A stretch of DNA of 34,274 bases. Source: an uncultured Syntrophorhabdus sp. (GTDB taxonomy: Bacteria; Desulfobacterota; BSN033; UBA1163). The stretch's first letter is position 1, and each line of letters starts with the position of its first letter. A program made the translations under genes and the position numbers. This document shows positions 1-34,274 of this stretch, one piece after another. The notes below the pieces were generated by a model, which was not told where the DNA came from, did not search any database, and was given only the letters and a program-made list of their open reading frames with translations. The stretch spans positions 1 to 34,274 of the forward strand of contig CAZREE010000005.1 of the NCBI GenBank assembly GCA_964599175.1, in the 5' to 3' direction.

Positions 1-47
1 TACTGTCTCGAATTCCTCCAGGCCTACCGGGAGAAAAAGATTCTGGT

Positions 48-76
48 TTGACTTCTCTTTTGAAATCCTCTATATA
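48..76 (+). promoter_or_regulatory. candidate sigma-70 promoter for the RACo-like gene
   Basis: TTGACT (48-53), 17-nt spacer, TATATA (71-76). The ATG at 116 is preceded by AAGGA. Confidence 0.4.
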
Positions 77-115
77 CCTTCCTGTCTTCTATCAACCATA
101 AAAGGATCATCCGAC

Positions 116-2026
116 ATGGGAAATGTAAAAGTGATCTTTCAACCCTCTGGCAGGCAAGGAGAGATTGAAGAGGGAAAAACCATTCTCGAAGCCTCCCAGA
201 AATTAGCGGTAGGGATTGAATCCCTTTGCGGAGGGAAAAAGACATGTGGAAAATGCAAGGTCAGGGTATTAGAAGGGGAATTTTCCCCTTTCACAGATGA
301 GGAGCCCCAATTTATATCGGAATCAGAAAGACGGGAAGGGTATAGGCTGTCCTGTTCAGCCAAAATTAGAGAAGATGCCCTGATCTTCGTTCCTGAAGAA
401 AGTCTGATCCAAAGGCAGGTTATAAAAAAGCAGATAACCGGAAGACCGGTTGAACTCAAACCGGCCATCCTTCCTTATTTTGTAGAACTCCATCCCCCCT
501 CTTTCAACGATCTTTTAGGAGATTTCGACCGCCTCAAAAAAGCCCTCACTGAAAGATTTCATCTTCCTTCCCTCGAAATCGACTCCCCTGCCCTTCTGAA
601 ACTCCCTTTTACTCTCCGGGAAGACAACTGGAAAGTGACCGCCCTGGTATGGATGGATAAAAAGATCCTCGATGTCAAACCTGGAAGGATAAATGATATT
701 TTCGGTCTTGCAGTGGATATCGGAACAACGACCGTGGCCGCGTATCTCTGCAATTTGCGAAATGGAGAGATCGTGACGACCAAATCGATCATGAACCCTC
801 AGGTCGCTTATGGCGAGGATGTGATGTCGAGGATCAACTATACGATCATCCATCCGGATGGCCTCGAACGCTTGCATCGGTCGATTGTGGATGGACTGAA
901 CCGGCTAATAAAAGCCGCTGTTGAGGACGTCCACATCTCGCCGGAGGATATCCTCGAACTGGCCATCGTAGGCAATACGCTCATGCACCATCTTTTTCTT
1001 GGGATTGATCCTCGATATCTGGGGATAGCCCCTTTCCCTCCTGTTCTAAACCAACCCCTGGACATCAAGGCAATGGATTTGGGATTAAAGGTCCACCCCT
1101 CTGCCAATGTTCATCTTCTCCCCGTCGAAGCAGGGTTCGTGGGGCCGGACAATGTTGGCGTTCTGATCGCTGAGGATCCCCATCTGAGAGACGAAATCGT
1201 CCTTATTATAGATGTCGGAACCAACGGCGAACTTGTCATGGGCAATAGAAACCGACTCCTTTCTGCTTCCTGTGCCACAGGGCCGGCTTTCGAGGGAGCC
1301 CATATTCGGTTCGGGATGAGAGCAGCGCCAGGAGCCATAGAGCGAGTAAGGATCGATACCGATACCATGGAAGTGGATTTCAAAGTGATCGGAGAAGAGA
1401 ATTGGAAGTCAAATTCAAGAGATATAAAAGCAAAGGGGATCTGCGGGTCTGGGGTCATCGATGCGATTGCCGAACTATACCGGAGCGGAGTGGTCCACAA
1501 GAGTGGCGGCTTTAAAAGAGAATGTGCTTCTCCACGTATGATCATCTCTGATGGAAAACCGGAATTTGTAATCGCCTGGAAAGAAGAGACCTCCTTCGGC
1601 AAAGAAATTTCGATCACCCAGCAGGATATAAGAAATATCCAGCTGGCAAAAGCGGCTCTCTATGCAGGCGCAAAATTGATGATGAAAAAATTGGACATTG
1701 AGAGACCCGACCGGGTGATTCTCGCCGGCGCCTTTGGAAGTCACATCGATCCTGAAAAAGCAATGATCCTTGGAATGTTCCCTGACTGTGAGTTAAACGA
1801 TATTTCTGCGGTTGGCAACGCCGCTGGGGACGGCGCAAGAATGGCCCTCTTGAACATAGACAAAAGGCTGGAAGCGCAGGAAATAGCCCAAAAAGTCGAA
1901 TATATGGAACTCACGACCGAACCTGATTTCCAAAAGGAATTCATTGAGGCCATGCCAATTCCACACATGAAAGATCCCTTCCCCCATCTCAGGGGGATAA
2001 TCAGAGATGACATTCTGGATCAATAG
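116..2026 (+). CDS. 2Fe-2S ferredoxin / ASKHA-ATPase fusion, corrinoid reductive activator-like (RACo/AcsV type, DUF4445)
   Basis: 636-aa ORF. The N-terminus has a plant-type ferredoxin Cys pattern (SLCGGKKTCGKCKV ... LSCSA). Actin-fold phosphate motifs follow (LAVDIGTTTV, IIDVGTNGE, CGSGVIDA). Size and architecture match RACo-type activators as I recall them. Confidence 0.8.
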   Translation: MGNVKVIFQPSGRQGEIEEGKTILEASQKLAVGIESLCGGKKTCGKCKVRVLEGEFSPFTDEEPQFISESERREGYRLSCSAKIREDALIFVPEESLIQRQVIKKQITGRPVELKPAILPYFVELHPPSFNDLLGDFDRLKKALTERFHLPSLEIDSPALLKLPFTLREDNWKVTALVWMDKKILDVKPGRINDIFGLAVDIGTTTVAAYLCNLRNGEIVTTKSIMNPQVAYGEDVMSRINYTIIHPDGLERLHRSIVDGLNRLIKAAVEDVHISPEDILELAIVGNTLMHHLFLGIDPRYLGIAPFPPVLNQPLDIKAMDLGLKVHPSANVHLLPVEAGFVGPDNVGVLIAEDPHLRDEIVLIIDVGTNGELVMGNRNRLLSASCATGPAFEGAHIRFGMRAAPGAIERVRIDTDTMEVDFKVIGEENWKSNSRDIKAKGICGSGVIDAIAELYRSGVVHKSGGFKRECASPRMIISDGKPEFVIAWKEETSFGKEISITQQDIRNIQLAKAALYAGAKLMMKKLDIERPDRVILAGAFGSHIDPEKAMILGMFPDCELNDISAVGNAAGDGARMALLNIDKRLEAQEIAQKVEYMELTTEPDFQKEFIEAMPIPHMKDPFPHLRGIIRDDILDQ

Positions 2027-2103
2027 GCGTGCGGCCAGACAACCCTATATGGGTCTCCATTGGGTGACCCCGCCTCTTCACTATCTTCACATGATTCCCC
2101 TGA

Positions 2104-2298
2104 TCAATCTTTCACAAAGCGGAAGCAGTCGTCTCTGAAACAGCACTGAAATTGGTCGCAATAGTCGGAGGCCGTTCCAAAACAGTCAAAATTGCCTTCG
2201 GTCTTCTGAACCCTCCGGATTAACTCCTCTTTTTTTAATCCGAAAGTATTTTTGATGCCGAGGCTCTTCGCCTTCGCCCGGATCTCTTGCATCTTCAT
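2104..2298 (-). CDS. small (64 aa) Rho_N/SAP-like helix-hairpin protein with a Cys-rich C-terminus, function unknown
   Basis: AAGGAG lies 6 nt upstream of the ATG at 2298. The N-terminus MQEIRAKAKSLGIKNTFGLKKEELIRRVQ resembles Rho N-terminal/SAP motifs. The C-terminus carries 5 Cys (GNFDCFGTASDYCDQFQCCFRDDCF). Confidence 0.6.
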   Translation of the reverse strand: MKMQEIRAKAKSLGIKNTFGLKKEELIRRVQKTEGNFDCFGTASDYCDQFQCCFRDDCFRFVKD

Positions 2299-2392
2299 AT
2301 GGGACTCCTTGATTTATTGTTTGACTAATCCTTTTTTTTGTCAAGTAAATTTTGACTCTTTCGCCGGATAGCGTTATATCTGAGGAGAAGAT

Positions 2393-3652
2393 ATGAATCC
2401 CGTCATCATTCCAAGATCGGAGCATCCCATTTCAAGATCCATGATCAATGAGGAAGCCCTCAAGGTCCTCTACCGGCTTGATCGCCACGGGTTTTTAGCT
2501 TATCTTGTCGGAGGAAGCGTCCGGGATCTCCTCCTCGGAAAGACTCCAAAGGATTTTGATGTCGCCACCAATGCCCATCCCCATGAGATCCATTCCCTTT
2601 TTAAAAACAGCCGGATCATTGGCCGACGCTTTCGCTTAGCCCACGTCTTTTTCAAAGGAGGGAAAGTGGTCGAGGTGTCAACCTTCAGGAGCCATTCTGA
2701 ATTTGAGGAGATTCAAACGGAAGATGGGCAAACCGTTCGAACCGACAGCTTCGGCGCCCCCGAGGAGGATGCCCTGCGCCGGGATCTCACGATCAATGGC
2801 CTCTTTTATAATATCTCCGATTTCACCATCATAGATTATGTGGGAGGGATGGCTGATCTTGAACAGAAGATGATCCGGACCATCGGCGATCCGGATGAGA
2901 AGTTTACACAGGATCCTGTCCGGATGATCCGGGTCATCCGGCATGCCGCCCACACAGGATTTCATATCCAAGAGAGGACCTATCAAGCCCTTCTGACCCA
3001 CCGGGAAGAGATAAAAAAATGTTCATCCTCTCGCGTCAGGGATGAATTTCTTAGAGAATTGAAAGAAGGCGCCTCAGCCTCTTCCCTCAAAATGATGATC
3101 GAAACCGGACTGATCTTCTCGCTCTTTCCGGACCTCAGGAGGGCCCTGGGAGATGGCGCAATTTCTGTAAAGAAGAATCGGGAATACCTCCTCTCCCTCT
3201 TTGGCCTGATAGACCAATTGATGAAGATCGGCCGACCCGTCCCGGATTCGATTCTCCTGGCCTGTTTTATTTCTCCCTTCATCCGGGCGCTTCCCTCCGA
3301 GCATCCCTTTCTCGGGAAGAAAGAGCAGGCGCACTACCGCACGCAAACGATCCGTTGGGCAGTCCACCATCTTTTCAATCCTTTCTCGTTTCCAAAGGGG
3401 CCCAAGGAGGCCTCCATCCAAGTGCTGACGGCTCAATCGAATTTAAGGTATTCTCTTCAGAAAGGGATATTGCCCAAACGATTTCGGGCAAAGAAATATT
3501 TTAAGGAAGCCGTTCTCTTTTTCGGGCTCGAAGCAGAGGCAAAAGGGGAGAAAACGCCCCGGTTGATTCGCAATGCAGCGCCTTCTGACTTTTTACCCTG
3601 GTGGCCAAAGGAATTCAGGGGCAGAAGGAAGTTCAGACATCATAAACCCTGA
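2393..3652 (+). CDS. pcnB: poly(A) polymerase I (class II nucleotidyltransferase)
   Basis: GGSVRDLLLGKTPKDFDVAT nucleotidyltransferase motif, the PAP-type IGRRFRLAHV motif and a basic C-terminal tail. GAGGAG Shine-Dalgarno sequence upstream. Confidence 0.8.
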   Translation: MNPVIIPRSEHPISRSMINEEALKVLYRLDRHGFLAYLVGGSVRDLLLGKTPKDFDVATNAHPHEIHSLFKNSRIIGRRFRLAHVFFKGGKVVEVSTFRSHSEFEEIQTEDGQTVRTDSFGAPEEDALRRDLTINGLFYNISDFTIIDYVGGMADLEQKMIRTIGDPDEKFTQDPVRMIRVIRHAAHTGFHIQERTYQALLTHREEIKKCSSSRVRDEFLRELKEGASASSLKMMIETGLIFSLFPDLRRALGDGAISVKKNREYLLSLFGLIDQLMKIGRPVPDSILLACFISPFIRALPSEHPFLGKKEQAHYRTQTIRWAVHHLFNPFSFPKGPKEASIQVLTAQSNLRYSLQKGILPKRFRAKKYFKEAVLFFGLEAEAKGEKTPRLIRNAAPSDFLPWWPKEFRGRRKFRHHKP

Positions 3653-3677
3653 GTGGAGATAAGGTTCTTTAAAGCGT

Positions 3678-5021
3678 TTAATGTTTGCCTTCAAACTCCC
3701 TACGATCAAGGACCCGTTTTGCCTTGCCTTCGTATCGGGGCAATGACCCGGGCGGATGTAAAACCACCTCAATGCTCATCCCCAGACGTCCATAAACGCC
3801 CTGGCCAATTTTTTCCTCAATGGTCTTTCTCCGGTTCATATCCTGCCAGGCGTCGAATTGGACTTCGGAATGAACGGTCAGTTTATCCAGACTGTCTTTC
3901 GGTCGGTCGATCACAATCTGCCAGCCATCCCCGACCCCAGGAGTTGAATTGAGAATATCTTCAATCTGAGAGGGAAAGACCAGCGTGCTTCTGACTTTCA
4001 AGACGTCATCGGTTCGGCCTGTTATTTGTTGAATTCGAGGATGGGCCGCCCTTCCGCAAGGACATCCAAACGCATCCTTGGACAGCGCGGTTACATCACG
4101 CGTTCGCCAGCGGATCAATGGCGTGGCTTCCCGGGTAAGCGTGGTGACCACCAATTCCCCTTCCTCTCCAGGTTCAAGCCTCCTTCCGGTGACGGGGTCA
4201 ACCACTTCGACAAAATAGTGATCCGCCAGGATATGCATTTCGCAGGACAGTCGTGAAAATTGACAGCTGTGGCCGACGGTAGGACCTCCCAGCTCGGTGA
4301 TCCCGTATCCTTCATGCCATCCGAATCCTTCCGGCATAAGAGACTCAACCCGTCGTCTCAGGGCTGGAGCTGCAGGCTCGCCACCGATGTGGCTGGTCCG
4401 AAGTTTCCAGTCTTTTTTCGGGTCAATTCCGTTTTTTTCAGCCACATCAACCAAGTAACTTATGAAGGAAGGGGTCGTGGTGATGGCATGAAATCCAAGG
4501 TCCTTTAAATACTGTATTGCAGCCAACGTCCTTCCAGGACCGGCCGGGAAAATGACGGCGCCAATGGCCTCGGCCCCTGCATCCATTCCCGGCCCGCCCA
4601 TAAAAAGACCATAACCTGCGCATTGATAGATGAGATCGTGTCGTTGAAATCCCATGCCGATAAAGATCCGGCCCATCTGTTCCCGAAGGGTTTCTATCCA
4701 GTCCTTCCTGGTAAAGCCCACCAACGTCGGAACGCCTGTTGTTCCCGAAGAGGCGGCGAACCGGTGGATCCGGCCCAGAGGGACCCCCAGGATGCCATAG
4801 GGATATAAAGCCCTCAACTCCTTTTTCTCCGTAAAAGGAACAACGGCTAAATCATCAGTGGTCCGGATATGCTTTGGTTTGATGCCGTTTTTATCGAAGA
4901 GGTCCTGGTAATAAGGAATCTCCCGATAGCATCGATCCGCCAGGACGCGAAGCCGCTCATTCTGGATTTCACGGAGTTTCTGTGAGGAGATCGTATCGAA
5001 TTCATTAAAGAAGCTTGACAT
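3678..5021 (-). CDS. phenylacetate-CoA ligase family (PaaK / F390-synthetase-like) AMP-forming acyl-CoA ligase
   Basis: 447 aa. The N-terminus has the typical PaaK layout (LREIQNERLR..., YYQDLF, VVPFTEKKELR) and the ASSGTTGVPT adenylation motif. AAGGAGAG Shine-Dalgarno sequence. Sits 29 nt downstream of the B12 subunit gene. Confidence 0.8.
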   Translation of the reverse strand: MSSFFNEFDTISSQKLREIQNERLRVLADRCYREIPYYQDLFDKNGIKPKHIRTTDDLAVVPFTEKKELRALYPYGILGVPLGRIHRFAASSGTTGVPTLVGFTRKDWIETLREQMGRIFIGMGFQRHDLIYQCAGYGLFMGGPGMDAGAEAIGAVIFPAGPGRTLAAIQYLKDLGFHAITTTPSFISYLVDVAEKNGIDPKKDWKLRTSHIGGEPAAPALRRRVESLMPEGFGWHEGYGITELGGPTVGHSCQFSRLSCEMHILADHYFVEVVDPVTGRRLEPGEEGELVVTTLTREATPLIRWRTRDVTALSKDAFGCPCGRAAHPRIQQITGRTDDVLKVRSTLVFPSQIEDILNSTPGVGDGWQIVIDRPKDSLDKLTVHSEVQFDAWQDMNRRKTIEEKIGQGVYGRLGMSIEVVLHPPGSLPRYEGKAKRVLDRREFEGKH

Positions 5022-5050
5022 GCGACTCTCCTTTTCTCACAAGGATGTGG

Positions 5051-5446
5051 CTACTCCTTGATGAGCTCATTTATTTTTTGAAGGATCGTATCCCGCATTG
5101 TGCCGGGAGTAAAGATGGCGGAGACGCCCATCGCTTGCAATGCCTTGACATCGTCAGGAGGAACAACTCCGCCGACCATGAGTTTCTTATCCTCCAGACC
5201 ATTCCGGCCCAACAGGTCGAGCAACTTCCGGCAATAAAAGAGGTGCCCGCCGCCTAAAAAACTGCACCCGATCAGGTCTGCGTTCTCTTGAAGGACTGCC
5301 TTGACCATTCCTTCAGGAGTATTATAGAGCCCTAAATAAATCACCTCGAATCCGGCATCGGCCAGCCATTTTGATACGATCCGGATTCCATTGTCATGAC
5401 CATCCAGGCCGATCTTTCCGATGAGAACCCTTTTCTTATGTTTCAT
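5051..5446 (-). CDS. acyl-CoA mutase small subunit, cobalamin-binding domain
   Basis: 131 aa with DxHxxG (LDGHDNG), SxL (CSFLGGGH) and GG (MVGGVVPP) B12-binding motifs. AAGGAGGG Shine-Dalgarno sequence. Confidence 0.85.
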   Translation of the reverse strand: MKHKKRVLIGKIGLDGHDNGIRIVSKWLADAGFEVIYLGLYNTPEGMVKAVLQENADLIGCSFLGGGHLFYCRKLLDLLGRNGLEDKKLMVGGVVPPDDVKALQAMGVSAIFTPGTMRDTILQKINELIKE

Positions 5447-5466
5447 CTTCCCTCCTTAACTTTTAA

Positions 5467-5508
5467 CCCCTCCCTGCCTCCCCTTAAACTAAGGGGAGGT
5501 GTGGAGGG
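5467..5508. repeat. GC-rich intercistronic stem-loop between the mutase large and small subunit genes
   Basis: Left arm CCCCTCCCTGCCTCCCCTTA (5467-5486), loop AAC, right arm TAAGGGGAGGTGTGGAGGG (5490-5508). 16 of 19 positions pair, with a 3-nt internal mismatch. Confidence 0.6.
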
Positions 5509-5573
5509 CTTATGTCATTCATCGCGCCCCTGTTTTCATACCTCATTCATTCTTTTTCATAGATCTTTTGACA

Positions 5574-7211
5574 TTAAACATAGTGAACCTTAAAATCATA
5601 GGCCTCTCGCAGGGTGTCGCTGATTTCACCTAAAGTCGCCTGGTGATCTACGGTTTCAAGGATTACCTGAAAAAGGTTGTTGTTGGGATTTTTCTTCACC
5701 TGGTCATAAAGGTTTTTTAAAGCCCGCTGGACCCATTCCCTGTTTCTTGACCCTTTGTATTCTCTGATATATCGAATCCGTTTCTCCTGCATATCGGAGG
5801 CCTGCCGGAAGATGTCGATCTTGACCTCCTCATCCTCTTCTCGTTCCATGTTGACCCCGATCTGAATCAACTCTCCCTCTTCCAATTGACGGGCGTACTC
5901 ATATCGGGCCTCATTGATCTGATTCTCAATCCATTGGGATTTGAAACACTCCAGAAACCCTCCCTTCTTCTCGATGATCTCCATCAGGGCCAGAACACCC
6001 TCCTCAATCTCATTCGTCAATTTCTCAATCACATAAGAGCCTCCGAGGGGGTCCGCTGTGCGGCAGACGCCTGTTTCATAGGCGATCATCTGCTGTGTCC
6101 GAATGGCCAGCACCTGAGCCTCCTCTGTGGGAAGGGCATAGCCTTCGTCATAGGAGGTGGTATGGACCGACTGACTTCCTCCTAAGACAGCCGCCAGGGT
6201 TTGAATCGCAGAGCGCACAATATTATTCAAAGGTTGTTGAGCGGTCAGAGGCAATGAGGAGGTCTGAACAGCGATCCGGCACAGGCAGCTTCTTGGGTCC
6301 TTGGCGCCAAAGGTTTCTTTCATCAGGCGGGCCCATATGCGGCGCATGGCCCTCAGCTTGGCAATCTCCTCTAAAAAGTCTATATGGACGCTTGCAAAAA
6401 AAGCAATCCGCGGAGCAAACCGGTCAATCTCTATCCCCCTTGCCAAAAGGCGGCGGATATATTCCGATGCCAGACAGAAGGCAAAGGCAATCTCCTGAAC
6501 AGCATTGACCCCTGACTCTCTGATGTTGCGAGGATTGACATTGAGAATATTCCATTTCGGGCTGTGCTGGAGACAAAACTCCATCACATCGCAAGCAATT
6601 TTCATTGCAGGGTCGAGCGGAAAAAAATGGGTCCCCGACTGATATGTCGGGCCGACCAGTTGCGTAATGGCGCAGTTCATAATGGTTCCGATCAATTTGG
6701 AAGGGTCAACGTTCTGTTTTTTCGCAACCAGATAATACATCGCCATGATGGGGGCTGAATAGGGAGGATTCACGATCAGCGTCGTGCTCACTTTATCCAG
6801 AGGAATCTCATTAAAAAGTGTCTCCATATCTTCGAGGGTGGCCACAGAGGTCCCCACCAATCCTATATCCCCTTCAGCCAAAGGATGGTCAGGATCCAGA
6901 CCCAATTTGGTAGGGATATCCAGGTCGATGTTAAGCCCTGTCATCCCTTTCTTCAAAAGGAAATGAATGAGGCGGTTGCTCTCCAGAGGCGACCCGAATC
7001 CGCTCTGCTGTCTTCGGGTCCATAAACGGCCTCGATACATGTCCCGGTAAACCCCTCTGGTAAAGGGGAAGACGCCGGGGTCCGGCGGATCAAGAGGTGA
7101 ATCCTGACGGGTATAAAACTCCTTCATCTCAATGCCTGAAAGGGTCCTGAAATGGGGAAGTTTTTCGCCTTTTAGATAACGGTCGTATTCAATCTTATCT
7201 TTGCTTTTCAT
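5574..7211 (-). CDS. methylmalonyl-CoA-mutase-family acyl-CoA mutase, large (substrate-binding TIM barrel) subunit, divergent
   Basis: 545 aa with conserved family blocks (PFTRG, DLDIPT, FAPRIAFF, VQTSS, LNNIVRSAIQ, SVHTTSYDE). GAGGAG Shine-Dalgarno sequence. The start overlaps the tetR stop by 17 nt. Confidence 0.85.
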   Translation of the reverse strand: MKSKDKIEYDRYLKGEKLPHFRTLSGIEMKEFYTRQDSPLDPPDPGVFPFTRGVYRDMYRGRLWTRRQQSGFGSPLESNRLIHFLLKKGMTGLNIDLDIPTKLGLDPDHPLAEGDIGLVGTSVATLEDMETLFNEIPLDKVSTTLIVNPPYSAPIMAMYYLVAKKQNVDPSKLIGTIMNCAITQLVGPTYQSGTHFFPLDPAMKIACDVMEFCLQHSPKWNILNVNPRNIRESGVNAVQEIAFAFCLASEYIRRLLARGIEIDRFAPRIAFFASVHIDFLEEIAKLRAMRRIWARLMKETFGAKDPRSCLCRIAVQTSSLPLTAQQPLNNIVRSAIQTLAAVLGGSQSVHTTSYDEGYALPTEEAQVLAIRTQQMIAYETGVCRTADPLGGSYVIEKLTNEIEEGVLALMEIIEKKGGFLECFKSQWIENQINEARYEYARQLEEGELIQIGVNMEREEDEEVKIDIFRQASDMQEKRIRYIREYKGSRNREWVQRALKNLYDQVKKNPNNNLFQVILETVDHQATLGEISDTLREAYDFKVHYV

Positions 7212-7812
7212 CCTGTTCTCCTCTGACCTTTTCTATTTTTTCTCCATAGATCCCCTGAAATAAAAGAGTCGTTAACTGCCATGTTAATGCTCTGGGAGCG
7301 ACAGCTCCCTTTGGGTCATACCACTGATAAATCCAATTGACGAGCGCAAAGAAGGAGAAGGTCAGAATGTTCGGGTGAATGAATCGACATCCTGCCTCCC
7401 CGGATAAACGACGGATGACCTTTCGGCAGATTTCAAAATACCGGCGCTCCTGTTTCTTGATTATCGCCAAACGCCTCCCCCTCAGATACTCCCGCTCATG
7501 GAGAAGGCATTTCGCTTCATAATAATGGTTGACGTAAAGGTGGATATGGCGTTGAAGAATGAAGGCGATCTGCTCCCTCGGAGAGGACATGGATTCCAGA
7601 TCCTTCTCCAAATTGGATAACGTGAGGTCCATATAGTTGTTAAGGATGTTAAATAAAAGGTCCTCCTTGTTGCCAAAGTAATGATAGAGCCCCCCCAAGC
7701 TCATGCTCGTGGCCTTGGCAATATCCCTCATCGTCGTGTTTGCGAAACCCTTTTGATGGATGAGCTGCGAGGAGGTCTTGCAGATGTAATTGAATTTTTC
7801 GTCAAAGCCCAT
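7195..7812 (-). CDS. TetR/AcrR family transcriptional regulator
   Basis: HTH segment TTMRDIAKATSMSLGGLYHYFGNKEDLL. I prefer the ATG at 7812 over the ORF-track TTG at 7878, because that TTG is itself the TTGACA -35 box and the operator lies between the two. Neither start has a clear Shine-Dalgarno sequence. Confidence 0.75.
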   Translation of the reverse strand: MGFDEKFNYICKTSSQLIHQKGFANTTMRDIAKATSMSLGGLYHYFGNKEDLLFNILNNYMDLTLSNLEKDLESMSSPREQIAFILQRHIHLYVNHYYEAKCLLHEREYLRGRRLAIIKKQERRYFEICRKVIRRLSGEAGCRFIHPNILTFSFFALVNWIYQWYDPKGAVAPRALTWQLTTLLFQGIYGEKIEKVRGEQDEKQR

Positions 7813-7828
7813 TGGTCGTAAATTCAAA

Positions 7829-7842
7829 CGAACGTCCGTTCG
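7829..7842 (-). promoter_or_regulatory. candidate TetR operator (inverted repeat CGAACG-GA-CGTTCG)
   Basis: Inverted hexamers lie 7 nt downstream of the -10 box. The extended motif ACCGAACG(GACG)TTCGTTTGA recurs upstream of TRAP-1 at 11383-11399. Confidence 0.55.
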
Positions 7843-7849
7843 GTATGTT

Positions 7850-7878
7850 CTTCTAACAGTTTGCCCCCTTTTTGTCAA
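7850..7878 (-). promoter_or_regulatory. candidate sigma-70 promoter of the tetR-mutase-ligase unit
   Basis: Minus strand reads TTGACA (7878-7873), 17-nt spacer, TAGAAG (7855-7850). The TRAP-1 promoter uses the same hexamers. Confidence 0.5.
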
Positions 7879-8015
7879 GATGATTATTACGGCAGCAATC
7901 TACCGACATTGAGAGAAACCATGCCCGGAGTAAAGCCTCCATCGGGGATGAGGCCGTAGGAATAAGTTCGCTCGGATTCATTAACTCTGAAATGGAGTTT
8001 CATGGTGACTCCAGA

Positions 8016-9320
8016 TTACTTCACCATCAGTTTGGGCAGGACCAGAGCAATCTGAGGAAAAGCGATCAGGATAGCGGTGCAGACCACTATGGCGCCGAGA
8101 AAGGGGAAGATTCCTTTGAAGATGGTCTCCAGGGGCACATCACCCGCCACCCCTTTGATGACATATACATTTATGCCCACCGGCGGCGTAATGACTCCCA
8201 TCTCACCTACCAGCACAATGATCACCCCAAACCATATGGGGTCAAAGCCGAGTTTGAGGATAACCGGATACAGAATGGGAACGGTAAGGGTAATCAGGGC
8301 GAGTGAATCCATAAAGCAGCCGCCAATTAAATAGCCAAAGATGATAAACCCCATGATCACATAGGGAGACATTCCCAACCCCCCTACCCACTCTGACAAC
8401 TCAAAGGGAACTCTGGTCACTGCCATGAAGCGACCGAAGATGGTTGCCCCGGCGACAATAAGAAAGACCATCGCTGTTATCCGGGTTGTCTCGGATAAAG
8501 AAGTAAGAAAACCCTGCCAGCTCAGCGTTCGCCTGACTATGGCAATGATCAGCGTTCCAATAGCGCCAACCGCACCGGATTCCGTAGGAGTAAACCATCC
8601 GGCAAAAAGACCTCCGATGACCAGAAGAAACAAAATCAACATTTCTATGACGCCTGAGAGAGAAGCAATCCGCTCTTTCCAGGTGGCCTCATCTCCCGGA
8701 GGGGCGAGCGAAGGTCTAAACCGACACAGGATGAGGACCGTGATGATAAACAGGGCTGTCAGGAGCAATCCCGGGAGAATGCCTGCGGCAAAGAGCTTCC
8801 CTATAGATTCCCCGGTCATGATCCCGTAGATGATCAAGACCGTGCTCGGCGGAATCAGGATGGCCAGGCTGCCCGCAGAGGCAACACAGCCTGTAGCCAG
8901 TGAGTCGTCGTAGCGAAATCTTTTCATCTCAGGCAGGGTGACCTTGCCCATGGCTGCCGCTCCTGCAATGGTTGACCCGCACATCGCGCCAAATCCGGCG
9001 CAGGCCATGATGGTTGATACAGCCAACCCTCCCCGCATTTGCGCAAAAAACTTATGCGCGGCGTTGTAAAGGCGCCCCCCCATGCCCGAATGGAAGGCAA
9101 GCGTGCCCATAAAGACAAACATGGGGACGACCGTTAAACTATAGGATGAGAAGAGCACCCAAAAATCTTTAGCCAGAAGGCTGAGGCCCCCGTCTACGGA
9201 AACGACGTAGGAAAAGCCGAGAAAACCAATAAGAGCCATCGCATAGGCTACCGGCATCCGTAAAAGAAATAAAAAAACAAGAAGCAGAATACTGACGATG
9301 GTAATCGTGCCTGAACTCAT
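8016..9320 (-). CDS. dctM: TRAP transporter large permease (TRAP-1)
   Basis: 434-aa polytopic membrane protein typical of DctM. ATGA overlap with the dctQ stop. Confidence 0.9.
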   Translation of the reverse strand: MSSGTITIVSILLLVFLFLLRMPVAYAMALIGFLGFSYVVSVDGGLSLLAKDFWVLFSSYSLTVVPMFVFMGTLAFHSGMGGRLYNAAHKFFAQMRGGLAVSTIMACAGFGAMCGSTIAGAAAMGKVTLPEMKRFRYDDSLATGCVASAGSLAILIPPSTVLIIYGIMTGESIGKLFAAGILPGLLLTALFIITVLILCRFRPSLAPPGDEATWKERIASLSGVIEMLILFLLVIGGLFAGWFTPTESGAVGAIGTLIIAIVRRTLSWQGFLTSLSETTRITAMVFLIVAGATIFGRFMAVTRVPFELSEWVGGLGMSPYVIMGFIIFGYLIGGCFMDSLALITLTVPILYPVILKLGFDPIWFGVIIVLVGEMGVITPPVGINVYVIKGVAGDVPLETIFKGIFPFLGAIVVCTAILIAFPQIALVLPKLMVK

Positions 9321-9802
9321 CCTTTCACCGCCTTAACCAATGATTTAATAATGTCAATCAGAATCACAATGCAGAGTAAGCCGCAACCAAAGGCGATCGC
9401 ATAGAGATAGGGATAAAAAGGAACAAGAGCCGTCATGGACAATTCACCCGAACGCCGCATGTCGTTGCCTAAAACAATGCACTGCCAGGTGATTAAAACA
9501 AATATGCCAAGACTAAGCATGTGCGTCAGGATGCCGATTATCCCTTGAACTCGCTCCGGAAGTCGCATCATGATCAGCTCTACCGCTATGTGGCCTTTTT
9601 TCAAAGCACAGTAAGCAAGAGCGAGGGCAACCAGGATTGCCCCTAAAAAACCGACAAAGTCAAAAGTTCCATAGATAGGCTTCCAGACCAAACGCCCCAG
9701 GATATTGCCGACGACAAGAAGCATCATGGCAATTACGGCGACCTGTGCAATCCGGTCACAGAACTCGCTCACCCAATGAACCAAGCGTTCAATAAAAGCC
9801 AT
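9317..9802 (-). CDS. dctQ: TRAP transporter small permease (TRAP-1)
   Basis: 161 aa with 4 predicted TM helices. AAGGAG Shine-Dalgarno sequence. Position between dctP and dctM. Confidence 0.85.
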   Translation of the reverse strand: MAFIERLVHWVSEFCDRIAQVAVIAMMLLVVGNILGRLVWKPIYGTFDFVGFLGAILVALALAYCALKKGHIAVELIMMRLPERVQGIIGILTHMLSLGIFVLITWQCIVLGNDMRRSGELSMTALVPFYPYLYAIAFGCGLLCIVILIDIIKSLVKAVKG

Positions 9803-9927
9803 TGAGTCTAACTCCTTTTTAGTATCCTCTATGGAGGGCGCCCTTCACAGATTATTCTGTCTGTTGCGGACACCCTCCATAAAGTTTTTTCATATATGAT
9901 GGTCTCGTAAAAAGCCCTGATTTGTCG

Positions 9928-10019
9928 CCCTGAACTCGGTTTCGAGTCGTACCGACTTGTTTCAGGGTCTCGTAAGCGCTTCATTTTGTTAGATGCTGAA
10001 CCAAGTTCAGCATGACATT
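9928..10019 (+). repeat. composite double-hairpin repeat, copy A (inverted copy at 31990-32060)
   Basis: CTTGTTTCAGGGTCTCGTAA (9956-9975), a 13-nt spacer, then TTAGATGCTGAACCAAGTTCAGCATGACATT (9989-10019). The reverse complement of 31990-32060 has the same modules with the same 13-nt spacing. Confidence 0.75.
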
Positions 10020-10081
10020 CTTTCTGGTTTCTGGCTTTTTACAAATTCATAATATACGCAATTGCTAACTCGCCCACTACC

Positions 10082-11161
10082 TCAGGGTTTCCAGGGTTCA
10101 AATTTCATTTTATTATATTTCTCCACGATCCTGCCTGCCTCTTTAACCATCTCTTCCCCGGGGAGCCCTCTGGCCTTCAGTGAGGCGGCATATTCCCCGG
10201 CTATCGGCTCTAACAGTTTTTTCAGCTTTGCCACTTCAGCTTCAGGGAGATACAGAAGCTCATGGCCTCCGGTTTGCCGTTTGGCAAAATCCGCCCCCCT
10301 CTTCTGCATAAATTGCCAGATTTGGCCGGCTTCCTTCATCGCTTCCTCGGCAACCGCATCGAAAGCATCCTGAAGGTCCTTGGGCAACGCCTTCCACTTA
10401 GCCAGGTTCATGCCAACCCAGAAGAACTCGGAATAGAAGTGGGGAACAAAGGTGGAATAATCAAAAACCTCGTGATGTTTCCATCCTTCAAGCGTTTCAG
10501 CCGGTGAGATAATGGCATCGATGATTCCCTTTTGCGCTGCAAGGTAAGTCTCGCCCATCACCATCGCTACCGGCTCTCCCCCAACTGCCTTAACCCCCTG
10601 AATCCCTGGTCCGGTAACTCTTATTTTCAGGCCTTTCATATCCGCCACGGTGCGAACCGGTTTCTTGGTATGCAGCCAGCCGGGTCCGGTGGCGTAGACA
10701 TAAAGCACCTTTGTATCGTCAAATTCTTTCGGCTTATATTTTCTGTAGAACTCCCAGATGGTGTGAGCCGCAGCATCAGAACTTTCCGGCGGGGCGATTC
10801 CAGGCTGATTGAGGGTCAACATTGCCGGGAATTTCCCGGGGGTCCAGCCAAGCGATGTGGTGCCCGAATCGGCAATGCCCTTGACCACTCCATCGTAGAT
10901 CTCGGCTCCTCCGAGTAAAGTCGAAACGGGAAAATATTTTATGTCAAGAGCATACTTTCCTCCTGCTGCCTTTTCCACCATCTTAAAATACCGTGGCATT
11001 TGATCGGCATGCATAAAATGGGTAACCGGCCAGGGATGGACAAACCCAAGCGTTATCTTTTCTGTTTTGGGTTGAGCATAGGCTTCCGGCATTGTCCGGA
11101 TGCCAAGAGATAATGCGATCAAAATCGCCATTGACAAACCAAATAAAGCTCTCTTTCTCAT
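10082..11161 (-). CDS. dctP: TRAP transporter substrate-binding protein (TRAP-1), DctP family
   Basis: Start re-set to the ATG at 11161, which has a GGAGAGGAG Shine-Dalgarno sequence and the signal peptide MRKRALFGLSMAILIALSLGIRTMPEAYAQ. DctP-type block ADMKGLKIRV. Confidence 0.85.
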   Translation of the reverse strand: MRKRALFGLSMAILIALSLGIRTMPEAYAQPKTEKITLGFVHPWPVTHFMHADQMPRYFKMVEKAAGGKYALDIKYFPVSTLLGGAEIYDGVVKGIADSGTTSLGWTPGKFPAMLTLNQPGIAPPESSDAAAHTIWEFYRKYKPKEFDDTKVLYVYATGPGWLHTKKPVRTVADMKGLKIRVTGPGIQGVKAVGGEPVAMVMGETYLAAQKGIIDAIISPAETLEGWKHHEVFDYSTFVPHFYSEFFWVGMNLAKWKALPKDLQDAFDAVAEEAMKEAGQIWQFMQKRGADFAKRQTGGHELLYLPEAEVAKLKKLLEPIAGEYAASLKARGLPGEEMVKEAGRIVEKYNKMKFEPWKP

Positions 11162-11205
11162 TCCTTTTCTCCTCTCCTTTGCAAGTGATTTTGAATTTGT
11201 TTTAC

Positions 11206-11250
11206 TTCCCTTTCCTCTATCTTCCTTTCCCACCTCCCTTCTTCTCCTCC
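11206..11250 (-). repeat. 45-nt polypurine (mRNA sense) tract in the dctP-1 leader
   Basis: 43 of 45 plus-strand bases are pyrimidines. The mRNA sense strand reads GGAGGAGAAGAAGGGAGGTGGGAAAGGAAGATAGAGGAAAGGGAAG, with several SD-like GGAGG motifs. Confidence 0.8.
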
Positions 11251-11314
11251 GATTACCATCACGCGGTTTTTTGAGATTGACATAGGGCAACGTTCTTTTT
11301 TTTAAAAACCATCC

Positions 11315-11332
11315 CATTCTCCATGGAGAATG
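11315..11332. promoter_or_regulatory. perfect 18-bp palindrome in the dctP-1 leader
   Basis: CATTCTCCATGGAGAATG equals its own reverse complement. On the mRNA strand it is followed by GGGATGG and then TTTTT. Confidence 0.5.
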
Positions 11333-11387
11333 CCTAATAGGTTTTCAACCGGAGCCCTCTTCAGGTCTCAACCGAGATGGCGTCAAA

Positions 11388-11397
11388 CGAACGTTCG
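11388..11397 (-). promoter_or_regulatory. candidate TetR operator upstream of TRAP-1 (CGAACGTTCG)
   Basis: Perfect 10-bp palindrome within ACCGAACGTTCGTTTGA (11399-11383, minus strand), 11 nt downstream of the TAGAAG -10 box. Confidence 0.55.
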
Positions 11398-11408
11398 GTC
11401 AACGCAAT

Positions 11409-11437
11409 CTTCTAACAATAATTGTTTTCCATGTCAA
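11409..11437 (-). promoter_or_regulatory. candidate sigma-70 promoter of the TRAP-1 operon
   Basis: Minus strand reads TTGACA (11437-11432), 17-nt spacer, TAGAAG (11414-11409). Confidence 0.5.
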
Positions 11438-11474
11438 GAGAAATTTTGATGCGGTTCACTCGGGCATGACCGCA

Positions 11475-11777
11475 TCAATAAATCTCGAAGCGAGAGGGAA
11501 GAAAGGTGATGAGATGCGGAAAGATGAACAGTAGAGCCGCACAAAGAATCATCCCGATCAAAAAGGGATAGACTCCGCTGTAAATCTCGCCAAACGGCAC
11601 TTTGGTGATGTTTCTCACCACGAAGACGTTGACGGCCACAGGGGGGATCACGACTCCGATCATGACAAAAATATGGAGAATGAAGATCATGATCACATAG
11701 GGTGGAAGATGCCCCCCCCGCTCGATCAGGAATACGGTTCCTTCTGATCTTCTGTCCTGATGGTCCGAAGAATCCAA
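11475..11777 (-). pseudogene. remnant of a dctM 3' end (C-terminal ~70 codons recognisable)
   Basis: The translation ...MIGVVIPPVAVNVFVVRNITKVPFGEIYSGVYPFLIGMILCAALLFIFPHLITFLPS matches the dctM-2 C-terminus VGVVIPPVAINVFVVKNITKVPFGVIYSGVYPFLISLVVGATLLFLFPQLATYLPS. Nucleotide similarity is visible by eye over about 11575-11665. No N-terminal 350 codons are present. Confidence 0.7.
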
Positions 11778-11813
11778 ACAAAGGCGACAAAGGTTTGGGA
11801 AGCGGCGTTCCTC

Positions 11814-13115
11814 TTATCTCATCAATACCGAGGGAAGATAGGTAGCCAGTTGGGGGAATAAAAACAATAGAGTCGCTCCCACCACGAGACTGATTAAAAA
11901 AGGATAAACCCCGCTGTAAATCACGCCAAAGGGCACCTTCGTGATGTTCTTTACCACAAAGACGTTGATGGCCACCGGAGGAATAACCACGCCAACCATG
12001 ACCGTAATCGCAATGACCATGCCGAACCAGATAGGGTCGAACCCTAACTTGAGAATGACCGGATAGAAGATGGGGGTTGCCAGAACCATAAAAGCAAGGT
12101 CATCGATGAAAGATCCTCCTAATAGATAAATGAGTGCGATGAAAACCATCACGGTATATCTGTGAAAAGGAAGTTCCACAATCCAGTCTGCGGCCATCAT
12201 GGGAATTTTTGTGATTGCGAGAAAATGGCCGAGGACGGTCGACCCAGCGATGAGCATAAGAACCATACAGGCCGTGCGGAGCGATTCTCCCACAGACTTC
12301 ACATACCCTTTAAAATTCATATCCCTCTTCATCAAAGCCATCAAAAGAACGGCAAAGGTCCCTACACTTCCGGCCTCAGTCGGCGTGAAAAAACCCTTCA
12401 TCAGGCCTCCGATGACAAGCAGAAAGATGATCAACACCCATGTCACTTCCGGCAGAGATGCGATCCTCTCCTTCCAGGATGATTTTGCGCCCTCGGGACC
12501 CATCTCTGGATTGATTTTGCACCATCCATAGATAATCACGACAAAAAAGAAAGCGATAATCACGCCGGGAATGATCCCGGCTAAAAAGAGTTTGCCGATA
12601 GATTGTTCGGTAATGATTCCAAAAACGATCAGGGTAACGCTTGGAGGAATGAGAACGCCAAGCGTTCCCACCGTGGCAACAATTCCCGTTGAAAGCCTCT
12701 TGTCATAGTTATATCGATCCATTTCAGGCACGGCGACGCTGGCAAAAGTGGCAGCGGTCGCTGGAGATGACCCGCAGATAGCCTTGAAAGCCATAGCCCC
12801 TGCCACTGTTGCCATGGCCAATCCTCCTGGAATATGCCCGATAAATTTATAGGAAGCGTTGTATAACCTTTTGGCAATTCCTGCGTTAAAGGCGATCTGT
12901 CCCATGAGGACAAAGAGCGGAATAACCGTAAACCCATAAGAAACAAAGACGTCGAAAAAATCTTTGGCTAAAAGGTTCAATGCGGCGGGCATCGAAACAA
13001 TATACGCAAACCCTAAAAATCCGACGATAGCCATTGCAAAACCGAGCTCAATGCCCGTAAGGAATAAAACCAGAACAATCGCCAGGCCTAAAATGCCAAC
13101 GCTGACGTCACTCAT
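11814..13115 (-). CDS. dctM: TRAP transporter large permease (TRAP-2)
   Basis: Start re-set to the ATG at 13115, with GGAGGG upstream. The ORF-track start is a TTG inside that Shine-Dalgarno sequence. 433-aa polytopic DctM. Confidence 0.9.
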   Translation of the reverse strand: MSDVSVGILGLAIVLVLFLTGIELGFAMAIVGFLGFAYIVSMPAALNLLAKDFFDVFVSYGFTVIPLFVLMGQIAFNAGIAKRLYNASYKFIGHIPGGLAMATVAGAMAFKAICGSSPATAATFASVAVPEMDRYNYDKRLSTGIVATVGTLGVLIPPSVTLIVFGIITEQSIGKLFLAGIIPGVIIAFFFVVIIYGWCKINPEMGPEGAKSSWKERIASLPEVTWVLIIFLLVIGGLMKGFFTPTEAGSVGTFAVLLMALMKRDMNFKGYVKSVGESLRTACMVLMLIAGSTVLGHFLAITKIPMMAADWIVELPFHRYTVMVFIALIYLLGGSFIDDLAFMVLATPIFYPVILKLGFDPIWFGMVIAITVMVGVVIPPVAINVFVVKNITKVPFGVIYSGVYPFLISLVVGATLLFLFPQLATYLPSVLMR

Positions 13116-13590
13116 ATTTCCCTCCAAAAATCTTTAGAATATCGCATAGCAGAACCAGACATTGGATAAAACAGGCAACCCCTATCCCGAAAGCCACCGG
13201 GTAAAAGGGCAACTGAAGAGTGAGGGAAACCTCTCCGGATCGCTGTAAATCCAAGCCCACCTTGAAAAGATTCCATCCAACTAAAAAAAATAAGCCTATG
13301 CCCATCAGCCGCGTCACACTATTGATCGCATTTCTCGCCTGTTGAGGAAATTTGAGTATGAAGAAATCGACAAAGATATGTCCTCTCGTCCACGAGGTCA
13401 GAGGAATGGCAAAGCCGATCACCACCCCTCCTGTAAAAGCCACCAGTTCAAAAGTCCCAAGAATGGGATTTCGAAAATACCTTAAAATGACATCGGAGAC
13501 CGTGAGGCCGATAATGAACGTCAAGGCAATGCCTGAAATGATATACATGAAACGACTGATCCCTTTTATCCCATTTAAAAAACCATTCAT
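13108..13590 (-). CDS. dctQ: TRAP transporter small permease (TRAP-2)
   Basis: Start re-set to the ATG at 13590 (GAGGAG 6 nt upstream). 160 aa, 4 TM helices. Confidence 0.85.
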   Translation of the reverse strand: MNGFLNGIKGISRFMYIISGIALTFIIGLTVSDVILRYFRNPILGTFELVAFTGGVVIGFAIPLTSWTRGHIFVDFFILKFPQQARNAINSVTRLMGIGLFFLVGWNLFKVGLDLQRSGEVSLTLQLPFYPVAFGIGVACFIQCLVLLCDILKIFGGKYE

Positions 13591-13673
13591 AGGAGACTCC
13601 TCATCCTTCTTAATCCCCCAACATAAAAAAATGGGGGGAAGAGTAAGCTTCCTCATTCCCCCCGGTATTTGCT

Positions 13674-14702
13674 TTATTTTTGATATTTATAGAGAGTTTC
13701 CAAAGCGAATCTGAGCGCTTCGTCTCCTGGAAGATCTTTTCCCCTCATACTTTTCACATATTCATCGAAGATGGGCTTTACCAGTTTGGTCCATTTCCAA
13801 TCCTCATCCTGCGGAAGAGGAATGAGCTGACTTCCCCTCGCTTTAACGACATCGTATCCCTTTTTATCAATCTCATCCCAGAGATTTCCTGTTCTTTCGA
13901 TCCACTCTTCGTTCAGCTTCCCAATGATTCCCTGGATATCGGCAGGCAGCGCCGCCCATTTCGCCTTATTCATTGTGACGATGAAAGTTGTGGAATAGGC
14001 GGATCCGAAATTTTGTGTGGTAAATTTTGTGACTTCTCCAAGCTTCCAGCCGTCGAGGGCCTCAACGGGGCACATGACACCCTCCACCACGCCTCTGCTA
14101 AGAGCATCATAGGTTTCCGGCATTGGCATGGCAACAGGAGCCCCTCCAAGGGCAGCCACGACTTTGGAGCTCAGGCCGTGGCTGCGGATCTTGAGCCCTT
14201 TCAAATCTTCCAGGTTCCTGACGGCTTTTTTGGAGGTATGAAGAATACCCGGCCCATGAGCATGGAAGTACATCACCTTGGTCTCATCAAATTCTTTTGG
14301 GTTAAATCTTTTGAAGTAATCATTGGCCACCTTCGTCGCGGCATATCCTGATTTATAACCCAGGGGCAGATCAATGACTTCGGTCAACGGGAACTTACCC
14401 CTCGTGTAACCGAGCACGGTTAAACATAAATCGGATATCCCTTTGACCACACCATCATAGGCCACTTCTCCCTTTGTCAATGTGCCGCCGGGAAACATAG
14501 TCACCTTGACTCTTCCATTCGTTCTCTTTTCCAGCTCCTTACACCACTCCACGGCAAGTACGGTCATCTTATGGGGTGCGGGGAAAAAGGTGGAGTAATT
14601 TAATTCAATCGGTTTGGTCTGCGCGGAAGCAGGAGAAACAGACAACAACCATCCAAAAATTGAAATGCATAAGACTAAAGAAATAAGTTTAAAACGTCCC
14701 AT
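13674..14702 (-). CDS. dctP: TRAP transporter substrate-binding protein (TRAP-2), DctP family
   Basis: Signal peptide ending SPASAQ. DctP block LEDLKGLKIRS. AAAGGAGG Shine-Dalgarno sequence. Confidence 0.9.
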   Translation of the reverse strand: MGRFKLISLVLCISIFGWLLSVSPASAQTKPIELNYSTFFPAPHKMTVLAVEWCKELEKRTNGRVKVTMFPGGTLTKGEVAYDGVVKGISDLCLTVLGYTRGKFPLTEVIDLPLGYKSGYAATKVANDYFKRFNPKEFDETKVMYFHAHGPGILHTSKKAVRNLEDLKGLKIRSHGLSSKVVAALGGAPVAMPMPETYDALSRGVVEGVMCPVEALDGWKLGEVTKFTTQNFGSAYSTTFIVTMNKAKWAALPADIQGIIGKLNEEWIERTGNLWDEIDKKGYDVVKARGSQLIPLPQDEDWKWTKLVKPIFDEYVKSMRGKDLPGDEALRFALETLYKYQK

Positions 14703-14883
14703 GGTATCCTCCTTTCATTTTTCTCCTTTATTTATAAAGATCTTATTTTGACTCAATCGCTTTTCTCTGAATCACCTCCTTTTCATTAGAATATGTCCTT
14801 CTAAAGGAATCTGCCTTATTAGACGGTAACTGAATGAAACTATTCAAATTAAACCGTCTTCTATTTTTGAGAATTTTTTAACA

Positions 14884-14911
14884 AGTATACCGGGTAGATT
14901 ATTTTTGTCAA
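14884..14911 (-). promoter_or_regulatory. candidate sigma-70 promoter of TRAP-2
   Basis: Minus strand reads TTGACA (14911-14906), 16-nt spacer, TATACT (14889-14884). This leaves a leader of about 180 nt that contains the inverted repeat AGACGGT-N25-ACCGTCT (14821-14859). Confidence 0.45.
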
Positions 14912-14951
14912 GTCATTTTTGAGAGATTTCTAACAAATCCCAGAAATCTCC

Positions 14952-14983
14952 GATTACACAGATAAGGACCTGATTCCACAGAT
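14952..14983 (+). repeat. direct repeats GATTACACAGAT / GATTCCACAGAT, 20 bp apart
   Basis: Copies at 14952-14963 and 14972-14983. A third, inverted, partial copy (CTATGGAATC) lies at 15008-15017. All sit in the AT-rich divergent control region. Confidence 0.6.
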
Positions 14984-15052
14984 TACTGAGCAATAAAAAA
15001 ACCAAATCTATGGAATCATTTTTTGAAATCTTCTAATATCTGTAAGTTAAAA

Positions 15053-15081
15053 TTGACAAAAATCTTTAATCTGATAATAAT
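15053..15081 (+). promoter_or_regulatory. candidate sigma-70 promoter of the flavin reductase gene
   Basis: TTGACA (15053-15058), 16-17-nt spacer, TAATAAT (15075-15081). GAAGGAG Shine-Dalgarno sequence before the ATG at 15142. Confidence 0.45.
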
Positions 15082-15141
15082 CATTTCGCTCATTGAAAAG
15101 AAAAAAATAGTCATTCCTAAAGGAAAGAAGGAGAAATAGCG

Positions 15142-15801
15142 ATGTATTACGATCCGGAAAAGAATGATCATGGCCTTCCCCACAACCCCTTTAAGGCTTG
15201 TGTCGTGCCGCGCCCCATTGGTTGGATCTCAACCGTCAGCCCCGGAGGAATACACAATCTCGCGCCTTACAGTCAGTTTCAAAACCTTACCTTCGACCCT
15301 CCCTTCGTGATGTTTGCAGCCAATCAGAACACCCGGGGCAACCGAAAGGACTCTGTCGTCAACGCGGAACAAACCGGCGAATTCGTCTACAACATGGCAA
15401 CCTACGACCTGCGAGAGGCAGTGAACCGGTCGGCTACAGAGGTACCGCCAGAGGTGGATGAATTCGAACTTGCCGGCCTGACCAAGGCGCCCTCGATCCG
15501 GGTAAAGCCTTGTCGGGTTGCGGAATCGCCCATTCAGTTCGAGTGCCGTTATCACCAGACACTGCGGCTGCCCGGCAACGGACTCATGGGCACGGTGGAT
15601 GTCATCATTGGCAGGGTGGTTCTCATCCACATTCAAGACGACGTCATCGCTCCGGACGGCCGGATTGATATATTGCGCATTCGTCCCCTTGCCCGACTCG
15701 GTTACTACGATTATACGGCTGTGGAATCCTTTTTCGAGATGGTTATTCCTGACGCCAATGAAGCGTTACTCGCAGGCCTTGAAGGGAAACAAAAAAAATA
15801 A
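15142..15801 (+). CDS. flavin reductase-like (FMN-binding split-barrel) protein
   Basis: 219 aa. VVPRPIGWISTVSPGGIHNLAPYSQF is typical of the flavin reductase domain family. Confidence 0.75.
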   Translation: MYYDPEKNDHGLPHNPFKACVVPRPIGWISTVSPGGIHNLAPYSQFQNLTFDPPFVMFAANQNTRGNRKDSVVNAEQTGEFVYNMATYDLREAVNRSATEVPPEVDEFELAGLTKAPSIRVKPCRVAESPIQFECRYHQTLRLPGNGLMGTVDVIIGRVVLIHIQDDVIAPDGRIDILRIRPLARLGYYDYTAVESFFEMVIPDANEALLAGLEGKQKK

Positions 15802-15841
15802 GGAGGTGGTTTGAAGGGTCTGCTGACAGTAGGAATGAAAA

Positions 15842-16915
15842 TTAGGTGATCAATGAAGAAATGACGTTGTCTATTGCAAGCCTTTTTAATGTCGCTCTGC
15901 GATTCTCCATAAAAGATTCGATCCCTGCTTTCAATTTCAGTGAGACCATCCTCTCTTTAGGCAACTCTTCTTCAAGGCGGAACATGACAGAACGGAATGA
16001 CTCAACCAGGCCTTTTGAAATATCGTCCTTTCCCGCTTCCCCTGTGAAGCGAATCGTTCCGTTCCCATATTCAAACTCTCCGGCAAATGGATCAAGAAAT
16101 CCAAACTCTTCTGATTTCTCAATCAGGGCCTTCTTGAAGGCCTTCTTGAAGGTTCCTCCGGAAGAAAGACTGTCCACTATTTTTTCAGAACTGGAAAGAA
16201 ACTCCTGGAAGAGGAGAAGAAGCTCCTTGAACCTTTCCTCTCTTTCCATGGGTTCCGCCCCGTTTCCATCGACCAGGCCCGTTTCTTTCTGCTCTAATTC
16301 AACCTCCCCAACGAGCCGGGGCTCGCTTTTTTTCCCGTAAACGCTAAAAAATGCGCCGTGTTGTGTGGTGTTTTCAATGAAGACAGGAATGGACATGCGG
16401 CCGAAGACCGAAGAGCCTGTCTTAGGGGTGGTGAACATTTCCATTGGTTCGCCCTCTTCGAGAAAGAGGATCCCCATGGGGCGATGTTCTTGGGTTGCCA
16501 CTTCAATATAGCCCGTAAGCTTTTCTTCCTTCAATTTCACAAGAAACTGATCGAACCGGACGAAATCGGTGGAGAGGTCTTTAAAGAGCAGGGGTTGGTT
16601 AAGGTTGTTGACGATAAGGGCTACCTGCTCAGGAGGCAAACGGTAGATGCTGAGCACCCCATCTTTCTTTTTTGAGAAGGCAAAAAGTGTCTTCACCGCC
16701 TCTTTTCCGATAATGCTTCCGGAACCCTCTCCGGATTGAACTTCCCCATTGACGATCTCTCCAGAGTCTATAAAGAGAAATCCTCTCCCCTCGGGAAAGT
16801 CCATCTCAATCGTTCCGCAGAAACCCTCTAAACTCATGGTGTCAATCAATGCAACAAGGTCTGTATAGGCGGTCGATAAATTTTTATGAACGGCTTCTCC
16901 CCTGGGGAAGATCAT
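15842..16915 (-). CDS. hypothetical soluble protein with two PATAN/DUF4388-like repeats and a helical C-terminal domain
   Basis: 357 aa with GGAGG Shine-Dalgarno sequence. Two internally similar units: LEGFCGTIEMDFPEGRGFLFIDSGEIVNG... and KLTGYIEVATQEHRPMGILFLEEGEPMEM.... The family call rests on resemblance only. Confidence 0.45.
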   Translation of the reverse strand: MIFPRGEAVHKNLSTAYTDLVALIDTMSLEGFCGTIEMDFPEGRGFLFIDSGEIVNGEVQSGEGSGSIIGKEAVKTLFAFSKKKDGVLSIYRLPPEQVALIVNNLNQPLLFKDLSTDFVRFDQFLVKLKEEKLTGYIEVATQEHRPMGILFLEEGEPMEMFTTPKTGSSVFGRMSIPVFIENTTQHGAFFSVYGKKSEPRLVGEVELEQKETGLVDGNGAEPMEREERFKELLLLFQEFLSSSEKIVDSLSSGGTFKKAFKKALIEKSEEFGFLDPFAGEFEYGNGTIRFTGEAGKDDISKGLVESFRSVMFRLEEELPKERMVSLKLKAGIESFMENRRATLKRLAIDNVISSLIT

Positions 16916-16931
16916 CTTTGCCTCCGCAAAA

Positions 16932-17042
16932 AGTTCGGAGTCATGAGCTCGTAGTTCGGAGGTTTTTAGATTCTTAATACACCATTTAATATCGGAATTC
17001 TTTATCCTAATCTCCGAACTCCGAACTAAATTACTCCGAACT
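16932..17042. repeat. inverted arrays of the 9-mer AGTTCGGAG / CTCCGAACT
   Basis: AGTTCGGAG at 16932-16940 and 16953-16961. CTCCGAACT at 17012-17020 and 17034-17042, plus CCGAACT at 17021-17027. Confidence 0.75.
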
Positions 17043-18004
17043 TAACTTTTTCCTTCTTTCCTTTTTTGCAATCGCTCGATGGCGGCTTTAACGCTCGTCT
17101 GCATCCTTTCTATCGAATCAGCCAATACGGCCACCTCTCCCTTGGCCTTTACATTTATCGGGGTGTCCAGATCTCCCATGCTGATCTTATCCGCCACCTC
17201 TGCGAGGTGGAGAATGGGTTTGATCACAGATCGGGCATAGAAGAAGATCCTCACCAACAGGATGAGAATGACACCAAGGACGACGATGTAAAAGATTCTG
17301 ATTCTGTTCTCATACTCCTCTGAATATCTTCTCTCAATCTCTTTCATCTTCGACTCAATCGCTTTTGAGGGTTTTGAGAATTCGTCGATGTAAGTGGTTG
17401 CCGCCACAATAAGGTCCGTTCCCTTAACCGCCGCCAGATACATATACTTGGGGCGGATCTTTCCATCCGCATCCTTCCAGTCATAATAGCCGGAGGCCGG
17501 ACCCCTCAGGCTCGCCTCCAGAATCTTCCAGAAGGCGGGAAATCGATCTGAAAGCTGACGCAGGTCGGACCCGACGATCTGGGGGTTGACATGAAAATGG
17601 TTGATCGCATTCGTATCATGGACAGCCGTATAACCGGTCTCTCCAACCTTCTGGACAGCGATCTCCTTCAATGCGGGGTCTCTCAAGATGTCTTCTCTTT
17701 TCATCTTTGGAGGCCGGGATTTGATGAAGATCTCCATCTGGGCAGCTACATCTGTGGCTTTCTCCCGGATGATCTTCTCTCCCATTCGGTCCAGAGAAGA
17801 CTGAGATTCCTTTGTGGAAGCGATGTTCAATTCCTTTAAACTCTCGGACCCAATGTCTTTGATGCTGGTAAACCGGTATTCTCCTACATCCCAACTATAG
17901 AAGACCAGGCTCCCAATAATAGCAAAGGCGACCAGAATCGGGATAACAACTCCGAGCACCAGTTTCGGTAACAGGCCAAATCTCACTTTCTGTTTATCTG
18001 CCAT
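17042..18004 (-). CDS. membrane sensor: TM - Cache-like extracytoplasmic domain - TM - HAMP, with no output domain
   Basis: Start re-set to the ATG at 18004 (AAGGAGG Shine-Dalgarno sequence). TM helices LLPKLVLGVVIPILVAFAIIGSLVFY and IFYIVVLGVILILLVRIFFYA. Cache-like segment YYDWKDADGKIRPKYMYLAAVKGTDLIVAATTYIDEF. HAMP segment SVIKPILHLAEVADKISMGDLDTPINVKAKGEVAVLADSIERM. The protein ends about 25 aa later. Confidence 0.7.
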   Translation of the reverse strand: MADKQKVRFGLLPKLVLGVVIPILVAFAIIGSLVFYSWDVGEYRFTSIKDIGSESLKELNIASTKESQSSLDRMGEKIIREKATDVAAQMEIFIKSRPPKMKREDILRDPALKEIAVQKVGETGYTAVHDTNAINHFHVNPQIVGSDLRQLSDRFPAFWKILEASLRGPASGYYDWKDADGKIRPKYMYLAAVKGTDLIVAATTYIDEFSKPSKAIESKMKEIERRYSEEYENRIRIFYIVVLGVILILLVRIFFYARSVIKPILHLAEVADKISMGDLDTPINVKAKGEVAVLADSIERMQTSVKAAIERLQKRKEGKS

Positions 18005-18221
18005 AAAGACCTCCTTAAAAGGGACAAAGTATTCATTCAATGGGGAACGGTAACGAGGCCCGTATCGTTCGTAAAAGGCCGCGTTTATCATCTTTTAATT
18101 CTTATTTACATAACCGTCACCGAATGACGAAACGGGCTTCGTAACTTTAACCGTAACCCAGGAAATTGGTTGATTCTTGTTACTCGTGCTTAACGACCCT
18201 GTCATGAATGCTTTCTCAGAA

Positions 18222-19001
18222 CTAGAGAAGCTTCATGGCGACCCTTAAAAATTCATTTCGCTTCAGGGAATTTGGGATTTCCTCGCTTACCGCCTCCATA
18301 AAAGGCAATGCCCGTTCCTCAGGGAAAGTCTCTTTGCTCTCCCCAAATTCAACCAGTTTATCATCAATCACGAAAGAAGCGACCGGCCCCATCACCTTTT
18401 TTAATTCCAGTTCGAGGACAGAGAAAAAATCCCCTCTCACCGACTTTTTCTTCGCATAGGCCCGATCATCCACCTTCTCCAGCAATCCCATCTGGAAGAG
18501 ATGAAAAACCGTCTTTAAGGCCCTGTACTCATCCCACCCCAGGGCTTTGGCAATTTCTTGAATTGTCTTCGTCCCATTCGAGAGAGCCAACACGTTCCAT
18601 TGATCCGCGCTGATATTCTTTTCCTTTCCATCCTGCTTTAAAGAAAGTCGGAAAACCGTATGGGGGGATGGAATGACCTCTTTGATTTTCTCAAATTCCT
18701 GCTTTCGAGAAGACCAATTCAGGAATAGTTGTTCGGTCGTGATGGAAATGGTTCTCTCTTTTGGAAGGGCTCCCGGATCAAAAGTGATTCTCCCGGCCAT
18801 CCAGCTCATTATTGTAAAAAACGCGTTCTCGCCGGTAAAATGATTGGTCTTGGCATGGACGATATCCCCGACCTCAAGGCAGATTTCACCACCCTCTTTC
18901 CCTTTGATGAAGACTTGGCCTGTCTTTTTTTCTGTTAATAAAGGTTTCAGAATCTCAAAAAGTTTGACCTGAGAAAGGTCTCCGAGGATGGTTTCAGACA
19001 T
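18222..19001 (-). CDS. DUF4388 (PATAN-type) domain protein with winged-helix-like middle segment
   Basis: 259 aa. The N-terminus GDLSQVKLFEILKPLLTEKKTGQVFIKGKEGGEICLEVGDIVHA...GENAFFTIMSWMAGRITF matches the DUF4388 pattern as I recall it. No Shine-Dalgarno sequence precedes the ATG. Confidence 0.6.
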   Translation of the reverse strand: MSETILGDLSQVKLFEILKPLLTEKKTGQVFIKGKEGGEICLEVGDIVHAKTNHFTGENAFFTIMSWMAGRITFDPGALPKERTISITTEQLFLNWSSRKQEFEKIKEVIPSPHTVFRLSLKQDGKEKNISADQWNVLALSNGTKTIQEIAKALGWDEYRALKTVFHLFQMGLLEKVDDRAYAKKKSVRGDFFSVLELELKKVMGPVASFVIDDKLVEFGESKETFPEERALPFMEAVSEEIPNSLKRNEFLRVAMKLL

Positions 19002-19014
19002 AAAAGATTAATTC

Positions 19015-19030
19015 TGCAAAATAAATGCCA
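19015..19030 (-). promoter_or_regulatory. sigma-54 (-24/-12) promoter match
   Basis: Minus strand reads TGGCATTTATTTTGCA, which is TGGCA-N6-TTGCA with GG-N10-GC spacing. It ends 13 nt before the ATG at 19001. It is the only such match I found on either strand. Confidence 0.5.
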
Positions 19031-19147
19031 GACTTCTTTTTGTATCATTTTCTTAAAGATTAACGCTAACCCATTAATATCTCTATCATTTCAATATTGT
19101 TTCACTTAAAAATAAGGCGGGAGTAATGGGCCTGGAATATATGACGT

Positions 19148-19164
19148 TGGTTAAATATTGACCA
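19148..19164. promoter_or_regulatory. imperfect palindrome TGGTTA-N5-TGACCA, possible enhancer-binding-protein site
   Basis: TGGTTAAATATTGACCA, centred about 127 bp upstream of the -24 element. Confidence 0.25.
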
Positions 19165-19262
19165 GTTATATGCCTTTTTTTTATTCAGGAAACATTATCG
19201 CCGAAAATAACCTTTGATTCTAATATTGCAATCCGTGACGATTAGATAGAAAATAAAATCTC

Positions 19263-19333
19263 TAACCCCCCTTTCCGCCTGAGGCGGATCCGCTTTGGGC
19301 GGAAAATTAAGGGGGGGGAATAGAGGGGGGTTA
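19263..19333. repeat. G/C-tract nested hairpin element
   Basis: TAACCCCCC (19263-19271) pairs with GGGGGGTTA (19325-19333). Inner hairpins are CCGCC-TGA-GGCGG and CCGC-TTTGG-GCGG. Inner CCCCCCTT can pair with AAGGGGGG. Confidence 0.65.
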
Positions 19334-19374
19334 CGAATTTTCATGGTTCGAGGGTGCCCTCCTGGCATGGGGCA

Positions 19375-20043
19375 TTAATTCTTGATTTGAATTGAGTTCA
19401 CCATCTCCATAAAGCTTTTCTCGAATATCTGAAAAACCTTTTTCTCATTTCCCGAAAAAACATCCTTCTCCCAGTCTTTTCCCTCTTTCGAGACCTTCAC
19501 CCCAAAGGAGTTTACATCTTTTGAATACCGGACCAAAACACCATGCTCTCCAAGATAGATGAACTGGAATTGTCCCTGTAGAGCCCAGTGGCTTGGAATG
19601 GCGACTCCTTTTTTGACAATAGGCTGGAGGGATTTGGCATCGGGATTCCATGCCATCAACTGGATCAGATACTCTATCTCTAAATCACCCTTTTTGACCT
19701 TACCCTTTGAATACATTCTCTTCTCGGAGTAAGGTTTAAGTGTTGGGGCGGTCATGGGCAATGCCTGTGGATTCGTCTTATCCGCGATCTGGACGATAAA
19801 CAACTCTTCCGCCTTTTTCTTCCTATCTTTTATAAAAAAATAGACCCTCGTCAGCGAACTCTCAGCCGGGTTGTCATGGGAGAAAGAATGAATGAGCTTT
19901 AAATCTGAAGGAGTCGTTGAGGTAAACGGCGGTTTTTGAGAGGTTAATTTTCCCCCCTGAATGTCTAAATCCTTTGGAGCTGTAAATCCAAAACGTATTA
20001 ATATAAAAAAAAGAAGGACTGATAATATGACAACCTTTTTCAT
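19375..20043 (-). CDS. secreted hypothetical protein
   Basis: 222 aa with signal peptide MKKVVILSVLLFFILIRFGFTA. GAGGAA upstream. Lies 95 nt downstream of dctM-3 on the same strand. No family recognised. Confidence 0.55.
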   Translation of the reverse strand: MKKVVILSVLLFFILIRFGFTAPKDLDIQGGKLTSQKPPFTSTTPSDLKLIHSFSHDNPAESSLTRVYFFIKDRKKKAEELFIVQIADKTNPQALPMTAPTLKPYSEKRMYSKGKVKKGDLEIEYLIQLMAWNPDAKSLQPIVKKGVAIPSHWALQGQFQFIYLGEHGVLVRYSKDVNSFGVKVSKEGKDWEKDVFSGNEKKVFQIFEKSFMEMVNSIQIKN

Positions 20044-20138
20044 GCTTTCCTCACATTCTATCGTTTCCTCCCTTCAATTGTAATGGCCTCGTAGTAATTT
20101 TGCAATAACATCACCGACCTTTTGCTTTTTCTCTTTAA

Positions 20139-21446
20139 TCACTTCATCAGGCTGGGCAAAAAGGTTACAATTTCAGGAAAGGCCGTCAGGACGATTGCCA
20201 AGATGATCTTCGCTACCCAGAAGGGAATGGATCCCTTGAAGATGGTTCCCAGCGAGACATCCTTGGCGACTCCCGCTGTCACATAGACGCAGATTCCAAC
20301 CGGAGGGGTGAGCGTTCCGATGCTGATCATAATGATCAACACGACGCCGAACCATACTCCATCAAATCCTAAACTGATGATGAGGGGGTAAATCACGGGA
20401 ACGGTCAAGGCCAGGATCGCCAGCCCCTCTACAAAACAGCCGAGAATAATATAAAAGAGATAGATCCCCACGAGGACAACATAGGGAGAGACCTCCAGCC
20501 CGGCTACGAATGCAGAAAGCGCCATTGGGATCTTGCTGACTGTGATGAACCGCCCAAAAATACCCGCTCCGATCAGGATGAGAAACAGCATGCCTGTGAC
20601 GCTGGCGGCTTCTTTAAGGGCATTTCCAAATCCCTCTCGGGTCAGATGTCGGGTTGCCAGAGAATAGATTAATGCGCCGAAAGCCCCAATCGCCGCCGCT
20701 TCTGTGGGGGTAAAAACGCCCAAATAGATTCCGCCCATAGCCAAAAGGAACAAACCGGCAATCGGGTAAAGCCTTGCGGAAAATTTTAATTTATCTGTAA
20801 AGGCCATCTTCTCTCTGGGCATGAGAGGGGCCAGGCTGGGGTTAATCTTGACCCAGAAATAAATGGTTCCAATGAACAGCAAAGCGAGGAGGATCCCCGG
20901 AAGGATGCCGCCGATCAGGAGTTTGCCGATGGACTCATAGGTCAGAATCCCATAAAGGACGAGGACCGTGCTCGGCGGGATCAGAATATCCACGCCGCCC
21001 CCGGCAGCGATACAGCCTGTGCTCAGGATGTCCTTATATTTATACCGTCTCATCTCAGGTAAGGCTACCGCAGTGAAAGTAGCGACGGTCGCTATAATCG
21101 ATCCGGAGAGGGCGCCGAAGACGCCGCAGGCGCCGATCGTCGCCATCCCCAAGCCGCCCTTCACCCTCCCCAGCCAGGCATCGAGGGCTTTATAGATCTC
21201 ACGGCCCAACCCTGCATGGAGCAAAAAAAGTCCCATCAGGACAAAAAGCGGAATGACGCTCAAGGCATGAACGCTCGCATGCGCAAAGGCGTCCATGCCC
21301 AGTTTGGCCAGCATCGCCTTTGGGCTTGAGAGATAAGCAAAGCCCAGAAGGCCGACGAAAAGCATGGACAGACCGATTGGCATCCTGAATGCCAGGATCA
21401 CGAAAAAAAGAGCGATTCCCACGATGCCGACCGTCTCGGGACTCAT
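20139..21446 (-). CDS. dctM: TRAP transporter large permease (TRAP-3)
   Basis: Start re-set to the ATG at 21446, which has an ATGA overlap with the dctQ stop. 435-aa DctM. Confidence 0.9.
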   Translation of the reverse strand: MSPETVGIVGIALFFVILAFRMPIGLSMLFVGLLGFAYLSSPKAMLAKLGMDAFAHASVHALSVIPLFVLMGLFLLHAGLGREIYKALDAWLGRVKGGLGMATIGACGVFGALSGSIIATVATFTAVALPEMRRYKYKDILSTGCIAAGGGVDILIPPSTVLVLYGILTYESIGKLLIGGILPGILLALLFIGTIYFWVKINPSLAPLMPREKMAFTDKLKFSARLYPIAGLFLLAMGGIYLGVFTPTEAAAIGAFGALIYSLATRHLTREGFGNALKEAASVTGMLFLILIGAGIFGRFITVSKIPMALSAFVAGLEVSPYVVLVGIYLFYIILGCFVEGLAILALTVPVIYPLIISLGFDGVWFGVVLIIMISIGTLTPPVGICVYVTAGVAKDVSLGTIFKGSIPFWVAKIILAIVLTAFPEIVTFLPSLMK

Positions 21447-21949
21447 TTTTTCCTCGCTTTCTCCAGGGAAACAAGAAAATCTACCAATAAAACCATACAA
21501 TAAAGCAAACAGCCGAAAGCCGCCGCAATGAGAAAAGGATAAAGAGGTAAATTGAGAACCCCGGTGACATGCTTTCCGATCCACGTGCGCTTGGCATGGG
21601 CCAGTAACTGCCAGGTCAGCACCGCCCCTAACCCTATGCTGGTCAAATAAACGATGCTATCCGTTATGGCTTGGGCCCTCGGTGAGAACTTGGCCACCAA
21701 AGCTTCCATAGCGATATGACCTTTCTGAATCTGTGTGTACCCCACCGAGAAAAAGACGATGAGCGCAAGCATAAACTCGGTCAGTTCATAGGAGCCTGTG
21801 ATGGGCGCGTCAAAGAACTTGCGTCCGGTGACATCCACGACGGTTAAAAACATCATCCCCACGAGAATGCCTAACCCGATTTTATGCACTATTCTGATGA
21901 CCGGATAGACCGTCTTCTCTACGAAATGGGCAGCTTTCATGAATGGCAT
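21443..21949 (-). CDS. dctQ: TRAP transporter small permease (TRAP-3)
   Basis: 168 aa, 4 TM helices, AAGGAG Shine-Dalgarno sequence. Confidence 0.85.
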   Translation of the reverse strand: MPFMKAAHFVEKTVYPVIRIVHKIGLGILVGMMFLTVVDVTGRKFFDAPITGSYELTEFMLALIVFFSVGYTQIQKGHIAMEALVAKFSPRAQAITDSIVYLTSIGLGAVLTWQLLAHAKRTWIGKHVTGVLNLPLYPFLIAAAFGCLLYCMVLLVDFLVSLEKARKK

Positions 21950-21983
21950 ACTGACTCCTTATCCCATTTGATTAGGGGTCTTT

Positions 21984-22034
21984 TTCCCCTCCTCCTCCGG
22001 TGCGAATCTGAGTGAATGAGGAAAAGGAGGGGAA
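21984..22034 (-). other. intercistronic stem-loop after dctP-3
   Basis: Perfect 10-bp arms TTCCCCTCCT (21984-21993) and AGGAGGGGAA (22025-22034) with a 31-nt loop. No U-run follows. TRAP-2 has an analogous hairpin at 13615-13637 (CCCCCA / TGGGGG). Confidence 0.5.
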
Positions 22035-22043
22035 ATGGGTGTG

Positions 22044-23099
22044 TTATTTCGGTCCATATTCCTTGCTGAGTTTGATCATTTCATCGAAGAATTTTTTCCC
22101 TGGAAGCCCCTTCCCCTCCATTTTTGTGATCCATGCTTTATACAGGGGGTCGGCAGCTACTCTCCACTTCTCCATTTCTGCCGGAGGCAGTTCATAGACC
22201 TGAATGCCGGCTTTTTTATGCGTGTCAACCGACTTTAACGCAAGGTCGTCATAGATCACAGCGCCTTTAATCGCCATCTTTTTCCCCATCATGTCCTCAA
22301 GTATTTTTTTGTCTTTTGGGGAAAGCTTTTCAAAGGTTTCCTTGTTCATTACAGACACCATGATTGGAACATAGGCGTTCATAATGGTTGCATGGGAAGT
22401 CACTTCATAGAGGCGGAAATGGAGGCTGGCTGACCAGGGCGTAAAAACGCCATCGATGACCCCCCTTTTGAGCATCTCATACTGCTCGCCAACCGGTGAG
22501 GTAATGGGTGAAGCCCCGAAGGCCGTAGCCAGATCCTTTGTCGCCGGACCGTGGACTCTTATTTTCATCCCCTTAAGGTCTGCCATGGTGCGAACGGGTT
22601 TCTTCGTAAACAACTGGCCCGGATCTCCTGCCCAGATCCAGCACATCTTCGTCTCCCCATACTCTTTTCTAAATTCCGGAAACCTATCCCAGAGACCGTA
22701 GAGGGTGTCGGTAATGTGTTTGGCAGAACCGAAGAGAAACGGAAGCTCAGGCCCCTCTGTGAGTGGAAATTTCCCGGGAGAGTATGCAGGCAGGGTATAC
22801 ACAAAATCAGCGATCGCTGTCACCGCAGAGTCGTAGAGGTCGCCAGGTTTGGCTAAGGTTGCTCCGGGGAAGATGGTGATCTTGACTCTTCCCTCGGTTG
22901 CCTTCTCTACCTCTTTGACCCACGGATCGATCACCTCGGCATGCATGGCATGCGACGTGGGCACGAAATGACCCCACTTCAGCTCAACGGGCTTCACCGC
23001 CTGAGCCGATGCAATTGGAATGACCGACGAACCGATCAACCCGGTCACTAAAAGTAAAACCACAGAAAAAACAATGATAGAAGACGCTCTCTTTTCCAT
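22044..23099 (-). CDS. dctP: TRAP transporter substrate-binding protein (TRAP-3), DctP family
   Basis: Start re-set to the ATG at 23099, with AAGGAGG upstream. The ORF-track start is a TTG lying 5' of and partly within that Shine-Dalgarno sequence. Signal peptide ending IASAQA. DctP block MADLKGMKIRV. Confidence 0.9.
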   Translation of the reverse strand: MEKRASSIIVFSVVLLLVTGLIGSSVIPIASAQAVKPVELKWGHFVPTSHAMHAEVIDPWVKEVEKATEGRVKITIFPGATLAKPGDLYDSAVTAIADFVYTLPAYSPGKFPLTEGPELPFLFGSAKHITDTLYGLWDRFPEFRKEYGETKMCWIWAGDPGQLFTKKPVRTMADLKGMKIRVHGPATKDLATAFGASPITSPVGEQYEMLKRGVIDGVFTPWSASLHFRLYEVTSHATIMNAYVPIMVSVMNKETFEKLSPKDKKILEDMMGKKMAIKGAVIYDDLALKSVDTHKKAGIQVYELPPAEMEKWRVAADPLYKAWITKMEGKGLPGKKFFDEMIKLSKEYGPK

Positions 23100-23194
23100 T
23101 TTTCCCTCCTTATTCAAAAACCCGATGAATTCCCTTCCGATCTTTTACTCCCTTTATTCTCCGTTGAAATACGTTGTGGTCTTACCACCTCCTC

Positions 23195-24094
23195 TCAGGA
23201 TTGATCCCCTCTTTGGATCGACTGGTCTGCCTTCCACTTTAATTTTCTCCATTCCTCATCCACTTCTCTCTGGATCTTTTTTATCTCCTTATCGGTAATG
23301 TGCTGAAATCTTCCCTGCTTCAATAGATATCGCTCAACAGGCAGTCGCCGCGGCTCATGATTGATTGTAAACCGGACTCCATCCTCCACCTCGTAGAGAG
23401 GAAAAATATTCGTTTCAACGGCAAGAATCGATATCTCCGGAGAAAGATCAGTGGCCATCCGCCATCCCGTCGGGCAGGGACTCAGTAGGTGAATAAACTT
23501 CGTTCCCCGGATCCCCTTGGCTTTGTTAATCTTCTGTTGAAGATCCTGCGGGAAACCGATGGTGGCTGTGGCTGAGTAAGGATTATAATGGGCCGCCATG
23601 ATCTCCATGATATTCTTCTTCCGCCTGGTATTTCCTTTCGGGGTTGTCCCGGTCCAGGCAAAACATGGGGTCGATGAGCTCACCTGAATCCCTGTGTTCA
23701 TATAGCCTTCGTTATCCAGACAAACATAGATGATATCATCGTTGTTCTTCGTCACCCCTGAAAGAGCTGCCAGTCCGATGTCATAAGTCCCTCCATCTCC
23801 TGCAAAGGCCAGCGCCTGGATATCATCCCTGCCCTGAATCTTCAGGGCATTGGCAATTCCAGCCGCAGTGGGTGCGGCGATTTCGAAAGCGGAATGGAAC
23901 GTTGGAACGCCATAGGCTGTAATCGGATAGAGCCCGCCGATCGAGCCTTCGCAAGAGGGAACGATGACGGCAATCGTTTTCGGCCCCATGGCTTGAAGCA
24001 CAAGCCTCATGCCCACCGCAAGGCCGCAACCTGCACAGGCCGCATGACCCGGCCGAAGGTAATTGGGTTGATGTTCAGGTTGTATCATTTGCAA
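23195..24094 (-). CDS. 2-oxoacid:ferredoxin oxidoreductase beta (TPP-binding) subunit, POR/VOR type
   Basis: PGHAACAGCG N-terminal Cys motif, GDGG TPP motif (AFAGDGGTYDIG) and CLDNEGYMNTG. Confidence 0.85.
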   Translation of the reverse strand: MQMIQPEHQPNYLRPGHAACAGCGLAVGMRLVLQAMGPKTIAVIVPSCEGSIGGLYPITAYGVPTFHSAFEIAAPTAAGIANALKIQGRDDIQALAFAGDGGTYDIGLAALSGVTKNNDDIIYVCLDNEGYMNTGIQVSSSTPCFAWTGTTPKGNTRRKKNIMEIMAAHYNPYSATATIGFPQDLQQKINKAKGIRGTKFIHLLSPCPTGWRMATDLSPEISILAVETNIFPLYEVEDGVRFTINHEPRRLPVERYLLKQGRFQHITDKEIKKIQREVDEEWRKLKWKADQSIQRGDQS

Positions 24095-24154
24095 TTCCTC
24101 TGTGTTGGGTAAATTAAACCGCTCCGTCTTCAGCCTTTAAATTTAAAACTCTTT

Positions 24155-24182
24155 AATCCGCAATCCGAAATCTGCAATCGGC
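24155..24182. repeat. four tandem heptamers AATCCGC AATCCGA AATCTGC AATCGGC
   Basis: Read directly. They occupy the alpha-beta intercistronic spacer, and the last unit overlaps the alpha-subunit stop codon by 1 nt. Confidence 0.8.
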
Positions 24183-25333
24183 TACTCTTCCATGATCCAG
24201 ATCGACTCATCGACCGGTCCTGTTCTACCAATTGCATCGAGAGCGATCTTTCGGATCACTTCAGGGGTGACATCCGTTCCCCCGACCCCTGCAACAAAAC
24301 TGTAGATAAAGGGATGGTCAGAAGAATGAACCAGGGCCGACCTCAACTCCTGGCAGAAAATGCCTCCTCCTCCGATAGAATTATTCCGATCGATCACAGC
24401 GATCTTTTTCTTTCCTCTCAGCGCCTGTTGAATCGCCTCTCTTGGAAACGGCCTGAAATAGCGTATCTTTAATAATCCGACCCGATGCCCCTCTTCGCGC
24501 AAAGCCCGGATGGCCAACCTGGCTGTGGAGGTGATCGACCCTGCCGTCACAATGGCAACCTCCGCATCCTCCATCATGACAGGTTCAATAATGCCATAAC
24601 CTCGTCCAAAAACTGTCCTGAACTCATGATCCACCTGAGCCGCAACCTCTTTGACGGAGTCCATAGAAGTCTGGGCCATATGCCGATACTTCCTGTATAA
24701 TTCCGATGGAACCACAGGCACGAGAAACCCCGGTTTGTCCATATCGAACCGATGGGGAAGGTCCAACGGCGGTAGGAATTGATCTACCTTCTCCTGATCC
24801 GGAAGCTCCACAGGCTCCATAAAATGAGAAACAAAAAACGCCTCCAGGGAGATCATGACAGGCAAAAAGACCTTCTCCGCAATCCTATAAGCTTGAATCA
24901 CGCTGTCGAGCGCCTCCTGACCATTTTCACAATAAAGCTGGATCCATCCCGTATCCCTTTGCGAAAGGCTGTCAAGCTGGTCTGCCCAGAATCCCCATGG
25001 GGCTGAGATGATGCGATTCACATTGGCCATGACAACAGGCACACGACAACCCGCGGCAAAATGGAGCATCTCATGCATGAGGGCAAGTCCCTGTGAAGAG
25101 GTGGCTGTAAACGTCCTGACGCCTGTTAAAGAAGCCGCTATGCATGAAGCCATAGCCGAATGCTCGGATTCGGTGCGCATCATAATTCCCTTGATCGCTT
25201 CCGAAGCCTCCCATTCCGAGAGCTTTTCATAAATCGGCGTCTGAGGGGTGATGGGATAAGCAGCAATCAGCGGCGTTCTGCAGAGTTTCACGGCATGGGC
25301 CACTGCATGATTTCCTGTCATGAACTCTCTCAT
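24182..25333 (-). CDS. 2-oxoacid:ferredoxin oxidoreductase alpha subunit
   Basis: Start re-set to the ATG at 25333, which has an ATGA overlap with the upstream gene. MTGNHAVAHAVKLCRTPLIAAYPITPQT and TESEHSAMASCIAASLTGVRTFTATSSQGL are typical PorA/VorA blocks. Confidence 0.85.
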   Translation of the reverse strand: MREFMTGNHAVAHAVKLCRTPLIAAYPITPQTPIYEKLSEWEASEAIKGIMMRTESEHSAMASCIAASLTGVRTFTATSSQGLALMHEMLHFAAGCRVPVVMANVNRIISAPWGFWADQLDSLSQRDTGWIQLYCENGQEALDSVIQAYRIAEKVFLPVMISLEAFFVSHFMEPVELPDQEKVDQFLPPLDLPHRFDMDKPGFLVPVVPSELYRKYRHMAQTSMDSVKEVAAQVDHEFRTVFGRGYGIIEPVMMEDAEVAIVTAGSITSTARLAIRALREEGHRVGLLKIRYFRPFPREAIQQALRGKKKIAVIDRNNSIGGGGIFCQELRSALVHSSDHPFIYSFVAGVGGTDVTPEVIRKIALDAIGRTGPVDESIWIMEE

Positions 25334-27069
25334 GAAATTAGCCTCATTTCGATCACATGTCTCGGGCAGGCCCTGGAACAGGTGCCGCACCCCTTGCAGT
25401 GGTCAAGATCGACCCTTCTGATTCGGTTTGCAGAATCGAACGAAACGATCCCTTCCGGACAGAAAAAGTAACAGTTGTAGCAATAATTGCAGGTTCCACA
25501 GGAGAAACATCTTAGGGCTGAAAGCCTTGCTCCTTCCGATGAAAATCCGGTATGGACTTCTGAAAACCCCTTCAGGGCCTTGCCTGTGTCGATTCTCCCG
25601 GGTCTCACTCTTTCAGACGGTTTGAAAAAGAGCGTGTTGATCTGATCGTAAACAACAACACCCCTGGGCTCCTCCCAGAACCCTCTCTCTCTGCCCTTGA
25701 AATAGGCTTCCATCGAAAGGGCTCCTTTTGACCCGACCCTGATCTTTGAAAAGGCCTCTTCCGGATCTATCCCCCTCAAAGAGAGGTCTATGGAAATGGC
25801 AGCCTTCTTTCCGGAAGCGATGGCGGTCACCACACTTCTCTGTTGGTCTACAGCGTCGCCTCCTGCAAAAATTTTTGTAATACCGCTCCAGGGTGAAGAT
25901 GTTGTTTTAAGGAATCCGTTTTCGATCAGGTCTTGTGGAACCCATGAAAGATCCACACCTTCACCGACCGCTGTAATCAGGCGGTCTGCCTCCATCATCA
26001 CAAAGTCGCCTTTGATCGGGATCGGACGGGGTCGTTCTTCCTTGCTCGATTTTCTCAGTCTCATGCGTTGAAACTTGACACGGATCTTCCTGTTTTTGAG
26101 GAGCTTGATCTCTATCGGTTGAACCAGGAACTCAAATCGCACCCCTTCTTGCTCGGCTTCTTCAACCTCATCCGAAATGGCAGGCATCTCCTTTTTCGTC
26201 CGACGGTAGGCAACTGTTACGGATGAACCCAGACGACGCGCGGAGCGCGCAACATCCATAGCCGTATTTCCCCCTCCGATCACAATCACTTCTTTTCCAG
26301 GCTTGATTCTTTCTCCCGAATTGATTCGGTTCAAGAAGTCTGTTCCTTTCCAGACCTTTGCCAGATTCTCACCTTTGACTCCAAGCGGGATACTCCGGCC
26401 TGCCCCGGGAGACAAAAAGATGCCGTCGAATTGACTCAAGGCTTCCAGTGCCAGATCTTTTCCAACCTTCACGCCTGTTTTCATCTCGATGCCAAGTCCT
26501 AATATCCTTCCGATCTCCTTTTTCAGCGCTCGCTTCGGAAGCCTGTACTCAGGGATTCCCCATCGAAGGACACCCCCGGGTTCTTTCCTGGCTTCAAAAA
26601 CCGTCACCTTGTGCCCGAGCAGAGCGAGGAAATAGGCGCAGGAGAGACCGGCAGGCCCTGCTCCGACAATCGCAATCTTTTTTGGATCGTCATTGGGCGC
26701 TGGATTCAGTTTCGGAGAAAGGTCAACCGTAGCATCAAACACATGCCTCTCTAAGGCATTGACCGATACAGTCTCATCATACTGGTTTCGGTTACATCTG
26801 CTCTCGCAGGGATGAAAACAGACCCTGCCGCAGACTCCGGGCAAAGGGTTCTCCTTTAAAATCGTATGAAGCGCTTCCTGGGAATGTCCCTCTCCTGCAA
26901 GATAGATAAACGTGGCTATTGGATTTCCTGCCGGGCAGGCCTCTGCGCAAGGGGCTGTCATAAAAGCGGACTCAGGTTTTTGAAAACCCCACTTGCCGGT
27001 CTCAATCAACTCGGTGCTTTCATAGGAGACGGGGATGACTAATTCAACAGACTCAGCGTAAACTTTCAT
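25330..27069 (-). CDS. GltD/NfnB-type NAD(P)H flavoprotein fused to an OFOR delta-type 2x[4Fe-4S] ferredoxin domain
   Basis: N-terminal Cys clusters (CAEACPAGNPI, CGRVCFHPCESRC). Two dinucleotide folds (IAIVGAGPAGLSCA, VIVIGGGNTAMD). The C-terminus has CNYCYNCYFFCP and CKGCGTCSRACP. I prefer the ATG at 27069 over the TTG at 27108. Confidence 0.8.
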   Translation of the reverse strand: MKVYAESVELVIPVSYESTELIETGKWGFQKPESAFMTAPCAEACPAGNPIATFIYLAGEGHSQEALHTILKENPLPGVCGRVCFHPCESRCNRNQYDETVSVNALERHVFDATVDLSPKLNPAPNDDPKKIAIVGAGPAGLSCAYFLALLGHKVTVFEARKEPGGVLRWGIPEYRLPKRALKKEIGRILGLGIEMKTGVKVGKDLALEALSQFDGIFLSPGAGRSIPLGVKGENLAKVWKGTDFLNRINSGERIKPGKEVIVIGGGNTAMDVARSARRLGSSVTVAYRRTKKEMPAISDEVEEAEQEGVRFEFLVQPIEIKLLKNRKIRVKFQRMRLRKSSKEERPRPIPIKGDFVMMEADRLITAVGEGVDLSWVPQDLIENGFLKTTSSPWSGITKIFAGGDAVDQQRSVVTAIASGKKAAISIDLSLRGIDPEEAFSKIRVGSKGALSMEAYFKGRERGFWEEPRGVVVYDQINTLFFKPSERVRPGRIDTGKALKGFSEVHTGFSSEGARLSALRCFSCGTCNYCYNCYFFCPEGIVSFDSANRIRRVDLDHCKGCGTCSRACPRHVIEMRLIS

Positions 27070-27604
27070 AGATTCGAACCTTATCGTAGGCTTCTCTGAG
27101 CGCCTCAATATTGGATTCTGTTCTAATGGAAATCATTTGCCGGACTACTTCGATCAGGGTTTCCTTGCGCACCAGATGGGTCAGGGAAGCATAGGCGCCG
27201 AGAAGCGTGGTGTTCAATACCCCTCCTATCCCAGCTTTTCTCGCAATCGCTCCCACATCGATCAGACCGATCTTGAATTGCCTCAACCCCCTGAAGGAAT
27301 CAATCTCTTTGTTCGTATTGATCAGAAGGGTCCCTCCTGGCTTCAGTTCCTGGTGCACCTCTGATTCTTCCATCAGGCTGAGGTCGAAGATGACCAATTG
27401 ATCCGGACGTTTGATCTGACATTTTAATAGAATGGGCTCCTTATCAACCCGCAAAAAACCAAAAACCGGGGCTCCTCGACGCTCTGAGCCGAAAAGGGAG
27501 AAGCACTGGGGATATTTTCCTTCCGTAAAAAAACCTCTTCCTAAAATTTCGGAGGCGATCACCACTCCCTGCCCCCCTCGACCCTTGAATTTAATCTCGA
27601 TCAT
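27053..27604 (-). CDS. 2-oxoacid:ferredoxin oxidoreductase gamma subunit
   Basis: 183 aa. IKFKGRGGQGVVIASEILG is the typical gamma-subunit N-terminus. Confidence 0.85.
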   Translation of the reverse strand: MIEIKFKGRGGQGVVIASEILGRGFFTEGKYPQCFSLFGSERRGAPVFGFLRVDKEPILLKCQIKRPDQLVIFDLSLMEESEVHQELKPGGTLLINTNKEIDSFRGLRQFKIGLIDVGAIARKAGIGGVLNTTLLGAYASLTHLVRKETLIEVVRQMISIRTESNIEALREAYDKVRIYESLR

Positions 27605-27620
27605 CCTCGGTCCCTTATCA

Positions 27621-28292
27621 TTAATTTTGTTCCTCTTTAAAGGCGTATCTTAAGACATCTTTCTTCGACTGCTCTAAATGGCGCTGGATGGCTTGCTTGA
27701 CTTCTAAGAGATTAAATCCTTCAATCGCCAGGAGGATTCCCTTATGTCCCTCAATAGCTCTTGTCACATTTTCGGCTAAATAAATACTTTGAATTCTATA
27801 CCTCAGCATGTGTCGTCTCAGGGACTGCGCCAATTCGAGAAGACGTTGACTGCCGCTATATCTGGCGATGATTTCGTGAAACTGGGCGTCCAATTCAACA
27901 AAGGACTTCACATCTCCGCTCGAAACCTTCTCTTCTGCAAGCGCAATGTTCTCCCTTAACTCTTCAATGAGCCGATCACGTGCCTTCTCAATAGCCCATT
28001 GAACAGCCAGTCCTTCAACAACTCTCCTTATCTCGCATATCTCTTCTACTTCCTGCACACTGGTAGGTCGAACAACATATCCCACCCTCGGGATGGATTC
28101 AATCAGTCCCTCCAGTTCCAGATTATGAAGCGCCTCTCTCACGGGCGTGCGAGATGTTCCGATCTCCCTTGCAATTTTTGCTTCGATCAGATGCTCATGA
28201 GGAGGAATGTCTCCGCTCAAAAGTTTCTCGCGAAGATAGTCATACACCTTTCTTCTTATCGTTTTTGGATTCTTAATGACCAGCCTTCGCAT
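27621..28292 (-). CDS. GntR family (FadR/FCD-type) transcriptional regulator
   Basis: wHTH segment EAKIAREIGTSRTPVREALHNLELEGLI followed by a helical FCD-like C-terminal domain. I prefer the ATG at 28292; the transcript looks leaderless (see promoter feature). Confidence 0.75.
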   Translation of the reverse strand: MRRLVIKNPKTIRRKVYDYLREKLLSGDIPPHEHLIEAKIAREIGTSRTPVREALHNLELEGLIESIPRVGYVVRPTSVQEVEEICEIRRVVEGLAVQWAIEKARDRLIEELRENIALAEEKVSSGDVKSFVELDAQFHEIIARYSGSQRLLELAQSLRRHMLRYRIQSIYLAENVTRAIEGHKGILLAIEGFNLLEVKQAIQRHLEQSKKDVLRYAFKEEQN

Positions 28293-28299
28293 GAGGTGT

Positions 28300-28328
28300 A
28301 CTGTACCCCAGTCTAATTTTTTTGTCAA
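28300..28328 (-). promoter_or_regulatory. candidate sigma-70 promoter giving a leaderless gntR transcript
   Basis: Minus strand reads TTGACA (28328-28323), 17-nt spacer, TACAGT (28305-28300), then only 7 nt (ACACCTC) before the ATG at 28292. No Shine-Dalgarno sequence. The near-palindrome GTACTGTAC overlaps the -10 box. Confidence 0.45.
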
Positions 28329-28342
28329 GCCCCCTTTCCACA

Positions 28343-28371
28343 TTGACAACCATTTAATATTACTATATCAT
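28343..28371 (+). promoter_or_regulatory. candidate sigma-70 promoter of the larA-like gene
   Basis: TTGACA (28343-28348), 17-nt spacer, TATCAT (28366-28371). AAGGAG Shine-Dalgarno sequence 8 nt before the ATG at 28419. Confidence 0.5.
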
Positions 28372-28384
28372 TGTGATTACCACA
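28372..28384. promoter_or_regulatory. candidate repressor operator TGTGATTACCACA
   Basis: 13-bp palindrome with 5 of 6 pairs matched, directly abutting the -10 box of the larA promoter. Confidence 0.3.
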
Positions 28385-28418
28385 TGACACCCTGTAACTA
28401 CTCAAAGGAGTCCGTTAA

Positions 28419-29702
28419 ATGGATCCATATCTCAACTACGACGGAGAGAGAAAGACCTTTTCCATTCCAGAGGGATGGAATGTGATCTCAAGCGAGGACA
28501 AACCTCCCATCCCCGGAGTAAAAGATCCCGTTCAGGAAATTCGGCAAGCGCTGGATCATCCCATAGGATCTTCCGGAATTGAAGATCTGGCTCGACCCGG
28601 AATGGAGGTCGTGCTTTTATTCGATGACCTCCAGCGACCAACTCCTGCTCATCTTGCCCTGCCTGAAATGATGAACCGCCTCAACAGGGCCGGCATTCCG
28701 GACGGACGGATCACAGGCATTTGCGCCCTTGGAACTCATCCCATTCCCTCACTCGAACACCTTGAGATAAAGGTGGGCAAGGAAGTATTTTCCCGGCTAT
28801 CCGGTCGTCTCTTTCCTCACAACCCCCATGCCTCTGACAATGTGATCATCGGAAAGACTCATCGGGGAACATTGGTCGAGGTGAACCGTCATGTCGCCTT
28901 GGCGGATCTGATCATTGGCGTGGGCGAATGCATGCCCCACCCTATTGCCGGATATGGCGGAGGATATAAAATCATCATGCCCGGGGTCTGTTCGTATCGC
29001 TCTGTTGCGGATCATCACTTTCACTGGATGCGGCACCGCAACAGCAGGGTCAATCTGCTCGACGGAAACCATTTTCTTGAAGACATCCTGGATGCCGGCC
29101 GGTTATCGAGAATGGCTTTTAAACTCGACCTTATCATCAATGAAAAAAAGGAGGTCATCCGTGCTTTTGCAGGAGATCCCATCGCCGAGCACAGAGAGGC
29201 TTCCAATTGCGCCGCCTCACTCTATACCATCCCCCTCTCGAAACTGGCTGATGTGACGATCGTCTCTGCGTATCCTTTGGAGGTAGGAGTTCAATCAACC
29301 AAAGCCCTGACCATGGCGGGATTCTGCACTCGATCCGGTGGCGCCATCATCTGGGTTGCCCCTCAGAAGCAGACAGGTTCCATCATGCCTCTCATTAAAG
29401 AGATGGCAAGTCCAGAGAGCGCCGGCGATTTTCACCGGCGCCTCATCATAGGAGATATCCCAGAACATCTCCGCTCATTCGGGATCTCCTACATCATGCA
29501 GGTCGTCTACTTCAAGGAGTTAGCCGAGAAATTCACCGTGGTTCATGTAACGGAGGGGCTTTCAGAAGAGCAGGTGAGGATGATGAAATTCGCATACGCT
29601 CCCACCCTACAGGATGCCATCGATCAGGTGTACAAGAAGATGGATCGGGCAGATGTCGCCATCTTTCCCTCCGGCGGCAACATCATCCCCCAGGTCCGCT
29701 AA
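28419..29702 (+). CDS. larA: LarA-family nickel-pincer-nucleotide-dependent 2-hydroxyacid racemase/epimerase (DUF2088)
   Basis: 427 aa with DLQR, GTH, PHPIAGYGGGYK (His-x9-Lys) and ADHH 15-16 residues after the Lys. These match the positions I recall as D72/R75/H108/H174/K184/H200 in L. plantarum LarA. Confidence 0.8.
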   Translation: MDPYLNYDGERKTFSIPEGWNVISSEDKPPIPGVKDPVQEIRQALDHPIGSSGIEDLARPGMEVVLLFDDLQRPTPAHLALPEMMNRLNRAGIPDGRITGICALGTHPIPSLEHLEIKVGKEVFSRLSGRLFPHNPHASDNVIIGKTHRGTLVEVNRHVALADLIIGVGECMPHPIAGYGGGYKIIMPGVCSYRSVADHHFHWMRHRNSRVNLLDGNHFLEDILDAGRLSRMAFKLDLIINEKKEVIRAFAGDPIAEHREASNCAASLYTIPLSKLADVTIVSAYPLEVGVQSTKALTMAGFCTRSGGAIIWVAPQKQTGSIMPLIKEMASPESAGDFHRRLIIGDIPEHLRSFGISYIMQVVYFKELAEKFTVVHVTEGLSEEQVRMMKFAYAPTLQDAIDQVYKKMDRADVAIFPSGGNIIPQVR

Positions 29703-30373
29703 GGAAAGGACAGTGAAGGGGTTAGGAATAGCGCTTGGGTCACTTCCTCACCGGGCTTCAAGATAATAAATTCCTCATCCCACCATCCTTGAAGCATCTT
29801 TTCAAAAAATGCAAGTGACCCGGCCATCTCTTCATACCTGAGATGAAGAAACCGTGCATTCTCTCTGGCATGTTCCCGATGGTCTTCTGACAAATTTGCC
29901 CCCATATTCACCAAAGCAATTCTCGTATAGTTCTTCAATTGTTCCTTGATCGCCCATTCGGCAGTTTCCTGACCGTAACGTTTGCAGTATTCCTTGTAAA
30001 TCCCGAGCGGAGACTTCCCTTCTTCGATCCACCCCTTGGTGAGATAGTAGGTCCCAGGCTCTCTTGTCTGCTCTTCCATATATTTTTCCCGGGACCCTAA
30101 AAAGAGAGCGATACAATCATGGACCTTTGGAATGACGAGTGGATGCCGATTGGCCTTCACCCCTAAGATTCCGTTACTGCAAAGTCCATAGCTCAAGATA
30201 ACATAATCCGATACTTGCTTCGCAGCTTTGTCGATCTCCTCCTGAACGACCGGTTTCATCTTCTGAGGAGTGAGATGGAGCGACTGTTCCAGAAAAACGA
30301 AAGAAATTCCATTAATCTGAAACCGGAGAAGCTCCTCTTTCATGATGTTGCAGGCAATGACGGTGAATTTCAT
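29699..30373 (-). CDS. DUF1638 domain protein
   Basis: 224 aa. Blocks YVILSYGLCSNG and IPKVHDCIALFLGS resemble DUF1638 as I recall it. Its stop codon overlaps the larA stop codon, in convergent orientation. Confidence 0.65.
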   Translation of the reverse strand: MKFTVIACNIMKEELLRFQINGISFVFLEQSLHLTPQKMKPVVQEEIDKAAKQVSDYVILSYGLCSNGILGVKANRHPLVIPKVHDCIALFLGSREKYMEEQTREPGTYYLTKGWIEEGKSPLGIYKEYCKRYGQETAEWAIKEQLKNYTRIALVNMGANLSEDHREHARENARFLHLRYEEMAGSLAFFEKMLQGWWDEEFIILKPGEEVTQALFLTPSLSFP

Positions 30374-30537
30374 CGGTACCTATTCGCGATTCTCCCTTCT
30401 CTGGATCCCGAAATGTACTTCATGCAGAATTCATTGTTGCCGGCGATGAGGAGGGCTGCCTTGAGAGCTCCGAAGAGCTGCTTGCTCTGGGGATCCGATA
30501 TAACAGGATCCAAACCGCGTTTCCACCCATACGGCAA
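30370..30537 (-). CDS. possible unannotated 55-codon ORF, or remnant, translationally coupled to DUF1638
   Basis: The frame is open from 30555 to the TGA at 30372-30370, which overlaps the DUF1638 ATG (ATGA). The only long start is the TTG at 30537, with GAGG 12 nt upstream. Translation: LPYGWKRGLDPVISDPQSKQLFGALKAALLIAGNNEFCMKYISGSREGRIANRYR. Confidence 0.2.
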   Translation of the reverse strand: MPYGWKRGLDPVISDPQSKQLFGALKAALLIAGNNEFCMKYISGSREGRIANRYR

Positions 30538-30719
30538 TAAAAAATCTTGCCTCGGTTAACTCCAAAATATAGAGCTATCATTTTTTTGCACAGAATTTGG
30601 TTCAGGGTTGAATTGGGTTTGGGGTCGGATCAAGCTAACTTATGAAGAAGGGTTTCTTATAACCCCTGCATGTACCATGCTCAAATTGTGTGCCGGGGCC
30701 GCTGTATGCCTTGGTTAAC

Positions 30720-31202
30720 TCATTTTTTGTGCAACCTCTTAAATAAATACCGATTTTTTGAGGAAGAAAACCCTCGCTGGGAGTAAAAACCAAACGCTCG
30801 TTCGTTTAAGGGGGTGACCTCTACCTGAAGACCTTTCAAACATCTCGCTTTCATAGTGGCCACATGTTCTATAAAAGAGCTGCCTATCCCCTTTCTCCGC
30901 CATCGGGGTTTGACGAACAATTCATCAATAAAAACGATTTCACCACCGTATTCATTGCTCCAATAGTAGATGACGATAGCATACCCTACAACGGCTTCGC
31001 CGATCCGAAACAGAATAATGCTTCCCCTCGACGGTTGCAGCGACAGTTCCCGCACAGTGCGTCCGATCTTCCGGCGAGACATCTTTTCTCCGTAGGAATC
31101 CTCCCGATAAAGAGCGAGGGCCATCCGCTCAAGCTCAACCAAATCCCTATCATGAAAGATTTCAAAGCGAGGGGTTTTTCCGTTCATGTATCTGGAATTC
31201 AT
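30720..31202 (-). CDS. GNAT family N-acetyltransferase
   Basis: 160 aa with acetyl-CoA motif A (LFVKPRWRRKGIGSSF). AAGGAA Shine-Dalgarno sequence. Confidence 0.8.
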   Translation of the reverse strand: MNSRYMNGKTPRFEIFHDRDLVELERMALALYREDSYGEKMSRRKIGRTVRELSLQPSRGSIILFRIGEAVVGYAIVIYYWSNEYGGEIVFIDELFVKPRWRRKGIGSSFIEHVATMKARCLKGLQVEVTPLNERAFGFYSQRGFSSSKNRYLFKRLHKK

Positions 31203-31440
31203 TCTTGTTCCTTTTATAACTTACAAAATCAGGTATAAGAGGCTTCGGTAATTCGGTATTTTATTTGCCTGGACTTTCAATTAATATCCCGGCGGGTATC
31301 TGAAGAAGGCAAAAAAATGATATGACATTGGTCCCCGGGAACACCAACCCATGATCTTCCGATTATGGCAAGACATTATCAAAAAAGGATAGGTTCGTCA
31401 AGATATTTAACCGGTCTCTGAGGGAAGATTTTGGGGTAAC

Positions 31441-31923
31441 TTATCGGGCAACGTGGACGGGGATTGGCTCTAACACCCTCACCAGATCCTTCGGAGACAT
31501 CTCGCATAAGAGGCCTCGTCGGCCTGCATTGATGAATATCCGGGGAAGGCTGAGAATCGTCTCTTCGACATAGACCGGAAGTTGTTTCTTCGTTCCAAAA
31601 GGAGAGATTCCGCCAACCATATAACCGGTGTGTTTCAAGGCTGTTTCAGAAGAACAGGGTGTGACTGATTTAACTCCGAGGACCCTTGCCAGTTCTTTCG
31701 TCGAGACCTCTTTGTCCCCGTGCATGAGAATGATGAGAGGTGATTTTTTTTCGTCCTCCATCACAAGGGTCTTTACCGTCAGGTGCTCATCCACGCCCAG
31801 GGTCTGCGCCGCAACTTCCGTGCCTCCCTTCTCCTCATACCGATAAGGGCGTTCGATGAACTCCACCTGATGCTCTCTCAAAAAGCGAATCGCATTGGTA
31901 GTTGGGAATTTATCTTTTGACAA
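31441..31923 (-). CDS. ybaK: YbaK/EbsC-type Cys-tRNA(Pro) deacylase
   Basis: Start re-set to the TTG at 31923 (GAGGGGG 6 nt upstream), giving 160 aa. The ORF-track N-terminal extension runs through a repeat element. Blocks TTNAIRFL and GYMVGGISPFG. Confidence 0.75.
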   Translation of the reverse strand: MSKDKFPTTNAIRFLREHQVEFIERPYRYEEKGGTEVAAQTLGVDEHLTVKTLVMEDEKKSPLIILMHGDKEVSTKELARVLGVKSVTPCSSETALKHTGYMVGGISPFGTKKQLPVYVEETILSLPRIFINAGRRGLLCEMSPKDLVRVLEPIPVHVAR

Positions 31924-31943
31924 GAAATACCCCCTCACCCCTA

Positions 31944-32102
31944 CCCTCTCCCACCAGGAGACTGTGTCGTAATAGGGGAAACTGTAAAAAATGTCATGCC
32001 GAACTTGTTTCGGCATCTAATAATTCCAAGAAGTTACGAGACCCTGAAACAAGTTCAGGGTGACATAATAGTAATTATGACACAGTCACCCAGGAGAGAG
32101 GG
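31944..32102. repeat. MITE-like element: imperfect ~29-bp terminal inverted repeats enclosing copy B of the double-hairpin repeat
   Basis: The left end CCCTCTCCCACCAGGAGACTGTGTCGTAAT (31944-31973) compares with the reverse complement of the right end (32074-32102), CCCTCTCTCCTGGGTGACTGTGTCATAAT. Internal hairpins lie at 31990-32020 and 32034-32060. Confidence 0.6.
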
Positions 32103-32120
32103 AGAAAAGGGATTTCATCA

Positions 32121-32495
32121 CTATAGGTCTTTCTCCTGAAATTTCTTTTTAGCTCTCTGCCTTCTTTTCGATTTCTGTTTCCTGATTTTTTCTATTTCCT
32201 TTTCATCATCCGTGATCTGACCTGATAATCGCACAATGCGGTTGACCAGTTCTCTCCTCGCAAAAAATCGATTGAGCGCCTGGCTCCTTTCGGTCATCCA
32301 CTTCACTTCAATCCCCGTGGGAAGATGCTTGAGATAAACGCAGGTGGAAGTCTTGTTCACCTTCTGCCCTCCCCTCCCCGACGAGCGAATGAATTTCTCT
32401 TCAATATCCCTCTCATGAATGTTCAGGGATTCCATCTTCTCCTTGAGGTCTCTGTTTTTCTCCTCGCTCACAGGGAACATAAAAGAGAGGCTCAT
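32121..32495 (-). CDS. GGQ-motif class-I release-factor-domain protein (ArfB-like peptidyl-tRNA hydrolase candidate)
   Basis: 124 aa with SSGRGGQKVNKTSTCV and a Lys/Arg-rich C-terminal tail. ATGA overlap with the upstream gene. Confidence 0.65.
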   Translation of the reverse strand: MSLSFMFPVSEEKNRDLKEKMESLNIHERDIEEKFIRSSGRGGQKVNKTSTCVYLKHLPTGIEVKWMTERSQALNRFFARRELVNRIVRLSGQITDDEKEIEKIRKQKSKRRQRAKKKFQEKDL

Positions 32496-34156
32496 TTGAA
32501 CTCCGGATCATCACACCAGCAGAGCATGCCGCCGTCGATGTTTCTCACATTCTCAAAACCCTGATGTTGGAGTTTGAGGCAGGCTTTATAAGAGCGAAGG
32601 CCTGACTCACAGTGAACAGCGATCTCTTTCTTTTTATCAAGTTCTCCCATGCGTTTTTCTAACTTTCCCTGAGGAATCCAGGTGGACCCGGGGATCCGTT
32701 TTCTGGCAACCTCCTCTTCCTCTCTGACATCCAGAACCTGAAAAGAACCTTTTGAAGTCGAGAGCCTCTCCTTCACCTCCGCTAACTGAATCCCCCTCAC
32801 CTTTCCTTCCAGTTTGTTCGTCAGGACATTGGCCGCCACAATGACCGGTGAGAGAGCCGGACTGTAAGGGGGCGCATAAGCCAGATCCACGTTGGCTAAT
32901 TCCTGAGCAGTCATCTTTCCATGAAGGGCCATGGCTAAGATGTCGATTAATTTATCCGAAGGCCCCTCTCCAATCGCCTGACCTCCAAGAACCCTGCCGG
33001 TCTTTTGATCTGCAATCACCTTCAGGGTGGACTCTTTCCCTCCGGGGTAATAGTGGGCTCGATCATATCCTCTGACAATGGCCTGAATCGGCTGGAATCC
33101 CTCTTTCTCAGCCTCCCTCATGCCCAATCCGGTCTTTGCCACATTGAAATCGAAGACCTTGAAGATGGCTGTCCCCATTACTCCCGGAAAGACTGCATTG
33201 CCGCCACAGAGATTTACACCCGCCACCCTGCCCTGTTTATTCGCTGTGGAGCCAAGAGGAACCCATACCTTCTTCCCTGTAATCAGATGGGTCGTCTCAG
33301 CGCAATCTCCTGCCGCATAAATTCCCTCGACACTGGTCTCCATTCTCTCGTTTACCCAGACCGCTCCGGTCTCACCGATCTTCAGCCCGGCCTTTCTCGC
33401 CAGATCAATCCGGGGTCGCACGCCAAGACTCATTAAAACCGCATGCGCTTCAATCTCATGACCTGCTGTCCGGACCTGTGTGACCTTGCCTTCCTTTCCG
33501 ACCAGGGCCTGAATGCCCTCGGAGGTAAAAATTTGAATCCCTTTTGTCTCCAGGTAACGACGGAGCAGGCTTGCAAAATCTTCATCAAAAAGCGTCAGAA
33601 TCTGGGGCGCTAATTCGACAATCGTCACTTTCTTATTTGAACGGACAAGGGATTCGGCCATCTCCAGCCCGATATAGCCCCCGCCGGCGATCACAACATC
33701 CGTGATTTTTTCTGACCGTATCGCCTGGATAATTGCATCTGCGTCGAAGATCGAACGAAGATAAAAGACATTTCTCAGATCGATGCCTTCGATTCTTGGC
33801 CGAATCGGCTCGGCTCCCGTGGCAAAGACCAATCGGTCAAATTGATCCTCAAACTGTTCTCCCGATTCAAGATTCTTCCCTGAGACGGTCTTTCCCCTAA
33901 CATCAACATCCTCGATTCGCCGACCTTTCAGAACCTTTATCCCGTCCAGAGCAAACTTGCCGGGTGTCCGTGAGATCAACTGATCTCTCTCCTTGATCAC
34001 ACCACCGATAAAGTAGGGAAGTCCGCAACCCGCATAAGAGATCTCTTCTTCCCCCTGATAGATGACGATCTCCATCTGAGGATCGCATCTCTTTGCTTTG
34101 GCAGCCGCCTTGGGCCCCGCCGCCACTCCTCCGATCACCAAAAGCCTCTTTCCCAT
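32492..34156 (-). CDS. CoA-disulfide reductase / NADH oxidase family flavoprotein with a C-terminal rhodanese domain
   Basis: Start re-set to the ATG at 34156, with AAGGGGGG upstream. Motifs: VIGGVAAG FAD fold, redox Cys in SYAGCGLPY, second fold VIAGGGYIGLE, and the rhodanese loop VHCESGLRS. Confidence 0.8.
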   Translation of the reverse strand: MGKRLLVIGGVAAGPKAAAKAKRCDPQMEIVIYQGEEEISYAGCGLPYFIGGVIKERDQLISRTPGKFALDGIKVLKGRRIEDVDVRGKTVSGKNLESGEQFEDQFDRLVFATGAEPIRPRIEGIDLRNVFYLRSIFDADAIIQAIRSEKITDVVIAGGGYIGLEMAESLVRSNKKVTIVELAPQILTLFDEDFASLLRRYLETKGIQIFTSEGIQALVGKEGKVTQVRTAGHEIEAHAVLMSLGVRPRIDLARKAGLKIGETGAVWVNERMETSVEGIYAAGDCAETTHLITGKKVWVPLGSTANKQGRVAGVNLCGGNAVFPGVMGTAIFKVFDFNVAKTGLGMREAEKEGFQPIQAIVRGYDRAHYYPGGKESTLKVIADQKTGRVLGGQAIGEGPSDKLIDILAMALHGKMTAQELANVDLAYAPPYSPALSPVIVAANVLTNKLEGKVRGIQLAEVKERLSTSKGSFQVLDVREEEEVARKRIPGSTWIPQGKLEKRMGELDKKKEIAVHCESGLRSYKACLKLQHQGFENVRNIDGGMLCWCDDPEFK

Positions 34157-34219
34157 TTTCCCCCCTTGAATTGAATTATATTCAAGACCTAAATTGAGCG
34201 ATTTTTTCACCCTTCACAA

Positions 34220-34274
34220 GAGACTGTGTCGTAATTAGCCGTTTGCCCTTCGACAGGCTCAGGACGAACGGCTA
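34220..34274. repeat. solo copy of the TIR core (GAGACTGTGTCGTAAT) followed by a hairpin repeat, truncated by the window edge
   Basis: 34220-34235 is identical to 31958-31973. TAGCCGTT (34236-34243) pairs with AACGGCTA (34267-34274). Confidence 0.55.

Follow-up and report, generated by a model that had tools for sequence, protein, structure and literature searches.

A candidate uptake, CoA-activation and B12-dependent rearrangement module with a divergent acyl-CoA mutase in an uncultured anaerobe

Results

The DNA under study derives from an uncultured anaerobe of the Thermodesulfobacteriota whose nearest relatives are metagenome-assembled genomes labelled Syntrophorhabdus, Syntrophaceae or Deltaproteobacteria, and the window, meaning the whole stretch analysed, spans 34,274 nucleotides of contig CAZREE010000005.1. 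The minus strand carries, in order, dctP-dctQ-dctM, tetR, a mutase large subunit, a B12-binding small subunit and a PaaK-family CoA ligase. An earlier sequence-only reading had proposed this gene order, and the open reading frames lie at exactly those positions (11161-10082 to 5021-3678). Pfam and NCBIfam profiles bear out every assignment: DctP, DctQ, DctM, TetR_N with TetR_C_24, MM_CoA_mutase, B12-binding, and AMP-binding with AMP-binding_C_2.

The first TRAP system (TRAP1) begins with dctP1 (10082-11161; Pfam DctP, 120 bits), which follows a purine-rich leader of about 220 nt and encodes a 359-residue solute-binding protein. Its ATG at 11161 yields a signal peptide, and the DctP of the nearest relative has 357 residues. 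A gap of 279 nt holding a very stable hairpin (9821-9884, z-score -5.4) separates dctP1 from dctQ1 (9317-9802; Pfam DctQ), the small membrane subunit, which overlaps by 4 nt the large permease gene dctM1 (8016-9320; Pfam DctM 346 bits, TIGR00786 337 bits). A second TRAP system on the same strand, dctP2-dctQ2-dctM2 (11814-14702), has its own promoter, without the operator described below. DctP1 and DctP2 are 39% identical. Just upstream of the TRAP1 promoter lies a dctM remnant (11475-11777, minus strand) whose 63 residues share 71% identity with the C-terminal end of DctM2.

Downstream, tetR (7195-7812) encodes, from its ATG at 7812, a TetR_N plus TetR_C_24 regulator of 205 residues, equal in length to that of relative L091. 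The 545-residue mutase large (substrate-binding) subunit, here termed paralogue type 'a' (5574-7211; MM_CoA_mutase, 571 bits), starts 17 nt inside tetR. A 127-nt gap containing a stem-loop (5464-5512, minus strand; inverted repeat and predicted fold, -36 kcal/mol, z -3.1) that lacks a T-run precedes the gene for the 131-residue small subunit (5051-5446; Pfam B12-binding, TIGR00640 131 bits). This subunit keeps the DGHDNG (DxHxxG), SFL and GG motifs, and it matches PDB 2yxb (115 bits) and HcmB (99 bits). The 447-residue ligase follows after 29 nt (3678-5021), its stop codon 25 nt from that of the convergent pcnB; both the 17-nt overlap and this 29-nt gap agree with the earlier account. A Pfam and NCBIfam scan of all gene-like open reading frames of at least 150 residues in the window likewise found neither a MeaB-type chaperone nor an adenosyltransferase, as had been noted.

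The two transcription units share one promoter and operator layout, as the sequence-only reading had claimed. At the TRAP1 unit (11437-11383, minus strand), a -35 element TTGACA (11437-11432) and a -10-like TAGAAG (11414-11409) precede the operator TTGACCGAACGTTCGTTTGA (11402-11383); at the tetR-mutase-ligase unit (7878-7824, minus strand), TTGACA (7878-7873) and TAGAAG (7855-7850) precede CCGAACGGACGTTCGTTTGA (7843-7824), and the tetR ATG lies 11 nt past this operator. Both are sigma-70-like promoters with a 17-nt spacer and, 6 nt past the -10 element, a 20-bp palindrome, in identical spacing. The window contains two copies of the operator 18-mer, both in these promoters, where 0.01 would be expected. 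L091 keeps the arrangement at both corresponding places, and L001 has it in front of tetR. From these sites, one repressor appears to control the TRAP1 and tetR-mutase-ligase units, and the earlier proposal of a single TetR regulon is supported at the level of sequence and comparison.

The closest TetR homologues of solved structure, AibR (98 bits), KstR2 and FadR, are all acyl-CoA sensors. They share with the window protein the TetR_N and TetR_C_24 pair and a palindromic operator overlapping the promoter of the regulated acyl-CoA pathway, and the AibR gene is also the first of its operon; similarity is nevertheless low, at no more than 98 bits. A TetR dimer bound to each palindrome would block TRAP1 and its own operon, and an acyl-CoA, the product of the ligase or the mutase, most likely alters its affinity for DNA. 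Release by acyl-CoA would be expected, the operon being catabolic. However, AibR, whose effector is isovaleryl-CoA, binds DNA when effector-bound, and since it is the nearest TetR with a structure the sign of regulation is uncertain.

The mutase belongs to an isolated clade. Among 1.84 billion representative sequences, a single one lies above 51% identity (at 57%), and the next full-length matches are 43-46% identical. The clade is monophyletic, its nearest outgroups also lying at 43-46% identity, and in a neighbor-joining tree it falls outside the MCM-, ICM- and HCM-type group, separate from the canonical MCM- and ICM-type sequences. The AlphaFold model of the large subunit (pLDDT 82) contains eight beta-strands and has a predicted acyl-CoA mutase fold, with TM scores of 0.91 to HcmA (4r3u), 0.89 to MMUT and 0.81 to IcmF. 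With MCM and ICM/IcmF the window mutase shares fold, domain family, the base-off/His-on B12-binding motif of the small subunit and the cofactor-side residues (Q330 and the DE of HTxS[YF]DE). Overall identity to these enzymes is only 28-35%, however, and Y89, Q197, R207, Y243 and H244 are all replaced.

Closer examination of the substrate pocket, mapped by residue-level alignment to 1req, 5req (a Y89F mutant), 2xij and 4r3u with numbering verified, gives the signature Q69, D96, M178, S192 (following a GPTY insertion), R228, N229 and Q316. At the MCM positions Y89/A/Q197/R207/Y243/H244, where MCM has Y-A-Q-R-Y-H, ICM F-A-Q-Q-Y-H and HCM I-D-Q-Q-Y-H, the window mutase thus reads Q-D-M-S-R-N with a four-residue loop insertion. 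Relative to MCM, Tyr89 becomes Gln, Arg207 becomes Ser with the insertion, Tyr243 becomes Arg and the catalytic His244 becomes Asn; relative to HCM, Ile90 becomes Gln, Gln208 becomes Ser with the insertion, and the Tyr-His pair becomes Arg-Asn, while the hydroxyl-binding Asp117 is kept as Asp96. Judged by alignment with MCM, ICM and HCM, the pocket appears rebuilt with respect to all studied families. The suspicion that the motifs diverge from characterized families was well placed, and signature and tree together indicate that the large subunit is not nested in a characterized clade.

Because His244, a catalytic helper in MCM, is Asn here, mutase activity cannot be assumed. Loss of this residue and of Tyr89, together with the lack of a nearby chaperone gene, could be read as a mutase homologue turned inactive binding or regulatory protein, or the genes might merely be neighbors with no common pathway. 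We consider this highly improbable: the pocket signature is invariant over 110 clade members, which also keep the cofactor-side residues, the B12-binding partner is intact, MeaB adjoins clade members of 62% identity in L083, several independent mutase lineages also have Asn at position 244, and operator and synteny bind the genes together. Moreover, only five positions distinguish the 'a' from the 'b' paralogue, and four of these lie within or next to the predicted pocket, a pattern that on sequence grounds is one of tuned specificity.

The ligase shows a parallel isolation. It has the two-domain architecture of PaaK (AMP-binding and AMP-binding_C_2) and is about 42% identical to PaaK-like ligases from anaerobes, yet its score on the PaaK equivalog, 333 bits, is about half the cut-off of 646. 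Its clade, separate and isolated, matches that of the mutase, and the two share contigs. Residues aligned with what we take to be the aryl pocket of PaaK differ (Phe/Tyr to Ala, for example).

Pairing of a PaaK-family ligase with a two-subunit adenosylcobalamin-dependent mutase recalls HCL-HcmAB-MeaH of Aquincola tertiaricarbonis (and RcmAB of Kyrpidia tusciae), where a non-beta-oxidisable acid is activated and its thioester carbon then shifted. HcmA is the best solved match of the large subunit (405 bits, 37% identity), by fold as well as sequence, HCL is encoded in the same operon as hcmAB, and RcmAB shows that distantly related mutases can have the 2-hydroxyisobutyryl-CoA mutase function in common. 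With Asp117 retained, the window could encode a third, convergent 2-hydroxyisobutyryl-CoA mutase and ligase, acting on 2-hydroxyisobutyrate or a homologous tertiary 2-hydroxy acid, such as citramalate giving 3-hydroxyglutaryl-CoA. This is quite unlikely, given the changes at Ile90 and Gln208 and the lost His, the placement elsewhere of a sequence with the HCM-type signature I-D-Q-..-Y-H-Q (P0278), and a ligase far nearer to PaaK (271 bits against the structure) than to HCL (165 bits). In contrast to the HCL system, the window also lacks an adjacent meaH, has a TetR rather than a GntR regulator and attached TRAP genes, and belongs to a strict anaerobe.

Genomic context in relatives was compared with the window. 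TRAP-(tetR)-mutL-mutS-ligase synteny recurs in L001, L002, L004, L006, L007, L008, L086 and L091. The mutase-ligase pair stands with a TRAP system in L001, L004, L086 and L091 and with an ABC system in L087, whose 60%-identical ligase accompanies a mutase, the ABC genes, a CoA-transferase and MeaB. Because close relatives are 76-92% identical, their synteny alone is weak evidence. Conservation of the neighborhood, named by the sequence-only reading as a check, holds for the pairing of mutase and ligase with uptake, but the TRAP system kept is of the DctP2 type (14702-11814) and not the dctPQM of that proposal. Since relatives carry the DctP2 type directly upstream of the mutase operon, the DctP2QM system probably belongs to the same pathway. 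That reading had named, as grounds for giving it up, nesting in a known clade or a neighborhood lacking conservation and co-regulation; instead the signature differs from those of MCM, ICM and HCM, the operator is shared and the neighborhood is kept.

At 61-66% identity, the more remote members occur in islands for anaerobic aromatic catabolism or next to a 2-oxoacid oxidoreductase, and their contexts vary (Mo hydroxylase, 2-oxoacid oxidoreductase, PLP enzyme, OYE). In L083, a 62%-identical mutase adjoins a POR/VOR-type 2-oxoacid oxidoreductase, a class IV aminotransferase and a peptide-binding protein, and a homologous oxidoreductase with a TRAP system occupies 20139-27604 of the window. These neighbors, and a closest TetR structure that senses isovaleryl-CoA, would suit a short branched-chain acyl-CoA isomerase (isobutyryl/butyryl, pivalyl/isovaleryl or 2-methylbutyryl/valeryl) with a role in the syntrophic breakdown or the salvage of branched fatty acids and valine-type 2-oxoacids. 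We find this quite improbable: Gln, Asp, Ser, Arg and Asn make the pocket polar where ICM has Phe and Gln, canonical ICM- and MCM-type genes are present in the same kinds of genomes, and PaaK-family ligases are not known to act on simple short fatty acids.

Several observations point to aromatic substrates. Mutases of 63-65% identity adjoin a 4-hydroxybenzoyl-CoA-reductase-like Mo enzyme and a 6-oxocyclohexenecarbonyl-CoA hydratase (above the equivalog cut-off), and a corrinoid methyltransferase module neighbors the operon in L091. The closest solved relatives of DctP1 are 4n6d, 4pgn/4pgp, 4nap and 7nr2, and the matches of DctP1 and DctP2 fall among TRAP binding proteins whose reported ligands are indole acids and a D-amino acid.

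Discussion

HCL with HcmAB had been cited as the only ligase-mutase precedent. That list is incomplete, as the iaa operon of Aromatoleum aromaticum is a second. In this anaerobic indoleacetate pathway, IaaM is the binding protein, IaaB the indoleacetate-CoA ligase and IaaGH the mutase, so that, compared by description, it too combines binding-protein-dependent uptake of an aromatic acid, a PaaK-type ligase and a B12-dependent acyl-CoA mutase; the iaa ligase and mutase act on non-consecutive intermediates. The window could encode its counterpart, pairing an IaaB-like ligase with an arylsuccinyl-CoA/benzylmalonyl-CoA mutase of the IaaGH type. The substrate would then be (2-aminophenyl)succinate, phenylsuccinate or a comparable ring-opened compound taken up by the cell, and the new host would be carrying out a familiar type of pathway step. 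The amine and the free carboxylate of such a molecule could be bound by Asp96 and Arg228, the 63-65% relatives have, like iaa, a Mo hydroxylase, an acyl-CoA dehydrogenase and a ligase alongside, and indole-acid binders are among the solved TRAP relatives. We nonetheless hold such a counterpart to be unlikely. Neither the window nor its close relatives have the Mo hydroxylase, the hydantoinase-like ring-opening hydrolase, the IaaL CoA-transferase or the IaaF dehydrogenase, and Arg228 is missing from the 'b' paralogue and the 61-66% tier.

We instead favor, as likely, an inducible module that combines import, CoA activation and adenosylcobalamin-dependent rearrangement for a single carboxylic acid or a narrow range of such acids. 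The sequence-only reading had proposed this sequence of steps, and all of its predicted parts are intact. DctP1 would bind the acid in the periplasm for import by DctQM, with DctP2QM probably acting likewise, and the PaaK-family ligase would form the acyl-CoA, converting ATP to AMP and PPi. The mutase, predicted to comprise a separate TIM-barrel subunit and a His-on B12-binding subunit, would require a MeaB chaperone and adenosyltransferase encoded outside the window.

As the pocket is rebuilt with Gln, Ser plus insertion, Arg and Asn while the Asp117 of HCM is kept, we infer a substrate bearing a polar OH or NH2 group, probably together with a carboxylate or aryl group. The TRAP relatives' ligands, the aromatic-catabolism neighbors and the L091 methyltransferase module are pointers toward aromatic compounds; the polar pocket does not obviously fit a phenyl ring. 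An aromatic or otherwise substituted branched acid is probable, and our tentative first choice is an aryl-substituted one, for example an arylsuccinate or a 2-aryl or 2-hydroxy-2-aryl acid. By moving the thioester carbon to the adjacent carbon, the mutase of this favored module would convert a branched acyl-CoA that is inaccessible to beta-oxidation into an isomer that can enter it.

Organization and probable control of the gene set

On the minus strand, dctP1 (11161-10082; PF03480), dctQ1 (9802-9317; PF04290) and dctM1 (9320-8016; PF06808) are encoded together and in this order, constituting a DctP-type TRAP transporter (TRAP1). Downstream on the same strand lie tetR (7812-7195; TetR_N and TetR_C_24 domains), the gene for the large subunit of an acyl-CoA mutase (7211-5574; PF01642), its first 17 nt shared with the end of tetR, the gene for its B12-binding small subunit (5446-5051; B12-binding motifs, TIGR00640) and, after a 29-nt gap, a PaaK-family ligase gene (5021-3678). 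pcnB (2393-3652) converges on the ligase gene, with 25 nt from stop to stop. The gene coordinates of a sequence-only reading of this DNA agree exactly with the ORF table and translations, Pfam and NCBIfam matches back each of its assignments, and scans of the window genes with the same profiles bear out its statement that the window holds no MeaB or adenosyltransferase gene. An Rfam scan of the whole window gave zero matches, and a cobalamin riboswitch is therefore absent from it.

Both transcription units open alike, with TTGACA, 17 nt, TAGAAG, 6 nt and then a 20-bp imperfect palindrome of consensus TCGAACGGAC-GTTCGTTTGA. These promoters with their putative operators, located by eye and by conservation, lie on the minus strand before tetR (7878-7824) and before dctP1 (11437-11383); a sigma-70 scanner overlooked both, as each has a -10 element with a terminal G. 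For the operator 18-mer, 0.01 copies are expected in the window and two are found, both at these sites; none lies upstream of the second TRAP system. Promoter and operator are kept at both places in L091, the contig of the nearest relative, and upstream of tetR in the related contig L001. The regulator thus combines TetR_N and TetR_C_24 domains with a predicted site at its own promoter and at that of TRAP1. Because its nearest solved homologues are acyl-CoA sensors (AibR at 98 bits, then KstR2 and FadR), an acyl-CoA is by analogy the likely effector. AibR binds isovaleryl-CoA, yet sits on DNA in the effector-bound state, and for this reason the sign of control by TetR could be either.

The dctP1 leader (11162-11382, minus strand) spans approximately 220 nt and has a purine-rich stretch, GGAGGAGAAGAAGGGAGGTGGGAAAGGAAGATAGAGG. 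Its identity to the L091 leader is 84%; it has zero Rfam matches and folds no better than shuffled sequences (z -0.7). Two very stable stem-loops lacking a T-run lie between genes on the minus strand, one between the large and small subunit genes (5464-5512; z -3.1) and one between dctP1 and dctQ1 (9821-9884; z -5.4). They may act in transcript processing or stability and so set subunit ratios.

Fold and active site of the mutase

The large subunit (545 aa) matches PF01642 over its full length (571 bits, residues 22-538) and TIGR00641 at 536 bits against a cut-off of 304. Its best solved matches are HcmA (405 bits), human MCM (362), P. shermanii MCM (305) and IcmF (191; 28% identity). An alignment-based AlphaFold model (pLDDT 82, pTM 0.86; a single-sequence model reached only pLDDT 35) predicts the eight barrel strands of a (beta/alpha)8 substrate domain, with TM scores of 0.91 to HcmA (4r3u_A), 0.89 to MMUT and 1req, and 0.81 to IcmF. 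The small subunit, a Rossmann-like domain, carries the DxHxxG, SxL and GG motifs of base-off/His-on cobalamin binding as LDGHDNG, CSFLGGG and MVGGVVP, and scores 131 bits to TIGR00640, 115 to 2yxb and 99 to HcmB.

Residue numbering was anchored on the Y89F mutant 5req, which differs from 1req exactly at the Tyr of RQYAGF; Q197, R207, Y243 and H244 were located by counting in 1req, and I90, D117 and Q208 by counting in 4r3u. At these positions Gln69 of the window mutase aligns with MCM Tyr89 and HCM Ile90, Asp96 with HCM Asp117 (Ala in MCM), and Met178 with MCM Gln197. Ser192, which follows a four-residue insertion (LVGPTYQSG), aligns with MCM Arg207 and HCM Gln208, and Arg228-Asn229 with MCM Tyr243-His244. 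On the cofactor side, Gln316 aligns with MCM Gln330, and the residues are kept clade-wide: this glutamine within AVQTSS and the glutamate of HTTSYDE, corresponding to Glu370 in the HTNSFDE of MCM.

MCM uses Tyr89 and Arg207 for the substrate carboxylate together with Tyr243-His244, and ICM/IcmF have Phe and Gln in place of Tyr89 and Arg207 and keep Tyr-His, whereas the window mutase has Gln69, Ser192 and Arg228-Asn229; against the MCM equivalog NF006944 it scores 435, below the cut-off of 876. In HCM, roles for Ile90, Asp117 and Gln208, with Tyr-His kept, were reportedly established by Kurteva-Yaneva et al. in 2015. Only Asp117 of these is retained (Asp96), while Ile90 is replaced by Gln, Gln208 by Ser and the histidine by Asn. 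The impression of the sequence-only reading that the pocket motifs resemble no characterized family therefore holds in comparison with the MCM, ICM and HCM residues at numbering-checked positions.

An isolated mutase clade and its companion ligase

Protein databases hold more than 100 clusters (at 90% identity) that are 76-92% identical to the window mutase, and a second tier at 61-66%. The source organisms are all uncultured Thermodesulfobacteriota or 'Deltaproteobacteria', and the MAGs with high identity bear the labels Deltaproteobacteria, Thermodesulfobacteriota, Syntrophorhabdus or Syntrophaceae. Among named genomes, identity falls from 78-87% directly to 46% or less, and the sequences at 41-46% carry canonical MCM (YAQRYHQ) or ICM (FAQQYHQ) signatures at the pocket positions. 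Across 110 clade members, RRQQSGFG, NID[FL]D, MNCA..QLVGPT[YF]QSG and N.N.[RY]N[IM]RE.G are near-invariant. An exhaustive search of 1.84 billion representatives gave one full-length sequence with 57% identity; after it came, at 43-46%, the full-length homologues P0243, P0244 and P0245, which also have Tyr-Asn and a loop insertion.

In a crude neighbor-joining distance tree of our own implementation, computed with no bootstrap or other support and with no labelled ECM, PCM or IaaG sequences, the clade is monophyletic, sister to P0243-P0245 and part of a large assemblage of homologues lacking Tyr-His, and sequences with MCM-, ICM- (FAQQYHQ) and HCM-type signatures cluster apart from it. The phylogenetic comparison with MCM, ICM and HCM that the sequence-only reading had proposed hence places the large subunit outside these groups, in a tree whose labels do not extend to ECM and PCM. 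Literature searches on the gene combination, on Syntrophorhabdus mutases and on IaaGH returned no description of this clade or gene set within the library covered.

The ligase belongs to the broad PaaK-type family (PF00501 and PF14535, that is AMP-binding and AMP-binding_C_2), aligns with 2y4o over residues 7-442 and scores below the PaaK equivalog cut-offs (TIGR02155, 333 against 646; NF041878, 327 against 700). Its isolation parallels that of the mutase, with identities of 71-91%, then 51-64%, then approximately 43% to generic PaaK-like enzymes, and the two clades occur on the same contigs.

A 60%-identical ligase on the related contig L087 is preceded by mutase large and small subunits and followed by an ABC binding protein, a family III CoA-transferase, ABC permeases and MeaB. 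The L087 mutase is only 37% identical to that of the window and belongs to another large uncharacterized family, of signature T-I-x-Q-H-H, which was found by a protein search with this mutase and scores 248 bits to HcmA (loci L087:79-2967, L089:6459-12095 and L090:9174-13578). This very populous family is found in Deltaproteobacteria, Rhodocyclales and Rhodospirillales MAGs, and in a Rhodocyclales MAG it accompanies TetR_C_24, a PaaK-like ligase and MeaB. It is a second uncharacterized family lacking the canonical Tyr-His, and it too has links to PaaK-type ligases, to MeaB and to regulators of the TetR_C_24 kind. Mutase homologues without this pair are numerous and unstudied, and the window clade is one among many such uncharacterized lineages.

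Conservation of the neighborhood

The order TRAP-(tetR)-mutL-mutS-ligase-pcnB, where mutL and mutS encode the large and small mutase subunits, is common to eight related contigs (L001, L002, L004, L006, L007, L008, L086 and L091), so the neighborhood recurs, as the sequence-only reading had asked of it. In most relatives a second large subunit gene, paralogue 'b', stands between the ligase gene and pcnB (L004:9144-10772, L003:585-2210, L005:14-1642 and L006:1640-3265; motif AYNMRE); there is none in L002 or in the window, between 3652 and 3678. Between type a, the window form, and type b, only five positions show a consistent difference, namely 183, 228 (Arg/Tyr), 230, 235 and 273, and in these relatives the two types share a single small subunit gene. 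Since four of the five positions fall in or beside the predicted pocket, the paralogues suggest two tuned specificities.

The TRAP system conserved beside the operon in relatives is of the DctP2 type (TRAP2; window 14702-11814), and TRAP1 is additionally present only in the window and L091. Directly upstream of the TRAP1 promoter and operator lies a dctM remnant, a 100-aa ORF (11475-11777, minus strand) of which residues 33-95 (63 aa) are 71% identical to the DctM2 C-terminus; the ORF at 11434-11790 was rejected as this remnant, as the overlapping ORF 11475-11777 holds the matching sequence. The remnant suggests that TRAP1 is an insertion or duplication that gained a copy of the tetR promoter-operator.

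Other genes adjoin the region. A Flavin_Reduct-domain gene (15142-15801, plus strand) is divergent from dctP2 and is kept by the TRAP2-mutase region in L001, L004, L086 and L091; its product might supply reduced cobalamin for adenosylation. The stretch that separates the TRAP2 and TRAP3 regions, 15842-19001 (minus strand), encodes poorly characterized proteins: a DUF2226/DUF4388 protein, a Cache-HAMP membrane sensor lacking an output domain, which also adjoins the region in L091, and a DUF4388 protein. At the window start, a RACo-type corrinoid activase (116-2026, plus strand) was weighed as a possible repair factor for the cobalamin of the mutase and rejected, because L091 places RACo within a corrinoid methyltransferase module (L091:15314-19330) together with a URO-D-family methyltransferase, a corrinoid protein and another TRAP. 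RACo and its module probably form a demethylase system separate from the mutase unit.

A second acid-handling module occupies window positions 20139-29702, with TRAP3, a GntR regulator, a divergent LarA-like 2-hydroxyacid racemase and a DUF1638 gene. Its POR/VOR-type 2-oxoacid oxidoreductase has four subunits, the delta subunit being fused to a GltD-like NAD(P)-binding protein, and resembles phenylglyoxylate dehydrogenase. On the related contig L083, TetR, MeaB, mutL and mutS come in this order, with a mutase at 62% identity, and after them lies a POR/VOR-type 2-oxoacid oxidoreductase that has a GltD-like NAD(P) subunit and is homologous (35-44%) to the window oxidoreductase at 23195-27604. 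Little more was learned from the short contigs that carry other clade members.

Relation to known pathways and probable nature of the substrate

The sequence-only reading named the pairing of HCL with HcmAB as the sole precedent known to it for a PaaK-like ligase beside such a mutase. The HCL-HcmAB-MeaH system is indeed the closest by fold and logic; its cluster carries hcl and meaH in the operon and a GntR regulator. The window ligase scores 271 bits to PaaK and 165 to HCL, no MeaB-family gene is present and the regulator is TetR rather than GntR, so membership fails on pocket, ligase affinity, chaperone adjacency and regulator. That account was incomplete: in the Aromatoleum iaa operon for anaerobic indoleacetate degradation, which it overlooked, the PaaK-type ligase IaaB and the arylsuccinyl/benzylmalonyl-CoA mutase IaaGH, a B12 enzyme, are encoded along with the binding protein IaaM. 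The window departs from this operon as well: in profile scans it contains none of the iaa Mo hydroxylase, ring-opening hydrolase, IaaL CoA-transferase or IaaF dehydrogenase. A Mo hydroxylase with an acyl-CoA dehydrogenase appears only beside clade members at 63-65% identity.

These 63-65% mutases adjoin a 4-hydroxybenzoyl-CoA-reductase-like Mo enzyme (736 bits), in a locus with 6-oxocyclohex-1-ene-1-carbonyl-CoA hydratase (564 against an equivalog cut-off of 464), the acyl-CoA dehydrogenase, a FadD-type ligase, a TetR_C_24 regulator and benzoyl-CoA-reductase/dehydratase-like genes. This locus is an anaerobic aromatic catabolic island. The nearest solved binding proteins of DctP1 and DctP2 are 4n6d, 4pgn/4pgp, 4nap and 7nr2/7nsw. 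According to the literature, a D-amino acid is bound in 4NAP, TRAP proteins of the same screen bind indole acids, and TarP-type proteins have lignin-derived aromatics as ligands. In the pocket, Asp96 suggests, by analogy with HCM, a hydroxyl or amino group on the substrate, and Arg228 suggests a carboxylate. The acid is probably aromatic or otherwise substituted and branched; an aromatic substrate in particular falls somewhat short of an even chance.

Discussion

Operator, fold, clade and synteny support the interpretation first offered from the sequence, in which one TetR regulon covers uptake, CoA activation and a B12 rearrangement. Judged from its genes, the module would in general mechanism quite probably serve to take up one acid under TetR control, activate it with CoA and rearrange its skeleton in an AdoCbl-dependent step. 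What is unfamiliar is not this architecture but the enzyme clade, with its pocket lacking the histidine. Rather unlikely in our estimate, and of larger consequence, is that the clade constitutes a new mutase family in which the catalytic His244 has become Asn and a rebuilt pocket (Gln69, Asp96, Arg228 and the four-residue insertion) serves the rearrangement of an acyl-CoA, substituted and probably aromatic, that lies outside the range of known mutases.

To the best of our knowledge, the characterized acyl-CoA mutase specificities are a handful only, namely methylmalonyl, isobutyryl, ethylmalonyl, 2-hydroxyisobutyryl and pivalyl. Every new specificity so far has revealed a pathway and provided a tool for carbon-skeleton engineering. 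The clade is common in metagenomes, and because transporter, ligase and repressor genes accompany it, its substrate should be directly findable; the window system suits such discovery through DctP ligands, ligase panels and TetR effectors. A natural His244-to-Asn pocket also bears on the need for acid catalysis in radical rearrangements. Were the clade truly a new family, Syntrophorhabdus-like bacteria that live in anoxic waters and sediments would have an anaerobic route, so far undescribed, for an abundant natural acid, and the paired 'a' (Arg228) and 'b' (Tyr228) enzymes of the relatives would represent two specificities, for example for two isomers.

What the first reader, a model, noticed from the sequence alone, without database searches (positions are those of the whole stretch)
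5574..7211. Mutase large subunit lacks the canonical substrate-pocket motifs
I compared the ORF with P. shermanii MutB / human MUT as I remember them:
- RQY(89)AGF becomes RRQQSGF.
- GTIQNDILKEFMVR(207)NTY becomes GTIMNCAITQLVGPTYQSGTH, which is longer and has no Arg.
- ISGY(243)H(244)MQEAG becomes VNPRNIRESG.

Other family blocks are retained (PFTRG, DLDIPT, FAPRIAFF, VQTSS, LNNIVRSAIQ, SVHTTSYDE).

The Tyr89 and Arg207 positions are the published specificity determinants; they are Phe/Gln in isobutyryl-CoA mutase and differ again in hydroxyisobutyryl-CoA mutase. Tyr243/His244 are near-invariant in the families I know. Replacement of all four suggests a different substrate or altered chemistry.

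The partner small subunit keeps DxHxxG, SxL and GG. Base-off/His-on cobalamin binding is therefore still expected.
Basis: partly seen in the sequence, partly recalled or inferred. Interest (0 to 1): 0.65.

Follow-up and report, generated by a model that had tools for sequence, protein, structure and literature searches.

The report
B12 acyl-CoA mutase, remodelled substrate pocket
This gene encodes a vitamin-B12-dependent enzyme that rearranges the carbon skeleton of a CoA-bound acid; it belongs to a large unstudied family from uncultured sulfate-reducer-type bacteria whose substrate pocket differs from every studied relative, so it most likely acts on a compound not yet known to be handled this way.

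Summary
The ORF lies on the minus strand (545 aa, Pfam MM_CoA_mutase E 2.9e-171). HMMER alignments to solved MCM and HCM structures put Gln at Tyr89, Ser after a 4-residue insertion at Arg207, Arg at Tyr243 and Asn at His244. No indel restores the canonical residues.

The changes define a family of at least 230 90%-identity clusters, found only in Thermodesulfobacteriota metagenome bins. WTRRQQSGF, N-x-D-x-D, GTxMNC, the loop insertion and His244Asn are invariant. dN/dS is about 0.07. The same genomes also carry a canonical MCM.

- Tyr243 is ancestral. Arg arose separately in two sub-lineages, each time with Ala275Val.
- Asp96 matches the hydroxyl-binding Asp117 of HCM, the best structural match.
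- A 43%-identical sister family shares Gln89, Asn244 and the insertion, and sits in hydantoinase/ligase/acyl-CoA-dehydrogenase clusters.

The conserved operon is TRAP transporter, TetR, large subunit, small subunit, PaaK-type CoA ligase. I read it as uptake, CoA activation and 1,2-rearrangement of an unidentified acid, probably one with an aryl or other bulky polar substituent.

It is a new variant of a known enzyme kind. The substrate is unknown.

The parts
5574..7211 (-). Large (substrate-binding, TIM-barrel) subunit of an adenosylcobalamin-dependent acyl-CoA mutase, 545 aa, 'R-type' member of the WTRRQQSGF family
   Evidence: PF01642 E 2.9e-171, residues 22-538. TIGR00641 scores 536 bits, above its cut-off. 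AF2 model pTM 0.81; Foldseek best hits are HCM 4r3u, then human MCM. dN/dS 0.06-0.08.
6996..7022 (-). Codons for WTRRQQSGF (aa 64-72). Gln69 replaces Tyr89 of MCM, and Arg66 replaces the Ile/Met at position 86.
   Evidence: Alignments. The motif is the same in about 220 of some 230 full-length relatives.
6909..6938 (-). Codons for GLNIDLDIPT (aa 92-101). Asn94 replaces Ser114. Asp96 replaces Ala116 of MCM and matches Asp117 of HCM.
   Evidence: Asn94 and Asp96 are invariant in alignment A1.
6618..6689 (-). Codons for GTIMNCAITQLVGPTYQSGTHFFP (aa 175-198). Met178 replaces Gln197 and Cys180 replaces Asp199. A 4-residue insertion follows, and Ser192 occupies the Arg207 (MCM) / Gln208 (HCM) position.
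6510..6542 (-). Codons for NVNPRNIRESG (aa 224-234). Asn224/Asn226 replace Ser239/Ser241, Arg228 replaces Tyr243, and Asn229 replaces His244.
   Evidence: Arg228 co-varies with Val275.
5051..5446 (-). Small cobalamin-binding subunit, 131 aa, with DxHxxG (GLDGHDNG), SxL (SFLGG) and GG (GGVVP)
   Evidence: PF02310 E 1.4e-19. TIGR00640 scores 131 bits against a cut-off of 57. Sequence. It lies directly downstream of the large subunit in most loci of the family where that side of the contig is present.
3678..5021 (-). PaaK-type (AMP-binding + AMP-binding_C_2) acyl-CoA ligase, 447 aa. It is the presumed activator of the imported acid.
   Evidence: Best solved relatives are the phenylacetate-CoA ligases 2y4o and 4r1l (about 270 bits); 2-hydroxyisobutyryl-CoA synthetase 6hdw scores 164 bits. 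It follows mutS in the group-A loci.
7195..7878 (-). TetR-family regulator. Its stop overlaps the mutase start by 17 nt. The true start is probably later than the TTG at 7878, since relatives are about 205 aa.
   Evidence: PF00440 + PF17932. The same 17-nt overlap occurs in L001. A TetR gene precedes the mutase in many loci of both sub-lineages.
8016..11317 (-). TRAP transporter DctM (8016-9320), DctQ (9317-9802) and DctP solute-binding protein (10082-11317; the start is probably later), directly upstream of the operon
   Evidence: The set is syntenic in L001, L003, L007, L086, L090 and others. The closest solved binding proteins are 4n6d, 4pgn/4pgp and 4nap, then 7nr2, with 7nsw lower.

Best explanation
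The large and small subunits form a functional, base-off/His-on adenosylcobalamin-dependent CoA-carbonyl mutase of a distinct, uncharacterised family. I call it the 'WTRRQQSGF / N-x-[R/Y]-N' family.

Proposed sequence of events (inferred from operon content):
1. A carboxylic acid is taken up by the adjacent TRAP transporter.
2. The co-encoded PaaK-type ligase converts it to its CoA thioester.
3. The mutase shifts the CoA-carbonyl group to the neighbouring carbon by the usual radical 1,2-rearrangement.
4. The product enters general beta-oxidation-type metabolism.
5. The TetR protein, which is translationally coupled to the mutase, controls the operon.

The CoA-binding and adenosyl/cobalamin-facing residues are kept. 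At least a dozen barrel-lining residues around the acyl moiety are replaced:
- Tyr89Gln
- Ser114Asn
- Ala116Asp
- Gln197Met
- Asp199Cys
- Arg207 lost, with a 4-residue loop insertion
- Ser239Asn and Ser241Asn
- Tyr243Arg
- His244Asn
- His328Ala
- Asn366Thr

The acyl group is therefore not methylmalonyl, isobutyryl, 2-hydroxyisobutyryl or any other known substrate.

My best guess for the substrate class is an acyl-CoA with a bulky (aryl or heteroaryl) and/or hydroxyl or amino substituent, derived from aromatic-acid metabolism. Asn229 would take over the hydrogen bond to the thioester carbonyl that His244 gives in MCM. Asp96 would hold a hydroxyl or amino group, as Asp117 does in HCM.

Shown: fold, subunit pairing, motif replacement, family-wide conservation, purifying selection, and operon conservation.
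Inferred: catalytic competence, the order of steps, and the substrate class.
For: **Enzyme identity**
- Full-length PF01642 plus a separate PF02310 subunit.
- DxHxxG, SxL and GG motifs in the small subunit.
- The AF2 model matches HCM and MCM at TM about 0.8.
- The CoA-segment residues (MY.R..WT.R), FAPR..FF, Gln330 and Glu370 equivalents are retained.

**A selected, not degenerate, pocket**
- The same replacements occur in about 230 relatives at 58-92% identity.
- 27 aligned positions (plus one beyond the numbered MCM stretch) are at least 90% conserved one way in 80 canonical mutases and another way in the family.
- dN/dS is about 0.07.
- The Arg228/Val275 versus Tyr228/Ala275 switch recurs in both sub-lineages.

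**A separate function from MCM**
- Canonical MCM genes with Tyr/Arg/Tyr-His lie in the same contigs, together with epimerase and carboxyltransferase genes.

**Pathway logic**
- DctPQM-(TetR)-mutL-mutS-ligase is conserved across dozens of metagenome loci. Some carry a second large-subunit paralogue or a family-III CoA-transferase.

**Aromatic or bulky substrate**
- The ligase is closest to phenylacetate-CoA ligases.
- The TRAP binding proteins are closest to 4pgn/4pgp/4nap. 4NAP binds a D-amino acid, and a DctP-family protein binds indole-3-acetate (PMC10443332). That these entries are the indole-acid binders is my recollection of Vetting et al. 2015.
- Hosts include Syntrophorhabdus and Desulfatiglandales bins.
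- A 65%-identical branch lies next to a three-subunit molybdenum hydroxylase, beta-oxidation genes and hydrolases.
- The sister family lies in hydantoinase/ligase/acyl-CoA-dehydrogenase clusters that resemble the indoleacetate (iaa) cluster, whose mutase IaaGH acts on phenylsuccinyl-type CoA esters (PMC8360864).

**Hydroxyl or amino substituent**
- Asp96 aligns with HCM Asp117. The role of Asp117 is from my memory of Kurteva-Yaneva et al. 2015, which I could not read here.
Against: - No member of the family comes from a cultured organism, and none has been assayed, so catalysis itself is unproven.
- His244 contributes to catalysis in MCM (the H244A mutant structure 1e1c exists). A family-wide Asn could mean slower or different chemistry.
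- No MeaB-type chaperone or adenosyltransferase gene lies in this window, although a MeaB gene precedes the mutase in L088, L089, L128 and L148.
- The contexts are heterogeneous. Group B pairs the mutase with an MmgE/PrpD-family protein and a different ligase. Another branch pairs it with a 2-oxoacid:ferredoxin oxidoreductase, an aminotransferase and an amidohydrolase. This fits aliphatic or amino-acid-derived acids at least as well as aromatic ones.
- Model confidence is only moderate around the pocket (pLDDT 51-85), and I could not inspect coordinates.
- The ligands of the closest TRAP binding proteins rest partly on memory.
Confidence: 0.6

Rival explanations
1. It is an HCM-like hydroxyacyl-CoA mutase for a small tertiary or branched hydroxy or amino acid, for example a homologue of 2-hydroxyisobutyrate. 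A PaaK/HCL-type ligase activates the acid, and the product is an ordinary 3-hydroxyacyl-CoA that needs no dedicated downstream enzymes.
For: - HCM is the best sequence, profile and fold match.
- Asp96 aligns with HCM Asp117.
- The solved 2-hydroxyisobutyryl-CoA synthetase 6hdw is itself a PaaK-family ligase and matches the operon's ligase at 164 bits.
- The group-A operon holds no downstream pathway enzymes, as expected if the product is a central metabolite.
Against: - HCM's other determinants are not kept. Ile90 is Gln, Gln208 is Ser after an insertion, and Tyr-His is Arg-Asn.
- Identity to HCM is only 37%.
- The ligase is much closer to phenylacetate-CoA ligases (270 versus 164 bits).
- The TRAP binding proteins resemble those for larger aromatic ligands.
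Confidence: 0.18
2. It is an arylsuccinyl/benzylmalonyl-CoA-type mutase, the strict-anaerobe counterpart of IaaGH. It would act on a ring-opened product of an aromatic or heteroaromatic acetic acid such as indoleacetate.
For: - The operon has a PaaK-type ligase, and IaaB is an indoleacetate-CoA ligase (PMC8360864).
- The TRAP binding proteins are related to indole-acid binders (PMC10443332).
- A family-III CoA-transferase lies between the two large-subunit genes in L111-L113, and another lies about 9 kb downstream in L003/L004, like IaaL.
- A molybdenum hydroxylase and beta-oxidation genes lie next to the 65%-identical branch.
- The sister family, with the same Gln89/Asn244/insertion signature, sits in hydantoinase A/B + ligase + acyl-CoA dehydrogenase clusters.
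- Arg228 could bind the free carboxylate.
Against: - The window and the group-A loci lack hydantoinase, molybdenum hydroxylase and acyl-CoA dehydrogenase genes next to the mutase.
- Half of the family has Tyr rather than Arg at position 228, and no other new basic residue faces the pocket apart from Arg66.
- I could not obtain the IaaG sequence, so the link between the sister family and IaaGH is only a gene-content resemblance.
Confidence: 0.17
3. It is a catalytically dead or regulatory paralogue, like the beta subunit MutA of P. shermanii MCM, that has lost the catalytic His and the substrate-binding residues.
For: His244, Tyr89, Arg207 and Gln197 are all replaced. In some operons two large-subunit genes share one small subunit.
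Against: - The replacements are themselves invariant rather than drifting, and dN/dS is about 0.07.
- The protein keeps the CoA- and adenosyl-facing residues.
- It is paired with its own intact cobalamin-binding subunit.
- In this window, and in most group-B loci, it is the only large subunit in the operon.
- MutA-type chains score far lower (106 bits versus 305-405).
Confidence: 0.04

Closest known systems
2-Hydroxyisobutyryl-CoA mutase HcmAB (Aquincola tertiaricarbonis, PDB 4R3U) and the related (R)-specific RCM
   Same: - Split large and small subunit architecture.
- Best sequence match (405 bits), best profile match (503 bits) and best fold match (TM 0.81).
- Asp at the Asp117 position.
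- Partnered with a PaaK-family acid-CoA ligase.
   Different: - 37% identity.
- Ile90 is Gln.
- Gln208 is Ser after a 4-residue insertion.
- Gln at the MCM-197 position is Met.
- Tyr-His is Arg-Asn.
- His328 is Ala.
- No MeaH/MeaB gene in the operon.
- The hosts are strictly anaerobic Thermodesulfobacteriota.
Methylmalonyl-CoA mutase (P. shermanii MutB 1REQ; human MMUT 2XIJ)
   Same: Same fold, same CoA-threading barrel, the Gln330 and Glu370 equivalents, and a DxHxxG cobalamin domain.
   Different: - Tyr89, Gln197, Arg207, Tyr243 and His244 are all replaced.
- It scores half the NCBIfam equivalog cut-off (435 against 876).
- A true MCM is encoded elsewhere in the same genomes.
Isobutyryl-CoA mutase / IcmF (PDB 4XC6) and pivalyl-CoA mutase
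   Same: An acyl-CoA mutase that has lost the carboxylate-binding Arg207, which fits a substrate without that carboxylate.
   Different: - These enzymes have Phe/Gln at positions 89/207 and keep Tyr-His (ICM-like sequences).
- IcmF scores only 191 bits.
- There is no fused or adjacent G-protein here.
IaaGH, the phenylsuccinyl-/benzylmalonyl-CoA mutase of anaerobic indoleacetate degradation (Aromatoleum aromaticum; PMC8360864)
   Same: A B12 mutase working with a PaaK-type aryl-acetate CoA ligase and a binding-protein-dependent uptake system. The sister family with the same Gln89/Asn244 signature lies in clusters with an iaa-like gene content.
   Different: No hydantoinase, IaaL or IaaF homologues lie next to the gene in this window. 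Direct sequence comparison with IaaG was not possible.
Unnamed sister family 'WTRR[FV]QVGF / VTN[GA]YNLRE' (P0125, P0389-P0507)
   Same: Gln at Tyr89, the loop insertion before position 207, no Arg207, Asn at His244, and a split small subunit.
   Different: - 43% identity.
- It keeps Gln197 and Asp199.
- It has Thr-Ile-Asp instead of Asn-Ile-Asp-x-Asp, so it lacks the Asp96 equivalent.
- It is found in Gamma-/Deltaproteobacteria bins with hydantoinase A/B, MeaB and acyl-CoA dehydrogenase genes.

Membership tests
Adenosylcobalamin-dependent acyl-CoA (CoA-carbonyl) mutase superfamily | Full-length MM_CoA_mutase TIM-barrel domain | tested here: met
   PF01642 covers residues 22-538 of 545, profile positions 1-511 of 512, E 2.9e-171. 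TIGR00641 scores 536 bits against a cut-off of 304. Foldseek TM 0.8 to HCM and MCM.
Adenosylcobalamin-dependent acyl-CoA (CoA-carbonyl) mutase superfamily | Cobalamin-binding Rossmann domain with DxHxxG, SxL and GG (base-off/His-on) | tested here: met
   The separate 131-aa subunit matches PF02310 and TIGR00640. It carries GLDGHDNG, SFLGG and GGVVP.
Adenosylcobalamin-dependent acyl-CoA (CoA-carbonyl) mutase superfamily | Conserved CoA-binding N-terminal segment and adenosyl-facing residues (Arg82/Thr85/Arg87, Arg283/Phe287, Gln330, Glu370 in MCM numbering; the residue roles are from memory) | tested here: met
   The aligned equivalents Arg62, Thr65, Arg67, Arg268, Phe272, Gln316 and Glu356 are invariant in the family.
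Adenosylcobalamin-dependent acyl-CoA (CoA-carbonyl) mutase superfamily | Adenosylcobalamin-dependent 1,2-shift of a CoA-carbonyl group | not testable with these tools
   This needs an enzyme assay.
Methylmalonyl-CoA mutase (EC 5.4.99.2) | Tyr89 and Arg207 binding the free carboxylate; Tyr243-His244 | tested here: not met
   The window protein has Gln69, Ser192 (plus the insertion), Arg228 and Asn229. NF006944 scores 435 bits against a cut-off of 876.
Isobutyryl-CoA mutase / IcmF | Phe and Gln at the 89/207 positions, Tyr-His retained, and an associated or fused G-protein | tested here: not met
   The protein has Gln69/Ser192 and Arg-Asn. NF045497 scores 233 bits against a cut-off of 1500. No MeaB/MeaI-like gene is in the window.
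2-Hydroxyisobutyryl-CoA mutase (HCM/RCM) | Asp117, which hydrogen-bonds the substrate hydroxyl | tested here: met
   Asp96 aligns with Asp117 of 4R3U (chain index 128 minus 11). It is invariant in the family.
2-Hydroxyisobutyryl-CoA mutase (HCM/RCM) | Ile90, Gln208 and the conserved Tyr-His pair | tested here: not met
   The protein has Gln69, Ser192 after the insertion, and Arg228-Asn229.
IaaGH-type arylsuccinyl-CoA mutase | Location in an iaa-like cluster with hydantoinase-like, CoA-transferase (IaaL) and decarboxylating acyl-CoA dehydrogenase (IaaF) genes | tested here: not met
   None of these genes is in the 34-kb window. A CoA-transferase occurs in a few related loci only.
IaaGH-type arylsuccinyl-CoA mutase | Sequence relationship to Aromatoleum aromaticum IaaG | not testable with these tools
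   The IaaG sequence could not be retrieved.
Ethylmalonyl-CoA mutase / pivalyl-CoA mutase | Family-specific pocket residues and pathway context (crotonyl-CoA carboxylase/reductase for ECM; a fused or adjacent G-protein for PCM) | not tested
No such context genes are in the window.

The most novel reading that the evidence does not exclude
The family catalyses a B12-dependent carbon-skeleton rearrangement that has not been described. One example would be interconversion of 2-aryl and 3-aryl (or aryl-hydroxy) propionyl-CoA-type esters, or of another bulky polar acyl-CoA, in anaerobic degradation of aromatic acids. An Asn would replace the 'universal' catalytic His, and a two-residue switch (Arg228/Val275 versus Tyr228/Ala275) would set which of two related substrates each paralogue takes.
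Probability: 0.3. Interest if true: 0.8.

Novelty: new variant of a known kind. Interest (0 to 1): 0.6.

Why it matters
All characterised CoA-carbonyl mutases share a nearly identical pocket. Only two or three residues set their specificity, and the Tyr-His pair is kept in all of them (PMC2847961; 80 of 80 canonical sequences).

This family breaks that rule at a dozen positions, including the catalytic His. It is abundant in anoxic sediments, lakes and wetlands, and no function is assigned to it.

Identifying the substrate would:
- add a new reaction to the short list of B12 carbon-skeleton mutases;
- probably fill a gap in how strictly anaerobic Thermodesulfobacteriota (Syntrophorhabdus- and Desulfatiglans-like organisms) break down branched or aromatic acids;
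- give enzyme engineers a natural example of a wholesale pocket redesign, which rational mutagenesis of these enzymes has so far failed to achieve (PMC2847961, PMC11599936).

The twice-evolved Arg/Val versus Tyr/Ala switch is a ready-made specificity experiment.

Tried and rejected
- **Indel-shift explanation.** Rejected by pairwise HMMER alignments and a multiple alignment.
- **Already-named subfamily.** The NCBIfam equivalogs fall below cut-off. No informative names exist in about 470 listed relatives or in the cluster look-up.
- **Literature.** Searches for residue names, subfamily names, 'Syntrophorhabdus + mutase' and all 'acyl-CoA mutase' papers since 2016 found nothing on this family. 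A search for the PDB codes of the TRAP binding proteins gave almost only false hits.
- **Papers not held.** Kurteva-Yaneva 2015, Weichler 2015, Ebenau-Jehle 2012 and Vetting 2015 were unavailable. The roles of Asp117/Ile90, the iaa gene content and some ligand identities therefore rest on memory.
- **Superposition of the model on an MCM crystal structure.** Not possible, because model coordinates are not exposed. Only Foldseek scores were obtained.
- **tblastn of the sister family against plasmids.** This was meant to find an annotated cultured example. It gave only hits of 44% identity or less.
- **Rfam scan of the window.** No cobalamin riboswitch or other RNA family was found.
- **Promoter and terminator scan of the operon.** Counts were at chance level.
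- **The RACo-like gene at the left end as a possible mutase reactivase.** Rejected. In relative L001 it sits beside a corrinoid protein and a URO-D-family (methyltransferase-type) gene, so it most likely belongs to that system.
Full report
**1. The observation**

The window holds a 545-codon ORF at 5574-7211 on the minus strand. The plus-strand translation of the same coordinates is full of stops. The protein matches Pfam MM_CoA_mutase over its whole length (E 2.9e-171). It also matches the NCBIfam subfamily-domain model TIGR00641 (536 bits against a cut-off of 304).

phmmer alignments to the solved structures give these equivalences:

| MCM position | Window residue |
|---|---|
| Tyr89 | Gln69 |
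| Gln197 | Met178 |
| Asp199 | Cys180 |
| Arg207 (= Gln208 of HCM) | Ser192, after a four-residue insertion |
| Tyr243 | Arg228 |
| His244 | Asn229 |

I checked the numbering against the alignment. The 1REQ index plus 1, and the 4R3U index minus 11, reproduce the literature numbers for Tyr89, Arg207, Tyr243/His244, Ile90, Asp117 and Gln208. A profile of 40 family members gives the same ranking of solved relatives, and a MAFFT alignment with 80 canonical enzymes gives the same picture.

The small subunit (5051-5446, minus strand) carries GLDGHDNG, SFLGG and GGVVP.

**2. The replacements define a family**

The 120 best database relatives (61-92% identity) and a further 118 around a more distant member all carry:
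- WTRRQQSGF;
- G-x-N-[IM]-D-x-D;
- GT-x-MNC;
- Q-x-VGPT[FY]Q...FFP;
- N-x-N-x-[RY]-N-x-RE.

In a library clustered at 50% identity, only one representative lies above 51% (57%). The full-length hits then fall to 46% or less, so the family is sharply bounded.

Among one genome per species, only eight loci carry it. All are metagenome bins of Thermodesulfobacteriota/'Deltaproteobacteria', including Syntrophorhabdus and Syntrophaceae. The more distant half of the family is labelled Desulfatiglandales and Desulfobacteraceae.

27 aligned positions, plus one beyond the numbered MCM stretch, are at least 90% conserved one way in 80 canonical split mutases and another way in the family. In MCM numbering they include Ile/Met86Arg, Ser114Asn, Ala116Asp, Ser164Thr, Thr166Ile, Gln197Met, Asp199Cys, Ser239Asn, Ser241Asn, His244Asn, His328Ala and Asn366Thr. 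These are barrel-strand positions around the acyl end of the CoA channel. By contrast, the CoA-binding N-terminal segment, FAPR..FF, Gln330 and Glu370 equivalents are retained.

dN/dS against six orthologues is 0.06-0.08. The pocket has been rebuilt and then held fixed. It has not decayed.

**3.

- *Tyr243 is kept in about half of the family* (N-A-Y-N). It is also kept in the nearest outgroups, so it is ancestral. Arg occurs in one clade of the 76-92% group (to which the window belongs) and in one clade of the 58-62% group. Members of each group are closer to each other than to the other group, so Arg arose twice. Both times it came with Ala275Val, and these are the only two positions that switch in both groups.
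- *Many relatives carry two large-subunit genes.* One is Arg-type and one is Tyr-type, around a single small subunit and ligase (L010, L086, L090 and others). The window has only the Arg-type.
- *Asp96 is the equivalent of HCM Asp117*. HCM is the best hit by sequence, profile and fold.
- *The same contigs often carry a canonical MCM*, with Tyr/Arg/Tyr-His, beside epimerase and carboxyltransferase genes.
- *A sister family at 43% identity shares the core signature.* It has Gln at position 89, the loop insertion, no Arg207, and Asn at position 244. It lies between hydantoinase A/B genes and CoA ligases, MeaB, acyl-CoA dehydrogenase and thiolase genes. This gene content resembles the indoleacetate (iaa) cluster, whose mutase IaaGH interconverts phenylsuccinyl- and benzylmalonyl-type CoA esters (PMC8360864). 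The hydantoinase and molybdenum-enzyme content of that cluster is from my memory of Ebenau-Jehle et al. 2012.

**4. Context**

In the window the minus-strand order is: DctP-DctQ-DctM (11317-8016), TetR (7878-7195, overlapping the mutase start by 17 nt), large subunit, small subunit, then a PaaK-type ligase (5021-3678). A convergent pcnB gene follows.

I clustered ORFs from 97 loci. This order is conserved throughout the 76-92% group. Three variants occur:
- a second large subunit after the ligase;
- a duplicated small/large pair;
- a family-III CoA-transferase between two large subunits.

The 58-62% group has TetR, large subunit, small subunit, an MmgE/PrpD-family protein, a different AMP-binding ligase, and often a TRAP system.

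Two further branches differ again:
- One lies beside a three-subunit molybdenum hydroxylase, enoyl-CoA hydratase, dehydrogenase, thiolase and hydrolases.
- The other has TetR, MeaB, large subunit, small subunit, then a four-gene 2-oxoacid:ferredoxin oxidoreductase with an NAD(P)H-type subunit, a peptide-binding protein, an amidohydrolase and an aminotransferase.

The same four-gene oxidoreductase is in the window at 23195-27604.

The constant partners are therefore a transporter, a regulator and a CoA-activating enzyme.

The ligase is closest to phenylacetate-CoA ligases (about 270 bits) and more distantly related to 2-hydroxyisobutyryl-CoA synthetase (164 bits). The TRAP binding proteins are closest to 4n6d, 4pgn/4pgp and 4nap, followed by the 7nr2/7nsw/7nrr group and 5im2. 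4NAP binds a D-amino acid, and a DctP-family protein binds indole-3-acetate (PMC10443332). The assignment of these codes to indole acids and hydroxycinnamates is otherwise from memory.

**5. Mechanism**

*Shown:*
- the two-subunit B12 mutase architecture;
- the cobalamin-binding motifs;
- the retained CoA and adenosyl contacts;
- a remodelled and conserved acyl pocket;
- operon linkage to uptake and CoA activation.

*Inferred:* the acid is imported, ligated to CoA, and isomerised by a radical 1,2-shift of the CoA-carbonyl group. Asn229 would give the hydrogen bond to the thioester oxygen that His244 gives in MCM. Asp96 would hold a hydroxyl or amino group.

Loss of Tyr89, Arg207, Gln197 and His328 removes the carboxylate clamp and opens space. 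Together with the ligase type, the binding-protein type, the hosts and the sister-family context, this makes a bulky aryl or heteroaryl and/or hydroxylated acyl group the most likely substrate.

I put:
- about 0.8 on 'functional mutase with a substrate different from all characterised ones';
- about 0.35-0.4 on the aromatic/bulky sub-claim;
- about 0.18 on a small HCM-like hydroxyacyl substrate;
- about 0.04 on a dead paralogue.

**6. Comparison and novelty**

[quoted passage not shown] It fails the residue tests for MCM, ICM/IcmF and HCM, apart from Asp117, and it fails the NCBIfam equivalog cut-offs. Membership of the IaaGH type could not be tested by sequence. The context test is not met in this window.

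No paper found describes the family. A 2010 review stresses how similar the substrate sites of known CoA-carbonyl mutases are, and that simple residue swaps have not given active enzymes (PMC2847961).

I rate it a new variant of a known kind, of moderately high interest to B12 enzymology and to anaerobic degradation research.

Noticed in passing
window 116-2026 (+): A RACo/AcsV-like corrinoid reductive activase (2Fe-2S + RACo linker/middle/C-terminal domains). In relative L001 it lies next to a corrinoid protein and a URO-D-type methyltransferase, so it probably serves a methyltransferase (demethylase) system that continues beyond the left end of the window, not the mutase.
   Followed up: partly
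window 23195-27604 (-), with GntR regulator at 27621-28349 (-): A four-gene 2-oxoacid:ferredoxin oxidoreductase (gamma, a Fer4_20/Pyr_redox_2 NAD(P)H-type subunit, alpha, beta), preceded by a third TRAP system. The same four-gene set lies directly downstream of the mutase small subunit in L088/L089/L128, which hints at a functional link.
   Followed up: partly
window 5447-5573 (-): The spacer between the large and small subunit genes is 127 nt here, against about 10-190 nt in relatives. It holds a GC-rich hairpin just upstream of the small-subunit ribosome-binding site (MFE -36 kcal/mol, z -3.07, 0 of 200 shuffles as stable).
   Followed up: partly
family-wide; window aa 228 and 275 (codons 6528-6530 and 6387-6389, minus strand): Arg228/Val275 versus Tyr228/Ala275 is the only pair of positions that switches between paralogue types in both sub-lineages of the family. 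This is a parallel two-residue change, likely a specificity switch.
   Followed up: yes
window 8016-11317, 11814-14702, 20139-23117 (all -): Three complete DctPQM TRAP transporters lie within 15 kb. The two binding proteins I searched (those of the first two systems) are closest to solved proteins of the 4n6d/4pgn/4nap group and the 7nr2/7nsw group, which suggests an island for uptake of aromatic or 2-oxo acids.
   Followed up: partly
window 15842-20043 (-): A set of four genes: DUF2226/DUF4388, Cache-HAMP, DUF4388 (PatA_N-like) and an unassigned 222-aa ORF. It is syntenic upstream of the TRAP-mutase region in L007, L092, L097, L098 and L116, and may be a sensory module for the same substrates.
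   Followed up: no
window 28419-29702 (+) and 29699-30373 (-): A LarA-family (nickel-pincer 2-hydroxyacid racemase/epimerase-like) gene converges on a DUF1638 gene.
   Followed up: no
L170, L171, L172 (sister family): A large unnamed mutase family (WTRR[FV]QVGF, VTN[GA]YNLRE) also has Gln at Tyr89 and Asn at His244. It is embedded between hydantoinase A/B genes and ligase, MeaB and acyl-CoA dehydrogenase genes. In L171 the small subunit is fused to an AMP-binding ligase domain.
   Followed up: partly
L130, L137, L139, L141, L143, L145, L152, L153 (58-62% group): In the more distant half of the family, the gene after the small subunit is an MmgE/PrpD-family protein (about 457 aa). It is followed by a fatty-acyl-type AMP ligase, and sometimes by a DRL-like oxidoreductase with a SAF domain. 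This partnership between a B12 mutase and a PrpD-like enzyme is unexplained.
   Followed up: partly

What the first reader, a model, noticed from the sequence alone, without database searches (positions are those of the whole stretch)
23195..27604. OFOR whose delta subunit is fused to a GltD/NfnB-type NAD(P)H flavoprotein
The gene order is gamma, then [GltD-like + 2x4Fe-4S], alpha and beta, with 17-nt and ATGA overlaps. This places a 579-aa protein exactly where the ~8-kDa delta ferredoxin normally sits.

Its C-terminal 70 residues are a canonical delta subunit (CNYCYNCYFFCP, CKGCGTCSRACP). The preceding ~500 residues carry the GltD-type Fe-S motifs and two Rossmann folds.

This would wire 2-oxoacid oxidation, or reductive carboxylation, directly to NAD(P)(H) without free ferredoxin. 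It is conceptually like the extra flavoprotein subunit of phenylglyoxylate:NAD+ oxidoreductase (PadEFGHI) and the NADP-linked 2-oxoglutarate oxidoreductase of Azoarcus, as I recall them. Here, however, it is a covalent fusion in a POR/VOR-type enzyme.
Basis: partly seen in the sequence, partly recalled or inferred. Interest (0 to 1): 0.6.

Follow-up and report, generated by a model that had tools for sequence, protein, structure and literature searches.

The report
NADPH flavoprotein built into oxoacid oxidoreductase
In this anaerobe's 2-oxoacid oxidoreductase operon, the small ferredoxin (delta) subunit has an NADPH-binding iron-sulfur flavoprotein inserted into it, so electrons probably go straight to NADP+ instead of to free ferredoxin; the design is real and very common in uncultured bacteria, but I found no biochemical study of it.

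Summary
Four genes lie on the minus strand: gamma, a 579-aa fusion, alpha and beta, with the stated 17-nt and ATGA overlaps. No separate delta gene is present.

The fusion is not a frameshift artefact. Thousands of full-length homologues exist, and the gene order is kept in every related locus long enough to show it. Other lineages fuse gamma on as well.

The architecture is more intricate than "GltD plus C-terminal delta". The delta subunit is split: its N-terminal arm is residues 3-37 and its two-cluster core is residues 527-579. An NfnB-like FAD/NADP(H) module sits between them. That module's own first Cys-x2-Cys segment has moved to residues 500-526, as in the NfnABC/Stn large subunits.

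Most likely function: a 2-oxoacid:NADP+ oxidoreductase with an internal five-cluster wire. This is inferred, not assayed.

The Pad flavoprotein (PadH) belongs to a different family, so that analogy is functional only. DsrL shares the domain order, and the DsrL authors explicitly set aside the POR/VOR-linked copies.

The substrate is unknown. The close clade is tightly linked to a LarA-type hydroxyacid racemase, a GntR regulator and a TRAP transporter.

This scan has reported the same design on other genomes many times.

The parts
27053..27604 (-). OFOR gamma subunit (183 aa)
   Evidence: PF01558 at E 1.8e-31. TIGR02175 PorC_KorC scores 161 bits against a cut-off of 81. It lies upstream of the fusion in every related locus that reaches that far.
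25330..27069 (-). Delta* gene: a 579-aa delta subunit with an inserted NfnB-like FAD/NADP(H) iron-sulfur flavoprotein (includes the stop codon)
   Evidence: NF009410/PRK12771 matches end to end at 524.9 bits against a cut-off of 516. The AlphaFold2 model has pLDDT 92 and pTM 0.91. Thousands of full-length homologues exist.
26959..27063 (-). Residues 3-37: N-terminal arm of the delta subunit (..STELIETGKWGFQKP..; family consensus TGxWRxxxP)
   Evidence: hhalign of the family's N-terminus against 120 stand-alone deltas gives probability 96.3 and E 1.6e-9. Reversed and 30 column-shuffled controls score 15.7 or less, against 44.0 for the native order. The same arm is present in the solved PFOR delta 9bt4_G.
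25765..26958 (-). Residues 38-435: NfnB/GltD-like body. Contains Fe-S ligands C41, C45, C84, C88, C92 and E107, the FAD site GAGPAG (136-141), and the NADP(H) site GGGNTA (265-270) with Y288-R289-R290.
   Evidence: Pfam Fer4_20 (profile positions 29-108) and Pyr_redox_2 match. Alignments to NfnB 4ylf_B and 5jca_L give E about 1e-80. VIA-align Z is 32 to NfnB and 40-41 to NfnABC/Stn. The ligand residues are conserved in A1 and A2.
25573..25764 (-). Residues 436-499: structured wrap-back linker
   Evidence: pLDDT is mostly above 87, with helices at 436-443, 453-462 and 495-498. The region superposes on the equivalent stretch of 9bov_A and 8oh5_C (model range 33-557).
25492..25572 (-). Residues 500-526: relocated N-terminal segment of the NfnB/GltD Fe-S domain (FSEV...RC521FSC524G). 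It probably supplies two ligands of the distal cluster.
   Evidence: It matches PF14691 profile positions 3-29, which complements the N-terminal match to positions 29-108. Of 49 divergent members, 41 match individually, best E 4e-5. C521 and C524 are invariant in 65 sequences.
25333..25491 (-). Residues 527-579: delta ferredoxin core, 2x[4Fe-4S] (C527/530/533/537 and C558/561/564/568)
   Evidence: hhalign against stand-alone deltas gives probability 99.8 and E 8.6e-28. The best NCBIfam hits for the C-terminal 80 aa are PorD_Arch (48 bits) and PorD_KorD (47 bits), against about 27 bits for generic ferredoxins.
24182..25333 (-). OFOR alpha subunit (383 aa)
   Evidence: POR_N at E 7e-63 and PFOR_II at E 4e-29. 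The best NCBIfam hit is PorA_Arch at 434 bits, below its cut-off of 550; VorA scores 363 bits.
23195..24088 (-). OFOR beta subunit (297 aa): TPP site and [4Fe-4S]
   Evidence: TPP_enzyme_C matches. PRK11864 scores 357 bits and PorB 331 bits, both against a cut-off of 405. C18, C21, C46, C205 and the GDG motif are invariant in A4.
27621..28349 (-). GntR/FCD regulator at the head of the operon (context)
   Evidence: PF00392 and PF07729 match. It is conserved upstream of gamma in most related loci.
28419..29702 (+). Divergently transcribed LarA-type (nickel-pincer) 2-hydroxyacid racemase homologue (context)
   Evidence: Lar_N and LarA_C match. The best NCBIfam hit is malate racemase LarAH6 at 265 bits, against a cut-off of 500. 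It is 71-87% identical and in the same position in 18 related loci.
20139..23117 (-). TRAP transporter DctP/DctQ/DctM downstream of beta (context)
   Evidence: PF03480, PF04290 and PF06808 match. A DctM gene follows beta in most related loci.

Best explanation
The operon encodes a POR/VOR-type four-subunit 2-oxoacid oxidoreductase (alpha, beta, gamma, delta*). The ferredoxin subunit, delta*, carries an inserted NfnB-like flavoprotein.

The polypeptide starts as the delta arm (residues 3-37). It then runs through the NfnB-like body (38-435), which holds FAD and an NADP(H) site. A structured linker (436-499) brings it back. Next comes the NfnB segment with Cys521-x2-Cys524 (500-526), which most likely completes the distal NfnB cluster together with C41 and C92. 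It ends as the two-cluster delta core (527-579).

Proposed electron path: 2-oxoacid plus CoA at TPP (alpha/beta), then the beta [4Fe-4S], then the two delta clusters, then the NfnB distal and proximal [4Fe-4S] clusters, then FAD, then NADP+. The enzyme would therefore be a 2-oxoacid:NADP+ oxidoreductase (CoA-acylating) that needs no soluble ferredoxin.

What is shown: the gene structure, the domain homologies, the ligand conservation, the conserved synteny and the gamma fusions. What is inferred: complex formation, the electron path, NADP(H) specificity (from the YRR motif), the oxidative direction, and the ligation of the distal cluster by C521/C524. The substrate is unassigned. The conserved LarA, GntR and TRAP neighbours point to a 2-oxoacid derived from an imported 2-hydroxy or 2-oxo acid.
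For: - Domain content and gene order.
- NF009410 matches end to end, above its cut-off.
- Full-length homologues are numerous: 7888 scored hits and 22581 representatives, among them dozens of 50%-identity clusters of 545-610 aa.
- The order gamma, delta*, alpha, beta is kept in every one of the 24 genome loci long enough to show it. It is also kept in 40%-identical members.
- Triple fusions of gamma, NfnB-like module and delta are followed by alpha and beta.
- The delta arm (E 1.6e-9) and the delta core (E 8.6e-28) match stand-alone deltas by profile-profile comparison, with clean shuffle controls.
- The C-terminal 80 aa rank the PorD families first.
- The Fer4_20 domain is split: profile positions 29-108 at residues 38-114 and positions 3-29 at residues 500-526. 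Of 49 members, 41 show this.
- Ten invariant C-terminal Cys, plus C45, C84, C88, C92 and E107 invariant and C41 nearly invariant (90% or more), fit four clusters in delta*.
- The AlphaFold2 model is compact: pTM 0.91 with a structured linker.
- The closest solved folds are the NfnABC/Stn large subunits, including the linker (Z 40-41.5, model range 33-557).
- In Caldicellulosiruptor NfnABC that module's FAD takes the hydride from NADPH and feeds an Fe-S wire one electron at a time (PMC11829005).
- Y288-R289-R290 is invariant in the close clade. The YRR motif is described as indicating NADP(H) preference (PMC7596348).
- A GltD/NfnB-like component of the NADP+-dependent 2-oxoglutarate oxidoreductase of Azoarcus evansii is placed in the same orthologous group by PMC10134865.
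- Established thermochemistry (my own knowledge): 2-oxoacid/acyl-CoA+CO2 lies near -500 mV and NADP+/NADPH at -320 mV, so the oxidative direction is exergonic.
Against: - No activity, cofactor or complex data exist for any member of this family in the literature I could search.
- C39 and C42 of NfnB have no Cys counterparts at the N-terminus. The distal cluster therefore depends on the inferred ligation by C521/C524.
- Alpha, beta and the delta core score below every curated POR/VOR equivalog cut-off, so the substrate is open.
- NfnB-type flavins bifurcate in NfnAB, so a more complex electron flow is not excluded.
- A syntroph-like anaerobe would give up low-potential electrons by reducing NADP+ directly. 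That is physiologically costly.
Confidence: 0.68

Rival explanations
1. Delta* is a free-standing, DsrL-like NAD(P)H:acceptor oxidoreductase. It docks only transiently on an alpha-beta-gamma OFOR, or on other partners, and serves as a dedicated NADPH:ferredoxin-type shuttle. It would not be an integral subunit.
For: The domain order is the same as in DsrL: an N-terminal Fe-S domain, an FAD/NAD(P) domain, a linker of about 100 aa and a C-terminal 2x[4Fe-4S] domain. DsrL is described as the physiological partner of DsrAB (PMC7596348). This genome also holds several paralogues with other contexts.
Against: - Delta* keeps both the arm and the core of the integral delta subunit.
- No other delta gene is in the operon.
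- Translational coupling on both sides (17-nt and ATGA overlaps).
- Covalent fusion to the integral gamma subunit in other lineages.
Confidence: 0.12
2. The NfnB-type FAD bifurcates or confurcates electrons. The complex would then couple 2-oxoacid oxidation, or NADPH-driven reductive carboxylation, to a second acceptor or donor such as external ferredoxin. It would not simply reduce NADP+.
For: The module is homologous to NfnB (E about 1e-80), whose FAD is the bifurcating site in NfnAB. Its closest structural relatives sit in bifurcating complexes. Surface-exposed clusters could still reach ferredoxin.
Against: - No NfnA-like or Bfu-like partner gene is in the operon or in the conserved neighbourhood.
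- In NfnABC the homologous FAD is not the bifurcation site (PMC11829005).
- Both electrons from a 2-oxoacid are already at low potential, so reducing NADP+ needs no bifurcation.
Confidence: 0.08
3. The enzyme works mainly in reverse. It would be an NADPH-dependent 2-oxoacid synthase (reductive carboxylation of an acyl-CoA) for biosynthesis.
For: OFORs are reversible in principle. An NADPH input module would supply reductant.
Against: - NADPH lies about 180 mV too positive (established thermochemistry, my own knowledge).
- The operon has a catabolic look: a GntR/FCD regulator, TRAP uptake genes and a LarA-type racemase. These are conserved in about 20 loci.
Confidence: 0.05
4. Artefact: two ordinary genes (a gltD-like gene and porD) joined by a sequencing or assembly frameshift.
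For: None found.
Against: - A single open frame.
- Conservation over the full length at 35-88% identity in independent assemblies.
- The interleaved arm, body, relocated segment and core cannot arise from joining two ordinary genes.
Confidence: 0.01

Closest known systems
Four-subunit pyruvate / 2-ketoisovalerate:ferredoxin oxidoreductases (PorGDAB/VorGDAB; solved example PDB 9bt4, which includes a delta chain)
   Same: The gene order gamma, delta, alpha, beta is the same. The alpha, beta and gamma domain sets match. The delta arm (TGxWRxxxP) and the 2x[4Fe-4S] core are both present.
   Different: Delta is interrupted by an NfnB-like FAD/NADP(H) module of about 490 residues. Alpha, beta and the delta core fall below all curated POR/VOR equivalog cut-offs. 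The predicted acceptor is NADP+ rather than ferredoxin.
DsrL, the NAD(P)H:acceptor oxidoreductase partner of DsrAB (Loffler et al. 2020, PMC7596348)
   Same: The domain order is the same: an N-terminal NfnB-like Fe-S domain, an FAD/NAD(P) domain, a linker of about 100 aa and a C-terminal 2x[4Fe-4S] ferredoxin domain. The YRR motif of the NADP-preferring type is present.
   Different: The gene is encoded inside an OFOR operon, not with dsrAB. The DsrL authors explicitly excluded such POR/VOR-linked genes. This protein carries the OFOR delta arm and a PorD-like core. I did not make a direct sequence comparison with DsrL, because no DsrL sequence was at hand.
NfnB of NfnAB (4ylf_B, 5jca_L), and the NfnB-like domain of the NfnABC/StnABC large subunits (9bov_A, 9n5u_A, 8oh5_C)
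   Same: The fold and cofactor sites match (E about 1e-80 to 1e-102; Z 32 to 41.5). The wrap-back linker and the post-linker RCxSCG segment are shared with the NfnABC/Stn type.
   Different: No NfnA or Bfu partner is present. The Fe-S domain that follows is an OFOR delta core rather than a formate-dehydrogenase-like domain. The two N-terminal Cys of canonical NfnB are absent at the N-terminus.
NADP+-dependent 2-oxoglutarate oxidoreductase (KGOR) of Azoarcus evansii (Ebenau-Jehle, Boll and Fuchs 2003; cited in PMC10134865)
   Same: It is a biochemically shown 2-oxoacid:NADP+ oxidoreductase. PMC10134865 places one of its components in the same GltD/NfnB-like orthologous group.
   Different: The alpha and beta here are POR/VOR-type, not Kor-type: the OorA-type model scores 104 bits against a cut-off of 579. 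The primary paper was not held, so I could not compare the KGOR subunit architecture.
Phenylglyoxylate:NAD+ oxidoreductase PadEFGHI
   Same: It is an OFOR with an extra FAD subunit that passes electrons to a pyridine nucleotide. This is a functional analogy only (my own knowledge of Hirsch et al. 1998).
   Different: PadH (NF045765) does not match the fusion. Instead it hits the unrelated CoA-disulfide-reductase-like ORF at 32492-34210. PadF is a plain 78-position delta. The Pad alpha, beta and gamma models score far below their cut-offs: 273 of 700, 225 of 700 and 113 of 300.

Membership tests
POR/VOR-type four-subunit OFOR | Alpha with POR_N and PFOR_II, beta with a TPP-binding domain and cluster cysteines, and gamma PF01558 | tested here: met
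   Pfam; invariant C18, C21, C46, C205 and GDG in beta.
POR/VOR-type four-subunit OFOR | Delta subunit with an N-terminal arm and two CxxCxxCxxxCP motifs, encoded between gamma and alpha | tested here: met
   Arm E 1.6e-9 and core E 8.6e-28 against 120 stand-alone deltas. The position is confirmed. The two parts are separated by about 490 inserted residues.
POR or VOR equivalogs (NCBIfam PorA_Arch, PRK08366, PRK11865, PorD_Arch) | Score above the curated equivalog cut-off | tested here: not met
   Alpha scores 434 of 550 and 363 of 646. Beta scores 331 of 405, and 357 of 405 for the PRK11864 subfamily model. The delta core scores 48 of 120. More distant delta*-linked alpha and beta proteins show the same pattern.
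NF009410 / PRK12771 'NAD(P)-binding protein' subfamily | End-to-end match above 516 bits | tested here: met
   524.9 bits over profile positions 25-563. Note that ORFs of 1400-1500 aa covering only positions 41-543 also pass the cut-off, so the model is not specific to this architecture.
NfnB/GltD-type iron-sulfur flavoprotein | FAD and NAD(P)H Rossmann sites plus proximal-cluster ligands (three Cys and one Glu) | tested here: met
   G136-x-G138-x-x-G141, G265-G-G-N-T-A270, and C45/C84/C88/E107 aligned to NfnB C51/C90/C96/E117 (numbering from PMC7596348).
NfnB/GltD-type iron-sulfur flavoprotein | Four Cys ligands of the distal cluster in the N-terminal CxxCx4Cx3CP motif | tested here: inconclusive
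   The counterparts of C39 and C42 are not Cys at the N-terminus. The homologous RC521xxC524G segment lies after the linker. That it ligates the cluster is inferred, not shown.
NfnAB transhydrogenase | An NfnA partner ([2Fe-2S] and FAD) encoded alongside | tested here: not met
   No such gene is in the operon or the conserved neighbourhood.
DsrL | DsrL domain order: N-terminal Fe-S, FAD/NAD(P), linker, C-terminal ferredoxin | tested here: met
   the definition is in PMC7596348.
DsrL | Comes from a dsrAB organism or context and is not linked to POR/VOR subunit genes (criteria 1 and 3 of Loffler et al. 2020) | tested here: not met
   The gene lies between OFOR gamma and alpha. The criterion is quoted. 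I did not search the genome for dsrAB.
Phenylglyoxylate dehydrogenase PadEFGHI | A PadH-type FAD subunit and Pad-specific alpha, beta and gamma | tested here: not met
   The PadH model does not hit the fusion. PadG scores 273 of 700, PadI 225 of 700 and PadE 113 of 300.
2-oxoacid:NAD(P)+ oxidoreductase (functional class) | 2-oxoacid- and CoA-dependent reduction of NAD(P)+ without ferredoxin | not testable with these tools
   This needs an enzyme assay.

The most novel reading that the evidence does not exclude
The inserted NfnB-type flavin is a genuine bifurcating or confurcating centre. This widespread OFOR class would then split or merge electron pairs between NADP(H), the TPP site and an external ferredoxin. 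One possible consequence is NADPH-assisted reductive carboxylation. If so, this would be a previously unrecognised flavin-based bifurcating 2-oxoacid oxidoreductase, found in a large share of Thermodesulfobacteriota.
Probability: 0.07. Interest if true: 0.85.

Novelty: new variant of a known kind. Interest (0 to 1): 0.5.

Why it matters
Metabolic models of anaerobes usually assume that every OFOR yields reduced ferredoxin. If this class reduces NADP+ directly, then electron and energy budgets change wherever it operates. That affects ferredoxin-dependent H2 or formate production, Rnf and Nfn fluxes, and NADPH supply.

The class is common. In a sample of 301 genomes from this phylum, 123 had a match above the family cut-off, often with two or three full-length copies per genome. 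It also occurs in other phyla.

The architecture is instructive as a piece of protein evolution. A permuted flavoprotein sits inside a ferredoxin subunit, so that five clusters form one continuous wire.

In this particular clade the conserved LarA, GntR and TRAP linkage defines an uncharacterised hydroxy/oxo-acid catabolic island. Its substrate could be found by ordinary assays.

Tried and rejected
1. Complex prediction (alpha, beta, delta arm and delta* residues 500-579). The tool returned no verdict: score 0.67, against 0.56 for a control in which alpha was replaced. It is not used as evidence either way.

2. A plain HMM built from 120 stand-alone deltas did not score the N-terminal arm (about 0 bits). 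Arm-plus-core chimeras scored no better than chimeras with shuffled arms. That HMM holds too little information for a 16-residue motif. The profile-profile test with shuffle controls was decisive instead.

3. Residues 1-40 alone gave no NCBIfam hit.

4. Literature searches for a characterised delta-GltD/NfnB OFOR found no biochemical study (two malformed queries). A November 2026 PFOR review does not mention such fusions. The only mentions are the exclusion criterion in the DsrL paper and a clade label for KGOR in PMC10134865.

5. The primary Azoarcus KGOR paper is not held, so its subunit architecture could not be checked.

6. Pad homology of the flavoprotein is rejected.

7. Substrate assignment from NCBIfam is rejected: all scores are below their cut-offs and the POR and VOR models give mixed answers. 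The LarA type is also unassignable, with a best score of 265 against a cut-off of 500.

8. I did not compare directly with DsrL sequences and did not build a tree of NfnB-like modules. No named reference sequences were available.

Full report
**Observation.** The minus strand of 23195-27604 carries four tightly packed ORFs:
- gamma, 27604..27053, 183 aa
- a 579-aa protein, 27069..25330
- alpha, 25333..24182, 383 aa
- beta, 24088..23195, 297 aa

The gamma and fusion genes overlap by 17 nt. The fusion and alpha genes share ATGA. Pfam gives PF01558 for gamma, POR_N plus PFOR_II for alpha and TPP_enzyme_C for beta. For the 579-aa protein it gives Fer4_20 (38-114), Pyr_redox_2 (131-420) and 4Fe-4S dicluster domains (526-576). 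No separate delta gene exists in the operon.

**Is the fusion real, and how common is it?** NCBIfam model NF009410 (PRK12771, "NAD(P)-binding protein") matches the protein end to end at 524.9 bits, above its cut-off of 516.
- A word-indexed search scored 7888 homologues. The best 120 are almost all 573-585 aa long, cover 98-100% of the query and are 63-88% identical. Several are named by JGI as glutamate-synthase-beta-like / OFOR delta.
- An exhaustive search of 50%-identity representatives found 22581 relatives. Among them are dozens of separate clusters of 545-610 aa that align over residues about 12-575 at 35-46% identity.
- In 24 genome loci (Syntrophaceae and Thermodesulfobacteriota MAGs, one Thermodesulfovibrionia, one Nitrospiraceae), the order gamma, fusion, alpha, beta is kept wherever the contig allows.
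- A 40%-identical member sits in the same position.
- Proteins of 730-760 aa add the gamma domain (PF01558) in front of the same module and are followed by alpha and beta. Source names include Candidatus Hydrothermae and a MAG labelled Nitrosotenuis.
- Among 301 sampled genomes of the phylum, 123 have a match above the family cut-off. Many have two or three full-length copies of about 580 aa, or gamma fusions of 720-750 aa. The cut-off is also passed by ORFs of 1400-1500 aa that match only the flavoprotein part.

A frameshift artefact is excluded.

**Anatomy.** The C-terminal 80 residues rank the OFOR delta families first: PorD_Arch 48 bits and PorD_KorD 47 bits, against about 27 bits for generic ferredoxins. 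Three further results change the simple "GltD plus delta" picture.

First, the N-terminus of the family (consensus ..IS..ST....TGxWRxxxP) is homologous to the N-terminal arm of stand-alone deltas. I collected 120 such deltas, starting from the classical OFOR on contig C55 of the same genome. Profile-profile comparison gave probability 96.3 and E 1.6e-9. The native score was 44.0, against 7.5 for the reversed alignment and at most 15.7 for 30 column shuffles. The core matched with E 8.6e-28. The same arm is present in the solved PFOR delta chain 9bt4_G.

Second, the NfnB-like Fe-S domain lacks the first two cysteines of the canonical motif. I aligned the protein to Thermotoga NfnB and used the ligand list in PMC7596348.
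- The proximal cluster has C45, C84, C88 and E107. All four are invariant.
- The distal cluster has only C41 and C92 at the N-terminus. The positions equivalent to NfnB C39 and C42 are variable non-Cys residues across the family.

Third, the missing segment lies after the linker. Residues 500-526 (FSEV...RC521FSC524G) match Pfam Fer4_20 profile positions 3-29. That exactly complements the N-terminal match to positions 29-108. Of 49 divergent members, 41 give this hit individually, with a best E of 4e-5. C521 and C524 are invariant in 65 sequences. They directly precede the eight invariant Cys of the delta core.

The resulting layout is:
- delta arm, residues 3-37
- NfnB-like body, residues 38-435
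- linker, residues 436-499
- relocated NfnB N-segment, residues 500-526
- delta core, residues 527-579

In other words, a permuted flavoprotein is inserted as a loop between the arm and the core of delta.

**Structure.** AlphaFold2 with a 65-sequence alignment gives pLDDT 92 and pTM 0.91. Only residues 1-20 are uncertain, and the linker is structured. The best structural matches are the large subunits of NfnABC and StnABC:
- 9bov_A: Z 41.5, rmsd 3.2 Angstrom, 478 residues aligned, model range 33-557
- 8oh5_C: Z 40.3
- 9n5u_A: Z 40.0

These stand above plain NfnB (Z 32) because they also cover the linker and the post-linker segment. By sequence, 9n5u_A aligns up to residue 533 and includes an RCMSCG motif. 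The wrap-back topology is therefore shared with solved relatives. For Caldicellulosiruptor NfnABC, the authors describe the FAD of this domain as the NADPH oxidation site. It relays single electrons into an Fe-S chain, and the bifurcation site lies elsewhere (PMC11829005).

**Mechanism.** The most likely reading is an alpha-beta-gamma-delta* complex with one continuous electron path: TPP, the beta cluster, the two delta clusters, the NfnB distal and proximal clusters, FAD, then NADP+. Several points support this.
- NADP(H) is suggested by the invariant Y288-R289-R290. The YRR motif is described as indicating NADP(H) preference, and the whole site resembles that of NADPH-binding NfnB.
- The oxidative direction is favoured by standard potentials (about -500 mV against -320 mV; established knowledge).
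- The catabolic context also favours the oxidative direction.
- Integral-subunit status is supported by the retained arm and core, the lack of any other delta gene, translational coupling, and the gamma fusions.

All catalytic statements are inference. I rate this reading at about 0.68. The rivals are a transient DsrL-like partner (0.12), bifurcation or confurcation (0.08), a reductive synthase (0.05) and an artefact (0.01).

**Comparison with known systems.**
- Pad: the analogy is functional only. The PadH model (NF045765) does not hit the fusion. It hits the CoA-disulfide-reductase-like/rhodanese ORF at 32492-34210 instead. PadF is an ordinary 78-position delta. The Pad alpha, beta and gamma models score far below their cut-offs.
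- DsrL: it has the same domain order. Loffler et al. [quoted passage not shown] The family has therefore been seen in print but set aside.
- KGOR: PMC10134865 places a component of the NADP+-dependent 2-oxoglutarate oxidoreductase of Azoarcus evansii in the same GltD/NfnB-like orthologous group. That is a biochemical precedent for this kind of coupling. The primary paper is not held, and the alpha and beta here are POR/VOR-type rather than Kor-type.
- I found no biochemical study of the POR/VOR-linked family. A November 2026 PFOR review does not mention it.

**Substrate and context.** Alpha scores best against PorA_Arch (434 of 550) and beta against the VOR-type PRK11864 (357 of 405). Distant delta*-linked enzymes show the same pattern. 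The group therefore looks like a coherent but unassigned POR/VOR-like subfamily.

In the close clade only, the operon is headed by a GntR/FCD regulator and followed by TRAP transporter genes. It is also divergent from a LarA-type racemase homologue, which is 71-87% identical and in the same position in 18 related loci. That LarA homologue is below every LarA-family cut-off; its best score is malate racemase LarAH6 at 265 of 500. No 2-hydroxyacid dehydrogenase is in the cluster. The same genome also encodes classical four-subunit OFORs with free 100-aa deltas.

**Earlier work in this scan.** Look-ups made after my own analysis showed that the scan has reported the same design on at least 29 other genomes. 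Those reports include the gamma fusions and the "split delta" reading, and their follow-ups reached the same conclusion. My tests agree with them independently. The KGOR lead came from those notes and was only partly verifiable.

**Verdict.** The feature is real, its anatomy is well defined, it is widespread, it is catalogued only generically, and I found no biochemical study of it. It is a new variant of the known class of pyridine-nucleotide-linked OFORs. Interest is moderate (0.5).

Noticed in passing
window 32492-34210 (-): A 572-aa ORF with Pyr_redox_2, Pyr_redox_dim and a C-terminal rhodanese domain, of the CoA-disulfide/persulfide-reductase type. It is the window's best match to the PadH flavoprotein model (160 bits against a cut-off of 475). 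This shows which flavoprotein family Pad actually uses.
   Followed up: partly
window 28419-29702 (+), and L001-L022: A LarA-type nickel-pincer racemase homologue, below all curated LarA-family cut-offs (best 265 of 500, malate racemase LarAH6). It is divergently transcribed from the OFOR operon and conserved in that position in 18 related MAG loci. No 2-hydroxyacid dehydrogenase is in the cluster, so one step between racemase and OFOR is missing.
   Followed up: partly
L029 6001-8238, L031 6001-8253; proteins P0280, P0285, P0297, P0319, P0355: Triple fusions of gamma, NfnB-like module and delta (730-760 aa), followed by alpha and beta, in other phyla. These give three-gene versions of the same enzyme.
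   Followed up: yes
own genome G000: C66:6182-7687, C89:1080-2450, C33:9099-10118, C120:1204-2466: Four further NfnB/GltD-like paralogues in ORFs of 477-804 aa, with 379-455 bits to NF009410 (C33 in two pieces, 233 and 80 bits), all below the cut-off. Their partners were not examined. The genome also has six POR_N genes, including two classical OFORs with free deltas (C55, C22) and an IOR-like 719-aa gene (C62).
   Followed up: no
The genome search, phylum sample: The NF009410 curated cut-off is also passed by ORFs of 1400-1500 aa that match only profile positions about 41-543 (the flavoprotein part). The model is therefore not specific to the OFOR-delta architecture and will give different enzymes the same name.
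   Followed up: no
window 19375-20043 (-): A 222-aa ORF at the end of the operon with no Pfam or NCBIfam match. A 62%-identical copy lies downstream of beta in L007.
   Followed up: no
window 24089-24181: An unusually long 93-nt spacer between alpha and beta in an otherwise overlapping operon. Related loci also have spacers of about 30-330 nt here (coordinates).
   Followed up: no
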